From contig NW_027117343.1 of the NCBI RefSeq assembly GCF_038025025.1, forward strand, positions 806,001 through 870,000: a stretch of 64,000 nt of DNA. The letters are read 5' to 3'. Position numbers and translations under genes: made by a program. This document shows, piece by piece, positions 1 to 64,000 of the stretch (within the stretch, counting starts at the first letter, position 1; each line of letters starts with the position of its first letter). Origin of the DNA: Phyllosticta citribraziliensis. Lineage: Eukaryota. The notes under the pieces were generated by a model, which saw only the letters and a program-made list of their open reading frames with translations, was not told the origin of the DNA and did not search any database.

Positions 1-165
1 GGTGGCCGGTATGTCGTGCCCCCGGCTTTATGTGGAGTTGCGTGGTACTAATTCTGATCCAGGTTCTTGAGCGCGAGCGTCGCGGAAAAGTATGGCCTAG
101 ATATCCCGCCGTACCAAGGCATTGATCAGGTGGTCGAGGTGCCTGTGGACGGGCAGAAATTGTAG
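1..165 (+). CDS. 3' end of NAD(P)H-hydrate epimerase (YjeF_N / NAXE-like), partial: exon ..1-8, intron 9-62, last exon 63-165
   Basis: GTATGT donor at 9, CTAAT branch, CAG acceptor at 62. The spliced translation GGR-FLSASVAEKYGLDIPPYQGIDQVVEVPVDGQKL* matches the remembered C-terminus of fungal YjeF_N epimerases (GGRF...KY.L..P.Y.G.DQ.VE). Confidence 0.75.
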
Positions 166-375
166 AGGTCACGAGCACGATCGCATGAAGCATATGAATC
201 CACTTTGTTTGTCTGAAAAGCAATTCTTGTTGCTCATATTGTATCTAACGCTCATGGAAGACACAATAACAATTCCTCGTCTTGAGACGTCGCGCCCAAA
301 TCTTGTCTATTCCCAGCTAAATCGCATATATATCACACAACCTCAACGCCAACGCTTCCAATGCTAATTGTGCGC

Positions 376-1241
376 CTATTTGCCGTGGACAAAGACGCGC
401 TCCTCGAGGGGCTGCTGGTTCTTGGGGCCAGGCTCGCCGGCGCGGCCGCCAAAGACCAGCTGGGCACGCAGGGCCCAGTCGGCGGGGATGTTCCACTCGT
501 TCGACGCCTTTTGGTCGATGACGGGGTTGTAGTGCTGGAGGTTGGCGCCGAAGCCCTCGGCCTCGAGGCCGGCCCAGAGCGTGAACTGGTGCATCGCCGA
601 GGTGTGCTCGCTCCAGGTGGGGAAGTGCTGGGCGTAGAGGGCAAACTTTTGCTGCAGCTCCTGGACGGGCTTGGGGTCTTCGTAGAAAAGGATCTGCGGG
701 GAGAAACGATGTTAGTCTTGGTCATTTGAAGGCTCGGGGAGGGAGAGGTTCTTACGGTGCCGTAGCCGGCCTTGAAGCCGTCGAGCTTCTTCTCGGTGGC
801 AGCAAAGGCCTCAGCGGGGACCTGGGGCTTCAGGACCTCCTTGACCGACTCCCAGAACTTGTCGTGCTCGGCCTTGAGCAGGACGACGACGCGGGTGCTC
901 TGGCTGTTGAACGACGAGGGCACCGACAGCACCGTCTGGTTGACCAGGTCGACGATGCGGTCGTCGGAGATGGGGGCTTCCTTGTTGAGAGCATAGTAGG
1001 TGCGGCGCTCCTTGACGGCGTCGATGAAGCTCTTGGTGGCAGACATGGCGGCGGAGGTGCTAAAGGACGAGGCGCGGGGTATCACGGAGGAGGAAGCTGG
1101 AGGGGTAGCTCGGTGTGAAGAAGTAACTTTGGAGGCGCCGAAGCAGCAGCTTTTGTATGTCCGCGGCGCGAGTCCTGTTCCCCGGACGTGCGAGAGAATT
1201 GGTAAGGCTTTCCTAAGCACCGCTTGCGGTGGGGCAGCCAT
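376..1241 (-). CDS. Nitroreductase family protein (Frm2/Hbn1-like); intron 694-755; core starts at ATG 1046, with an in-frame upstream ATG at 1241 adding a presequence-like extension
   Basis: Motifs RRTYYAL, PSSFNSQSTR, GYGT|ILFYED, WSEHTSAMHQF, GANLQHYNP, WALRAQLVFG. GTAAG...ACTAAC...CAG intron restores the frame. Confidence 0.9.
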
Positions 1242-3355
1242 GTATCCTGAAACTTTCCCTCTTGACAAGGCCAAATGTATGCTGAAAGAAAGCCGTCGGC
1301 TTGCGTGATGGAAGTTCCGTGAAGAAGCTCGTCGAATCGGTATCCAATCAACCGAGACGGAATCGTGGCTGCGGCATTGGAAACGACGGCGCCTCGTCCG
1401 CGCCTCTGTTTTTATCAATCATAGTCGCGCTCGACGACAGGCGCGAGTTCCGACGTCTTTGTAATCGCTCTTTAGGGCCGCGATGGTGTATTGAGGGCGA
1501 GACGGACGGGTTTGTTACTTGAAGACATGTATTGTCTGATAAATCCGACGCGGAGCGGCCGCGATCCGACATCCGATCGTCTGACGTCGCTTTGTTTGGA
1601 GCGGAATCGTCCCGCCCCGCCCTCTCCAGGTCGCTGTCAGCGGGGTCCTGGTGCCTTCGTCCACGGTTTCCGTACCGTCTTGCTTCGTTGTGAGGCGCTT
1701 CGAATCGTCCAGGGATACACACGGCAGAACGTTGCGATGGTTCCTGTCGTTCCGTGTCTGCTGGGGACCGCTCCTGCTGGTCCAAAATTGACTTCTTTCT
1801 GTTTGTCGCTTTTGAGACCGGCTACTGGCGAAGTTGAATCTCTTTTGCCAAAGTCGCTGTCCGATTCTCAACAACAGCCTCCTCTCACGACCTCCAGACT
1901 TCAGCTCCTTCTCTGGAAGCCACTCGTTTGACCATGTCGCCATTTCGGTCCATCGTTGAAAGCAAGGAGGTAGGTCAAGCAAGGCACACAATTGCTACGT
2001 ATTTCCCATCTTCGTTGCAGTGGAGGCGGAGCACAGCGTGGATTCGTAAGCGTGGCGCTGTCGTCGTAGGAGAATCCGGGGTTAGCAGGCTTGCCAGGAG
2101 TAAGCGCACACAAGGGATGGGAAATTCCCGACGCTGGCAAACGTAGGTGGCTTCGGTTGCCGCCATCTGACAAGGCTAGGTCGAAATCTAAATTCGACTG
2201 CACTGGAGATGGGCGGTTGGATGGTAAGTCAACGGTCTTGGAGAATGTTGAGACTCGGAGGAAATGGGATAATTTCAAGGCCAGTGAAGCGTTTGACACC
2301 TGCGGTCCTTCTGCTGACTGTCGTTTGCTTGGATTCCAGTTTCGATCTTGAGGACACTGCGCTAACGACAAGTCAATTCCACACGCTCAAGTCTCTTGTC
2401 TCTCGCAATTGTGGCATCATCACATGCAGAATAGCCGCGGACTTTTTCGTACAGGAGTCTCTTCGTCGTCATGATCCCACGCAAGGAACTCCAATAGCGG
2501 CTCACAATGTAGCAGCACTGATCCGTACAAGAGGCTGAGGATGAATCTCGCAGCATGGTCCGAGACCATTAAGCATAACAAGCATAAATCCCATAGTGGC
2601 CTGTTTTGCCCATTTCGATCTCGATTCTGGCTAATTGAAAAACAAATCGACCAAAGACGGATTCGACTGACACTGGTAACATTTTCACAAAATATTGATG
2701 TTTTTTCAAGTCCAAACAGTCTGTTTACCCGGCCTTGTGCAGCGGGTGCAAAGGCCCTGCCGGGGACCCCTGCTGTTCGGAAGCGAGGCTCTCTTTTGCT
2801 GCGGCCGATTTCGCCTTTTCAACACCACGGGTTTGTCTGGACCTCGCTCCAATCCACCTTTTGCCATTCGTTCGGAATTCTCCTCAAAAATATCCACCGT
2901 TCCGTCCCTTTCACCTGCATCCGCATCAACGCCAAGAAAGTGCTTAGCGAAGCTTGCACCGTCAACCTACCTGTTGTGGTCTCGAGGCCGTGTTGCCAAG
3001 ATTTAAAATGAACCAGATGGAGGACCAAGCGTTGATTATCATCCTAACTCCGAGCATCACCTAGATCTCCGAGAGATATTTCAGTCTTGTACTTCGCTCC
3101 TCATATACAAACACCGAGGACGCTGACTCTAGGTACCGTGTTATTCGCAAAGCCAGCTTCGGCTGGGCAGGACCGAGATGGCAAAAGATTCTCATGCCTC
3201 CACCCTTCCGAGGCCTTTGATACAGCTGCCGCATTCCGGATATAAACAGCACCAAATGGCAGTCTTTCTATGATTCAGTCAAATTCTCGTCCTTCTTTTG
3301 ATGCCTACGTCCTCGAGGCGCTAGACTTGTCGTTTTTGCACTGGAAAATCCAAAA

Positions 3356-5340
3356 ATGAAGTTATCCATCGTCTCTCTCTTCGGCCTCGGCGCGAGCAGT
3401 GTCATTGCTGCTCCCCGCCTTGGGCATTATGAGCTGGCAAACCAGTTTGATACCCAGTGGAAATCTCACTCTACGCGCGGTCTGCCTGCCGAGGGCAAGA
3501 AGGGTACGATCTTCACGCCAATCATCTCTCCAGAGCTAATTGTCTATCAACAGGAGTCTTCTTTATGAATCGGATCGCCCCAAGTGTCTCAACACTTTAC
3601 ATTGCCGACGCGGATGGTAGCAACGCTCGGAAGCTCCTGGGAAACAGCTCCTCGTTCGACTACCATGGTCATTTCTCGCCAGACGGCCAGTGGGTCATCT
3701 TCACCAGCGAACGCAATGGTGACGGCAACTCGGATATTTACCGTGTGAGAACAAACGGTTCGGGACTGGAGCAGCTTGTGGCTACTCCTTCTTTTGAGGA
3801 TGCGGGAGTCATTTCGCCCGACGGGAAGCAACTTGCGTACGTCTCAACGGCCAACGGATACAAGTCCAACATCTGGGTCATGGACCTTGCCACAGGGGAG
3901 GCGCGCAACCTGACCAACACCCCTGAGACGGTCGGCGAGTCATGGTCACCAGACGGCCACTTCCGCCCTGCCTGGTCGCCCGACGGTGCGTGGATTGCCT
4001 TTTCCTCGGACCGCAATACTCAGTGGATTGGCCACGGCAACGGTTCGGGCTGGGAGCACACTCAGGAGCTATCTGTCTACGCGATCCGTCCCAACGGTAG
4101 CGACTTTCGTCAAGTGGCTACCAAGTCTGGCTACTCTCTCGGCTCACCAAACTGGTCTCCCGACGGCGAGCGCATCGTCTTCTACGAAATTACGCGGGAG
4201 AACACTTGGGGCGCGCACCGTCCTGAGGATGTCAACACTGTCGATGCTCAGATTGTCTCCGTCGACTTTGCTACTGGCGAAGACCGCATTCAACACACTT
4301 CCGGCTCGGCTCTGAGTATGTACCCGCAGTGGATTTCCGAGGATAATATTGGCTACCTCATCAAGGCTGGAAACGACGAAGGCCTCAACTACACGTCTGG
4401 CGCCACTCCGTACAAGTTGACTTCGATGCGGTCGCCCTCATGGTCTCCTGATGGCAAGCAAGTCGTGTACGAAGTGACTAGCTTCACGCCAATCCGCCCC
4501 ATGGAGAAGAAGCTCTACAGCTGGGACGGCGACTGGGAGTACCGCTTCACCGACGTGTTCCCGCAACTTTCGAATCAGGGCAAACTTGCCATCACGCAGA
4601 AGCAACTAGGCAATTCGTCCGTCGTCACCATGGACCCTGACGGAATGAACATGAAGCTTGTCTTTGACACGTACTCCGGCGAGGTAAACGCTTCGCTAGT
4701 CACCCAGGGCCTAGCTGGTGCCTTCCAACCCGCCTGGTCCCCTGACGGCGAGTGGATTGCCTTTGGTCTAGGCTCATGGTTCCAGGCGCGTGCCACGGGA
4801 AAAGCGCGCGTCTACCGTACGACGTCCAACGGCTCCTACTACGAGGCACTAACCGACGGCACGGTGCACTCTGGCTTCCCCAGCTACTCGGCCGATGGGC
4901 GGTACATTGTCTTCCGCGAGTGGGGAGTGCGCTACGGCTTGCGCATCATCGACCTGACGGACAAGAGCATGCGCTTCCTGACGAACGCAACCGACAACCT
5001 CCCCTTCTGGTCGCCCGACGGCGAGAGCATCGTCTTTACGCGCAAGACCAACTCCACCAACTTTGACGTGTGCACCATCCGGCCGGACGGCAGCGAATTG
5101 CGTATTCTTACTTCTAGCGGCGCCAACGACGCTCACGCCGTGTGGTCCCAAGATGGTCGTATCCTCTACAACAGCGGCGAGTACGGCTTCCGTGAGGAGT
5201 GCGCCGTCTACGACGACACGTTCCAGCCGTATGGCCAGATCATGAGCATGAATGCGGATGGCTCGAACAAGACAATGCTGACGGACAGTATGTGGGAGGA
5301 TTCGATGCCGCTTTATGTCTCTAATGAGTATTTGTATTGA
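3356..5340 (+). CDS. Secreted beta-propeller protein with TolB-like PD40 (WSPDG) repeats, saponin-hydrolase-like; intron 3504-3553
   Basis: Signal peptide MKLSIVSLFGLGASSVIA. About 9 F/WSPDG-type repeats and many N-glycosylation sequons. GTACG...GCTAAT...CAG intron joins the 70-aa and 627-aa ORFs in frame. Saponin-hydrolase resemblance is from memory only. Confidence 0.85.
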
Positions 5341-5695
5341 GAGATGGGAGCTGATGGGTGTTCTTCGTTTGTAAATATTGTATGTCTACGGACAGGAATT
5401 CGGATTTGAATATGAAAAGATGTTTGTCATTTCTGGGCATTTGGAGCTTGCAACTACTTGCTATTTCGATTGGCCCGAGGTGCTCGCAATTTTGATGGCG
5501 ACGCGGTCATGAATTCATCTCGGCGCGATCAAAGTAAGCGGCACAGCCAAAAGATGTGGCCAGCTGCTTAATTCCGCCCTAGGATTTGCGCTCGGACCAG
5601 GGCCAAACATCTTCGTCTCTGGCCTTTCGACTTCCCAGCTTCACAATCAACATGCCTACATATCCTTTGCGCCTTGTCTAGGAATCTTCCACATC

Positions 5696-6733
5696 ATGTT
5701 CTCCCGCACGCTGCCTCGGCTGCTGGGGCCAGCGCAGCGGCTTTGCTCGACACCAGAGGCACTGGTATCCACCAGAAGCATGCGCAAACATCTCGACCTG
5801 AAATGGGATACGCCCCGGATCCAACAAGTGCCAATGCTGCTTGAGGAGCTGAAAGAGATACATGGACTTCCTGGCATGGTCAAGATTATCGAAGGGGTCA
5901 TGCCCGAGGTGCGGAGCAGGCTGCAGACAGCAACGCCCAGCGATAGCCGCGAAAAGCATGACGCGAAGCAGGCTCGGAAGCAGCTCGAGCGGCTCAAGCA
6001 AGATGAATCCGACCCAGAAAAATATTTTCGCATTTTTGTCACCCAGATCTCGTCGAGAAGCGCTGTGCAGCGCGAGATTCTGGCGCTAGGTCGAGGGTTG
6101 AGCGTGCCGCACGCCCAGCTTCAGCATGACAATCTCCTGGCCTGCGTTCAGCACTTGTTCGACAGCGACAATTACCTATCTTTCGACAGCGCTCCTGAAA
6201 GAGCAAAGACCGAGACTTGGTTAGCGTGGGAGTACCTTCATCTGGGAAAGATGCAAGGCAATGCCATGGAATTTTACAGACAGAAGAGCCCTCTCGAGGC
6301 CGTTTCCATGAAGGACCCTGTCAAAGAGACGGAGAGCTTGTACAGGGTTTTGGACAGGGCACTTGGTGAGGAGCGCAGCTATCTTGTCGGCGGTGGGGGT
6401 GGCAAGTTCTCCGTGGCAGACATTGCAGTCTTTGGCTGGGTCAACGTCGCGTACCATTCCGGGATCAACTTGGAACGATTTCCCAATATCAAAACATGGT
6501 GGAAGCGGATCTTGGAGCGACCTGCGATCCAGTACGCGCTGGAGAGGACGAAGATTCGGGCGAAATACAACACGGGGTTTCTTGAAGCAATGGAGCGTAC
6601 CCCCCAGTTCAGAGAGCAAGAAGAGTCACTAAGGGAAGGCATGCGAGAAGCGTTGCGAAAGGCAAAAAAGGCGGCCAGGCTTCAATCTGCAAAGAGTCAA
6701 TATGGACGGGAACAGAGCATGGGGCCGTCGTGA
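5696..6733 (+). CDS. Divergent glutathione S-transferase-like protein (Ure2p/GstA/YfcG-type), 345 aa, intronless
   Basis: N-terminal remnant WDTPRIQQVPMLLEELKEIHG; LGKMQGNA; C-terminal YLVG...KFSVADIAVFGWVN...LERFPNIKTWWKRILERPAIQ typical of the GST C domain. Confidence 0.75.
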   Translation: MFSRTLPRLLGPAQRLCSTPEALVSTRSMRKHLDLKWDTPRIQQVPMLLEELKEIHGLPGMVKIIEGVMPEVRSRLQTATPSDSREKHDAKQARKQLERLKQDESDPEKYFRIFVTQISSRSAVQREILALGRGLSVPHAQLQHDNLLACVQHLFDSDNYLSFDSAPERAKTETWLAWEYLHLGKMQGNAMEFYRQKSPLEAVSMKDPVKETESLYRVLDRALGEERSYLVGGGGGKFSVADIAVFGWVNVAYHSGINLERFPNIKTWWKRILERPAIQYALERTKIRAKYNTGFLEAMERTPQFREQEESLREGMREALRKAKKAARLQSAKSQYGREQSMGPS

Positions 6734-7046
6734 AGGTGGCACGGCGAGGCGCTGAATGGAACCGCGCGCGTAGCTACAGAACCGACGGCCAGCCAGAGCG
6801 GCACAGCGACAGCCAGTCGTTCATCCGAAACACAAACGGCTTGCGACAAGGCGACATGTTTCGATTGAGGATTTTGGCATGCGCTGCAGCTCTCGAAGCA
6901 CCGTCGGCGGTTGGAGTTGGTGGCAGCCAATGGATTGGGGCCCATGACGTGAGGGCGCGGGAGCAAGGGTCAAGGTGCCCTGTCTCTTTTGCCGCCGCCA
7001 TCATTCTTCGAGGAGGCCAGTTTCAGGAATGCCGACCGACTTCGCG

Positions 7047-7090
7047 ACCACCACCACCACCACCACCACCACTGTGCGAGCTGCTATAAA
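7047..7090 (+). promoter_or_regulatory. (ACC)8 microsatellite followed by a TATAAA box upstream of the MARVEL gene
   Basis: ACC repeats at 7047-7070 and TATAAA at 7085-7090, followed by a CT-rich leader. Confidence 0.4.
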
Positions 7091-7573
7091 TCTTCCTCGT
7101 GCCCGCCACACCTGCCACCATCCGTTCCTCACCCATCTCACTCTTCAGTCTTTTTCCCCGGCAGTTGACCTGTCGACGGCGCTCACGGTAATAAAGAAAT
7201 AATCGTCTCTTTGAGCGGCATCTCGTCTTTGTCCTCTCTCTTTGTCGCGACTCCCATTTTTGGCCCACCCCGCCTTGTCCCCTCCTCCTCGTCTTGACAA
7301 TCACATTGTCCACTTCGACCGCCACTCGCGTGCGACCATTCATAAACACTGCGCCCAACCTCGACTCTCGACAATCCCATCATCCATTTCACCGCGCACT
7401 CACCTTTTGACAAGGTCCATCTCCAACCAACTTTTTCCCAAACAAGTAAGTCCACTCCTCTCCAGCGTCACGGCGAGCTTGCTCGAAAGACACGGACCCC
7501 CAGAAGCTGTATTATATTTGTTTGCAATCACCAACACTCGTGTCTCACTTCTAGGTCGCCGGCGACTAACATC

Positions 7574-8311
7574 ATGGCAACAGCCGCAGTTCTCGCCAAG
7601 CCCGTCCTCAAGTTCGCCTTCAAGCAGGGCAAAAAGGCGTACAACAAGCGCCAGTACCAGAAGCAATTCGACCAGCAATCCCAAGAGCACTACGTCCAGC
7701 ACGACCACGCCTTCCCGAGCACTCTGCACTCTCAACAACATCAACAACCTACGGCCCCTCCGCCAGCACACACCACCGACTCTTATCCCTACCAGCACTC
7801 GTACAACCAGTCCAACATGCTCAACCTCGGCAGCAGACTCCCCAAGGCCGACAGCGGCTCCGGCACCTTTGGCCTGTACCTGCGCATCTTCACGCGCCTC
7901 TTGCAATTCGTCATCGGGCTCACCGTGTGCGGGCTCTACGGGCGCGACCTGCACGCCGCACAGAAGGCCGGCGTCTACGCCGACTCGAAATGGGTGTACG
8001 CCGTGACGGTTGGCGGCCTCTCGGCGCTGACGGTCCTCATCTACATGATCCCGCTGTTCAAGAGCGCGACGCTGTTCGCGTGGGACTGGACGCTGTGGCT
8101 GCTCTGGCTGGTGCTGTTCGGCATCTTCGGCAAGATGTACATTTCCGAGGACGCAGAGGGCGACGCCGGCGTCCAGCGCATGAAGAACGCCGTTTGGGTC
8201 GACCTGACGGCCCTGCTGCTGTGGACCTCGACCGCCGCCTACGGTGCCGTCGCCTTTTGGCGCGCCAGGCGCGACGTCCAGCTGCCGTACGCGAAGAGCG
8301 AGGAGGCTTAG
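7574..8311 (+). CDS. MARVEL-domain four-TM membrane protein, 245 aa
   Basis: R..QFVIGLTVCGLYG.DL, SKWVYAVTVGGLSALT, WDWTLWLLWLVLFGIFGKMYI and RMKNAVWVDL are the typical fungal MARVEL motifs; strong GC3 codon bias. Confidence 0.88.
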   Translation: MATAAVLAKPVLKFAFKQGKKAYNKRQYQKQFDQQSQEHYVQHDHAFPSTLHSQQHQQPTAPPPAHTTDSYPYQHSYNQSNMLNLGSRLPKADSGSGTFGLYLRIFTRLLQFVIGLTVCGLYGRDLHAAQKAGVYADSKWVYAVTVGGLSALTVLIYMIPLFKSATLFAWDWTLWLLWLVLFGIFGKMYISEDAEGDAGVQRMKNAVWVDLTALLLWTSTAAYGAVAFWRARRDVQLPYAKSEEA

Positions 8312-9285
8312 GTGCCCGACGCGCAGCACGGCGAGCGCGGCGAGAAGGACTGCTGTTGTGCGTGCATGGACAAGTGATGCGCCATCCCCACTGCGGCGAG
8401 GAGGTACCGCGGACATGAGTGGAGTGGAGCACGAATGAATGGGCTGGCTGGCTGGCTGATGCGCGCGCCTTTTGTGCCGCGCAGGCGTTCGTTGATGGGC
8501 TTCGCGTTTGGCTCGATACCCACCACCTCTCTTATTTATTACTTGCGAATCAAAAATCAAGTTCATGACTCCTCAACTCTACTATTTCCTCTTTGCTCCT
8601 CTGTCTTGTCCCTGAACGTGTATGTCTATGTTTGGGTGCTGCGTATTGTACTTAGTCGCAGCGGCGTTGCGCGAGCTCAACCAAGAGAAGGACTACACTG
8701 CAAGTGAAAGTGAAAGAGGACCTGACCCGCCAGCAGCACTCCAGCTGTCGTCTGTACGCATCGGCAGCGACGGGAATACTCGCTTGTCTGAATGTTCTGC
8801 CCGCATGTCTACATAGGTAGTAGATGTGCCCAAAGCAGCCATCAATCACATACCTGTATCCAGTGCAGTCTCTGCCCACTATTTCACGGAAAGAGTCTCT
8901 TCTCTCTGCATACGTTCCTTGCAACCCTCTCCAATAACCCCACGCCCAAAGCAGCCATCACGTGCAGTGGTCAAGTCTTGGAATTCTTGAGAGAGCGATG
9001 TTTGGGAAAAGGTGCATAGGCAAATGCAGCGCGGTTGAATGGTCCTCGGACGCATTTGGACGTCATGTGACGGGTTGGAAGATTAGGACCTAGAAAGGGG
9101 GAGAGGATTTCTTTAGTTTGGCTACATGCATATACTCGGGCTACTCTGACTGCTTTGACCCAGTCCGTTCAGTATTTGCAACCATCCAGCCAGTCTTGCA
9201 TTGCACTCTTACTCTGGCTCTGCTGGAGGTGTAGCGTACGAAGTACGCAAATCACTCAAGACGCAAATCATCATTGCTTTGAAGT

Positions 9286-9625
9286 TTCGATTTCGATTCC
9301 GATTCCGACGCATTATGAGAAGAAACTTTCGCGCACTCAAAAAAACGAACTCCGAACTCCGAACAGCAAAACTCCTCCATCCCACCGCTCGATCCCAGAG
9401 CTTTTCTTTCAGACCGATTGCTCCACCGCCCCATGCGTGCGTGCGTGCAACCATGCAGTCCGGAATACCGTCGGAGCACCGGAAGGTAAACTTCAAAACT
9501 GCCGACTGCTTACACTGAGAACCGCAACTCCTCCGCTTTGAACACCGTAAACCGCAAAACCGCAAAAGTCCTCCGCAGCAACTTCCCGCAAACACCAGAA
9601 AAGCAGAAACCAGAAACCAGAAACC
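9286..9625. repeat. Cluster of short tandem repeats (TTYCGA x4, AACTCCG x2, ACCG[CT]AAA x3, CAGAAA[AC]N x4) at the left edge of the structured block
   Basis: Seen directly: ttcgatttcgattccgattccga, aactccgaactccgaac, accgtaaaccgcaaaaccgcaaaa, ccagaaaagcagaaaccagaaaccagaaacc. Confidence 0.7.
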
Positions 9626-9656
9626 CTCCGCGTGGTGCCCGAATGGCGTGGAAAAG

Positions 9657-10210
9657 GCGCCGTATGTACAAGTGCCGTGCCGTCGTAGTGTTGTCGTCGC
9701 CAGAAGACCGAGAGTGTGTTTGTGCTGCTTGCCGCAAGAAATAGGCAGACAAAGGTGTGGCAGCGGCGGTCGATGGATGAGGGACGACGGAAGGACGGAC
9801 GGACGAGTGGCGCAGGGCGTAAAGTGTTTGTTTGTTTGTCGCAGCACGCACGAGCGGGTGCTGGCCTTTGCCATTCAATAAGCACGCCCCCAAAGGCTGG
9901 GGCACCGAGTGTACATGAGAGTCGACGGCCGTGGGTGGATGCGTCGAGTCCGAAGAGAAGAGAGTAAGAGCGCCGTATGTACAGGTGTCGTTGTAGTCGA
10001 AGTACCGAGAGCCGCGTATTGCAAGAAGGCGAAGCAGCGTAGAGTGTCGGACGACGGATGATTAACGACGAAGGCGCAAGGCGGAAAGTGTTTGTAGCAG
10101 CACACACTAGCGGGTGCTGGCCAATGCCATTCAATAAGCACGCCCCCAAAGGCTGGGGCACCGAATGTACATGAGTCGACGGCCATAGAGGCGGCAAATG
10201 TGTCGAGCCA
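9657..10210. repeat. Two imperfect tandem copies (period ~255-315 bp), repeat family 1
   Basis: GCGCCGTATGTACA at 9657 and 9970. A ~75-bp block CGGGTGCTGGCC..TGCCATTCAATAAGCACGCCCCCAAAGGCTGGGGCACCGA.TGTACATGAG at 9855 and 10111. Confidence 0.9.
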
Positions 10211-10332
10211 GAGGAATGTACACTGTCGAGCCGGATCAGACGCGGGAAAAGGGCGCTGAACAGTAAAGGTCGGCTGTCGAGAACAAGGCGAAAGGGCAGA
10301 CAGGAACCGGAGGGGAAGAGGTCCTGAATGGG

Positions 10333-11785
10333 GCGATACGGGTGCCGAAAGGTAAGAGCGTATCGCGGGTCGACGGGCAGGGCAGAGCCACAGTCATGAC
10401 GAGTGTCGATGAGATCCGGAGGGTGTTGATCAGGGCATGGTAGAGGCACCACAGTCATATCCATGCATCAACGGTCGTCTCGAGAGGGTTCCAGGTTCCA
10501 AGGACGCGAGAAGCCGTGACAGAGGCCTCACCACAAAGCATGTCTGGCGCTGTTGTCCGTAAGGATGGGCGATACGGGGGTCCCGAAGGTGCTGCGGTAT
10601 CGCGGTCGAGTCGAATGGAACGAGGCAGAGGCTACCACCACAGAAGCGTGCCGAGTTGCTTAGACGAGGTCCTGGAGAAGGGAATGGAGAGGGGCGATCG
10701 GGCGTCCGGAAGCGCGTGCTGTGATCGCGGTGTCGACAGGCAGGCAGAGCCACAGTCATGCCGGTGTCGAGCTGGTCTGGATGGTTCCAAAGGACGCGAG
10801 AGTACGGGTTTGACGCCGTGTCTGAATCTCAAGCTACAAGGCTGCTCCGCCACGAGTATGCCGAGTGCTTCGTCCGATGGGGCGCTGCAGGGTCCCCGAA
10901 GGTGCTACGGCAGCGCGCAACTGGTCGAATTGTCCGTTGGAGGTGAGAAAGGCTTAAGGCTGAGCTCGAGGCCCAGCTGACAGCACATTTCTCGAGCATC
11001 AAGACGTAGCCCCGCCAAAAGCTTGTCATGCGCTCTGCCCGTGGAACGAATTCGCCAGTCTCTCCAAAGACGCGGTTTGTCTGAACTACGAAGGAACAGC
11101 TGACCCCGCTTCAGGCGCAAGACAGCCCCGCCAAAAGCCGTACGAGTGCCCTATCGATGGAGGAAATGAATGGGCCAAGTGTCCCTCAGTAGCGGCGCCA
11201 CCCGCTCTGATGAAAACGACTTTCCCGTCCATGGACGCAGTTTGGCTGAACTCCAAAGGAACAGCTGACCCCGCTTCAGGTAACAGACAGAGGCTCCGCC
11301 AAGCTTGTCACGATGCCCTGTCCATGGTGCTCCGCTATGGAGGCTTGCAAGTGTCCCTCAGAAGCGGCGCCACCCGCTCTGACGAAAGACGACTTGCCCG
11401 TCCATGGACGCAGTTTGGCTGAACTACAAAGGAACAGCTGACCCTGCTTCAGGAAACAAGACAGAGGCTCCGCCAAGCGTGTCATGATGCCCTGTCCATG
11501 GTGCTCCGGTATGGAGGCTTTTGCAAGTGTCCCTCAGCAGCGGCGCCACCCGCTCTGACGAAAGACGACTTGCTCATGTTTGGTGTCCATGGACGCAGTT
11601 TGGCTGAACTACAAAGGAACAGCTGACCCTGCTTCAGGAAACAAGACAGAGGCTCCGCCAAGCGTGTCATGATGCCCTGTCCATGGAACTCCGGATTGTG
11701 GTCATACGAGGTCCCCGAAGGTGCTACGGTATGCCGGTCGACAAAGGCTGGGCAGAGCCACAGTCTTGCACCCAGTGTCGACATT
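10333..11785. repeat. Dispersed repeat family 2: four hairpin modules (10333, 10569, 10882, 11703) and associated GGCAGAGCCACAGTC modules (10381, 10743, 11751)
   Basis: Shared loop GG(T)CCC(C)GAAGGTGCT(A/G)CG closed by inverted repeats; identical GGCAGAGCCACAGTC in three places. Confidence 0.85.
11000..11690. repeat. Tandem array of ~172-190-bp units (three near-identical copies at 11177, 11349, 11525 plus one diverged upstream copy), repeat family 3
   Basis: AAGTGTCCCTCAG-N-AGCGGCGCCACCCGCTCTGA ... GTCCATGGACGCAGTTTGGCTGAACT ... AAAGGAACAGCTGACCC.GCTTCAGG recurs with periods of 172 and 176 bp. Confidence 0.95.
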
Positions 11786-11963
11786 GTCCAGAAATAAACG
11801 TCTTCATCGAAGGGGGGTCATGCGCCCTCAGTTCACGGTGGCCCAACACCGCTACCTGAGCGACCGTCTTACAGTTGCCTCAGCCCTTTTGTGATGGAAT
11901 CGGGTTGCGCTATGCGCCTTAAATGCCCGTTGGTGCGAGTGCAATGCTCGTCTTGTATATACC

Positions 11964-12042
11964 GCGTCGTCCTGGAGGTCGGAGGACGGAGGGAATGATG
12001 AATGAGCCGGAAGAAGTGCGTCGTCCTGGAGGTCGGAGGACG
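11964..12042. repeat. Two identical 25-bp hairpin-forming copies, repeat family 4
   Basis: GCGTCGTCCTGGAGGTCGGAGGACG at 11964 and 12018; CGTCCT/AGGACG stem. Confidence 0.9.
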
Positions 12043-12123
12043 AAGAAAACGCGAAAAGTGGCCAGGAAGGTAGAAAGGGCATCATCATGTAAAGGTCGTG
12101 TTCCAGAAAGTTTTCCAAGACTT

Positions 12124-12657
12124 GTCGGGCATCAATTCGACCGTGGTATCTGCTCAACTCGAGAGAGGTGTCCCGGGTGGTCAAGGTTCACTGCGCTTTG
12201 GGCTGCACGAGACAGGACTCGAGGCTTCAAAGCTAAGCTCGCTAAAGCGAGCCTATTCGCGATTAGCCGTCAAAAGGGTAAGAATTGACGTCGCGGCAGC
12301 AGATAGAGATAGGCTTGAACCAGGAGAAACCACCGGGACGTGGAGGAGCGGATAGAGTGGGAATGGTCGGCTGAATTGATGTGGAAATGGTCGGACATCG
12401 ATTCGACTGTGACGTCTGCTCAACTCGGGGGAGGATGTGTCGGTGGTCAAGGTTCACTGCACTTTGAGCTGCACGAGATAGGGCTCGAGGCTTCAAAGCT
12501 AGGCTCGCCACAGCAGAGCCTATTCGCGATAAACCGTCAAAAGGGTAAGGATTGACGTCGCGGCAGCAGATAGAGAAAGGCTTGAACCAGGAGAAACCAC
12601 CGGACGTGGAGGAGCGGACGAAGTGGAAATGGTCGGTCGAATCGATGAGGAAAAGGG
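12124..12657. repeat. Tandem duplication of a 266-bp unit, repeat family 5
   Basis: GGTGGTCAAGGTTCACTGC at 12176 and 12442; CCGTCAAAAGGGTAAG.ATTGACGTCGCGGCAGCAGATAGAGA.AGGCTTGAACCAGGAGAAACCACCG in both copies. Confidence 0.95.
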
Positions 12658-12801
12658 AAAGTCCTGGAAAGGGTCGGAACACGGAACAGCGGCTGCTGAT
12701 TGGTGTGCGAGAAGAAAATGCGCGAGCCTGAAAGGAAGTGGTCGGCTGGATGGAAAGGCGCAGAATCGGGCACACTCAGCCGCGGGAGGGTGGTCGGTCA
12801 T

Positions 12802-15800
12802 TTAAGACCGCCACCAATTGATGATAAATAGCACCAGCACAGCAACTTGACCGTAGCCAGCGATCTGTGTGCGTGCTGGGGAGAAGGAGATGTCTTGGGA
12901 TAGGGTGTTCGCCTCGTGCCAGAGCTCTTCTTGCATGCTGTGTCCAATTGCCACGCTGGTCAAAAGGAAGAAAAACAGCAGCAGCATGAAGAAGAGAAGA
13001 GGCTGGCTGAATATGCTGGAGACGGATTTGCCAATGCAAGAAATGCAGGCGGGCGTCCTAGACCTCTTCATCGATGCTTCGAGGGCATCAATCCCGCCAT
13101 CAATGCGGTCAACACGCGAGTTGACCTCGTCGCGGCCCTTCAGAAGGAGCTCCTCAAACTCTCTGAGCATTTCTTGTGCCGACTTGGTGGGAAAAGCAGT
13201 AGAGGAGGACGGCTGGGCCAGCGCCGTCACCAGAGTCGACTCCGCGGGCTCAGGCGAAGAGACGGAAGTCAAAGCGCCAGAGGAGGATTGGTTGACCGGA
13301 GCCAGCTTAACTGAGCATACAACTTCGGTCTGGGTACCAGTCGACTCCGTGGGCTTAGGCGAAGACTCGGTGGATGGCGCAGCAGATGATGATGGCTGGG
13401 CCGATGTGAGCTGAAGAGACTCGGGGGCGGCGTCCTCGGAGTCCAACTCTGGCGCTTCTGAAGAAGGCATGATGCTCAGCGCGGTGGATGAGAGTGCTGC
13501 TGGCAAGGGTGAAGACGGCGTGGGGGCAGCTTCGTAGTCGGCCAACACGGCCTTGAGTGCATCGTAACGAGCCTCAAAATCGGCGAGCTGTGCCGTCAGT
13601 TTCTTGATGGTGATGTCCTTGCTGCGGTTGGCCCTAGCAGCAGTCGACATTTCAAGCTCCATCTCGTCGGAGGCGCCGGAGAGCTCGTTGGTAATGTTGG
13701 AGCTCGTGGTTTTGGTACTGCTGAGCGCACGCTGAGCCCGGCCGTACGAGAAGTTGGATGACGGGCCCGCCTCCTGCTGCGTGGGCATGCGGGTTCTGCC
13801 GGCGTTGTTCTTGAGGTCCTTTTGGAGCTTGAGATTGAGGGACCTGAGCTCTTCATGGCGCTGCTCGAGCTGGCGGCTGTGGGCGACCTCCGTGTCCACG
13901 TTCTGCTGAATCTGGCTATTGTCGGCAGTGAGCTTTGCGTTGGCATCGGTAAGCTTCATGACCTTCGCCGTCTGGGTGTCGAGCATGAAACGGAAGTTGC
14001 GGGTGAGGCTTTCCGACTTGCTCTTCTGCTGGTCCAACTCGGTCTGCTGCTGGTCCAACTCGGTCTGCAGGTCTTTGGCCTTGAGCTTTTCCTGCTCCAG
14101 CTCACTCTTGGTGGCGTCCAACTCTTGCTGGAGGACTTCACTTGAAGTCGCCTCGTTGTTGATGTAGAGGCGGGCTGACTCGAGAGCGGCTTCAGCGGTC
14201 TGAGCCCTCTGCTCCAGCTGGTTGAGGTTTTTCTCCCACTCTTCGGCAAGCGAGTCGCGTGAATCGATTTCGAACGCGTGGTCTGACTCCATGCAAATGA
14301 TGTGCTCGTCCAACTGGTCCTTGTCGCTCTTGAGGACCTTGATCGTGTCGTTGGCGCTGTCAAGCTCTGCATTGACGTTTGCAAGAGCCTGCTTGGTCGC
14401 CTCATCGGCGGCAACCTCGCGAGTGAGCTTCTTGTTGAGCTCGTCGGCATTGCTCTGGGCCTCGTCTCGGGCCTTGGCAGCAGAGGTGGTCAGGTCGTTT
14501 GCTTCCGCCAGCTGAGCCTCCAACGCGGCAAATTTCTCGCTGGTGCGAGCCTGGTCCGTCTTGAGCCTGGCGTTTTCTGCCTCCAGGTCGGCAATCCTCC
14601 GCTCATTCTCCTCTTCCTTCTCCGTCCTCAGCCTTTCCGTGGTTTCGTATTCCTCGCGCTTCTCCCTCCTCTTCGCTTGGGCTGCCCTCTGCTTGCCATT
14701 CCTGTGGGCCGTTCCTCTGCGCGTGCGAGCGGAACGAGCCGCGGGCTCGGAAGTGGGGGAGAGAGACCGGTTGGAAGAGGTCTCGGGCGAAAGAGGGCGG
14801 GTGGCAGAGTCGGTGGGTGAAAGAGGGCGGATGGGAGTGGTGGGCGTCTTTGGGCCGGTGGGCGAGGTGGGCTTGGGTGAACCCATCCTGTTGGGGTTCG
14901 ACCGAGACTTCTTGAGGAAGTGGCCGCGGATTTGGGCCAGGGAGCAAGGGGAGAGGTTTGCCAAGGTCTGCGCCTTGGGCGACGTGGGCGGGGCGAGGTA
15001 CGTGGGCGGGGCGAGGGTGTTGACGTTCACGTTGACGTCGGGGTTGGCGTCGGGGGCAGCGTCGGGGAGCTCCTCGTAGTCGACGTTGGGGCCCTGGGTG
15101 GGCTCAGCGTCGGGCAGGTCCTCGTCGTCCTTCTCGCTGTCCGCGTCGAGCAGTTCACCTGCGTCGACAGAAAACGGGGCCCTATCATCGGTTAGAAGTG
15201 AACTTCACATGTCGTGTGAACTTGTAGGCACTTACTCGACGTCCGCAGGCGCGTCCTCGATCACAACGTCGGCGTCGGCCGACGGTTCCTCCTCGGAAGG
15301 CGCGTCACACAGCTCCTCGTCGTCTTGAGGCGGCTGGGGACGGGCAAAGGGGTAAGCCAACGGCTGCGCGTCGGCTATTTCTTCGTCTTCGTCGTCGGAC
15401 GGCGACGGAGAACGGGCAGCGCGCTGCTGCTGCAGCTCCCCAAAAGAAGGGAAAACCACCGGCTGCTGCGGCTTCTGCTGCTGCAGACAATCGAAGACCG
15501 ACCGCTGCGGCTGCTGCTGCAGAGGGCGGAGAACAGATTGCTGCTGCGGCTGCTGCGGCAGAGCACTGAAGAGGGGGTGCTGCTGCACCGGTTGCGGCGG
15601 CGGAGGAGGCGGCGTCGTCGAAGGGCGACGAAAGAGAGGCTGCTGCTGCTGCGGCGGCGTCAGGCACGCGGGAAGGGCGGCCTGGGAGAAGAAGTCGGCA
15701 GGGTTAACCTGCAACGGACGCGCGCAGTCGATCTCCTCGTCCTTGGGCGGGGACGATGGCGGAGGAGGGGGGACAGCAGGAGAAGGGGTGGTCGGGGCGG

Positions 15801-16503
15801 CGGCGACGGCGACAGCCAACTTCCCGAGGCCGGGGATCCGACTCGGCAGAAGCTCAAAGGGCGCAGAGGAACGGGCCGGAGCCTCGTTCATGCGCACTGG
15901 CTTCTGAAAGCCCGGGATGTTGCCGTCGGGGAAGGCCCTGGGCTTCTCGGGCGGCGGCGCGTTCTTGGCCAGGTCCAACAGATCCGAGAACGTGGACTTT
16001 GGCTTCACCGGAGCAGCTGGCGGGGCTGCCGGCTTCGGCTGGGGCTGGGGCTGGGCAGCTGGCGGCGCTGCCACAAAGGAGAACGTCGCCGGGGGCGTCG
16101 ACTCGGAAGCCGGACGCAGGTACACGCTCGGCGAGGAGGTGCTGGGCGGCGGCGGAGGGATGGCGGCGGCGGCGTTGGGGGCAGCCGGAGATGGGGTCGC
16201 GCCCTCGGTCTTGACGCGCTTCGAGCGCTCGGGCGATGGCGACGGGGAGCGGGCGCGGCGGCGGCCTCGCGGCCCTTGCGGCGAGGGCGAGGGGGCGATG
16301 GCGCGGGCGGGGCGGTTGGGAGAGGGAGTCCTCGGGACTCCAAGAGGAGAGGTGGCGGCTGGGGTGGTGGTGGTGGTGTTGCGCCCAGCGTAGGGGTGGC
16401 TTTGGGTCATGGTGGTGAGCTCAGCGGGCTGCTGAGCCATGACAAAGCCGGCGCCCACGTTGCGCACGACACCGGAGTCTTTCTTTGGCATACAACCGAC
16501 CAT
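12802..16503 (-). CDS. Orphan 1215-aa protein: Pro/Gln-rich disordered N-terminus, long coiled coil, Ser/Thr-rich linker, two C-terminal hydrophobic helices; exons 16503-15236 and 15181-12802
   Basis: Intron 15182-15235 (GTAAG...CTAAC...TAG) fuses the 516-aa and 742-aa ORFs in frame (1268+2380 nt). Strong GC3 bias, heptad-rich segment, TM-like LLFFMLLLFFFLLTSVAIG and VAVLVLFIINWW. Confidence 0.8.
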
Positions 16504-18628
16504 GGTGAATGTGTGATCGGAGGTCTGGTTGGATGGTTGGTTGGAGGACAAAGAGGGAGGACAAAGAGGGCAAAGGAAGGGTGGGTGGTGTGGTGTGGAG
16601 TCGGATGAAAGAAAGAGAGGTTGCGAAAGGTAAACAACTCCACGGCGAGAGGTGGATGGGACGGCGACGGCGACGGCGACGGCGGTCTGTGCTCTGAGCG
16701 CCTGCCTCGTGGGCGCTGCACCGAAGAGAAACTCCTGTCCCATAACACCGCCCGCTGCTTCGCCGGCTATACTCTGGCGCAAATGCCAGTGGGTACTCCA
16801 CGAACTAGACTATATCAGGACAGCTCGACGTCGAGCGCAAGCAGGTGCTGGTGCCCTGCCAGGCCTGGAGGCTTGGGACGGGATGGACAAAGGCCGCGAT
16901 CTTCTCCTTTGGTGTTGTGCACGGGATCGGCACAACAAAGGAACACCACGCTGCTGAAGCCTCAATCTGGCAAGTTGCGCAATGGAAGCGATTGAAAAGA
17001 TCCAATTGACAGTATAATGACTGACAATCTTTGAGAAACAGAACAAAGGCCTACCTTTCTTTGCGCACACGTCCCCGAATCCCGTCTCTTTTGGACAAAA
17101 ACACTGGCTTCGACTGCCTGTGCGAAAGCAAAGCCCACGAGAATAAGACTCGGGATGGAAAGATCAAAAGACAAAGAAGACTGTCAAAGAATTTGAAATG
17201 GACAAAGAACAAGGAGCCCGGCTGTCGAGGTGCAACCAGTCCGGGCACCAAGTTGGTCCTGCGTCTGCAACCGGAACGACTCTTTGACATGAGGAAACCA
17301 AAGCGCTGACCTAGAACGAGGTACATTAGGTACGGCAAGTCTTCAGGGAGGATTTTGAAGGCGCTTACCTCGACGACCGCCTCTTGCGCATTGAAAGCCT
17401 GGAGTGGCCCTCCAACAGCCCACCCACCGGCCGGCTGGGCAACCACCGCTCCAGACGCAGCAGCAAGCCCATTTTCGTTGGAAATGCTGCCATCTGCTCG
17501 TTCAGCGGCTTACTACATACCACAGGCTCGTCATAGCACCGACGTTGTCTTCGTATGACAATTAACACCCAGGCGGTCGATGAGACGACGTTGAAAAAAA
17601 GCCGCTAGGCCCGATGGACCCCTGCAGGGCGCCAAGCGCGGGATCTCTCTTAGCGCCTGGATCCGCGCGCTTGCGGGGGCGGACTTGGCCCGCCACAGGG
17701 AGGCGTGTGCGTGGCGATCGATGACGAGAGCTGCCCCTCCGCTCGCTTCGTTCAGCTCCGACAAGGATGGTCGATCAGAATTGCGATGGAGGAATAAAAG
17801 GAGGGACAAGCTAGGGGCTGTTGATGTTGAACAGGGTTGCCGGTGCAGGGCAGCCGAGTCGTGAGCGGCGGAAGCGTGGATTCGTTGGGGACACGTTCGC
17901 TGCTGCTGCGACAACGCTGGCGGACCCTGCGAGCTGTTGCTGCCGCCCTTGTCAACATTCAACGAGCAACCTCGCGGCCCAAAAGCGTGCATTCATGTTG
18001 TCGAACTGCGATCTTCAGGACCAAATTCGGTTGGCGAGCTCCAAAATTGACTTCCGTGGTCCTCAAAGAAGCGTCAGGATAGCGACGGCGCTTCCCAGGA
18101 CTCACAGAGAGTGAATGAAGACGGTGGTTTTAGGCTTTCGGCAGGGTCGGCGGCCGTCGCTCTGTTTCTATTGTTGTCGTTGCTTCGACAGGGCTGTAAG
18201 ATTAAAGGCGCTGATAAGAATCTCTTGGCGGTGAAGTGGGGGGAGCTCGCTGATCGCTTTCCCTAAGGTCGGAGGCTGGTGAGGCTACATCGTAGGGCAA
18301 TCTTCTCGCAAATGGGCGATAACAGAGTCGTTGAGATGGAAATGATGGCTAGCGTAGAAAGACTTCTTGATTCTTTTTCAATAGCGAGCTACTATAACCC
18401 AGGTGGAAACGGTTTTGGAAACATCTACGAGGAGCAAGCGAGCGTCAAAGCACAGCGCCAGAATAGAGGAAAACAATCGGCAAAACAACTGGCCAAACCA
18501 AACCTCGTCCAAACTCCTGAAAACGCCAGCCTCCTCTCGGCCTCTCGAGAGCTCAAAATCCGCTTGCATAATTTACGTGGATAAACTTGGCTGCAATCCA
18601 CGACGAAGAGAAGCACACGTGAGCTGGT

Positions 18629-19833
18629 TTACTGCCTCTGCTCCTCGGCGACGACCTCCTTCTCCTGATAGACAGGAGGGGCCTCCTCCGGGATGCCGTC
18701 CTTGCCAGCGGCGTCTTCCTCGTCCAAGGCGACGGACTCGTAACCGCTACGACGGTTGAACTTGAGCCAGATGAAAGCCATGAGACTGCCAACGAGCCAG
18801 CCAGTCGCGTAGGTGAGGGCTCCAAAGGCGATTCCAATGACAATGGGGACCATGATACGGCTGACAAGGTGGATGAAGCGCGCCAGGGGCCCGTGACGGT
18901 GGTGGCGCATGATGCCGTGAGGTCCGTGGAAAGGCTCGTTGTTGCCGTTGTTGCCAGAGCGGTGGGGTGGGCGCTCGTCGTCGGACTCCATCTCGGGGGG
19001 AGGTGTCTGGGGTTGAGAAGGCTTGGGAGGCATGCCGTGAGGGCGGCCCTTCATGCAGCCTGGCTTAATCTTGCCCATCTGTCCCTTCATGCTCTGAATG
19101 CGGTCCGCAATGATCGACCGCCACTTGCACAAAACAGGCCAGTTCTTGCACTCCTTGTCATTCTGTTGAGGGGTAGACTCTCCGATGGGAGCCGCTGTGG
19201 TGATGGGCAGGATGGAGACTTGGCCTTCAGGGTGCTTGATGAGCTTGATGGACAGGGCCGGGACGTTGATGTGGTGAGCCTCAAGAGAGGACAGCTGGAG
19301 GGTCATGGGAACCAGCTCATTTCCGGACGAGCCAGTGATGGACGGATCGATTTCGAGCATGTAGCTGCTCAATCTGAGTGCCTTGTCGGTGTACTTGCCA
19401 ATGTTGGCCCGGATGTCGGTCAACGGAATGTCAGCCCGAACTTGGTACACCGGGATGGGCTGAGGGAGAGTGTCGAAAGTAGGAGGGTAGAGTTGGATGC
19501 CATTCAGCTCGACGGCATGGTCGTGAACGACGGAGAAGTTGAGCAACTGTGTGGGTGGCGTGAGCATGACCCATGTTGTACATTTGTATAGCGGCCTGAG
19601 CTTACCAGCGAGTTCTCGATGCCCTGCACCCAAACGAGGTCCTCGTCGGTCGAGCCGGCAAACGGACAGCCAGCACAGTCCAGAGTCAGGAGTTGTGAAG
19701 TAGGGTCGACGAGGTTGAATTCGCGGTCGGGGACGGAGCCAGCGATGCCGTCGGCGGTCGAGGGCACCAGGAATGCGGCGGAAGGCCCGGAGAGGGCGAG
19801 GGCGGCGCTGAGGCCAAGCAATTGGGACTTCAT
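18629..19833 (-). CDS. Uncharacterised type I membrane protein (signal peptide, Cys-containing luminal domain, His-rich patch, C-terminal TM); intron 19547-19605
   Basis: MKSQLLGLSAALALSGPSAAFLVP signal, L.CAGCPF, C..WPVLCKWRSII, and TM IMVPIVIGIAFGALTYATGWLVGSLMAFIW followed by an acidic tail with a PPVY motif. This architecture is common in Pezizomycotina. Confidence 0.85.
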
Positions 19834-21421
19834 GATGTGCGCCAACAGCGGAAGTAGTGAGAATGGACGGATCAATGTGGTGGACGTAGCGGAAGGAGTT
19901 GAGGTGGACAGGTTGGAGCGTGAGGCCAGAGAAGAGTGTAAGATGAGGACAAAGAGGTAGAGTTTAGTTTGTTCTTGAAGTGCTCAGCCCCTCGGGCAGG
20001 GCAGGGCAGGGCAGGGCATCATCAGGGCACGTGAAACAGCCGACGCCGCGTCACCGATGGCAAGCAGATGCCGGCGCACACAACCAACCACCGCACCCCC
20101 AGCCCAGCCCAGCCGTTTCACCCGCTCCCAACCCAAGTCGTCCTGCAACTTCATCTGCAGTCTGCATTATCGTCGCCCTTGCGCTCCGTCTCTGCATCTT
20201 CGCATCCATTCCTGCCGCCAACAATTCTCAACACTGCCGTGGCCATGGTCGTCGTGGCTGGTGGGCGCTTACGCGCGGCCAGAGCTCCAGGGGAAGATTT
20301 GACGCCGATCAGTTGGCCATGTACGTTGCTTATCGCTATCGCCGGACGTCTGCCGACAGCCGTTGGCAGGTCGGGGACATGTCTTGGTTCTGCTCTCACC
20401 CTTCAGACTCAGCGGCCTGTTCATGTTGACGCCCGTTGACAGCAACAAACACAAACCCCTCAATCAACAGTCTCACGTCGAACACTGGCACCGAACCAGA
20501 ACCATGGCCACTGCCCATTCCAGACCCTGACTGCAGCCAAGCCAGACATTCTGCTTGGCTTTCCAGGTTAGGCAGTTTTTGACACCCCCACCGTTGACCA
20601 TGACATCAGTCTCTCCCGGCGCTCCATCCTCGCTGTGTTGTTCTTTTCACACCTCCTGTTGTTCGACTCCACATCTCCGCGACGAATCTCTGCCACCTCC
20701 GACAGCTGTTGCCCTCAAACACCTTGGCGCCATCCTGGAACATTGATCGGCAGACGGGAGCCCCGCCCTGTCGCCGCTCTCCTTGCAGACCATCATCAAC
20801 GTAAATAATGCTTCATAACTCACCACAAGCTGAGTGCCGAGCCGATGGTTGACGGCCTTCGCAAGCGCACAATGCTCAAAGTCGTTCGGGACAATCATGC
20901 TTTCAATCCGATCTTTCGCTTCGTCCAGGAGGACGAGACGGCAGCTGCAGGCCTGATGACGCGGCGTGGCCGACACTGAGGCCCTCGAGCGATGATGAAG
21001 CTGCCTTGAAATTGCAAGCATGGCCGTGGGAGCTGTCACCATGCACCATCTCACGCCCGAAAGCGTTGTACGCGTTCTGGTCAACGTTTATTTCCATCTA
21101 CCTGATCTCTCACTACTTTTCTGTTTTCCTTTCTTGTTTCCCCAAGGTCCGGCCATCAAGTACTCCACCAGGAGCTCACCCAGGTCTCGATCAAGTCCAG
21201 TGATTGACGGCAGCAACGAGATCTATTGCTTATAACTACAAGGAAATTATAGAGGCTGCCAATGAGTGTACGAAGGAAACCCCCTGATGCTGCCTCACCC
21301 GGACGACCACGTGTATCTAGCACCCACCATGTGTACCTACAACTGCGTCACCGCACGCTCGACCAGCAAGCCCGCCCCACCAAATCCTTCAAAATGCACT
21401 GTGCTGATACTGTCAAAGCAA

Positions 21422-22820
21422 TCAGAATCCGCTGCTCAGACCGCTGGAGCCGAGACCGCTCGATCCCAAGCTACCGCTTCCCAGGCTGCTCAAGCTGCCA
21501 AACGGCGACGTACCACTGCCAGAGCCGCCGAGGGAGCCAAAGCTGGGCGTCGACAGACCGCCCAAGCTGCTGCCAGTGCCCGTGCCAGAACCGAGACCGG
21601 ACAGGCCGCCGCCAGACAGCGAGCCCAAGTCACCAAGGCCGCTCAACTGCGGAGCGCGAGCGTCGAGAGTTGCAGTGCCAGAGGAGCCCAGCGACGGCAG
21701 ACCGCTGGAGAGCCCTCCCAAGCTGCTGCCCGTGCTTGATCCTAGACCGGACGGGAGGCCGCTAGGGAGGCTACCGCCAAGTCCGCTACCCGTTCCGCTA
21801 CCCAGACTAGGCAGACCGCTGAATTGCGGGTCGCGCGCCTCGATGGCGGAGGCGCCCACATTGGAGCCGAAGCCGCTCAGACCGCTGGATCCGCTGGTCA
21901 GGCTCCCGAGGTCGCCGAGCCCAGACGATGTGCCGGTGCCGCTGGACGGAATCAGGCTTTCCAGACCACCACCGAGGCCGGATGATGTTCCGCTGCCCAG
22001 GCTGGAGAGTCCGCCGAGTCCGCCGAGTCCGCCGTCGGTTGTCGATGTGCCGGTGAGCTGGCGCTTCGAGCTCGATCCGACGGCCGACTTGATGAAGTTG
22101 GCGGCCGTTCCCGTGTCAGCGCCGTAGCCCAAGTGACCCGAGGTGCTTTGTGACGAGGTGCCACCGGAGGAAGCACCTCCGCCGGTGCCCATGCCACAGA
22201 CGGAATCGCCCTGAGACGATCAAGTCAGCCACTTGCTGGAAAAGCAGAGAATATCAGGAGAAAAGCTCACCGAAGCGCAGAACGTCTTGAACTTGGATGG
22301 GTCGACGCCGTCGAGCTTCTGGCTCTTGAACGGATCGCCGAACGTGACGGCAGCCGCAACCTTTGACGCCTTGCTGCCTAGCTTGGTCGTCGTGTGGTGC
22401 ACCAGCATGGCGCCCTGGCTGTAGCCCGTCAGGATGAGCTTCGTGTCCGGGCACTTGGTCAGCCACGAGTTGGCCTGGTTCGTCATGGCCGTCGTGCCTG
22501 CGCCGCCGGTGCCCATGCTCTCGGTCATGATGCCACCGGCGTCGGCAGCGTAGTTGACTCCCTGTGCCGAGATGTTAGATTCTGGTCTGCCCCCTTTGGA
22601 GAATGATCTTTACCTCGACATTGACGTTGTTCTCTCCCAATGCCGACTTCACCTTGGTGGACAGCGATGGTCCGACGACCGATCCCATGGTCCCCATCTC
22701 CGTCGTCCCGCGAGCGAAGAGCAAGACGTAGCTTTTGCAGTCGCCAGCAGCGGCGGCCGGGACGGGCGCGGCGACAGAAAGAGCCGCATAGAGGGCGGCA
22801 GAAAGGGCGACGGTCTTCAT
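21422..22820 (-). CDS. Cutinase (CE5) with a ~210-aa Gly/Ser/Leu-rich C-terminal extension, 428 aa; introns 22562-22613 and 22211-22270
   Basis: Signal peptide; C...LLFARGTTE; GVNY.A; CPDTKLILTGYSQGA (nucleophile Ser); FGDP; FCASGDSVC (Asp); SGHLGY (His). Both introns are phase 0 with canonical sites. Confidence 0.93.
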
Positions 22821-24171
22821 TGTTGATGATGAGGTGACGTGGTCGTGTGGTATTCTCTTGGACGAAAACGATGACTAGCGAGTAAAGACTAAAGCAGCTC
22901 TCAGAGCGTGCAAACGAATGAATCAAGACGGAACGGAACGACTAGGCCCAGGCAAGGAGAAGAGGAAGAAGCTGCTACTGCCGATGCTGCTGTCCTGCCT
23001 TCAAACTTACCATTCCACCCCTCTTATACCCATCATCGCTTTCTCTAGAATACCACAAAAGACCAGCAGCCTCGGTAGAAAGCTAGCCCAAAGCCATTCT
23101 ACTGGCCCAAAAGCACGACCGTAGATCGCTCCGTACGACACTACTCAACACCACACCGCCATGACGAGAGACATTTTTCAGGTAAGAAGCGTGTGGCTGC
23201 GACCAGTCGCACAAGACGAGTCGTCTCTGCGCCGCAATCTTGCAGCGGCTCTTCGCCAGACGAGCCGCTGCGGGGCCTTTCTGCTCCTTACGAGAAACAG
23301 CGCGGCGCTTGCCGTGTCTTGCTGCAATGGGTAGTTGACTTGATGATGCGATAATGTGATACCTCCAGAGCCAAGGCTGGTTGGAAACTGGTCCCATGCG
23401 AAGAACCGACCCTTCAACGACACATCGCAAAATACGACGCAGCCAGCCAGACGAGCTTCCAGCAAAGCCATCATCGCCATCACTTCCTTCCCCTCTCGTC
23501 GTATACTCTCGTATACTGTCGGCCTCGCAGCCCCCGTTGCTTTTTCTTCAGCCGTTGATATGTTCGACGCACGTGGCGGTCCCGCCAGCGGCATGCCTGA
23601 ACGCCCACCCGGCGCGTGCGCCGTTGCCGTGCAGCCACGAGGCGCGGGGTACCTGCGTGCGCCGCCCTTCTGGAAGGATGTATGATGCTGCGGCTGCCGT
23701 CAGTCGCTCGTGATGTGAGACAGGGGGCGCGGCCTGTTTATTCCCCTCGAGCTGAGACATGCATGCGTCGAAGCTTCGACGAAGCTTGATTGTTTCGAGA
23801 AAAAGGGAGTTGAAGCGAGGCGGCGGTGCATTGGCTTGTTTGTTTGTTTGTGTGGTGTGCCTGGTTCGGCCGGCCGTCTGGTGATCATGGTGGCGATGGC
23901 ATCGAGTGGTGAGATTTGTGGCCTTCGGCTCTTCGTGTCAGCTTGATTCTGATCCTACCGGCTCGACAAGTGTCAGTCTTTGCTCGTTTTCAACAGCACA
24001 ACACACTGCAAGAGAGATGGCCAAATGGGAGAGGAGAAACAAGATTCAAGTAATATGTACAGTGAGTGTTACAACATCAGCCCGCCTGCAAGGCCTTGCC
24101 ACGTGCGGCCAGTTCCGATCGCACACCTTTTCAACAGCTCGTAAACAATCTGGAGCCAAAAGAGAAATGAT

Positions 24172-25758
24172 TTAGAGCTTGCCGCCGTACTCCTGGGGCT
24201 GCTTGGCGGCCTCGCTCTGCTTGGCCACACCGACAGCGCCGCCGTCCCTGGGCTTGTTCGCGTCCAGGGGCAAGTCGAGGTTGAGGCGCTTGCGGGTCGA
24301 GTAGGTGGCGAGGCTGCCGTCAGGGTCGGCCTCGGTGATGAGCTCCTTGCGGCGCGTGTCGACCAGGAGCCTGATCAGGTCAGGGCGCATGTAGTGACCG
24401 CCAAAGTCGGCAAGCGCCTTGGTGAGGTGCGACTCGTTCAGGTCGATCTGGGAAAGGTTAGCTACGGCTAGGCTGAGGCTTCTCTGATGACTACTCACGT
24501 CGACATAAAGCAGACCGTCAAAGTCCTTGTCGGGCTTGGCGACCAGAGTGCCGTCGGGCTTGTAGATGCGGGCGTGGCCGTTGTAGGTCGAAGGGTCAGT
24601 CTCGGGTTCGACGCCCTCGGGAGTGTTCGCCTTCAAGCCTTCAACCGACAATCGCTGGAAGGGTGCGAGAGTCCAAGTGCCAGTCTCAATGGCGTAGGCA
24701 GGCGTGACGAGGTCAGAAGCCGGGTCGGCGACGTTGGTGGCAGGGTCAGGGTACTTCAGAGTCTCCTTGCCAGGGTAAATGGGCCAAGCAGCAATGCTGG
24801 GGATCGTTAGTGCCTGTGGGAAGAAGTGTTGGCGAGTCACTTACTGGATCTGCTCGCCCTCAGCAACGTTCATCGACTTGAGGAAGGGGTTCATGTTCTC
24901 CCAGCAGTTGAGCTGACCAAGACGTCCAATCTCGGTCTCGGTGACAGACTTGAAGGTGTCACCAGAGCCGTCGCCGTAGACGAGCTTCTCGACGTGGGTG
25001 GGCTTGATCTTGCGGCGGTGGTTGAGGATGTCGCCAGTGGGAGAGATCAGAACCTGGGCAAGGTACAGCGTGGCATGGTCAATCTCGGAGAAACCCATCG
25101 AGACGTAGCTGTCTGCAATCAGTCTTGCTACCTGCAAAGCAGGAATGGTTCGTACATGGAGTTGTCCCTGGCAGCGCGGCGGATGCGCCTCATTTCCTCG
25201 GAGTCGACAGCCAAGCTGTTCTCGCGGTACTTCTTGAGCATGGGGAGAGACTGCTGGTAGGTGACCTTCCACATCCAGTAAGGGTAGCCGGGCATCCCTA
25301 TACAAGTCAGAAAGGCCCATGTATCGATACCAAGGCACAGTGGGTGTCGATAGAAATGAGACATCAATCGCTACCATGGCAGCGTCAGGGAGCAGTCATC
25401 TGCTATTGCAGCACCCCTAATCAGCAGTCGCCGTCCATAGCAGATGTGCACAGTGGGCTATTGTCTGTTGCCCCAGCTAGACCTGCAGAGTCTCATCTCT
25501 TTCGACACCCGCTATAAAGGGGATCTTACAAACTTCAGGGAAGGCAACCAGACGACAGCCATTTTGCGAAGCCTCTTCAATGTACTTAATGGTCTTCTGG
25601 ACACCAGCTTCTAAGTCGAACCAGCAAGGTTCACTTGTCAACTTCAACGATAGCTGTCAGCAGCTGCGCAAAAAAAAAAAAGAAAAGAAAAGAAAGGGGG
25701 GGTGCAGGAGATGTCCTCTTACCGCGGCGGCCTTGTACTTGGTGACGGTGGTAGGCAT
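24172..25758 (-). CDS. cht: Cyanide hydratase (fungal nitrilase family), 375 aa, 6 exons: 25758-25723, 25641-25530, 25297-25156, 25108-24845, 24796-24499, 24447-24172
   Basis: KYKAAA.TSEP.WFDLE, FPEVWMPGYPYW (Glu), [10 protein letters not shown] (Lys), LNCWENMNP (Cys, cyanide-hydratase type), [17 protein letters not shown]. Exon lengths sum to 1128 nt. Confidence 0.95.
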
Positions 25759-28193
25759 CTTGATTGCTTGGAGAAAGTATTCAAAGACTGAATGTGTTGG
25801 ATCTCTTGTTGATGCAGACGAAGAAACGGATTCGCTGTCGTCTTAAATAGATCTTTGAACTTCGGCCTGGGTGCGACCAAACAAGCTACACTCCGTCACC
25901 CGAGGCTCTCCGAGTAACGTCGCCCTGCAGGCCAGCAGCTTTCCCGCAGACATCCAAGGCCTTGCCATCCGTGTGTGTACTGTATAGTGGGGAGTGGAAT
26001 GATGTCTAGTTGGACATGGCCAATCGGAAGGATCGATAAGCTCTAGATTGCGTGCGGAGAGCCGATAATAGGACGCTGGGGGGCAACAAGTCAGTCCAGT
26101 TTACCGTCATGCCGATACTGCCAAACGCGTCTGTCGAATGTCGTGCCGGCGGGTTGCCGTTGATCGCGAAGTGTGGAGATGCCGAAGATGCCGAAGCACG
26201 CCGCGGCAGCCGGCCAGTCGGCATGATATCACAATTGGATGCCGCGACAACCGCAACCCCAGCTATCGATGTGATCTCAAACTCGACGGGGTCTCGTCCG
26301 GTGTCGCATGTAACTTGTCATTGTCAGGAATCGACGTCGGTCCAGCTACATTTTCCCCAAGTGCGGGGCAACGACCAATGGCCGCCAATTTCTCCACGCA
26401 CAACCGCTTGCGACGACTTGACTGGGTAATTGAGGGAAGGGAAATCCATTCATACTTTTCTGAGTGTTCATCGCGCAACACAGAAAGTGAGGAGCAGTCT
26501 GCCATTCGGGGCAGGTAGTTTGGTGGACTCAGGCTGGAGAACGGCGGCTCGGTCCGCCATCCGCCAAATTTAGATCGCTCCTCCTGCCCTGCAATGCTCA
26601 ACAACCAAAACACCTGCTTCGTTCCCGACGGCGCTCGCACTGAATCCACTGTTCCACAGATTACGTGCCTTTAGTGCCACGGGAGCGGGGTGCATCTGCG
26701 GAGATCTGCAGGCTGCCGGTAGAACGGTGGTAGCGCGGAGGTAACTCCCGATACTGAGGTGACTGCGTCTGGGGAGCATTCGTCCCCTGTTGTGGGTGCG
26801 GCTTGATCGACAAGGTAGATTGTCCTTCAACCCCGATCGGAAGAATAGCCTGAGGAAATCTCTGCCCGGCAACAGTGTTTCCTCAGCCTGGCAAGAGTAC
26901 AGAATCAGGACACGTCGGTTGTGAATCCACCTTTGATTCGTATGTGACCTTGATAACCCTCTTTACGTGTCAAAGACCTCATGGGGTTTTCCCTACTTCT
27001 TCTAGAGCGTCTCTCGATTTTAAAAGCGACTGGGCTGACTACTAGCTTTGTTAGAGCTTTTGTTAGTCTAATTAAATGGGAAACATACCTTCTCCGTCAC
27101 TATCGCCTTCAGACTTATCGGATGACGAAGCTTCGTAAGATGAGGGAGCACATTCCGACGAGTAATCATTGCCAGACGAGGGTTCATCTTCAGACGAGGG
27201 TTCGTCGTCATGAAGGGGGGCATATCTGGGCGGATGGGCGTCATCGGGCCGCGAATGATCGCTAGGGGCCGAGTATCCTTCAGAGTCCGAGCTGGACGGA
27301 TGGGCAAGAGGCGGAAGAGATACTCTCAAGCTATTGTGCAGGAGCGCCGACCCCGCCAAGGGCACTGTTGAAATTTCCTGTGACGGGGCTCTGATTTGAG
27401 CCACCACTTACGCCAAGCTGTTAACAACCAAGGCGGAGTATGTCCTGGGGGGAATGTGGAGGTTCAAATGGCAGTGCAAATGCGTTCAAGGAGGATTCCG
27501 TCGCTACTGCATCATCTTCTGTGGGGCTAGGTACATACGCGATGAAGACGCCCTTGAGCGAGTGGAAGAGGCCCTCGACCGGGTTGCGGAGCGAGATCGC
27601 GTGGCTCTCTACGACTGCGACCGCGACCGCGGCCGCGGCTACAGCCGCGACATCCTTGATCTTCGGCCATATCGCAAAAGTTCAAGAAATGGTGGGTCTT
27701 TTGACAGGTGTAAATAGATGTTGAGATCAAAGGGAAAGAAGTGAAGCCGGGTTAGTGGGTGATGGTGATGAAGTCAGGAAGGTCGACGACAACAAAAAGA
27801 CTTTGGGACTGGCAAGCCGACAAACAAGTTCTACGATTTGTTTGTGGGGGAAAGGCGCAGACGCGTCGATGGCACGCAGAGCGAAGAATCAAGCAGCGAC
27901 CCGGCACAACAATCACCTTGCGCCGGCGTGCCCGCAACCTGCACCCGTCCACTATCCATCATCCGCTACAACCTCTTCCGTCGCCAGCGTCTTGATCCAC
28001 CCACGACTTCAACTCCACATCCAGTTCGGCGAGTACAAGAACACTCCACCAGCTCCACCTTGCTTCCTCAACGTTTAACCTGTCCAAAGCAAGCTCTGGG
28101 CCCACCAGACGACTTTCCAAGTCGCCCGAGCACCTTACTTCAGTCCGCGGCTTCACAACCGTCAAAACATCCATCCTAAACACGCTGGGCACC

Positions 28194-29320
28194 ATGAATA
28201 CCAACATCAACCCAGAGTCCGGCTCTGTCCTGGTTGGAGGAAACATGGAGGGGTACCAAAAGCTTGAAGATATAGAGGTTTGTGAAGTTAAAGTGACCTC
28301 GAAAAAACAGGAAACTAAGCACACCCACCAAACAGATTTTCGAGGCCCTCGCGGCTGATGACGATGAGAAGGCCCTAAACCTTGCCAAGAGAGCATTGTT
28401 GGATCCTCATCTTCCCTTGTACTACAGGTTCAAGTATGAGCTTCTTGCTGCGTCTCTGGAGGGCGGTGATCCATGGCCACATGCTGAGGAGGCCGAGAAG
28501 GCGTTAAAGTATTTGGAGGAAGACGTTGAGGACGTGAGTGATAACCTTACATCTCCTTTTGGAATGAGAACTGACCACAGACTAGAATCCACATGAAAAT
28601 GAAGTCTACCAAAAGGAGAGCAACGAAGCCGTGAGGAGGCTGCACAAAGATCTGGAGATTCTGAAGGAAGACCTCCGTGAGTATGAAAGGAAGGAGGCTG
28701 CAGCAGAGCTTGCTCAAGAGCAGGTCAACCAGGGACTGTTCGTCACATTTCTCGTGCAGTCTAGCCCACTCCAAACAAAGCTGGATTTGACCGAACTTGA
28801 CCAGGGCGGTCTTTCTGTCCCGGCCCATTGGCGTGTCAACCGTGCAGGCACACCCGCTTCAATGTCCGCGGCGAGCATCGACTCCGAGGCGGAATGTCAA
28901 AAGTCTGAGGGCGCTCGCGACATGCACGGCGACCTGCCAATGGCGCAGTCTGACATGCCCAGGTCGCCTCTCAAGTGCAAGTCAACGCCTCTCTCGCAAG
29001 TTGAAGAAGCTGTTGAGTCTGGGGAAGCGGGCGAGGCAGAGCCGGAGGACGAACATGATGGACAGTTCGACAAGTCCAGGCATCGTTCCAGCACCGCAAC
29101 GCACTCCGCCACGAAAAAGGGGTCCAAGCTCCCCGCTCCCGTTCCCGTTCGGCTCCGCCCCGGGTGCACGGGCCACTATCAAAAAAGTCTTCACCTCCGC
29201 AGCAGCAGCGTGCGCAGTGCGAAGCACCACACCCACCCCACAAAAGGGAGCTCTGTTAAAAAGCAAAAAGATGATGTTGACTGCTGTGAGACTCGAACTC
29301 ACGAAGGGAAACCCAACTAG
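28194..29320 (+). CDS. Hypothetical protein, ~338 aa (helical N-terminus, disordered C-terminus); introns 28278-28335 and 28534-28585
   Basis: Two phase-0 GT..CTAA/CTGA..AG introns join three ORF pieces in frame: ...KLEDIE|IFEALAADDDEKALNLAKRALLDPHLPLYYRFKYELL...ED|NPHENEV... Confidence 0.6.
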
Positions 29321-31056
29321 TATGTTGATTTCCGCCTTTATTCGGAACTCTGTTCAGATGTCCTGAAACTAGCGCCATAACCACTCGGCCAAGCAGCCAT
29401 TGTTGAAGAAACCAGTTGCATAATCTGTATATGTACTTCAAATGCAGGTGCTGGCCACGAGTGGACTGCCAAGGTGAGGATGAAGTAAGTGCTGTACCGC
29501 TCAGGGGTGGAGTTGCGGCTCATCGCTGGCAGCTCAATGGGTCACGGGGCCATTTTTGGCTTGCAGATGGGAGATTCGGGTGGCTTATCGTCACATCAAG
29601 TCCTGCATAGCCTTAACAAATTAATTTATGATTCGCAAACATATCAACATTTTCTCGTTTACAAGGATTTCGCTCAACTGAACGTCATTTCTCTCGCCTA
29701 CTCCCACTCAAACTGAAAGAAAACTCAAGATGGCGCTGTCTACCTGTGATTCCGCTGCAGAAGTCCCACGGACACTGCAATCAGCGATTGAGACACCCAA
29801 ACAACAGGATCGGCTCTCACTCTCCACAGAAAGGCACTTCTGAAAATCTGGCCCCTTCTCCGACCCCCTTTCCCAAGCGGACTACGAACTACACGTCAAG
29901 ACAGGACGTAACACGGAGCAGCCCACACCACCATCACTGATCCACAGACGTCTAGCTCGATTGCACCTAATGGAGCTGCTTCATACCCTGCTCAACCTCG
30001 AGACGTCCAGGGGCAGATCAGTCCACAGAAATCTCCCCCTTTAGAGCCAAAGCATATTTACACGGGCTCGGGAAGCTCGCACCAGTCAGCAACGAACGCA
30101 TCGAGAACGACAGGAGAATCCAAGACACAAGCGCGAGGAGTGTGAGGAAAGGCAGCAGCCATACCGGGATTCAAGGACGGTAGGGAGTAGCGTTCATGGT
30201 TCGTGGTGCTGGAGGCCCACGAAAAAATTGCGGACAGGCGACTTGTGCGGACAGAACACCAGATCTCTTTCAAGGCGAGATGGTCATCGAGGGAAAAGCA
30301 GCCAGAGGGAGCACTCGGTCAGTCACGGCCAGCCTACCAACGCACATCCGCCGCCTTCCTCGACGCTAAGCACTTGCCATCTCCTCAGTCCAACGACAGC
30401 TCCCACCCTTCGCAGACATCGAGAGAGGAGGAGGATGACGAGGAAGACCACGAGCACAACGCAAAGACGAAGAGCTCGGTCGAGCACCAGAGCCAACCCC
30501 ACATCATCCAAACAGCGCAACAATGAATACCATACCTACGCTATCCTACCTACGCCAACCAGCCAAAGGGCAGCATAATTTTGACGAGACGCACCCACCA
30601 CCAACCACCAATCACCAACCCAGCCCTACCAGCAAAAATTCCAACAAGCTGCCCAGTCCAGTCCAGTCGCAGCACACTGCAGCGCAGCCTAACTCAACCC
30701 AACCCAGCGCATTCGCAGCGAGGAGCAGCCAGCGATTTCGAAACCAACGAGGCCCGCGGACGCAGCGGTCGAGGCGGGTCGACAGGACGGCGGCGGGGAG
30801 GGGGGCGTGGCGGATTCAGCGCCCTGGGGAAACGATCGAGAAATAGCGATGGCGATGAGACATGGAGGGCCCGAGAGAGAGGTGTCGAGTGGAACGCGTC
30901 TGCCCTTGACTCGCCAACTGCCGATGCTCCAGGAGACGGCTGATTCGGACGGGCTGTGGTGTCGTTGTCGCGGGAGTCCTGCTGGAGGCGCTGCTGCCGC
31001 TGATGCTGACTTTTCGCTGCTGCTGCTGCTGCTAGCTACTGCTGCTGCCAAGATCC

Positions 31057-34000
31057 TCATGCTCGCTGCACGCAATCCCATTCATACTAGAAGGCAGAAG
31101 AGGCGGTCTTTAGTATAACGCGTCGGACAAACTTTTTGGAGGAGAAGAAGAAGACGAGGCAACGAAGCAGATAAAGCAATCAAAGCAAAAAGGGGCAAAC
31201 TTATCGCATCGCCCTCACAACGCCAGCTCTCAAAATACCAACAAAATAAGAAAAAGACAAGACACTTTTAACCCCCGCCGGGAAAGACAAAGACAGCTAC
31301 CTAGTGAACAGGGTCGTGGACGTGGGGAAGCAAATGATCATGATTTTCTTGCCAACTTACAACTTTGCCGTCGTCGTCGCCCGTGTAGGCCATCTGCGCC
31401 ATGGGAAGGACGTAGGTGATGGGCGCCGCGACGTTGATGCCGTCCTCGCGCGTCGTGTCGGTGTGGTTGAGCCGCTTGACCGGCCGCAGCGACCAGAGGC
31501 CGTCGGCGTCGTAGGCCACGGCCCAAATCTGTAGATTCCTTCAAGTCAGCATGGGACGGAAAGGGGAAAGGGGACGGGAAGGGACGTACGTTGACCACAC
31601 CCCTCCGGTGCCCTGTGAACAGCAACTCGCGCTCCAGCCACTCGTTGCCGACGCCCTCGTAAAAAGCACACGCGTGCACCACGTCCTCGGCGTCGGCCGT
31701 GTCGCAAACGTCCTGCTCGAGCAAGAGACGGCCGTTGAGCGTGTACAACAACACCTTGGAGCCGGCGCAGAGCGCAATATGGCCATTCACATTGTTGATG
31801 CGAGCGCACTGAATGGGACGATCGCCAGCACCGACGTGGCGCACAAACTCAGCCCGATTAAGGTCCCACAGACAGATGCGGCCGCTGGCGTCGGCGGAAA
31901 GGAACGTGCTAAAGGCGCGCGAGGTGGCGATGATGGTGACGGGCTTACGGTGGCCAAAGAAGCAGACCTTGGGCACCAGGTCGACCGTCTTCGAGTGCGA
32001 GATGACGTTCCACACGGCTACGGTGCAGTCGCTGCCAGCCGTGATGAGCGTCTTGCCATCAACAAAGGTTGCGCACGAGATCTGGCCCTGATGGAGGTGC
32101 TCCCACAAACCAATCAGCCGTTTGCTGTCCGTCGAGTAGAATCGTACGCTGCCGTCGGTAAAGCCCCATTCCATGTAGCGATCGTAGCTGGGCGGCATGT
32201 TGATGCGCAGCGCCGCCGAGCAAAGGATGCGGTCTTGCTTAGGGTGGTGCGTCAAGCTGGAGACGCGCTCGCGCGAATCGAGCAGGGTCATGGGTAGCCG
32301 AATCAGACATTCGACCGCGCTGTCCAACCGCTTCAGTCTCGACGAGTCGCCGTGCGAAGGATGAGCCTTTTGAAAGACTTGGTGAGGTGTTTGGCCAAAA
32401 TTGTGAATGATGCCAATGGTAGCCGTCCGCTCGACAGGATCATCGATCAGGTCGAGATTCTTGGCTCCATGGTACGAGAGGTAGTGAAAGACGTTGGTGG
32501 CTTCGACCGCGGCGTCTCCCTGCTGCTTGTAGCCAAAGACGAGGTCGATCCACTTGTGCAGATGCTGCGTCACGTAGGGACTTTCCAGAGCCTCGCGGTG
32601 CTTGGCAATGAAGATTTCCGGATCACCCTTGGCCCACGGAGGCAGTACGACGTCGTTGATCCTTTCGCCAGAGCCTTGCTTGACGCCAAAGTTGTACCCA
32701 TTGATGTTCTTGAGAAACTCGGGCAGGTAGAAGAATTCAGGCGTCAGCTCTCGGACATCCGTCGTATTGTCCCGCGAAGCCGAGTTCCAAGCCCGTTCAA
32801 TCGAATCAAAGAGACGATCTGCATGGTCGAAGCTGCCGCCTTGCAAGAGCAGATACGACTGGACGAATGGCTGAAGGCGAATGAGGTAGGAGGTAACAAT
32901 CATTGCCGACGAGTAGTGAGTACCGTAGTGAAAGACAGGATTAGTGCCGTCACTCATCTCAGCAAACGTCTGGTAGCGCTCCTTGAACTCGGCTTCTCTA
33001 GAGGGAGTTTGGGCACCCATGGGTTTGGAAAGGTCTCTAAACGTCTTTGGGTCGCTGAGATCGAGCTCCTCGCTCGTATAGTCTGCCAAGACCCAGGGAA
33101 AGACGGGGTACTGCGTGAGGTCGTTGAACGTCCTACCAGCCATCGTGTTGACCAGCATGAGGTAGTGGAAGTTGGAAATATCCCCCTTGAGCCACCTCTT
33201 GGTAGCAGGGTTCTGAGCCATTGGGTTGAACGCGTTGACCCACTTTGCGGCCATCGTCGGAGGGGCCTCTTCTGGTGTTCGCAACGATTCCAGTCGCCAT
33301 GCATCCTCAGACTGCAAAGCTGATGGACTTGTGACTTGAGGCGCTCTTGAAATCAACCTTGCATGCAAGTCGTCCCGGAGCTTGGGCGCCATGGCGGTCA
33401 AGAGGTAGCTCCGTCCATCGGTGAAGAAGATTTCAATGGCGACGTCGCGGAACAAGAAGCGCCTCTTTGAAATACTAATTACCTCGGACCATTTCCAGTG
33501 GCGCGTGCTTTGCTCGCCATTGATCCTCGGAGACTTCTTCTCGACGGCCTCCTTCCCAGAAATCATCTGGACGTAATTGTCGCGCTCCTCTGGCGGCGCC
33601 TGCCACACTCGAATGATTTCTCCGTCGGAACGCTGGAAGAAGTCGTCCAAGAGATACAAAGAGTCTTTGCCAAGGATGAGTAGGCCTTCGCATGCCTCGA
33701 GACCGACAATTCGGGAGACGTTGTACACGTGCTGGACCTGATCGCCCTGTTGAAGAGACCGCATGACTTTACGATTCTTGTCTTCAAAGCCGTCCTCTCC
33801 CTCGTTTGGATTGGACACCAATTCAAAGTCGTCGTCCCCGTTAGAGACAGCAGACGACTGACTGACAGATCGATTTCTCCCGCCTTCTCCGTTGTTTGAA
33901 GTTGGGTGCGCGCTTGCAGGAGTAGGACCAGCTGTTTCGGGCGAGTCGATTTGCGGAACATTGGTCAAGAGGCTGAGTCTGTTTTTGGGAACAAATTCCG

Positions 34001-37000
34001 AGTCTTTGCGTTTCGGCTGGTATTCTTCATCCTTGCTGGTAGTTTTGTCCGGAATGATTCTCAGCCTCATCCTGTTTCGACCCTCAGTCTCGTCTAGTTG
34101 CCATTGAGAAACAACTTCGTCTTCAAACAGCGCACAAGGGGCGCGCAGTGTCTGATCAAGCTTTTCCAATGCGGACGAGAGGAACGTGAGGTTGTCCTGC
34201 TGGTCTTGCAAGGCTCTTTGGTGCTTTAAGCGCTCTGCAGCAAAGATATTTGCCCGCCAGTGCGTTGTTGACACCTCGTGACGATGCCACACAATATCCG
34301 CCGACGACTCCTCCATTTGCCACTGCCTGAGGCGCTCTTTCCTTTTCGACACCCTAGTTTTTGCGCTCTCTTCTGTCTTGCGATTCTCCTCGGTGACAAA
34401 CTCTTCCCACGTCTTGGACATGGCACCAAAGAAGAAGTTATCAAGTTTTGATCGGTTGCCGTCCAACCACTGGAAAAAGGCGTCATTGTCCATCTCCGTT
34501 AGCTTCATAAAGTCTGAAATGAGCTCTCTGTCGCTGCTGGAGTTGGACTGGTGGAAAATCTGAGAGGTCTCCTCAGGCTTTTGCACAAGCATCAGCCTCC
34601 AGAAGTCTGCTGCTGCGGCACGCACCCGATTGTTGGGCGACACCAGCTTTGCGTAGAGAAGATAGCACATGAGGCGCAGGTAGTTGCCTTCGAGGCTCTC
34701 GGGAGAAAGAAAAATGGTCTGCCAATACGTCATTTTTTGGAGAAATGCAATGGCTTCCATTTCCGACTCGGGATCGTCCAATTCAGACAGCCTGAGTAGA
34801 GCAACCCGGAAAAAGACTGTGCGAATGGTAGCAATTGCCTGGGTACAGAGCCGAACGCCCTTCAGCTTGGCAACATCCGGCCGATGCAAGTGGTCCAATA
34901 CGGTTCCAATAAAGTCCAACAGAGCCTCTGCTCCATTCATGAACCAGCCTTCGAATATGGCCTCGGCCATGTGGAGCGTGTAACGTGCAAGATTTGTGAG
35001 CACCCTGGGCTCTGCGAGCAGTTCCTGACGTATTTGCAGCTCAGTGGCAATGGCCTGCATTGTATGGAGGAGCACATAGGACTCGAAGTATGCTTGATGT
35101 TCCTGGAATCCTGGTGGCACTTTGAGAAAAAGCCCAAAACCACTAAAGTCTTTTTTGTGCAGCAACTGGTCCAGAAAGACTCCAATGATCAGTTCAAGCA
35201 ATGCCTGAACGACAGCATTGCCCACTCGAAGGTCTACAGAAGCAGACTTCTTGGGGGACATGATTCCGTGCAGTCGAGCAGCCGCAGAAGGATATTTTGC
35301 CTTGTCCGAAGTGATGAGAACGAAAGAGTTGCCTCGTCGAAGCGTCGCCTTTTTGGCATTGGGGCTGCGAGGCGGTTCGATGGAAGTGGTCCGCACAATG
35401 GACGGTTGTTCCGCCGTTGCCGAATGAGGGTTAATTAGGACATCTTGGCCTTCAAAAGTCAGAGCGGACCCGCGTGAGTGGAGTTCCGTCTCGGCCGAGA
35501 CACCATCTGATGTTACAATGACTGGATAGAGGACAAAAATGAGGTCTTGAATGTAGTTTGAGGCAATGGCGTACTCCCGAAAGTGGGCCGACTTCATGTG
35601 CACGTCTGCGAGGAATTGGATAATGGTATGGAGGATGGCTGCGTAATCCAAGACCTTTTGCCGCGATGAAGACTGCTTGGGCTCTAAATGGCATTAGGAT
35701 TGAGATGAGGAAGTGGCCAGCAAACATACCTCTAGCTGCGAGCTCGTTTTCCACCGACATGGACCTCTTGCGCGTCGAGCCCCCAGTCAACGGACCAGAT
35801 TGCTTGGTTCCACTTTCAGCGTCACCTTGGCTTGTCGCAGGTCTCACGCTGGGCTCGTGCTGCGTGACAATTTCCCTAAGTCCCGTCTCCAACATGGCCG
35901 TCATGACAGGGAAAACATCGGGGTAGGAGATGGCAATCTGGCCATTGGCCGAGAGCGAATCCATGAGGTTGAAAAGGTCAAAATCTCTTTCGAAATCGAT
36001 CTTGCCCACATCGACACCAAAAAGGATTGCAAAACATATTGTCCAGACGGCCGGCGTATTCCACGATGCTCTCAGCCTATGCTTGAGGTTGGTGAAGCCG
36101 CCGTCTCTCGTGAATTCCTTGACAAAGTGGGGACCTTGAATTACCAAAAGTCGGGCGAGAATCTTGAAGCTGTTGACAATGACACGGGCATCGTTTTCGG
36201 CAAGCAGGTATACCAGCCACTGGAAACGTCAGCCACACTCCAGACTCAATCGAATACACATACCTTGTTGGTGACAGTCTTGGCAAATCTCCCAATGGCG
36301 TTGGCGCTTGCATCATCGCACAAAAAGGCCGAATAGGCTTCCAGCACCTTGATTCCCAATTCTTGCCTCGAGAGCTTCCCCGTTGGCAAGGTGCTTTTAG
36401 GAGGGACAGGTACAGACGAAGCGCTCGAAGCTGACGACAGCGTAGGAGTGGTGCGTATATGCTTGACGCTGCTGCGGGATCGAAGCGGTCGATTCACCAG
36501 ATTGCGACCCTCCTGAAGGGCATACGTAATGAACAGGGCCGTTGAGCGTAAAATGTCTGACGAGGCACTACATTGAAGCAGAGATTTGAAAGCGCTCATG
36601 AAATGCGGAAAAACGTCATTCGTAAAAGTCTCGCCCTTGAGCGCCTCAAGAAGCCTCTTAATTATTCCTATTCTCTTGTCAGCTGCTGTATTACCAGTGG
36701 GTCACCAGGCTTACGCATTCGGGTCAACCGTCTAGCGTTGAACACGTGGTGCTTGCTATCTTTTGCAAAGACCTCAAATTGACGGTAGTAGAGCTTCTGG
36801 GTATCAGCTGGACATCTTCTCCAGAGGTCAAAGTCTATCAGCAAAGCTCTGTAAGCCAGGGGATTAACAATCTTTGACTCTTGGGTCTGAATCTCGTCGT
36901 AGCCAATGAAGCGCAAAATGACCTGGAGCAGCTCGTAAGAAAGACTTTCAAAGTCAGAGTCTTCAATCGAGGCCGCGCTAGATTTGCCAGATATGAAGCC

Positions 37001-39334
37001 TAGGCCCAGCTTGTCGCGCAAAAGGGCTGCCAGCACGGCAAACCCATTTTCTCTTTCCATGGCTTCACTGTTTCGCCAGTTTTCGTGGACAGATTCAAAC
37101 ATGATCTGCACAGCCGTCACCAGGGAATTCCTAGTCCGAGCCAGCTCGATGAGCTTGAGTCCTATCGAAGCACAACCCCCAACTCGCCAAATCGCATTGT
37201 CCAATGACTGAGGCACAACGACAACAGGCTCACCGGTGAGAACAGCAACTCCGCTCCGTTGAGTGAGAGCTTCATTGATCGAGGGTACAGCGGCGTTGAT
37301 GGCAATTGCATGACCGCGGTTTCGGGTGTACTCTCTCAGATTTTTGCCAGCATGCTTGGACAACGACTTGACCAACGTCGACTCGTCAATGAAATTTCTA
37401 TCGTCATCATCCATGACCGAGGTCGGAGCTATGCTCATGAGAATGCGGGATTCTGGAACAATGGCTCCGGCCTTGTTGCGCATAGCAGATAGAATTTCGG
37501 ACCGCTCATCCTTGCTGGGGTGAAGGCCCTCGTTGTAGAGGTTGAGGTCGGCCGAAGCGTTGTACGTGAGAAAAGAGCCGAGGCAGTCTTGAAAGTTGCC
37601 GTGATATCGAGGCCCAAGCTTGTGATATACAGCAATCAGTTCGTCCGACAGCGCCTCCTGGAACAAGTGGAAGGATGCCAATGACAGCTTGGTTGAGACA
37701 ATGTTTCGCCCAATGTGAGAACAAATGGCGTGAGGCGTGCCAATGAATGCCTCGATAGGAGTGTAACCCGATCGATTCTGAGAAAAGGCATTGAAGCTTT
37801 CGGTACTGCTCGAGTTGAGGTTTGGCGGACTGGAAGGGAAATTGCACTTCATTTGCTCCGTAAACTCTCCATTGACGTACAAGGCAGCGCGACCGGGGCC
37901 GACGGTTTTTGATCTCTTGTGCACAATGGCAATGTGGTACCAGACACCTTGTTGAAACGCCGTCGACTTGAAACGAATACTCGGCCGCGATGAAGTCACT
38001 GAAGTCTGCAGGATCAAATTACGGGAGCCCTTTTCCAGATATACGAGCACGAAGCAGGTCTGGGTGGACTCGTATGCTCCGAATATTGTCGTGTGGTAGT
38101 TGTCATCGTACTTGTCTACACGAAGCCAGGTGCTGATCGTGTAACCGCCATGCTGCGAGGCTGGGGGGAATGGCCGGCCTAGTTCCGGCAACTCTATGGA
38201 AGCATATCCATGCAAGGACATGTCGAGCTGGATAAATGGGGATTGTCTGGAGGACCTGATGGCCTCCAAAAGGAATGCAGCCACCTCCTCCGACTCGGCG
38301 GCACCACGAAAAAGAAAACGAGCGTCCTCGAGGTCGTTGACACCGTAGCTGATGAGGCTCTCGGCCAGTCTTTTGAGCAGAGTGCGCTCCAAAGAGACCT
38401 GGGAATTTTGGAAGAGTAAGCGCAAAAGCGTCCTCAAGACGCCCGTCCCATGCGCAGCAAGCTTATTGTGCTCCGACAGGGCAACGACGTGGTCCAGAAC
38501 CAAAAGGACTGAAATGGATAGACGCGGTGCGCGTGAGCCAGACAAGCCATCTTGGAATAGCATCAGCCAAAGACTGATGATGACGGGAAATATGTCGGCA
38601 TTCTGCAGAATCTCGTTGCCGCTAAAGAAGCTGTTCAGATGGTCGCGGAGAGCACTGATCAAGGGATCTTCAGACGTAACGTGGACCACGTCACCGTTGT
38701 GCTCGACCTGTTCAACGCCGTTGGACTCTGATGCTACAACATCTCGTATGCCGCGGAATATACGAGCCATGTTCTCTTCCCCCAATGCAAATGCAACGAG
38801 GCAGCCAAAGAGCTGCTCTTGGCCGACCTGATCGTACACGGTGGCATCCTGAAATCCTCCTCCGACGCCAGTGCTCACGACAGCTTGTTCCAGGGACCTC
38901 CACCCATCGTCTTCGACTCTCTTGGAGAAGAATCTGCGATTTCCAGGGTGGTCATTCAGGGCGTCGGAGAGCACGGCCAGGGTAGCCTTGAGGAGCTCAA
39001 AGAATTCCGTCTGCTCGTCCTTGGAGAGGGCAGAGGGATTGTAAAAGCCCGAGACAGAGCGCAGGGTGGCAATCAGAGCGTGGAAGCCCTTTGCCTGGCG
39101 AAAGGCGTCCTTGGCCTGACGCGGGTCGGGCGAATCTATGAGGAGCTGACGGATCCTCCGCAGGCAGTCACATTGTGTTTGTATTGATTTGAGCGTGGTT
39201 GAGGTGGAGCTCTGCGGATGGGCGCCGAGGAGCGAGTCGACGAGGGTATTTAGCTCTCTCAAGGCAGGGCTGGCGGCGCGAGGCGTGACGGAGGCGGGTG
39301 CGGGAGGGAGGCGCGGGCCCGCCGGGTGGTGCAT
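31057..39334 (-). CDS. BPH1: BEACH/beige domain protein (Bph1/Lvs1-like): ConA-like, PH-BEACH, BEACH and WD40 domains; ~2601 aa; exons 39334-36715, 36667-36264, 36219-35730, 35683-31590, 31528-31361, 31086-31057
   Basis: RRFLFRDVAIEIF (PH), ISNFHYLMLVNTMAGRTFNDLTQYPVFPWVL, HYGTHYSS, ELTPEFFYLPEFL, WIDLVFGYKQ, NFGQTP and WD repeats. Five canonical introns keep the frame to YEWDCVQRA*. Confidence 0.96.
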
Positions 39335-40333
39335 GATGGCGCTCCAGCACAGCGCAGTCTAGGATTGTCGGTATGGGTGGAGGAGCATTGCAGGCGGAGA
39401 GAGGCGGCGGGAGCGGGTTGGATTGGGCGAGAGGAGGGTCATCTGAGGGAGAAACGTCGCATGTGGGAGCGTGTCAGAGAGTGAGGGTTGGGTGGAGCTG
39501 GGTCGGGAACAGCTCGCGTGGGGCGGAGGCGGAGCGGCGATGAGTGGAGCTTGGACGGTGGATTTGCAGAGCAGAGCAGAGCGAGCTGACAGCTGGGTCG
39601 AGAAATGAGAGAGTGTAACAAGACAAGAGCAGTTGGTGGAGGTGTCAGGCGGCAGAGGGCGTGTGCCTGATCATCACCACCAGGCCGAATGAAGCTGGAG
39701 ACGGGCGCGGGAGCGATAAACACACAGCAGCATGCCATGGCCGTGGTCCGTTTCGACGGCAGCGGGCAGGCGAGGAAGTGGTGGCCGTCGGGAGCCTCGT
39801 CCCGGGCGCAGGGAGTCGCAGGGGCCGTCACGAGTGCGGTCACGACTTTGTACTGTACCGTCCGGTACCATGGACTCGACGCGGGAGGAGCTTAGCTTAC
39901 GCGCTGAGGCAGGTACGGATACAGCTCATACAGCTCACCTAGCAACATGAACAGCTCAGGGCAGCTCGTGTCTATTTCGATGCCGGTGGTGGACTCAAGG
40001 CACGCAATCCCATCCATCCCATCCATCCCATCCACTCTGACGCCATGGCCGCGCATCATGCCCGTGTCGCTGCGCTGCGCGAGGAACGCCCTTTGGGGGT
40101 CGGACAAGGCAGCGCCGCTAGCTGCGGAGAGGCTGGGCGCATGACTCTCACTCGCCGATAGCGTCGCCTTGCCGCCGCCGGCTCTTGATAAAGCTCGCCC
40201 CAGCTCCCACCATCTCCCAAGCTCTACTCCTCTCCATCCCTCTCCTCTCTCCCTCTACCCCATCCCAGCTTCGCCGTCTCTCCCCATCTTCTAGCAACCT
40301 TCCGCTTCCCCTTCCCCTCTTTCCAGGCCCACA

Positions 40334-42168
40334 ATGAAGGCCGCAGCCATCTTGACGCTGCTGCCGCTGCTCGCGGCAGCTTCCCCGGTCTTCAACACCG
40401 GCTCCATCCACAATGACGCAGCCCCCGTCATCTCCTCGGTCAACGCCCAAGAGGTGCCCGACTCGTACATTGTCGTCTTCAAGAAGCACGTCAAGCACGC
40501 CGACACGTCCGCCCACCACGCCTGGGTTCGCGACATTCACAGCGCCAGCGTGAGCTCCAAGACGGAGCTCCGCAAGCGCTCGCAGTTCCCCATTGCAAAC
40601 GATCTCTTTGAGGGCCTCAAGCACACCTACAACGTTGCCGGTGGCCTGCTCGGCTACTCGGGTCACTTTGATGAGGACGTCATTGAGCAGATCCGGAGAC
40701 ACCCTGATGTGAGTTGCCATGTCCGCCCAACCCACCCGTGAGCCGTTTCCGGCCATGCTGCACCCATTTCTCCTCGTTCCGCAACGCTTCCTCCCTCGTC
40801 GAGTTTCCTCCGTCGCTCTGCAGCTCCATCTCGTGCGCACGTGACACTATTGCGTCTTATCACATCATGCTGACGACCCTGATTCCAGGTCGAGTACATC
40901 GAGAAGGACTCCATCGTGCAGACCCAGAGCCAGGACTACGAGCTCGAGAAGAACGCTCCTTGGGGCCTCGCCCGTATCTCTCACCGTGAGAGCCTGAGCT
41001 TCGGCACCTTCAGCAAATACCTATACTCTGCGGATGGTGGTGAGGGCGTTGACGTCTACGTCATCGACACTGGCACCAACACCGAGCACGTCGACTTTGA
41101 GGGTCGTGCTCACTGGGGCAAGACCATTCCCTCTGGCGACGTCGACGAGGATGGCAACGGTCACGGCACTCACTGCTCTGGTACTGTCGCCGGTAAGAAG
41201 TTCGGTGTGGCCAAGAAGGCCAACGTCTACGCCGTCAAGGTCCTCCGCTCAAACGGCTCCGGCACCATGTCCGACGTCGTCAAGGGTGTCGAGTTTGCCG
41301 CCGAACAGCACTCCGCCAACGTCGAGGCCGCTAAGACTGGCAAGGGCAAGAAGGGCTTCAAGGGATCTGCTGCCAACATGAGCTTGGGTGGTGGCAAGTC
41401 CACCACGCTCGACCTCGCTGTCAACGCTGCTGTCGATGCTGGTATCCACTTTGCCGTGGCCGCTGGTAACGACAACGCCGACTCGTGCCGCTACTCTCCT
41501 GCTGGCGCCGAGAAGGCCGTCACCGTCGGTGCCTCGACCCTCGCTGACGAGCGTGCTTACTTCTCCAACTACGGCAAGTGCAACGACATCTTTGCCCCTG
41601 GTCTCAACATCCTTTCGACCTGGATTGGCAGCAAGTACGCCACCAACAAGATCTCGGGTACCTCGATGGCCTCGCCCCACATTGCTGGTCTCTTGGCCTA
41701 CTTCCTCTCTCTCCAGCCTGCTTCCGACTCGGGTTACTCGGTTGCCGACATCACCCCCGCCAAGCTGAAGAAGCAGATCATCAGCATCGCCACCGAGGGC
41801 GCCCTGACTGACGTCCCCAGTGACACCACCAACGTAAGTTGTCTCCTGAGACTCAATTCATCAATTGTTCTAACGATATGTAGGTCCTTGCGTGGAACGG
41901 TGGTGGCAAGTCCAACTACAGTGCCATCGTCTCCGAGGGTGGCTACAAGCTCAACCGCGCGGACAGCAAGGTCCAGCTTTCTCTCCCCACGATGGAGGAT
42001 GTCGAGGAGGAGGTCGAGCTTGTTGGCGAGAAGGCCAAGGCCGGCTCCAAGAAGGTGCAGGCCAAGCTCGAGAAGCTCACGGAAAAGTTTGAGGACTTTG
42101 TGGCCGACGAGATGGACGAGTTTTTCAACGACTTCAAGCAGCGCATGAGCAAGGCCCATATGGAGTAA
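40334..42168 (+). CDS. PRB1: Vacuolar subtilisin-like serine protease (S8, I9 propeptide; Prb1/PepC/Alp2 type), 534 aa; introns 40709-40888 and 41834-41883
   Basis: Signal peptide, YIVVFK propeptide, VYVIDTG (Asp), GHGTHCSG (His), AAGN, SGTSMASPH (Ser), and LAWNGGG with a C-terminal acidic extension. Confidence 0.96.
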
Positions 42169-44623
42169 GGTAGTTTACCGTCATCCTTTCGTCTATGGAT
42201 AATGTGAGGGTCATTGCTGGTCATGGTGCACAGAGAGAGGGAGCGACAGTTTTGGGTACGGAATCGTTTTCTTTTTTCCGGGATGGAGAATGGACGGATT
42301 GGGATCTTAGGTACATGGCATTCTTTGACAGCATAGACTGGACTGCAGCACGCATGGCCATGTGCGGCGAGTCCGGCAAGGTAATGCGCATTGCATTTTG
42401 ACAGGAAGCTCTTGCGGATACAATAGAAGCTTTCGTGCCGTGTCGTGGGTTCCGCATGAAAGTATAAAGTCTAAATGCGCCTCGGCGGCGGTGAACATGG
42501 TTGGAGCGTGATGTGTGCTGGTCGATCAGTCAGTCAGTCTGTCGGTGGTGGCAACGACGAAAGTCAACAAGCTCAGCTGCCAGCCAGCTGCCAGATAAGC
42601 TGCTGTGCACGCAACCAATCAGGGCGTCTTGTGCACCGCCTTCTGCCCCCCGGGATATCGTGATTTTCCTCGGCTACCCGCCCGGTGAGTTGTCCTGATG
42701 GATGAATAATGACTGGGTGGGAGCGAGGGAGGCTTGCAGACGCGCTGCTTGTGCTGATAGAGCGCCTGCTATGCTCACGGCTTCGTGGTGTTGTGCTTGT
42801 GCCGTTTGCAGCCATCGTCGTCGATGGGAGCGTTTGTCATTCATGAGGGTGTCTGCAATTGTGCTGCTGGAATGCGTGCTGCTCTACGTGCGATCATGTA
42901 CGCAGATTGCGTGCGCGTTTCCCCCTTTTCCTACCTAGAGGCAATGCGTTCACTGCATACTGTAGGTAGAGATGTACCATGTTTAGCTCCCTGCCGTCTA
43001 TCATCTCACCATTATCATCTCCGTCATCGTCCAAGTCGTCGACGCAATCCATCGCCCTCTTGGCCGCATGCCTCTCCCCAGAACCCCAAACTCAATTCCC
43101 CCGGCTTGGTTAGCTGCTGCGGGCACCCGTGTCGGTCGGTCGGCCAGTCGGTCGGCTGAGACATGTCGTGCAATGCAGCACGTCGACCAAGCCGCGAGAC
43201 CGAGACATTGGTTAGGCGCGCCGGCACGTGGTGCGCTGTGGATGTCGCGTTTGCTTTGTTTGCGCGCCGCCTGCCGTTGCACTTCTTACTCTGTGTTTCT
43301 TTGCCTGGTGCGAGGGATTGAGTGATTCTATTTTGCCTCTGCTTTGTTCCTGTCATGCTGGGAGATGGCAGTAGGTACATGTAGAGAGCGCCAACCCAAC
43401 CAACAACTGATACCCGCCCGCCCGTTCAACGGTACGACGACACGCAGATGTTTCTGGCAAATGACTCGGGCACCTGCATGAAGCGGTGCGGGCGCTCAAC
43501 GGTCAACGCGCCGTCTGGCACCTTGACATTCTTTGACAACCTTGACGCATCTGAAGGCCAGACAGACAGTCAGTCAGTCAGGTGGCGCTGCGCATTCTTG
43601 ACGAATAACCTACCTGTATCGCAGCCAGGGAATATCAAAAGGTAGGTGGGGTTCTTTTCGACTGGATGGTGGGCACGAGACCACGAGACCGCCACGGGAC
43701 ACCCGGGCACACACGCCTACCCCCCAGTTGAGGTCAACAAAGCAAAGCGTCCCTCGTTGGCTCTGTCCTTGAGCAGGTACGCCGACGCATCGCGCCCTTT
43801 CTTCATCCCGCCGCTACACCAACCAACACCGCCGGGCCGGGCAGCTGGACAGGACAGGACAGGTCTTTCTCCCGCACCGCACCCGCTTGCCAGGTGAGAA
43901 GGAGCACTCGCCTCACGCGCAATGCACCTTGCTGGCCTCCATGGCACCTGATTAGCGACGAGGCGGTGGCGAGCGGTCGGGCAGGCTGGCTGCCACACTG
44001 GTGGAAAAGAAGAAGCAAGCGGTAAGATGCCTCCATGTAGCCGAAATTGACTTTGTGGTCGGCCCGGCCCGCGGTTTGGTTTCGGTCTCAGCGTGGACTG
44101 GGGCCTCTCGCGAAAGAAAGGGAAGGCTGGCATGTGAGGTGAGGCTGTTCGAAACAGAAGAGGCCTCAGGCAGGTAGGTGTTTTGGCGACGGTGTTTTTC
44201 GAGCCTTTAATGTCTTCAAGAGCTTGGATGTCTGGACGGGTTCGGGAACGGTCTCGCTCACGTTGGTTTCGAGAATAGCAGCCTCGTTGTGGATAGACCC
44301 CCAACGCCTGCTTCTCGACGTCGAGTCTTGACGGCAGTCTCGCTCAACGTCGACGGCAATCTCGCCTTGTGTGCGCGCTCACTTCTTGATTCGGATGAAT
44401 CAGGGCGTGCGTGGAAATTGTCTGGAGCAGTCATGCTTCGTTCCGTCCTCCTGCTCAGTCTCCTCCTGTTCTCTCCCGCGCATTGGATTGGACATCATTT
44501 GCCTGATTCTCATTTTGAATATTCTTGGGCCCCTTGGACGTAACCCGCAACCAGACGCTGCGTCCAAGAGTACAACGAAAGCTTTGTTCCCTGCCATCGT
44601 CGACTCGAGAACGCCGTTCGTCG

Positions 44624-47600
44624 ATGCTGTCGCGAGCCAGCAGCGACGCCGGGACCCGCCTGCGTCATGCCAAGTCGTCTTCGTCGACATATTCCAACGG
44701 CTGTCCAGCGAGTCCCACCCGGGTCGACCAAATGGATCCGTTCATCGTCCGCGAGCAAGCCACGGCAGCCGCTGTGCAGGCGTATGAGCGAGCCTGCGCC
44801 ATGGAGCATGCACGGATAAGAGAGGAGCAACGCAGTCTAGAGCTCAGCAGAAATCGCAGCAACACTAGTCGCCGGTCACACGGTGGCTCCCAGGGCTCTC
44901 ACTTTCCCGCCAGGGCCTCGAGTCTTCGACAAGCCGGTGAATCTAGCGCCACGAGAAGACGCACCTCGCCGAAGTTGCGGAGAGTCAGTGATGAGAGTCA
45001 ACCGCAGTTGATCATGGAACAACCTCCTCCCCGTTACACCCTTGTTCGTGATCCTCCGCCACCTGCTCCGCGTCTTTCTCTGGCGCCGGATATCAAACTG
45101 CCTGTATCCCCTGCTCCACCCTCGCGTGCGGCGCCCTCTGTACCGTCTGTCGCGTACGCAAACACACCAGCGACGCCGGCACCGAGGGAGGTTCGCAAGT
45201 CTCGTTCAATGTACAACTCTTGGAGCATTGGACTGGGGACTCCTCGAGACAGACGCCACGACGTTTCCGTGGACCTGCGTCGCTCTACCAGCCACCGGGT
45301 AATCGAGAACCAGCCGCCCGCCAAGTCAGGATTCAGTCCTGGCAGCGTCAGCCCTGAGAAATTTGGCAAGGCAAGTGTTGAAGAAGTTAATGCATCGCGG
45401 GACAAGTATCTGCAGGATTACCACAAGGGCCGCAAGTTGAAGACCAGACCGTCGTTTATCCTGACGCCGTTCAAGAAGCGCCAGGACAAGGAGAAAGACC
45501 ACACTGTTCTTGCGACGCCCAGGGAGTGCGCCTCGCCTCCTCCTGATGCCACTCCCAAAGCCGTCTCCCCGGTCGAAGGCACGACAAAGCATGAGAAGGA
45601 GAGGTCATTTTCCAACTCCTTCAGAAACAAGTTCAAGCGCGTTTTTCGCAAGACTTCAAACCCAAAGGCGTCAAATCTTCCTGTGCAGCAAGTCGACGCC
45701 TCGAGGTCTTACTATGGCGACTCAGTTTCGACATCTCAGCGAGAGGTGTCTGCTACGACGGAGCGAGTCGGCTCCATGTCGGACGACAGCCAAAGAGTTC
45801 CCTCGCATCAGCGAACGACCTCTGGTGCATCATTGCCACTTTCTCACAGGTCGAGCGCCGGAGGCTCTGATGGCGACGTTAGCAAGTCCCGTGTCACGAG
45901 CTGGTCTAACTCTTCTGCTCCGGGTAGCGTCACTTCTCGCGACCCAGGACGGCTCTCTATGATTCCCGAAAACGGACCCGGGACTACAAAGAAGCGTAGT
46001 GGATCCTCCATTTTGGGCAGGAGTCCATTTAGGCGGCCTCTGCATGCTTCACCCCAGGCAGCGTCAAAGGAGCTTGACACTTTCGATGTTTACTCGGCGC
46101 TCAAGTCGAGGCTGGAGAAGGCTGGATTGGACAGCAACATCGACCCTGACCTGCACCATCCGGAAAAGGCCGCCAGTTCGAAGAATGAACGCGATACGCT
46201 ACCTTCTCAGAGCCGGATGAGTTCGACGGCTTCCAGACTGTCGCGTGCCACCAGAGCTACCATCCGCGCCGTTACCCCTGAGCGTGGTTTTCGCTCGCGG
46301 TCAAAAGAGAGAAACGACATGGCTTCGGTCCCGATGTATGATGAATCTCTCGGCATACCAAAGCCCAAAAAGTGTCACGAGCCAGAGGCATCAGATCCGA
46401 CGGCTGAAGTTCCCGAACTCACTGTTCCTCGCACTCGCCATCCACAGCGTGCCGTCAAGGCGACGTTGCCGACGCAGGAGCAAATTACGAAGCGCAAGCA
46501 TTTGGCCGATAGTCGTTGGAAGACACAACTAGAGCAGGGTCAAGCTTCCGGCCATCTCGACAGTTCTGGCACCATCTCAGCTGAGGAGAATCCATATGAG
46601 CTTACGCGGTTGAACCAACCCCCGAGCCCAAGTAAGACCATTCCAACGCCACCACGCAAGTCGAGCAAAAGACCCTTCGAAGCAGCCGAACTTCTCAGAG
46701 CGTCCATTGTCTCGCCGAGCGTCTACTCCAGAGACTCGGCTGGCAACTCGCCAGTTCGCAAACCCAGCACGGCAACCATCAATGGGCCTCCGGGCATTGC
46801 AGTCATCGTGTCGAGCCACTCGGCCAAGAGCTACACGCTCGGATCCTCACCCGATCGCTCGAGGGCAGGCAACGTAGAGCGCTCGGCGCAGTCGAGCCGC
46901 GACTGGAAAGACTGGCTCAGCAGGGAGGTTGCTGATTTCGAATCCGACGATGTCGACGTTAGTATGTCGGAGGATTGGCTTCTTAAGCCCGCCGCTGGCC
47001 ACCAGCGCGAACATGCGCAGATCAGCGAGGACGACGAGGATGCTGTCGTTGCTCCCGCCAGCCAGAGATACGCTTCCAGCCCCAACCTGCGCTCGACAAT
47101 TGTAGCCCCTGCCTCGCGCTCCGCGTCGAAATCGGACATGCGTATTTCCAAAGGCGCGACGTCTTTCCCGGACCTCGACTTGTCAACGCAGCAGCCGCGG
47201 CAGCGGCCTCGATTGGCAAAGAGCTCGTCGACGCTGATGAATGACCGCTTTCCTGTGTTGCGGACGAGACGCAATGGCAGCGCGACGACTAGCTGGCGCA
47301 CCCAGTCGAGCAGCAGCTACAGCTTCCACGGCGAGGCGAAGCGCTCGTCGTCGAACCCGGTTCTCCTTTCGCGGCCGCCGTCTCAGGCGCAGCAGCGCGT
47401 GCAAGAGCAGCACGGTAGGCCTGAGCACTACCATCCGTCGCCTCCACTGCCGACTTTGGCGTCGACCTCGGCGGCAAAGGAGAATCACCGTCCTGTACGC
47501 CACCGCGACGAGGCTGCTGCCAATGCCGGAAATGCAAATAAACACACTGGCTCGCTCAACGGAAATGCCGCTACCGCGCCTGCGTCGCTGAAACTCCAGC

Positions 47601-48811
47601 CGCGCTCCTCGCACTCGAGTCTGGCGCCGTACACGACGAGCGCGCAGGACGCGGCGGCTGGCCTCCCGTTTGCTGGCCCTCCGCCGCCCCCGGCGCCCCC
47701 TTTGCCCAATTTCTCTTCGTCGGCCTTTTCCTCCTCGTCCGTTACGCCGTCAAATGGTACTGCGCTGCCGTCTGCCAGACACGCGAACGCGGGTGGGAGT
47801 GGGAATGGGAGGGAGAATGGAAATGGATATGGCAGCGTCAACATCGGCAACCCCCTCCGCTTCCGCGCCGCGCTCGCCGCGTCGTCGGCCTCGGGCTCGC
47901 CGTCGCCGTCGCAGGCTTCATTGAGGTCAAAGGCGGGCTTCGTGGGCGGTGGTGTCGGTGTTGGGCACGCGCGCTCGGCTTTTGAGCTCAGGGGCCACGC
48001 ACTCGGGCAAAGTCAGGCCGCCGGATATGGAGGCCACCCCAGAGGCCCGGCCGTGACGGCGCGCGTCCGCCGCAAGCCGCTGAGCAGCAGCGCGAGCACG
48101 TTTGGCACTGTGGGCACGAAGGGCACCATGACGACGATGGGGATGCAGGGAGGCCCGCGCCTGTCGATGGGCAGTGGCGGCAGCAGCGAGACGATGGCGT
48201 TTATCATGCGCGGTCCGTACGGAGCCGGAGGCGGCGACGTGAGCTCCAGAGCCAGCGTCAGCGTCAGCGGCGGCGAAGAAGAGGCGGACGAGACGGAAGG
48301 ATTCGGCTACGGCGTCCATGACTACCCCGGCGGCGGCTTTGCCTACGGCTACGGCTACGGCGTTGCCTACCACGACGCCTCTGGCCACCCTGTGCCTTTT
48401 GCTTCGTCGGTGGCGGACGGCTCGGTCCCGCAACTGCAGCAGCAGGGTCCGCTCAAGGAACGCCGCAGCATGGGGCGGCTGTGTGGAGCGTTTGGTCCTT
48501 CTACGCATCCTCCTCCTCCTGTCCCTGGATCTTTTGGCCCCGCTGCCCCGGCTCGTCTCCCCGTCGACCGCGTCCCGACGCCTTCGCCCATGGCGTCTGC
48601 TTTTTTCAGCGGCGGCGGCGCCGGTGGTGGTGGTGGTGGTGGTGGCAACAACAACGGCAGCGTCACTGGCGGCCAGCGCTTGGCCGAGAGGTGGTTGAGT
48701 GCGCGACAGGTGGGTGGTGGTGGGAGTGTGAGTATGAGTGGTGTGAATGGTGTGAATGGTGCGAGGCAAATGAGGAGTCGCAGTCGCACGGGTAGTCCGG
48801 CGTTTGTTTGA
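44624..48811 (+). CDS. Large intronless Ser/Pro/Arg-rich disordered protein, ~1395 aa, function unknown
   Basis: 4.2-kb open frame from ATG 44624 (MLSRASSDAGTRLRHAKS). Short conserved-looking islands (SFRNKFKRVF, SRVTSWSNS, VYSALK, SPSVYSR, SRDWKDWLS) in low-complexity sequence. Confidence 0.8.
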   Translation: MLSRASSDAGTRLRHAKSSSSTYSNGCPASPTRVDQMDPFIVREQATAAAVQAYERACAMEHARIREEQRSLELSRNRSNTSRRSHGGSQGSHFPARASSLRQAGESSATRRRTSPKLRRVSDESQPQLIMEQPPPRYTLVRDPPPPAPRLSLAPDIKLPVSPAPPSRAAPSVPSVAYANTPATPAPREVRKSRSMYNSWSIGLGTPRDRRHDVSVDLRRSTSHRVIENQPPAKSGFSPGSVSPEKFGKASVEEVNASRDKYLQDYHKGRKLKTRPSFILTPFKKRQDKEKDHTVLATPRECASPPPDATPKAVSPVEGTTKHEKERSFSNSFRNKFKRVFRKTSNPKASNLPVQQVDASRSYYGDSVSTSQREVSATTERVGSMSDDSQRVPSHQRTTSGASLPLSHRSSAGGSDGDVSKSRVTSWSNSSAPGSVTSRDPGRLSMIPENGPGTTKKRSGSSILGRSPFRRPLHASPQAASKELDTFDVYSALKSRLEKAGLDSNIDPDLHHPEKAASSKNERDTLPSQSRMSSTASRLSRATRATIRAVTPERGFRSRSKERNDMASVPMYDESLGIPKPKKCHEPEASDPTAEVPELTVPRTRHPQRAVKATLPTQEQITKRKHLADSRWKTQLEQGQASGHLDSSGTISAEENPYELTRLNQPPSPSKTIPTPPRKSSKRPFEAAELLRASIVSPSVYSRDSAGNSPVRKPSTATINGPPGIAVIVSSHSAKSYTLGSSPDRSRAGNVERSAQSSRDWKDWLSREVADFESDDVDVSMSEDWLLKPAAGHQREHAQISEDDEDAVVAPASQRYASSPNLRSTIVAPASRSASKSDMRISKGATSFPDLDLSTQQPRQRPRLAKSSSTLMNDRFPVLRTRRNGSATTSWRTQSSSSYSFHGEAKRSSSNPVLLSRPPSQAQQRVQEQHGRPEHYHPSPPLPTLASTSAAKENHRPVRHRDEAAANAGNANKHTGSLNGNAATAPASLKLQPRSSHSSLAPYTTSAQDAAAGLPFAGPPPPPAPPLPNFSSSAFSSSSVTPSNGTALPSARHANAGGSGNGRENGNGYGSVNIGNPLRFRAALAASSASGSPSPSQASLRSKAGFVGGGVGVGHARSAFELRGHALGQSQAAGYGGHPRGPAVTARVRRKPLSSSASTFGTVGTKGTMTTMGMQGGPRLSMGSGGSSETMAFIMRGPYGAGGGDVSSRASVSVSGGEEEADETEGFGYGVHDYPGGGFAYGYGYGVAYHDASGHPVPFASSVADGSVPQLQQQGPLKERRSMGRLCGAFGPSTHPPPPVPGSFGPAAPARLPVDRVPTPSPMASAFFSGGGAGGGGGGGGNNNGSVTGGQRLAERWLSARQVGGGGSVSMSGVNGVNGARQMRSRSRTGSPAFV

Positions 48812-49873
48812 GTTTGAGTTTGTTTGGCTGGTGGTGTGTTGGTGGGGTGACGTGACGTGGAGCGGGTAAGGGGGGAGGAGAGGAGAGGAAAGGGGGGATG
48901 GGGGGGATGATGGGATGGATTGGCGATGGGCACGGCGCGATCGAGGTAACTGAAGTATCCTTTTGTTTGTTTCTGGCGTCTGCTTTCTGCTGTTGCTACT
49001 ACTATTACCAATACCACTGCTACTGCTACTGCCTTTTCTTGTCTTCTTGTTATTCGTTCTCCGCTTCTTTGTGCTTGTTTCGTGCGTTGTACTTTGTCAG
49101 GTCGAGTGGAGTCACTCAACGGAGTCAAGTGCAGCACCGGTAGCAATTAGAAGAAGCACTCCTTTTGTCTTTTCTGAGTTGGCCAGCGGTTGATTTCAAC
49201 TGCAATCGACTATCAGATGGCAGAAATGCGCCTTTCATGAAACCCCTCGATGGTCGAAGATCTGTGTTCGTTAGGTCGCCTGCTGACTTGACTGCCTGGA
49301 AGTAAGGAAGGAATTAAAGTGAATGGATAGAGATGAAGGATTTCCTGTGTTCGCAATGTAGTGGATAACTTCCGTTGGGAAGATTCTACGTGCGTGTACT
49401 TATGCTCAACGCATCTGATTTCACTCCTTCCACCACTCCCCCCCCCCTGCGCAGTGAAAAGACTCGCCGTTCAACGCGGTGCTAGAGCCGTTCCACCGCA
49501 AACCATCGTTTATTAAATGTCTATAGACGTGCGCCGAACCAATGGCAACCTGGCGTCGAAGCTGCCGTCAAGGGGGTATCAAGGTGGGTGAAAGGGAACC
49601 AAAAGACCAGTCCAATACACGAGAACGCCGTTTTACCATGCCTGATTTTCTTGTCCCATGGTTTCTGGAATGGCGACTGATGAATGAGGGAGGGAGGGAG
49701 GGAGGGAGGGAGGTTGCTTGGCTACGCTTGCGCGCCCTTGGGGTGGATGCTGTGTTCTTTGGTTTTGCTAAGGATGTGTTGGAGCGCCTCGGAGACCTGT
49801 TTGCCTTGTTGTTCCATGAATTAAGAGTCGAGATCGATGAGGTTAGGGATAGGGCCGTGGTCGTCACCGTCAT

Positions 49874-50697
49874 CTACCATTCGTTGTTGCCTCCCGGCGC
49901 GGCAGTTGCTGGCTTCTCCTCCACCTCCCACGAAACGGTGTACACAATCTCCCTCGGCTCGCACAGCTTCACGTGGATGCGGGCGTACACTTCAATATTG
50001 AAGCTGGCGCATCGGATCAGGACGTCCGCGAGAGCCGTCTCCTTGCGCAGGACGCCGAGGTTCTCGGCGATGAAGTCCGACACGTCGTCGATGATGCCCG
50101 AGTCGGCGCCGGCTGGGATCGTCTCGCAGAGGAAGGGGATGATTTCGACGACGGCGTCGATCTGTTCCCTCTCGTCGCCGCTGCGGAAGACGTGTTCGAA
50201 GTTGCGGGCGGCGATCTCTGGGAGCCCGTCCACGCAGTAAAACATGCCAATCGCGTGGATGTCGGCGTGGTCGAGGAGCTGGTCGGCGAAGGGCACGTCG
50301 GTTTCGTGCAGGTCGTATTCGCCGAGGTAGATATACTTGAGCATGGCCTTGGCCGTACTCGGGCTCAGGTGCGTCATGTCGACGACGCCCTCCTTCGCCT
50401 CCTGAGGATCTGGTCAATGATCTGGGCCGTGGCGGGGGCTTCGACTGGATCTCTGTTGAGGACTTACCTTCCACTCGCCGTTGAGCGCTGTGAAGAAGAA
50501 TGCGCTTTTCTCGCACAGAATCGTCTTATGGAGGTGGTAATCCGTGCCCTCGGTGCGGACTTTGACGTCCGAAAACATGCGGCCCTCCCAGAGGCTAAGT
50601 AAAATGTCAGACGCGCTCAGGACTGGCGGATGCAGTAGACTTACCACAACCTGCGCTCATAGGGGATGTTGGAGTTATATTCGTGTGCGGAAGACAT
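49874..50697 (-). CDS. BTB/POZ domain protein, ~235 aa; exons 50697-50645, 50594-50468, 50401-49874
   Basis: FSDVKV...YHLHKTILCEKSAFFFTALNGEWK|EAKEGVVDM...AMLKYIYLGEY...HADIHAIGMFYCVDGL is the typical fungal BTB pattern. Introns are canonical and in frame. Confidence 0.85.
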
Positions 50698-53600
50698 GTT
50701 TGTGTAAAAGTTTGAAAATCGAAGTAGATATAAGTGGTGAAGTTTTGAAGATGGAGATTCGATGTCGGCGAGCGTTGGTTGTAGGGGGTTGTCGGGAGTA
50801 GACAAGTGGAAAGAAAGAAACAGAGCGACCTTGCAGAGCGCGACTCTCTTTAAATGCCTGGTCTGCTCCTAGATCATCCCCAACACTGCTGGTGTCAATT
50901 TTGATGGTACCGCCCACCGTCGGTGCTCCGACCAGCGCCCATCAACGAGCCACGAAGACTTCGGATTATACGTTCGGTTTGTTGAGCTGCGGCTCCCAAG
51001 GTTGGTTCCACCCAGAACTTTCAGACCCAGAGATGGGACTCGCGACGGCTCTGTGAAATCCCCCTGGTCGATCTAAAGAGCCACCTCACCGTCATTCTTC
51101 GTCTCCTCGGCAGGAAACATCGAAAGGGCGAGCCCGAATTCGCGGATCCAGGCGCGCCCCAAATGAAGAACTCTGAACAAAGAGAGAGAAAAAAGTAGGG
51201 AGTTTTCGAAGGTGTTTTGAAGAATCCTGTCAGCGACCATGCCTTTAATAGGCAGCAACCAGCCACTAGATCTAAATCCAGCAGCGGGTGTCGCGTGAGC
51301 AATTCTGACGTATTGTTTTCGGTCAATTCTCCGCCAACCGATTCTCTTGCGCCCGCTCAGCCGCGGGCCATTCCCGCGCCATCGTCTGAGTCACAACGGA
51401 AACACGCAAATCCCGTACAAAAGATTTCAGGCGCGTCATCCATGGCGACAACAGATGAAGAAGAAGCGAGATGAAAGAGAAGATCTTAAAAGTCTGAAGT
51501 AAATATGGCGAGGATCCCGTGACATATCGTAAATACCTCCGTTGCTTTCTTGATTCGTTTCAGTTGGTCCACAAACAGTTACGGAAAAAAGTCGAGCGAT
51601 AGTATGAAGAAGTAGGGGGTGGAGCATCGGACAAGTTAAAAAAAACAAGTAGTAAGACAGGCGGTAATATGAGACGGTGCGGCTGAATCCTGGACAGAGC
51701 TGACCAAGGAGTTCCACTGAAAACATGTGGCTCTCGCCAGGAACCGGAAAACGCTGTGCTCTCCAAGCACTCGTGCGCATGCGAGGCCCGCATATACAGC
51801 CGTGGACAGCCTTTTGGTTCATGGACGGATCATTTTCGCTATAATGAGTGCCACCAACGCTTAGTGGCCGTTTCGGAAATGATTTGACCAACAGAAGACG
51901 CATCTGTAGGCAGAGGACAATTTTTCTCCATGCTCTTTTCAGATACCTAGCGGGGACGGCGATGCATGACAGACGGGAAGGAAATTGGTGGCCGGAGTTG
52001 TCTTGATGCGCGGCGTGGCCAGCAGAAAAGAAGACGCACAGTAATCTTTTTCACGGAGCCAAGTGAAGCCCGTTTTGGGAAATAGAAAGACCAGGTCGCC
52101 GGGCGCTGATGTGAAGGACAGAAAGGTTTCTGGCAGGCGAGAATTTCTCTCTTAGACTGTACTAGTTGGGTAAGCAGTTGCTGCGGCATCCAGATGTTTG
52201 TTTGCGCACACTCGGCCACGTACTTGACTCCGCATCAAGCATTTGTCCGCGGTTTAGTGGAAATCCGAAACGAATTGCTTGGGCGAGAAGTTAGAAGGCA
52301 AAGACCGGCCGCAGTCCGGCCAGACGGGATTCGGCACTCTGACGCAGAACATCATCAGGATCGCCTTTGGAGTGCTAATGACACACGATTGACTGCTGTG
52401 AACGAGGGAGGTCGAGATCCTTGACGAATTCATGAAATGACTAGCCAATCGGGAAGCTAGTTTGACGCGCTGTGACAGATCTGAACAGTGCGGCAGAGTG
52501 ATGCAAAGAGAAGCGGCTGGAGCGGGACCAGTGAAACGCATCTGACGGCCCGGAAACCCTATTGCTGTCCTTCAACGCCAAGATGCCTCAGCGGATGTGG
52601 GTCCAGCTGACTTGAGGAGAGGATCGTGACCCAAACGATGCATGAGAAGCATTAGACCGTTGGAAAGTGACTGAGAGATGATGAGCTGGATGGTAAAGCG
52701 GAGTACCGGTCTTGCGATTAGAAAGTGCTGAACGGACAATCCCGCGCTAAGCAAAACGTTGTCATGATTTGATTGCCGCGTCGGATTGTACCTTACACGA
52801 AGACTCAGTGTAAGACATGAAGATCCATGAGCAACTTGACGACATGCTTGCGTGGCTCATGGAAGCGACTTGTAGACGTGGCGACCCTCGCTGTGCTTGA
52901 ATGGAGAGGCTTCCCACCAATTCTGCTGATCACTGTAGCTTCACGGCATCAAGCCGGGGGAAAAATGCACACCTACCCAATCAAACATCAAAGACAGCGC
53001 AGGCCATGACAATAGAGGACGAGAAACTGTGCCACACAAGGGTACTGTAACCTTTTTCAGTATCGGAAAAGGCGGGGAAACATTCGCGAAATGGAACATC
53101 TAACAGAACATCCGCCAGAGACGCTTGGACATGAGCATGTGCAAGTTTTGTTGGGCCCGTGTACTCAGTTCCGCGCTTTGGACTTTCAGTGACTCACGTC
53201 TGCCGCGAGGCCTTTGGATTCTCTGCCCAAGTGACAGTGCGGGTGCAAATGATAAAGCCATTGCGGTTCTCGAGGCTGCCGGACGAATGAAAAGGCGGGT
53301 ACGAAAGTCCTTTGCTCCCAAGTGCAATGGCTATCGCTTGCGTGACGCTGCAGTGGTGAGAGGAGTGCACAAAGCGCTCAAACGCTGGGGTCGAGAAGAT
53401 CTTCGGGAACAAGGAAGGCCAGCCGAGAGGTTTTCATGGTCGACCCTGCTGTCCAGCCATGGAGCAGGTACAAATTCAGTCATGCATAACGACTGCGATT
53501 CTTTGGGACGGAAAAAGTTAACGACCATTCCATCGACAGAGTCCAGTGTGGCCGGATCCAGCGCCCAACGAGTGGAGTCGGTCGAGCACTGGTGAGCGCA

Positions 53601-55019
53601 GGTTTTGCAGACGTAAGAGTGACCAGGGATAAAGCTCCGAGGGATTCAGCTGTTCTATCGGAGTCAACCACCATTTGCGTCGTAGTCTAGGATGCTGCAG
53701 TGCAGGTTTCATGCTATCAAGGCTCACACCAACAACAGTGTGGAATTTCAGAGTCGCCACCGTCGACGGCTGGATTGGATTGGTGGTGTCTGTCGATCTA
53801 CGGTCGCAGGCTTCCATTCGCTGAATCGTTGGGCTAAGCATCAGCAATCAAGCTCGTACCGCATGTTGGGTGCGAGCGGAGATACGGGATTCCTTGAGGT
53901 TGGGTTGTACATGGATGAGGTGCAATCGAAGGTGGCCACAGGTCTGACAATGACGACGACTGTCATCTTGACCAAGGAAGAGCAAATTGCGGTGCAGATG
54001 ATGGCGATGACAGGCGATGCCAGTTTTGTTGAAGGGGAGACGTAGGTCCAGTCAGAGTGGCCAGTACGAGGCAGAGAAAAATGTCGTGCCGATGGGATCC
54101 AGGGTTTGTGGGATGACGGGGGTGGGAGGCGGCCCATGGAGGGCGGAAGGAGCTCCCTGGTCTCCGCCTTCGCCCGTCACTCGTCAACTCTTTTGCTCTG
54201 CGCAAGCTTCCCCCTCGTTCCACACACCAATCCCCAGCACTGCATGCAGCCAGAGGCGTTCGCATAACTTAGTGGCTGAGCCGCTTGAAGGGCCAAGCAT
54301 CTGCCGCCAGTCGCCATCAATTGCGTCTGGCCAGCTCCTCGCTTCAACTGCTCGGAAGACCCGGACAAACCAATCGCTTCCCAGTGCTGATGATGCTTGT
54401 CGGCCGCTTTCTGGACGCTCAAAGTGACATTGGGGACTGAGATGCCAGTGACTGGCCGGCGTTGGCTGCAGCGTTGGCTGGGTTGGGAGCATCGGGTATC
54501 CACTCATCAACATGACAGGTCCGATATGCACGAAGTACATGAATCCACTGGACCAGTGCCTGGCGACAAGAGACAGAAAGCCCCGAGGTCGCAGCTCCAT
54601 CAGTCTTGCTGCCGCCAATCGCGCTCTACCGCGCAGCCAGGGTACCTGTGCATCTTATCCAGGGAGAGCACCCCACGGCGACAACTGAGCACGGACAACA
54701 CCACGGCAGAGGCTAACCTTCCACTTTGTGTGTTGTTCCAGCGTCTACCGCGCCTGTCTTCCAAAAACATGGGTTGGGGCTCCACAACAGCATTCAGACC
54801 CCTCTTCCTGGGAACGGTCGCTGTCAATCCATGCTAGTTCCGCTTCTGAAGCTGCTCGATACAGTTTGAGAGAGACCAAGGGACCTGCATACTCTGGCTG
54901 AACAGCTCTCTGCCTCTTTGTACAGTCTCTTGAATCTTCCCTTTAAAGATTTTGCGCTGCAACTTTTTCCCTAGCCTCCCGATCCATTGAACTCGTCGTC
55001 AAACTGCTACCGAATCAGT

Positions 55020-56686
55020 ATGGCTCCGCAGGAAGACATCCCAAAGGTATAGAAAAATGCCGAGAAAGTTTGCAACTGAATAAGCTGACACTTTTGTAGT
55101 CAGCGGAAATTCTCGGGGTAAGACTCTCAAACGACCTGGGGGAAACGATGGCTGAATGACCACTTTGAAGAGCATTGGGACAGGTCAGTGGTTGCACAAG
55201 AGCTTTGAGCAAGGCTGATACCCTCCAGTGTAAGACTCGTAGCGTTCTGCAGCTGTTTGGAACGACTGCTGATTCGTTCCAGCTGTTGGTGCATTCAAGT
55301 TGGTAAATACTCGCCGTTTGCTGCGGTTGGAAACTAACATCAAGCGACAGATCATACCGCAGTGCGTAGCCTCGATCGATCCCGCTTTGAATTTTCAACT
55401 GAAAGATCCAGGATTTGGTCGAATTGGAGATCAAAAGACACCGATGGCTTTGACGCCATATTCCCGCTCCTGTGGGCGATTGGTAAGAACTGTCCGAATA
55501 CTGCTCGTTTGATGGGCGCTGACAGAACACAGCCGCCGTTCCATTTGGCGTGTATAACATTGCCCAGGTCTGCCACTCGCCACTACCGTGCGGGCTTTGC
55601 TGAACTAGGGCAGAATTTCAATATCGGCGTTCAGATCCAGCCTCAAATCTTCTGCGCCCTGAGCTACATTTGCTGGGCCCAGTGCAAGTATTACAACGAG
55701 TAAGCACATCCCTGTCAAAACATTCAACGTTGTCTGACCGTAAAAGCAAATGGTCCAAACTGAAAACCAACCTCGCTCTCCTTGTTCTGTGTCTAGCCTC
55801 GGGAGGCATCGAAGCTGGCTTGATCGTTGGTCTTCGGGTAAGGAGGGAGCATGCCTAGCGAATCAGGGCTAACAGAGTCGTAGCCCGTATACCTTCGAGG
55901 CAACGAAACGCCACTGACTGTCATCGGGATAATTGCTGCAGTCCTGCTCGCAGTCGGCCTGTTGCCCATTCTCTGGGGTCAATGGGGCCGGAGAGGCAGA
56001 GCGAAGAACTTGAGTTTGTCTTCCCTCTCTTCCTGACCCCTCTCAATTGTCATCAGCTGAATCCCTTGCAGACTTTCTCTTCCTCTCGGTCGATTTTATG
56101 GGTGCGGTCTTCTCGCTCATGTCTCTTGGTAAGCACTCCAAGCACTTCCAGCCAAGCAGGCAGGCAGACACAAGCCGGCGTGGCGTTCACCCGCATCCAC
56201 CAATGATGACTCTTGACCGTCGCAGTGGCCCAGCGTAGGTTCGACATCCTTGGCGGAATCTTGTACATTGTATGGTAAGTCTGGCCACCATCGCTCCATG
56301 GCATCAACCGGGATGCTTCCCATACCTTATCTACCTTTTGGGTCTTCTTCACGTCTTCAGCGAATGGGACCGCTACCCTCTTCCCCTCTTGGCCACCTTT
56401 CCCGTATCGGGCATCGCCTTTGTTTTCGACACACTGCCTGCTCTGACTCACTGATTGATAACGCCACAGCATGATTATCGAAATCTTCATCTTCGCGTAC
56501 CACGGCGTGTGGCTGTACCGCTCCCGCACCGACCGGGCAGCCGCCAAGCGAGTGGGCATGACGTACGATCAATTCATCGATTCGCAGAAAGAGGACAAGC
56601 ATGATGCTTCGACGTCGACTGCTTCGTCGACAGCCACGACACCGATGCCACAAAATGGGGTCCTTGGGGATCCGGAGAAGGGGTAG
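55020..56686 (+). CDS. PQ-loop repeat membrane transporter, 273 aa, 14 exons: 55020-46, 55100-17, 55171-83, 55229, 55283-98, 55351-61, 55412-82, 55533-67, 55614-99, 55747-837, 55884-56013, 56072-128, 56226-74, 56470-686
   Basis: Spliced product MAPQEDIPKSAEILGSIGTVCWCIQIIPQIWSNWRSKDTDG...PFGVYNIAQNFNIGVQIQPQIF...GLLP...DFMGAVFSLMSLVAQ..FDILGG matches fungal PQ-loop proteins. Exons sum to 822 nt. Confidence 0.88.
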
Positions 56687-58773
56687 GTGAGCGATGGAGT
56701 CGTCACGTCGTCTGCGAGAGATGAAAAGAGGGTGGATGAGAGTGCACGTGTGGGTAGAGAGGAGGCGTAAACAGTGGCGTCCGTCGGCGTCAAGATGTCG
56801 CGCGGAGAAACGTCGAGAAGAAAAGAGCCACGGAGACTGATCATGTGTCGTCGAACGCATTCTCGGTAGCAAGCCGAGAGAAAACGGCAAACGATCGGCA
56901 GGTTTGTCCATTATCAAATTACCTGGGGTCAGAAAAGCAAGCATAGGGAATCGGACGGCGTAATGGCGTTTTTGGGGCGCTGGGGTATGAGAAGCGCTCT
57001 ACGGAAAGAGCAGGGAGAAACAGCATGACGTGGTTCAGCGGTAGCGGGTAAAGGTAACGTCAAACACAGGCGGCGTCTTCTCGTCTTTCTCTCTCTCTCT
57101 TCGTCTTCTTAAATCGCCATACCGTGCCCTATCGTCCAGAGATTGACAAGAGCGGAGAATCGGGGCAGGACAGGAGACGCGCCATTCCCGTCCTGTCGTG
57201 CTAGCACATCTCGACGCATGCTTTGGGCCAAAGCAGACGATGAGTGCGCGTTTGCCTCCTTCCGCCGTCTTGTCTTTCTTTTCACTCCCCTCTTCATCTG
57301 CCTTGCGGGCGTAGAGGCAGCCAGCCACCACATGGAGACTTGGTGCAACAGGACGAGACACGCACACAAAGAGACGGGGAGACTAGCGGGATTCTTCCCG
57401 TTTTGGGTCGCTTGAGCTGGTCGGCCATCTGAGACGGAATGGAAGAGCTGGCGGTGATGGATGGTTGACGACGACCGGAGGGACGAGAGGGTTGGTGGGT
57501 CGTCATGGCGAGAGTGCCAGATGACGGCGTGGGTTGCAAGGAAAGCAAGGGCTCAAAGTGCTAGCACATGATCGGCCGGCAAAGACAAGTCCACGGTCAA
57601 CGGTCCTGGAGAGGCGCGCGCCGACGGCGAGCACGGTGGTTTGTTGTCAGTTCGGCCATGGTGTTTGTCGGGCGCAACGAGCGGGCATGGATGAAATGAC
57701 AGGCGCGTCAGCTCACGGCAGCTGCCAAGGCCCGTCGGCGGGCGGAGCGAGAGCGAGCACCGTGTGTGGCCTGGCCTTGCAGTCGACGCCAAGAGGAAGG
57801 GGACAAAAAGCGCGAAGGCTGGGTTGGCCCTGCAACACGAGCCACCAAGGCGGGAGTGGCCTTTTTCCAGATTGGCGGCCCGGCTAGCTGGGCGTGGTTC
57901 GCTTTGGCGCCTCTCACCTCGACTACCACGCAGACAACACCAGTGCGCCGACGGAATCGTTGTGTGTTGTAAATGTAGAAGTCGACGGCGACGAAGCGAA
58001 CCGAGAGAAGAGCAGGTTCTGGGGATTTGATCGGCTGTGGAGATGGCCGGACGGGATGATGGAGAGGAATCTGCCGCCTCAGGGCCCAGGGGGTGGCTCA
58101 AGCGACATGGAGCAACACCAATGACGGCATCACCATGGACTCACCAGTCGCTCAGCTCAGCCCAGCTTCGGTTCAGTTGTTCCAGTCGCCACGGCAGGCA
58201 GACAGGAAGAAAGAGATTGACAGCTCGCGGGACCTTGCAGCAGAAAACATGTACCTCGCTCGTAACCGCCGGGGCGCCCAGCGGCATCCTTCGCGCCGAC
58301 CTGGACCTGACCACCTCATGCACCTGCCCTGACAGGCCCAGAGGCGCTCGGTCTCCAGTTTTCCCAAACACGCTGTTTGAAACGCTCACGGCATGCCCAC
58401 CGTCTCCACGTCTTTATCTACATATGTACCTACTCCTCCGCAGAACTAACTAACCTCGTGCTTTTTCTTTTCTGCTGCCCCATCTGCTGGTTGCCCCGGT
58501 GTCTGTCCCTCATCACCACCACCTCCTCAATTTCCTTGCTCTTCCTTCGCTCTATCCGAGGCTGCTGGCCCACCTCTTCTTTTCCCTTTCTCTCTTCCGC
58601 TCCTTTACATATTTCTGCTTCTTCTCTTCTCTCCCTTTCCTGTGTCAATCCGCCCCCGGCAGCAGACTGGACTGAGCATTCACCTATCCCTTCCGTTGTA
58701 TCACCCTGCCACCACAATCCAATCCCCACATCTCGCACCCACTGCTCCACTCCCACCCACCACCCCATCCACG

Positions 58774-60308
58774 ATGCGGTCCCCGACGCTCGCCACCCTC
58801 GCCGTCGGCCTGGCCGCCGCCACGCTCGCCAACGCGCAAACATACTCCGACTGCAACCCCATGAACAGCAGCCAGTTCCCGTGCAAGCCCAACGCCGGGC
58901 TGAACAGCGCCACGTACGAGATCGACTTCACCACGGGCGCCAACACCAGCTGGAGCTACATCGCGCCCAGCGTCAACTACGGCGGAGCCAATGGCGCTGC
59001 TTTCACCATCACCAAGCGCGGCGAGGCGCCCACCATCAAGACGGATTTTTACATCTGGTATGGCCGCGTCGAGGTCACGATGAAGGCGGCGCCTGGCACG
59101 GGCATCATCAGTAGTATTGTGATTGAGTCGGATGATTTGGACGAGATTGACTGGGTACGTTGGCTTCTTTTTACTTACTACTGCCTCTACAACCACAACC
59201 ACCACCTCCTTCACTCCGCCCGGCAAGCTAACAACCCCCACAGGAGTTCCTCGGCGGCGTCGACAGCGCCGTGCAAACAAACTACTTTGGCAAGGGCAAC
59301 ACCACCAGCTACGACCGGATGCAGCAATTCGACGTGGCGACGCCGCAAACGACGGCCCACACGTACGCCGTCGACTGGACGGCCTCGCGCATCCAGTGGC
59401 TCGTCGACGGCACCGTCGTGCGCACCCTGGCCTACGCCGACGCCAACGCCGGCGCCACGTACCCGCAGACGCCCGCCAACGTGCGCCTCGGCATCTGGGC
59501 CGGCGGCGACAAGGCCAACGGCGACGGCACCGTCTCCTGGGCCGGCGGCCAGACGACGTACGACGCCGCGGCCGGCATGCCGTGGTCCATGTACGTCGAG
59601 AAGGTCAAGATTACGAATTATAACCCCGCCGCCGCGTACAGCTATTCGGATACGTCGGGCTCGTCCGGGTCCATCAAGATGCTGGCGGCCGATGCCGCGG
59701 GCGTCGCGTCGCCGGCTGCTGCGACGCCTTCTTCGTCTCCCGGCGCAAACTCCACGACCGACTCGACCTCGGGCTCCAAGCCCAACGTCAGCGGCGGCGC
59801 GGGCATCGGGTCCAACCGCCAGGGCAGCGGCAGCAACAGCAACAGCGGCATCGCGACGCCCTCCCTCTCTCCCCCCACGTCGTCGTCGTCCTCTTGCCCG
59901 ACGATCCTCAGAACAAAGACCGTGACCCTGGCGCCAGGCGAGACGCCCCCCACGACGACGCTGACGCTGAGCGGCACGCCCGCGTCGTCGACGCACTCGC
60001 TGCTGGCGTCGGCCGACTCGGGCGTCGACGCGTCGTCGGCCATCAGCGTCGGCACGGGCATCCTGACGCTGCCCATGCCGTCGACCGGCAACCCGCTGCT
60101 GGCGCCCACGCCGCCCGCAAACAGCGCGCTGGTCGACGGCGGCAGCGATGCGGGCGCTGCGGCCGCTGGCAGCACACCGCCGCCTGCGTCCGTCACGACG
60201 CCGCAGACGAGCCACTATACGGGCGCCGCGGTGCCGCTGTTCAGTGGAGCGAGGGGAGGCGTTGGCGCGGTTGTGGCGGCGGCGGCCGCGGCCGTCATGG
60301 CGTTGTAG
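58774..60308 (+). CDS. GH16 Crh-family chitin/glucan transglycosylase, GPI-anchored, 481 aa; intron 59155-59243
   Basis: Signal peptide, QTYSDCNP, YGRVEVTMKAAPGTGIISS, SDDLDEIDW|EFLGG catalytic motif, QTNYFGKG, YPQTP..VRLGIWAGG, Ser/Thr-rich stalk and hydrophobic C-terminus. Confidence 0.94.
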
Positions 60309-61115
60309 ATTGACTGCTGGCGGTTGCGGAGGCGGGATGTAGGGAGGGCTGGAACGGCGAGGTTGCGGTGGCTTTTGAAAAGCCGTTCAGCCTGCCAGCC
60401 TACTTGTCCTCTCCCTCCTTTACCATTTCTCTACCTTCTCTTCTCTCTTCTCTCTTTCTTCACTTCTCCCAGCTTGGACTTGGATTTGATTAATGATTCC
60501 CCCTCTTGAAGACACCGCGAAAGGGACTCCACCGACCGCGCGGCTGCAGTTGGCCGCCTTTGCATGTATGTTGGTTGTAAGATACAGCCAGGGGGTCGCG
60601 AGCTTGGAGCAGGACGATGCGGTGTGGTATGATACGGTACGGAGGACTGAATGAGGATGTGCAGCAAGCCCTCGAGGCAGCGGATCGGACAGTCAATGAG
60701 ACGGCTATTCCCTTCCTCATCTCCCCCATTGTCTATCCTGGCCAGCGGGCTGGTGATCGACGGACAGGGGTGAGCATGGGGTGCAAAGGGGAGCAGGCCC
60801 AAAGATCGAGTGGAGATAGATACCCAGTGTGCATGGAGTAGAGGCCTCGCGAGAGGCTGCAGGTGGCGGTGGTGGAGCGATGAAAGTGGTTTGACTGGGT
60901 GCGTGGAAATAGAATTGGAATGATATACCTACCAACCCATAGTGTTGTGCATCCAGTGGCCATTGTGTCTTTTACGTTAGCGTCCCAGGGACAGCGGACG
61001 CAACAGCCCTGCCAGATGCGGACAAGGATGGGTTCGATGGACCGGAGATTTTGGTATATCGGAGTCTTTTCGCTCTGCTGCCTTGACTTCTTTGTCCGAT
61101 GTGGAAGGTCGCCTC

Positions 61116-62319
61116 TCAAGAAGGCGACCTCCTGCGTGCGCCATCTCTGTCCCTCCTCCTGTCCTCGTCGCGTCCCCGATGCCTCTTTTCCTTGTCTCTG
61201 TCACGGTCCCTCCTGTCGTCCTCATCCTCGTCTTCGTATCTCCTCCGCTCACGCCGCCGATCCCCTTCCCGTTCAGCATCACGCTCTGTGCCGCGCCTTC
61301 TCTGCTTCCTGTCTTCCTCGTCGTCGTGTGGGCGTTGCCGGTCCCGTCTATCGTGGTCACGCTCGCGAGAGCGCTCGTCTGAGTCGTCGCGCTTTCGCGT
61401 CTTGCGCTCAGCGTAGTCGTCCTCATCGTCGTGGCGGCGATGGCGTCTGTGCCGCCTCTCTGCGTCCGAAGCAGGATCCTCCGGCGGCGAGCGCGTGCGA
61501 CTCCTATGCCTCCTGTGCCTGCGCCTGTGGCGGTCGTCTTCAGACTCGTCGTCGGCGTCTCGTTCGCGCCTCGACCTGTGGTGATGTCTGTGTCTCCTTT
61601 CTCTGTCGTGATCGCGCGGCTTCTTCTTCGATGCACCAGCCCCGTTTGCCTTCTTCCACCGCGCCACCGCCTCTTCAACTTCCTTCTTCTTTTCCCCCAC
61701 CATGTACCCCTTCATCGGGTCATCGTCCTCCATGTCCTGGAGCAACCGCGCCAGCTCCTTCTCTTCAGGCAAAACCGGCCTCTCGTCCTCGCTGCTCTCA
61801 TCCTCCGGCTCGGGAGCCTGGACACTGACATCTATGCCCCCGGCTGGCTCTTCGCCCTCCTTGCCCTCCTTCTTCTTGTAGCGCGTGTGGTCGACGCGGA
61901 GGATACGCCCCATGACCTCGGCTCCACTCAGATTATCCACAGCCAGGTCGCACGACCGCTGGTCCTCGTACTTGAGGAAGCAGAATCCTTTGCTCTTGCC
62001 CGTTTCCTTGTCGCGGATCAGGTGGATGTGCACCGGCTCGCCGTACTGCGAGAAGATGGTGACGATGTCGCCTTCGGAGAGGTTGAACGGGAGCCCGCCG
62101 ATGTAGACGTATGCCTGTGTCAATGTGAGCGCGTTGCTCGTGCTGTGTTGTGTGCTGTGTGCGAACAATGTCCGCGCGTGGAGGTTGCTATTGTAGCCAG
62201 ATTGGACGGGCAGAAACACGTACCGTGTCGCGGTAGTCGGCGTGCCATGAGGCTTCTGGAGGGATGCCGGCTTCAAGCTCGCGCTTGTTGAGCTCCTTGA
62301 TCGAGCGGATCGTGTTCAT
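61116..62319 (-). CDS. IST3: RES-complex RRM protein RBMX2/Ist3(Snu17)/Cwf29, 364 aa; intron 62115-62223
   Basis: MNTIRSIKELNKRELE...SWHADYRDT|AYVYIGGLPFNLSEGDIVTIFSQYGEPV...KSKGFCFLKYEDQRSCDLAVDNL.G...GRILRVDH followed by an RD/RE-rich tail. Confidence 0.95.
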
Positions 62320-62680
62320 CGTTGCAGCGGCTTCTAGGCGCTGGTTTCTGAGCTTTGAGCAGGGATTGCGTTGGTTTCGAAACGCGGTTTAGAGATAGGT
62401 CATCCTGTGACTGGGATGCGCAAATAAAGTTTCGAGGCAACAGGTGTGGTTGAATGTCGAGGGAGCTTGGTCGAGCTTGCGGAAAGTTGTGATGGATGAT
62501 GTCGTTGCCGCGGCCGCTTACTAATCACGAGATGACCATTTCCCGATGCAAAGGAACGTAGCGCAGCTCATAGCTATCCAGCAAGTGTCTCAAATGATTA
62601 TGAGGAAGAATTCAATTGTACTGTCTAATTCTACTCACGCTGAATCTGATCTGACAATGGTTCCCCAATCTGACCCTTAG

Positions 62681-64000
62681 TCAAACTCCTCGGGCATCTC
62701 CTTGACTTTCATGAGCTTCAAACTCCTCGACCATCTCCCCGACGGTCATAAGCTCATCATTGGGTTGGACCCCATACGTTCGGCTCTCCCGCGGCTCAGC
62801 GATCAAACCCAATTCGGCAGCTAACGAGCGGTCTGCGGCTTCATCCTCCTCTAAAGACGACATGGAAGGATCGTTGACGCTTTCCGGGCGAACTAGTGCT
62901 GAATTCGTCATGGGTGGTGGTTCCGAGAATGGCGAGTTTCTCAAAACTGGCGACACCCGTGAAGGCGACGAGCTTGGTCGTCTCTTTCGCAAACGCTCTG
63001 ACATGCGTCTGATGGATTCTGGGACGTCACACGCGCGCGCCACGCTCTGCTTCGCCTGTCCTCGTAGTTCCGAGGGACTTGCATGCTGATTCTGCTCCGG
63101 ACTTCGTTTTTTCTGTCCTTTCAATTCCGTGGCTTTCTTGTGCTGGGCCGGCTGGTTCGTCTGCTGTTGTTGCGCGGAACGACTTTCGTGTGCGATTCTG
63201 CTTTGAATGCGGCATTCTTCCACACTTCGCACGAACCATCTCGACGTACCCAATGGCACAAACCCCATCGACAGGTGGAGTCGCTCAGTAAGTAGTTGGG
63301 CCACGTTTCTTTGGTGGTCGTTGTCAAGGCCAGCGGCCCGCATGTCGCTGAACGGCCAGTCCAAGTCCATCATACTAAGAGGCCAGGCTACCACGAATTT
63401 CATGTTGGGGTACCGCCACACAGCCGCATCGATGAGATGTTTGTACATCGCCTTTGCGATGCCACGGTGGCGGTATTCTCCACTGACAGTAACCATTTGG
63501 ATGATGAGGAAGCCAAAGTCGCCGATTTCTTCGACGTTGTCCGTCTCTGATCGCTCAAGGGAGTTCGGGAAAAGCTGGGGCGTACTTATGTCTTGGTCTG
63601 TTTGAACGCCGGCTTTCGTAGTCGCTGTGCTAGAGTGAGCTGTTTGTCCTTCCTCCAAGAGAGCAAGACATATACCTCCTTCCTGAGACCTACCCATCTC
63701 CTCCTCTCGGCAAGTACGCCTGGACTGGCTCTCGTCAGAATTGTTCGTCGGCTTTCTCGGGGAAGTATGCTGTCCCTCAACAACAGGGCAATTTCCTATT
63801 TGCTGGACGATGGGAGTGGGCATGTCTTGTGCCTGAATAGCAGGGAAGGTGTTCGGCACATTTTCATCACCTGAAGTGGCTTCAGAACCAGACTCCGAGC
63901 TACTGCAGTCAAGATCATCTACAAATTTGACGGCTGCTTTCGCACGACCATGCTCGTCAAAGGCTTCCTTGACAAAGAGCTTTGCTTGGCCAGGGATTCG
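62681..64000 (-). CDS. Hypothetical protein with a GNAT-like acetyl-CoA-binding motif; 5' end lies beyond the window
   Basis: The frame is open to position 64000. FLIIQMVTVSGEYRHRGIAKAMY resembles GNAT motif A, and LHLSMGFVPLGTSRWF resembles motif B. Confidence 0.55.
   Translation of the reverse strand, partial: RIPGQAKLFVKEAFDEHGRAKAAVKFVDDLDCSSSESGSEATSGDENVPNTFPAIQAQDMPTPIVQQIGNCPVVEGQHTSPRKPTNNSDESQSRRTCREEEMGRSQEGGICLALLEEGQTAHSSTATTKAGVQTDQDISTPQLFPNSLERSETDNVEEIGDFGFLIIQMVTVSGEYRHRGIAKAMYKHLIDAAVWRYPNMKFVVAWPLSMMDLDWPFSDMRAAGLDNDHQRNVAQLLTERLHLSMGFVPLGTSRWFVRSVEECRIQSRIAHESRSAQQQQTNQPAQHKKATELKGQKKRSPEQNQHASPSELRGQAKQSVARACDVPESIRRMSERLRKRRPSSSPSRVSPVLRNSPFSEPPPMTNSALVRPESVNDPSMSSLEEDEAADRSLAAELGLIAEPRESRTYGVQPNDELMTVGEMVEEFEAHESQGDARGV

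What the first reader, a model, noticed from the sequence alone, without database searches (positions are those of the whole stretch)
9657..12657. 3-kb non-coding block assembled from five families of duplicated, self-folding modules: candidate undescribed structured RNA system
Seen: between the MARVEL gene and the stop codon of the orphan coiled-coil gene (12802) lies a gene-free, GC-rich block made largely of duplicated units of ~255-315, ~35, ~175, 25 and 266 bp. Each unit type is closed by its own inverted repeats. Differences between copies fall mainly in loops and bulges or are compensatory (see the separate findings). Several A-U/G-U alternations work only on the + strand. No transposase, LTR or TIR was found, and the block is not AT-rich as RIP-degraded repeats would be. 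Inference: selection on secondary structure, meaning a multi-domain lncRNA (+ strand, convergent with the orphan gene), a very long structured 3' UTR of that gene (localisation or translation elements), or a small-RNA precursor cluster. I cannot assign it to any RNA family I know.
Basis: partly seen in the sequence, partly recalled or inferred. Interest (0 to 1): 0.8.

Follow-up and report, generated by a model that had tools for sequence, protein, structure and literature searches.

The report
Modular structured 3' UTR, two orphan genes
The block is the unusually long, repeat-built tail of a fungal mRNA, and two of its folded RNA motifs recur in the tail of a second gene whose protein shows no detectable similarity, which suggests a shared, apparently undescribed RNA address or control signal.

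Summary
The duplicated units are real, but the block is most likely not a + strand lncRNA. It is the ~3.5-kb 3' UTR of the minus-strand orphan gene ending at 12802. In a relative, one spliced contig (CT..AC intron) runs from the 5' leader through the CDS and the block. The gene encodes a membrane-anchored coiled-coil protein found only in Phyllosticta. The block as a whole folds no better than controls; some modules do. The 266-nt unit has z -5.1 on the minus strand, and its copies diverged while keeping the fold. A ~40-nt hairpin keeps a near-invariant internal loop inside five different perfect stems. New here: that hairpin and the 175-nt unit recur at one other place found in the genome, behind a second coiled-coil/TM orphan with no detectable protein similarity, followed by its own seven sense-folding repeats. 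No Rfam, transposon or viral match. Best reading: cis-acting, protein-bound UTR elements that co-regulate (localise or translationally control) two orphan mRNAs. The UTR and module structure are supported; the function is inferred.

The parts
9284..12801 (-). Inferred ~3.5-kb 3' UTR of the orphan gene; 3' end near 9284-9356 is a weak hint only
   Evidence: X3 record 16 (7764 nt) carries CDS and block, loose end at 9356; X1 record 3 (11657-13454) bridges the stop; X2 record 11 begins at 9284
12802..16503 (-). Orphan CDS, 1215 aa: Pro-rich N-terminus, coiled coil, hydrophobic C-terminal anchor; predicted intron 15182-15235
16504..18342 (-). 5' leader, 1531 nt spliced, introns 16805-17054 and 17311-17368; 9 upstream ATGs with their own frames and 2 in frame with the CDS
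12390..12656 (-). 266-nt module, copy a (z -4.4 minus, -4.2 plus)
12124..12389 (-). 266-nt module, copy b (z -5.14 minus, 0 of 200 shuffles; -2.78 plus); long closing stem with a compensatory change between copies
11964..12045 (-). Two 28-nt small hairpin repeats
   Evidence: (D18)
11738..11790 (-). A module (stem closed by GUCGAC); further copies at about 10738-10785 and 10372-10424, degenerate at 10610-10656; always just 5' of an H hairpin
11696..11740 (-). H hairpin 1: perfect stem, CGUAGCA internal loop, UUCG-capped apex; shared with C4
11050..11690 (-). U modules (~175 nt): half copy 11576-11690, full copies 11397-11575, 11225-11396, 11050-11224; each full copy opens with a ~50-nt hairpin holding two invariant U-G pairs; shared with C4 (two copies)
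10903..11051 (-). Degenerate U copy and spacer, alignable to C4 at 67%
10877..10921 (-). H hairpin 2
10689..10733 (-). Degenerate H hairpin (stem kept, loop changed)
10564..10608 (-). H hairpin 3
10328..10371 (-). Degenerate H hairpin
9645..10215 (-). Two 255-313-nt modules; folding not better than shuffles
7574..9135 (+). Convergent MARVEL-like gene and its 3' UTR; a separate, deeper contig ending about 9100-9135; not part of the element

Best explanation
The block is the 3' UTR of the minus-strand orphan mRNA. It grew by tandem duplication of stem-loop modules, and unit number still changes by unequal crossing over. Some modules are under selection as RNA structures. The H hairpin behaves like a protein-binding site: the stem only has to pair, the internal loop has to keep its sequence, and it is present in several copies. 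The same H and U modules lie behind a second membrane-anchored coiled-coil orphan on contig C4, so one RNA-binding factor most likely handles both mRNAs, carrying or anchoring them to one membrane site and/or holding back translation until they arrive. Shown: repeats, transcription joined to the CDS, module structure, the second locus. Inferred: the strand (from intron orientation in one contig), the binding protein, localisation or translational control, and transcription of the C4 block.
For: One X3 contig holds the minus-strand splice joint 17308-17367 (CT..AC), the CDS and the block; X1 record 3 bridges the stop codon. H core flanked by perfect Watson-Crick stems of 5, 7, 7, 7, 9 and 6 bp in 6 of 6 copies, five different stem sequences; background P(>=5) 0.0064, P(>=7) 0.0005; covariation 0.345, 0 of 500 shuffles, slid controls at most 0.139. 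266 unit z -5.14 on minus; 0 of 60 simulated duplicates fold together as well. U consensus -26.8 minus against -20.7 plus. Modules found at two loci only, both on the sense strand just behind an orphan ORF, with no similarity between the proteins (best E 0.19). C4 repeats: z -3.6, -5.6, -3.7 sense against -0.7, -0.3, -0.9 antisense for the 3 of 7 copies tested. In the relative the listed block pieces differ by about 5%, the orphan CDS by 6.9%, the distal MARVEL 3' UTR by 18% or unalignable (table 8).
Against: The block overall folds no better than controls; the 255 units, whole U units and A+H units have z between -1.7 and +1.2. Folding does not fix the strand: the H, A and 266 modules have lower energy and more wobbles on +, and for the 266 pair the structure-conservation index is stronger on + (0 of 60) than on - (3 of 60). 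Contigs cannot show strand, ends or level, and can merge overlapping RNAs (tool note). The MARVEL 5' UTR (3.4%) and the GST 3' end (6.3%) are as conserved as the block. Copies are few and related, so the covariation counts are not probabilities. No binding protein, localisation or expression of the C4 block was tested.
Confidence: 0.55

Rival explanations
1. Same UTR, but the modules control decay or processing: they shield a very long UTR from nonsense-mediated decay, or block an exonuclease and release a stable distal RNA (about 9284-10135).
For: The distal part is deeper than the rest in two runs: 157 and 146 against 36-63 in X1; 66.5 against 0-3 in X2. Nine upstream ATGs and a 3.5-kb UTR would make a decay target (general knowledge).
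Against: Contig depth is flat per contig and cannot rank parts of a gene; the 5' leader is also deep in X1 (131-207), so library bias can explain it. The shared H and U modules lie upstream of the deeper part. X3 has one contig across it.
Confidence: 0.15
2. Neutral relic: slippage and unequal crossing over made the repeats, template switching perfected the stems, and one old ectopic copy put the modules on C4.
For: No block-wide folding signal; the relative lacks whole units (skips of 254, 359 and 260 nt); template switching can create and repair stems in one event (PMC8794818, abstract and opening text read).
Against: It does not explain why the unpaired H loop stays fixed while stems are replaced, why both loci lie sense behind orphan stops, or the sense-only folding of the C4 repeats. 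Every module type is kept at least once in the relative, at about 5% divergence.
Confidence: 0.14
3. Independent + strand multi-domain lncRNA, convergent with or antisense to the orphan gene.
For: Lower folding energies and some + only wobbles in the 266, A and H modules.
Against: The block is joined to a minus-strand spliced RNA; MARVEL contigs stop near 9100-9135. The + strand is G-rich, which lowers raw energy; by z-score 266b is better on minus. At C4 the same modules follow the ORF on its sense strand.
Confidence: 0.07
4. Remnant of a mobile element or an integrated RNA virus whose structured ends were captured.
For: Modules at two unlinked loci; genus-restricted ORFs; repeated stem-loops recall viral UTRs (recalled, no call).
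Against: Only two loci found; no TIR or transposase; both proteins single copy; no viral relative; 45 viral 14-mer hits share nothing beyond the seed; the window gene has spliceosomal introns.
Confidence: 0.05
5. Precursor cluster of Dicer-made small RNAs.
For: Several hairpins in one transcript.
Against: No long near-perfect hairpin: the inverted repeats of 14 nt or more with both arms in the block are the closing arms of the 266 units; conservation falls on internal loops and short stems.
Confidence: 0.04

Closest known systems
Conserved fungal 3' UTR structures (thioredoxin, RING finger, thioesterase, GLY1, MET13; Gao, Jones and Rivas 2021, PMC8216456, passages read)
   Same: Covarying RNA structures in 3' UTRs of ascomycete mRNAs, proposed there to bind RNA-binding proteins.
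   Different: Those are 48-170 nt, predominantly single copy, tied to one conserved gene and spread over a subphylum or family. Here multi-copy modules fill a multi-kb UTR, are shared by two dissimilar orphan genes and were found in one genus only.
rps0 and rps20 3' UTR motifs, hexA motif (Li and Breaker 2017, PMC5640933, passages read)
   Same: Hairpins with conserved internal loops in fungal UTRs, read as protein-binding sites.
   Different: Different sequences and host genes; the passages seen describe no tandem arrays.
ASH1/She2-type localisation elements (zipcodes) of budding yeast (recalled)
   Same: Several redundant stem-loops per mRNA, in which loop bases matter and stem sequence is free, shared by unrelated mRNAs, many for membrane proteins. 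This is what the system most likely works like.
   Different: The recalled CGA-plus-C signature is not constant in the H copies (read). She2p was not found, but that search had no working control. Not a member on present evidence.
Lineage-specific coiled-coil scaffolds of filamentous fungi (Spitzenkorper scaffolds, PMC7275032, search listing only; SPA proteins, Leashin and KASH-like tethers recalled)
   Same: Fast-evolving coiled-coil proteins with low-complexity linkers; some are membrane-anchored.
   Different: No sequence or family link; I found no report of such UTRs for them.

Membership tests
Any Rfam 15 family (ribozymes, snoRNAs, SRP, riboswitches) | Match to a covariance model | tested here: not met
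   0 at gathering score in 64 kb; 0 up to E 5 in 8300-12900
Structured 3' UTR of a protein-coding mRNA | Same transcript and strand as the CDS | tested here: met
   X3 record 16 and X1 record 3; strand inferred from a CT..AC joint in contigs, not from stranded reads
Structured 3' UTR of a protein-coding mRNA | Covariation-supported structure | tested here: inconclusive
   Positive among paralogous copies for H and 266; none for the U hairpin, which is invariant; no deep orthologous alignment
Structured 3' UTR of a protein-coding mRNA | Poly(A) site at the end of the block | not testable with these tools
   Only contigs were served; no pile-up of ends (table 6)
ASH1/She2 zipcode | She2p in the genome | tested here: inconclusive
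   No match, but nothing rang in the 14 controls either
ASH1/She2 zipcode | Element is sufficient to localise a reporter | not testable with these tools
   Needs an experiment
Transposon, MITE, SINE or satellite | Dispersed or high copy number | tested here: not met
   Two loci; the genome search scores only best candidates, so counts are lower bounds
Transposon, MITE, SINE or satellite | TIR, LTR or transposase | tested here: not met
RIP-degraded repeat | High TpA/ApT, low (CA+TG)/(AC+GT) (thresholds recalled: about >0.9 and <1.0) | tested here: not met
   0.66 and 1.12
Fungal telomerase RNA | Telomere template (recalled 9-mer) | tested here: not met
   2 one-mismatch hits in the window, none in the block; 3.1 expected by chance
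milRNA or siRNA precursor | Discrete small RNAs from stems | not testable with these tools
   No small-RNA run listed
Endogenous viral element | Viral relative of protein or RNA | tested here: not met
   these scans find close relatives only

The most novel reading that the evidence does not exclude
A genus-specific RNA regulon built from portable modules: two non-homologous membrane-anchored coiled-coil proteins (one N-anchored, one C-anchored) are partners in one structure, their mRNAs are brought together by shared multi-copy stem-loop zipcodes that outlast all protein similarity, and dose is tuned by expanding or contracting the module arrays. This would be a structure-based zipcode system in a filamentous ascomycete.
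Probability: 0.25. Interest if true: 0.8.

Novelty: new variant of a known kind. Interest (0 to 1): 0.58.

Why it matters
Structured localisation or translation elements are well known in budding yeast and animals (general knowledge); my searches turned up no multi-kb modular example in filamentous ascomycetes. The H hairpin is a 40-nt motif with natural stem variants and a fixed loop, ready as bait for its binding protein. Shared UTR modules also link two orphan genes that protein comparison leaves unconnected, and suggest a way to group orphans by their RNA. If the function is only neutral or local, it remains a clean case of how long UTRs grow by module duplication.

Tried and rejected
Rfam at two thresholds: nothing. 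120-nt sliding z-scores: mostly weak, and too short for the 266 unit. One search used a structure that I had set one column off; one search is the corrected register taken from the folds, so it leans towards my structure. The permutation test is biased (a mismatch makes its own site unpaired) and was replaced by simulated duplicates. Metagenome scan for the U motif: 0. Viral 14-mer scan: 45 hits, chance or coding. 68 MARVEL loci of other fungi: no similarity to the orphan or the UTR; no H module in the 28 of 68 with longer flanks. Third locus: not found. Of 41 two-mismatch pattern hits outside the two loci, 24 had loci and scored at most 15.9 bits against 35-51 for the training copies; 17 were not tested. 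The C9 hit lacks the rest of the hairpin. ESM Atlas: no hit at 0.9 or above. P0008 is a spurious repeat hit. No run is on record as RNA ('no RNA holder listed'); RNA is inferred from splice joints. Depth falling from 9300 to 15000 in X1 fits 3' bias, but the leader is deeper, so I do not count it. X2 gaps in the block are not counted. A by-eye resemblance of H to SRP helix 8 (recalled) was dropped: no Rfam match and the G-A pair and GNRA loop are missing. Earlier findings were not available. PMC11234323 (abstract, section 13) was read and not used. Supplements of the Phyllosticta genome papers were not read and could list these genes.

Full report
Setting. The window is G000:C6:806001-870000 of a 31-Mb, 22-contig fungal assembly. 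The window's orphan protein is identical over the searched part to an entry labelled Phyllosticta citribraziliensis. The block lies between a MARVEL-like gene (+, 7574-8311; weak Pfam hit, E 0.0015) and the stop of a minus-strand orphan at 12802.

Observation. All five repeat types are real and cover about 76% of 9657-12657. The block is not GC-rich relative to the window (0.573 against 0.568) and not RIP-like. None of its 7 ORFs of 100 aa or more has a Pfam hit, and Rfam finds nothing. As a whole it is not unusually folded: 33 local stems against 34.0 +/- 5.0 shuffled; 21 windows of 240 nt average z +0.12 (minus) and -0.38 (plus) against -0.05 and -0.10 for 30 control windows, p 0.75 and 0.41.

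Which RNA is it? Four runs were listed, none on record as RNA; all four were laid as contigs on 6500-18500. X1, X2 and X3 show splice joints, so they hold RNA. In X3, from a relative, one 7764-nt contig (record 16, depth 727.4) has listed pieces in the block (10179-11305, 11665-12387), the CDS (12648-15084) and the leader (17367-18500), with a CT..AC joint at 17308-17367, a minus-strand intron. A joint and a loose end of the same depth extend it to about 9356 (my inference; that piece is not listed). In X1, near-identical to the window and perhaps from the same source, record 3 (11657-13454) bridges the stop codon. MARVEL sits on separate, deeper contigs ending near 9100-9135. The simplest reading is a minus-strand mRNA with a 1.5-kb spliced leader, a 1215-codon CDS and a 3' UTR of about 3.5 kb. 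Contigs cannot show strand or ends directly and may merge overlapping RNAs, so a + strand RNA is not excluded.

The relative. X3 skips 9924-10179, 11305-11665 and 12387-12648 (254, 359 and 260 nt; not splice ends): one 255 unit, two 175 units and one 266 unit. Copy number varies but every module type remains. From table 8 I computed 59/1127 (5.2%) and 35/723 (4.8%) differences in the block, 169/2437 (6.9%) in the orphan CDS, 104/1134 (9.2%) in the leader, 32/182 (17.6%) plus an unalignable 364 nt in the distal MARVEL 3' UTR, but also 11/325 (3.4%) in the MARVEL 5' UTR and 34/537 (6.3%) at the GST 3' end. The block looks constrained, though no more than other transcribed flanks.

The second locus. 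A genome search with the block gave one other place, C4:1224459-1224603. About 800 nt there share the H hairpin (three copies), the 175-nt U unit (two copies) and a spacer with window 11690-10860 at 65-77% identity, in another order. They begin about 220 nt behind the stop of an 865-aa ORF with hydrophobic N-terminus and long coiled coil, on its sense strand. The two proteins show no similarity (best E 0.19), and each is single copy. Relatives were found only in Phyllosticta, at 87% and about 44% for the window gene and 48-56% for the C4 gene; the word-based searches scored only 8000 candidates. Further downstream C4 has seven copies of its own ~230-nt unit, which fold on the sense strand only: z -3.6, -5.6, -3.7 against -0.7, -0.3, -0.9 for the three tested; consensus of five partial copies -32.4 against -21.4 kcal/mol. 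Expression of C4 was not tested. No third locus appeared, with the limits given under Tried and rejected.

Module evidence. H: the core CGYAGCA, a 2-3-bp apex with a pyrimidine loop (UUCG in the three window copies) and a GACC-type 3' side is closed by perfect Watson-Crick stems of 5, 7, 7, 7, 9 and 6 bp in 6 of 6 copies, of five different sequences. At random sites the best of six offsets reaches 5 bp in 0.64% and 7 bp in 0.05%. On the eight-copy alignment the covariation score is 0.345, reached by 0 of 500 shuffles, against at most 0.139 when slid (after the mis-registered); the copies are related, so this is not a probability. 266: copy b folds at z -5.14 on minus and -2.78 on plus; 0 of 60 simulated duplicates fold together as well, on either strand. 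U: the opening hairpin is 98.6% paired in five copies with two invariant U-G pairs and two one-sided changes that pair only on minus, but it shows no compensatory change; alone it folds equally well on both strands by z. The 255 units, whole U units and A+H units are not better than shuffles.

How it most likely works. A free stem around a fixed internal loop, repeated within a UTR and shared by two mRNAs for unrelated membrane-anchored coiled-coil proteins, is the pattern of a cis-element read by one RNA-binding protein (inference from known zipcodes, recalled). I favour co-localisation and/or translational gating of the two mRNAs (0.55), with multivalency set by unit number. The long leader with nine upstream ATGs fits tight translational control. 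Rivals are decay or processing control (0.15; the distal 850 nt are deeper in X1 and X2), a neutral relic with template-switched stems (0.14; PMC8794818), a + strand lncRNA (0.07), a mobile or viral remnant (0.05) and a small-RNA precursor (0.04).

Comparison and novelty. The closest described class is covarying fungal 3' UTR structures, 48-170 nt and predominantly single copy (PMC8216456, passages), and internal-loop hairpins such as rps0 (PMC5640933, passages). Searches on Phyllosticta genomics and on fungal UTR structure or localisation (listings only unless stated) showed no description of these loci or of a comparable modular UTR; the library lacks most subscription papers and I read no supplements. 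It works like a zipcode or regulon UTR but is not shown to be a member of any named family. Verdict: a real, apparently undescribed set of RNA motifs in an unusual architecture, a new variant of a known kind, so far limited to one genus and without functional data. Interest 0.58.

Noticed in passing
G000:C4:1226284-1227900 (L013 1285-2901): Seven tandem ~230-nt units behind the C4 orphan, with sense-only folding and compensatory changes; unique in the genome. A stronger structure signal than most of the window's block.
   Followed up: partly
window 12289 and 12556 (minus); C4 1226689-1227435: The 266 unit and the C4 230-nt unit each hold a GUCRA/UYGAC hairpin with a pyrimidine loop ending UACCCUU-like; profile searches did not link the families, so it is suggestive only.
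   Followed up: partly
window 15084-17154: The relative's contig skips the whole Pro-rich first coding exon; database orthologue P0005 (802 aa) lacks it too, while P0007 keeps it. Lineage-specific loss or alternative splicing.
   Followed up: partly
L002 about 859-932: The C4 ORF's TAA is followed in frame by about 23 codons with a hydrophobic run before the next stop (read by eye); possible readthrough or a recent stop.
   Followed up: no
window 9284-10135: Deeper contig cover than the rest of the UTR in X1 and X2; a separate stable RNA or library bias.
   Followed up: no
window 7445-7584: The MARVEL 5' intron uses different acceptors: 109 nt skipped in X2, 138 nt in X3; the latter removes the ATG at 7574.
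   Followed up: no
window 9500-9640: A/C-rich short repeats on +; a similar tract at C4 1224820-1225000 lies in the opposite orientation relative to its gene.
   Followed up: no
window 58000-60999: Excess of local stems (70 against 41, z 5.8) over a GC-rich GH16 gene; probably codon composition.
   Followed up: partly
window 44624-48811: 1395-aa ORF without a Pfam hit; another possible orphan.
   Followed up: no

Follow-up and report, generated by a model that had tools for sequence, protein, structure and literature searches.

Does the hairpin that recurs between two convergent genes of Phyllosticta citribraziliensis owe its matching arms to constraint on a folded molecule, to a mutation process that changes both arms together, or to chance? 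A sequence-only reading of this locus had described four copies of the hairpin (A–D) with compensatory base-pair changes around a conserved 21-nt loop, had argued that such changes are hard to get by neutral drift and had proposed a protein-binding or catalytic RNA or single-stranded DNA motif. We analysed the locus within the 64-kb stretch of DNA in which it lies (the window).

Hairpin copies, their setting and their descent

Two convergent genes face each other with their 3' ends across 4.5 kb of non-coding DNA, and the array sits in this gap. Its left neighbour (7574-8311, plus strand) encodes a MARVEL-domain membrane protein whose best match, at 90% identity, is a MARVEL domain protein of Phyllosticta citriasiana, its other relatives being found in Dothideomycetes. 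The right neighbour (12802-15204, minus strand) is a long open frame of 800 residues with no Pfam family; it predicts a coiled-coil protein with a hydrophobic C-terminus, by which it would be anchored in a membrane. Neighbouring genes with BEACH, subtilase and RRM domains mark the locus as nuclear.

Re-reading of the sequence bore out hairpins A–D, with their stems and loops as first described. Hairpin A (10333-10366, plus strand, as for the other four copies) has an 8-bp stem (GCGATACG/CGTATCGC) and an 18-nt loop with an inner UGCC-GAAA-GGUA (MFE −18.2, z = −4.3; 50.1 bits with the covariance model described below). Hairpin B (10569-10603) has the 7-bp stem GCGATAC/GTATCGC and a 21-nt loop of the conserved type (z = −2.35; 58.8 bits). 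The 7-bp stem of hairpin C (10882-10916; 54.2 bits), GCGCTGC/GCAGCGC, differs in two pairs that are changed on both arms and encloses the conserved loop. Hairpin D, with the core CATAC / 21 nt / GTATG at 11703-11733 and an aligned extent of 11701-11735 (57.5 bits), also has the conserved loop; its arms, GTCATAC/GTATGCC, show one flipped pair and one U×C mismatch, or alternatively form 7 bp with a bulged U (GG(U)CAUAC/GUAUGCC). The count of four was too low: a fifth copy, E (10694-10728; 49.7 bits), had been overlooked between B and C. This additional homologue keeps the pairing, since its arms GCGATCG/TGATCGC form six Watson–Crick pairs and one G.U pair, and its 21-nt loop extends the pairing and carries an apical G-C flip. 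E contributes another double change and a G.U pair to the family.

The loops of B, C and D have the sequence GGTCCC(C)GAAGGTGCT in common (GGUCCC(C)GAAGGUGCU as plus-strand RNA) and are 81–90% identical. As the sequence-only reading had it, this sequence belongs to these three hairpins: a 16-nt loop probe allowed up to two mismatches gave three matches in the 64-kb window, all within B, C and D. The tetraloops noted before, c(UUCG)g on the minus strand of B, C and D and GAAA on the plus strand of A, were likewise recovered. The loops of A and E are just 55–67% like those of the other copies, and the conserved loop is thus limited to three copies.

On the sequence comparison, the hairpin copies share descent through an old tandem duplication of a two-hairpin unit that has since decayed. 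Two homologous units make up positions 10270-10990, unit 1 (10270-10640), which holds A and B, and unit 2 (10641-10990), which holds E and C; their full-length alignment scores 87, against 10 ± 4 for shuffled sequences. The contrast between hairpins and flanks in this alignment lies in indels and not in substitutions: gaps occupy 100 of 314 flank columns and 11 of 78 hairpin columns, and ungapped identity is 79% both in the hairpins and in the alignable flanks. When all copies are compared, the identity of their 60-nt flanks is mostly 0.45–0.60, the level at which randomly paired sequences of the region agree (0.49 ± 0.04). Between C and D, the loops are identical at 19 of 21 positions, the arms at 3 of 7 and 5 of 8, and the flanks at fractions of 0.56 and 0.48. 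Hairpin D combines both types, with a downstream block as in A and E, and a loop and a weakly similar upstream flank as in B and C. The wider zone (9782-12656) consists of nested local tandem repeats with periods of ~256, 313/361, 185 and 266 nt, which do not recur elsewhere in the 64-kb window; a younger 185-nt array (11048-11694) lies between C and D.

A second hairpin, also on the plus strand, follows A (10369-10410), E (10732-10771) and D (11737-11782). In the first of these GTCGAC...GTCGAT surrounds the block GCAGAGCCACAGTCATG (10382-10398); the other two are of the same GTCGAC type, with the block at 10744-10760 after E and, with one mismatch, at 11752-11768 after D. Because the pairs of these second hairpins are invariant, they provide no covariation evidence. 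In the 64-kb window the full block is found after A, E and D only, and a shorter form of it has four occurrences against 0.24 expected, the fourth being inverted (9211-9223). Sequence GG(G)TCGA lies 3' of the hairpin in four of the five copies. The inverted occurrence may belong to a sixth, shortened and inverted unit (9211-9248, minus strand), in which the palindrome GCGTAC-GAA-GTACGC (9234-9248) and the inverted conserved block GCAGAGCCASAGT (9211-9223) are 10 nt apart; this candidate was not detected by the covariance model run on the window.

Pairing kept through changes on both arms

The outer stem was assessed on a MAFFT alignment of the five copies that was built without structural input. 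In this alignment 34 of the 35 cells are paired and four of the seven pairs have changes on both sides. Only 4 of 500 shuffles matched this result and 1 of 500 matched the covariation score, while controls in which the outer stem was slid along the alignment gave 3–49% paired cells. A tighter alignment adds an inner 3-bp helix and an apical 2-bp helix (3 + 2 bp); for the outer stem and inner helix together, 56 of 59 cells are paired and 6 of 12 pairs show double changes, and none of 500 shuffles got as far on any measure. RNAalifold predicted the same structure on the plus strand unprompted, inner helix included, and on the minus strand it predicted the outer stem with the apical 2 bp. The consensus energy is −13.8 kcal/mol for the plus strand, which has three more pairs, versus −11.3 kcal/mol for the minus strand, although this pairing advantage is inflated by composition, the plus strand being G-rich and therefore prone to G.U pairs.

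Neutral expectations were obtained from star-tree simulations of point mutation with a per-lineage change of 0.10–0.25. At least five paired double-change cells arose with P ≤ 0.003, and at least 34 paired cells out of 35 with P falling from 0.02 to 0. Shuffles, slid controls and simulations therefore agree with the earlier argument about neutral drift. Double-sided pair changes beyond the neutral expectation, the generic mark of structured RNA under selection, are present in this family, and pairing is kept by matched changes beyond neutral point mutation. This suggests either a constraint on a single-stranded fold or a mutation process that is symmetric on both arms. Of the seven double changes, six are transversion flips that lack a G.U intermediate; the single stem of copy C has two double changes. 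Symmetric RIP-type (C-to-T) transitions were rejected as their source on account of this preponderance of transversions.

Run X3 represents one or two related genomes with many substitutions. Of its 301 differences, the 40 listed (all at or below 10693; 29 in 9900-10693) include none that falls within hairpin A or hairpin B, a weak indication that pairing is kept in relatives.

The covariance model check that had been suggested for these hairpins was carried out on the window with the five copies as training set. At E ≤ 10 it yielded 23 hits, namely the five training copies, recovered at about 50–59 bits, and 18 hits at 12.6 bits or less (best other E = 0.83); with filters off and both strands of the 64 kb searched, there were no further copies. 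The hairpin observation holds and is stronger than first reported, its basis being five paralogous copies at one locus.

The signal is comparative and not thermodynamic, and a lone hairpin of this kind is unremarkable. Perfect 7-bp stems with 3–25-nt loops occur at 1.6 per kb in the window. The 3-kb repeat zone contains eight perfect hairpins, four of them of the A–E family, against 4.45 ± 2.8 in shuffled sequences; the four that remain without the family are about as many as shuffling produces, and palindromes are therefore not generally maintained in the zone. The perfect 7-bp hairpin at 9864-9897, for example, has two pairs broken in a paralogue that is 93% identical. Only A and B, with the z-scores given above, fold better than their dinucleotide shuffles; C (z = −1.18), D (z = +0.35) and E (z = +0.32) fold no better than theirs, and a scan of the spacer in 120-nt windows on both strands revealed no excess stability (mean z = −0.27 for plus and +0.07 for minus).

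Known families and rival explanations

Rfam 15 at gathering thresholds gave no match in the 64 kb (its families include hammerhead, twister, pistol, hatchet, HDV-like and VS ribozymes, snoRNAs and cis-elements). At E ≤ 10, the sole match within 9000-13500 was a weak one to the snoRNA sR1 at 13382-13442, outside the hairpins and at 14.5 bits versus the 45 needed. In the proposal of a protein-binding or catalytic motif, the structural premise has gained from the finding that pairing is kept beyond neutral point mutation; catalysis is not supported, as the hairpins match no known ribozyme or other Rfam family up to E = 10, features of a catalytic core were not recognised in a hairpin of 35 nt and nothing in the data suggests it. 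ARAGORN found no tRNA gene in the window, and no cloverleaf, tRNA or tRNA-derived SINE is involved. A C/D-box snoRNA was considered for the 185-nt repeat and rejected, TGATGA being present in one copy only and Rfam lending no support. Nor is the array a likely telomerase template: the lone match to the telomere-repeat motif, with one mismatch, is at 49843, far from the array.

Two hairpin-bearing systems were compared by their diagnostic features. Rnt1-type RNase III processing hairpins carry an AGNN-type tetraloop atop a long stem; AGNN is absent here, the apical loops being GAAA, CGAA/GAA and GAAG on the plus strand and UUUC, UUCG and CUUC on the minus strand. Helitrons end 3' in a hairpin situated ~10–12 nt ahead of a CTRR terminus, and their copies are dispersed. 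In the present array CTGG stands after C and D only, at differing distances, and no other copy is found in the 64 kb.

A coding explanation was also rejected. No Pfam domain was found on the spurious long frames over the spacer, none of the 20 ATG frames of at least 50 aa in 9100-12800 is protein-like, and no repeat period (185, 256, 266, 313 or 361) is a multiple of three. A metagenome scan with the loop pattern returned 58 loci, none with flanking complementary arms and none with a BLAST match to the window, so that these are chance or unrelated matches. A non-exhaustive literature search on Phyllosticta combined with non-coding RNA and tandem repeats found nothing relevant. The hairpin element matches no described family and is probably a previously undescribed structured RNA element.

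Among the rival explanations, the one that survives best, and that we consider possible if doubtful, is a palindrome kept at the DNA level without function, with arm changes copied across by short template switches in replication. Intra-strand synthesis templated by the hairpin would change both sides of a pair in one step, and the stems would then be a self-renewing by-product in a neutral tandem repeat. In the excerpt available of PMC8794818, template switching is a documented maker of perfect stems that converts several mismatches at once, and patterns of multiple compensatory changes are enriched in rRNA data. The hairpins described in that excerpt share with ours the one-step double changes that restore perfect pairing, several per stem (PMC8794818). 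The transversion flips, lacking a wobble intermediate, and the two double changes in the stem of C fit such one-step switching, and flips of this kind are unusual for stepwise RNA compensation. The candidate sixth copy (F) has lost one pair symmetrically, and its short loop is the reverse complement when the copy is oriented by its flanking block. The lack of thermodynamic excess in hairpins and spacer is equally consistent with template switching.

What this mechanism leaves unexplained is the 81–90% identity of the B, C and D loops amid diverging stems and flanks. Against it as the whole story stand C and D, where 19 of 21 loop positions are identical against 8 of ~14 stem positions and flanks at random level. 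On this mechanism, a target of 35 nt would have been hit independently some five times or more, in a zone where nearby palindromes decay; moreover, the G.U pair of E and the inner helix, rich in G.U, amount to mismatches at the DNA level. The template-switch hairpins treated in the excerpt of PMC8794818 differ from ours in being functional rRNA and microRNA, whereas the present family has a loop conserved in three copies and contains G.U pairs, which the mechanism does not make. Its authors, in the same excerpt, term the evidence for maintenance of short stems circumstantial (PMC8794818). The balance between template switching and an RNA-level constraint can be put as follows: (i) the loop that B, C and D have kept although their stems and flanks diverged, the G.U pairs and the decayed paralogue of the palindrome at 9864-9897 favour RNA; (ii) the single locus, the absence of thermodynamic excess, the diverged loops of A and E and the transversion flips count against it.

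A functional element at the DNA level is unlikely. In that case a DNA-binding factor would recognise clustered sites at the locus, or hairpins of single-stranded DNA would be used there in a process such as replication or recombination; the loop, GTCGAC and GCAGAGCCACAGTCATG would be the sites. Two blocks of 16–18 nt are indeed conserved amid decayed units, GTCGAC is palindromic and occurs in pairs, and the inversion of one unit would be of little consequence for DNA sites. However, a factor that binds duplex DNA would keep the sequence of the arms and not the complementarity of varying arms, the position between the 3' ends of convergent genes is not that of a promoter, and, with 21 nt between the arms, duplex DNA is unlikely to extrude a cruciform.

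It is improbable that the array is a neutral, decayed minisatellite in which compensation results from chance and from the choice of a hairpin-centred alignment. Such a view could draw on the frequency of short perfect hairpins in this G+C-rich window, on the small number of sequences (five) and on the fact that the copies were recognised partly for being hairpins. On those measures that relatedness inflates least, the shuffle, slide and simulation controls nevertheless reject this view at roughly 1 in 300 or better; moreover, the MAFFT columns were blind to structure and RNAalifold found the same pairs.

Least probable of all, and by our estimate very much so, is a small mobile palindromic element (of the fungal mitochondrial G+C-rich hairpin type or MITE-like) that landed several times in the spacer, for although the hairpin and its short edges (TGGGG ... 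GGTCG) are best kept and most flanks hardly align, homology runs through the units from end to end, which argues for local duplication, the covariance model revealed no further copy on either strand of the 64 kb, and no target-site duplications or terminal repeats were seen in 9800-12400.

Probable transcription of the spacer and a putative protein-binding array

The non-coding, repeat-rich spacer (9277-12801) is covered by contigs of a run, X1, that is labelled RNA by guess and whose contigs carry no strand. Eight pieces, all at least 99% identical, were found, and they cover 9277-13454 except for a short break within the 185-nt repeat array. Contig depth is 4130 on 7568-9135; after 9136-9276, where there is no cover, it is 157, 84, 57, ~42 and 36. 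A 100-fold range of depth over unique sequence suggests that RNA fits this run better than genomic DNA. In X11, a true RNA-seq library from a plant metagenome, a relative that is ~96% identical contributes low-depth contigs with seven spacer pieces, including one (10604-10874) with E; this cover may include DNA carry-over, and the contigs are strandless. Gaps in cover, namely 9000-9754 and 12322-13500 in X11 and those of run X5, were given no weight. Transcription of the spacer is probable. The 140-nt spacing of the two apparent transcript ends and the rise in depth toward 9277 would be explained just as well if a transcript from the minus strand ended there, and such a transcript is possibly a 3.5-kb 3' extension of the coiled-coil gene.

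The reading that we favour, with a probability of about one half, is that the hairpins form an array of RNA stem-loops that bind protein, carried by a transcript that is either long and non-coding or extended at the 3' end. The module would be a structured RNA whose 7-bp outer stem is free in sequence and carries a segment of ~21 nt, with a small apical helix (C-G/C-G) and a tetraloop, the sequence of this segment being conserved in three copies. Old tandem duplication at the locus would have multiplied it within a non-coding transcript spanning the interval that separates the convergent genes. The host transcript could stand by itself as a long non-coding RNA, or it could be the coiled-coil gene on the minus strand, extended very far at its 3' end. 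The array would most likely act as a multivalent platform, each stem offering its conserved loop to a sequence-specific RNA-binding protein, and the second conserved block (GCAGAGCCACAGUCAUG) in units A, E and D, between two GUCGAC sites, is a possible second binding site. Protein binding, the strand concerned and any cellular role of the array are what we infer from these features. More tentatively, we suggest that the array represents a fungal RNA motif new to science, in which a free 7-bp stem presents a conserved 16-nt loop in multivalent form and would serve an RNA-binding protein as scaffold or decoy.

If so, the array would resemble the A-repeat and other repeats of Xist and the units of NORAD, which show the same local tandem amplification in a non-coding transcript and have likewise diverged save for short motifs and short stem-loops; the likeness is one of working and not of membership. 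The NORAD units are ~300 nt long with 4-bp and 8–9-bp stem-loops, the pairing of which is backed by stem-preserving changes, according to the excerpt available of PMC4947167. For Xist, a review discusses how multivalent protein binding can come about when tandem repeats expand (PMC6316617). Unlike these RNAs, to which it has no sequence relationship, the present array is found in a filamentous ascomycete and has just five or six units.

Other systems share single features with it. In iron-responsive elements and phage coat-protein operators the loop sequence is kept and pairing is kept while the stem sequence is free, as is the case here, but there is no similarity in loop sequence or size, and the hairpins match no Rfam family. 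Fungal mitochondrial G+C-rich palindromic or double-hairpin elements consist of a short hairpin unit whose structure is kept among copies; these elements are dispersed and mitochondrial, whereas the array described here is nuclear and its copies come from local duplication.

Should template switching turn out to have maintained the stems, the array would be a clean natural example of a hairpin kept without selection, which the excerpt of PMC8794818 presents as an open question in RNA evolution. In fungi, few RNA structures beyond the classical families have covariation support, and non-coding RNAs built of repeat modules are known chiefly from animals. If the array is a protein-binding platform, it would offer a compact case of how tandem duplication gives rise to multivalent RNAs, with five natural variants that have different stems and two loop classes, and it would be among very few repeat-module long non-coding RNAs in filamentous fungi to have covariation support.

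Repeat families of the spacer between the convergent genes

Between hairpins C and D (10882-10916 and 11701-11735), two of the five copies of the base-paired hairpin, the spacer carries a 185-nt tandem array (11048-11694) made up of 2.9 copies at 92% identity and an older fourth copy. A perfect 12-nt palindrome, CGTCCATGGACG, is present in every unit. The 3' part of the 185-nt unit (GACAGAGGCTCCGCCAAGC...) is homologous to the flank upstream of hairpins B (10569-10603), C and D, which shows that the array arose from the hairpin unit. Four distinct repeat families were found within 3 kb. Besides this array there are a duplication of about 256-267 nt (9782-9930 and 10049-10184; 82.6% by BLAST), two tandem copies of a 266-nt unit (87%), and a 6-bp hairpin, CGTCCT GGAGGTCGG AGGACG, duplicated at 54-nt spacing; the last two families lie at 12124-12656 and 11964-12045. 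Microrepeats that are short and imperfect lie at 9285-9310 and 9594-9625, close to the left end of the contig-covered spacer (cgatttcgattccgattccgac; ACCAGAAA-type with a period of 14).

Palindrome upkeep and substitutions in related genome(s)

Copy 1 of the 256-267-nt duplication contains a perfect 7-bp hairpin, GCCTTTG...CAAAGGC, at 9864-9897, and comparison with its paralogue served as an internal control for palindrome upkeep in the region. Two pairs are broken in the paralogue (GCCAATG), which shows that palindromes in this zone are not maintained as a rule. In run X3, whose contigs hold the related genome(s) compared over 9000-13500, plus-strand substitutions were asymmetric, with 71 G>A and 52 A>G as against 21 C>T and 30 T>C. 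These counts suggest a strand asymmetry beyond that expected from base composition, which could reflect transcription-linked or repeat-directed mutation. Since 10901-11205 is covered by two X3 contigs, with 2 and 20 differences, respectively, the run probably represents two related genomes or haplotypes.

Open frames and coverage of the MARVEL-domain gene

For two long open frames Pfam gave no family: one of 1430 residues at 44519-48811 (+), with a cut-off of E <= 0.001, and one of 525 residues at 15232-16809 (-), with a cut-off of E <= 0.01. In X1, a sequencing run whose RNA label is a guess, a single contig of 1568 nt (depth 4130) spans 7568-9135, i.e. the MARVEL-domain gene (7574-8311, +) and about 820 nt past its stop codon; it ends sharply at 9135 and is followed by a hole up to 9276. 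If X1 is RNA, the MARVEL-domain gene would be very highly expressed and have a long 3' UTR.
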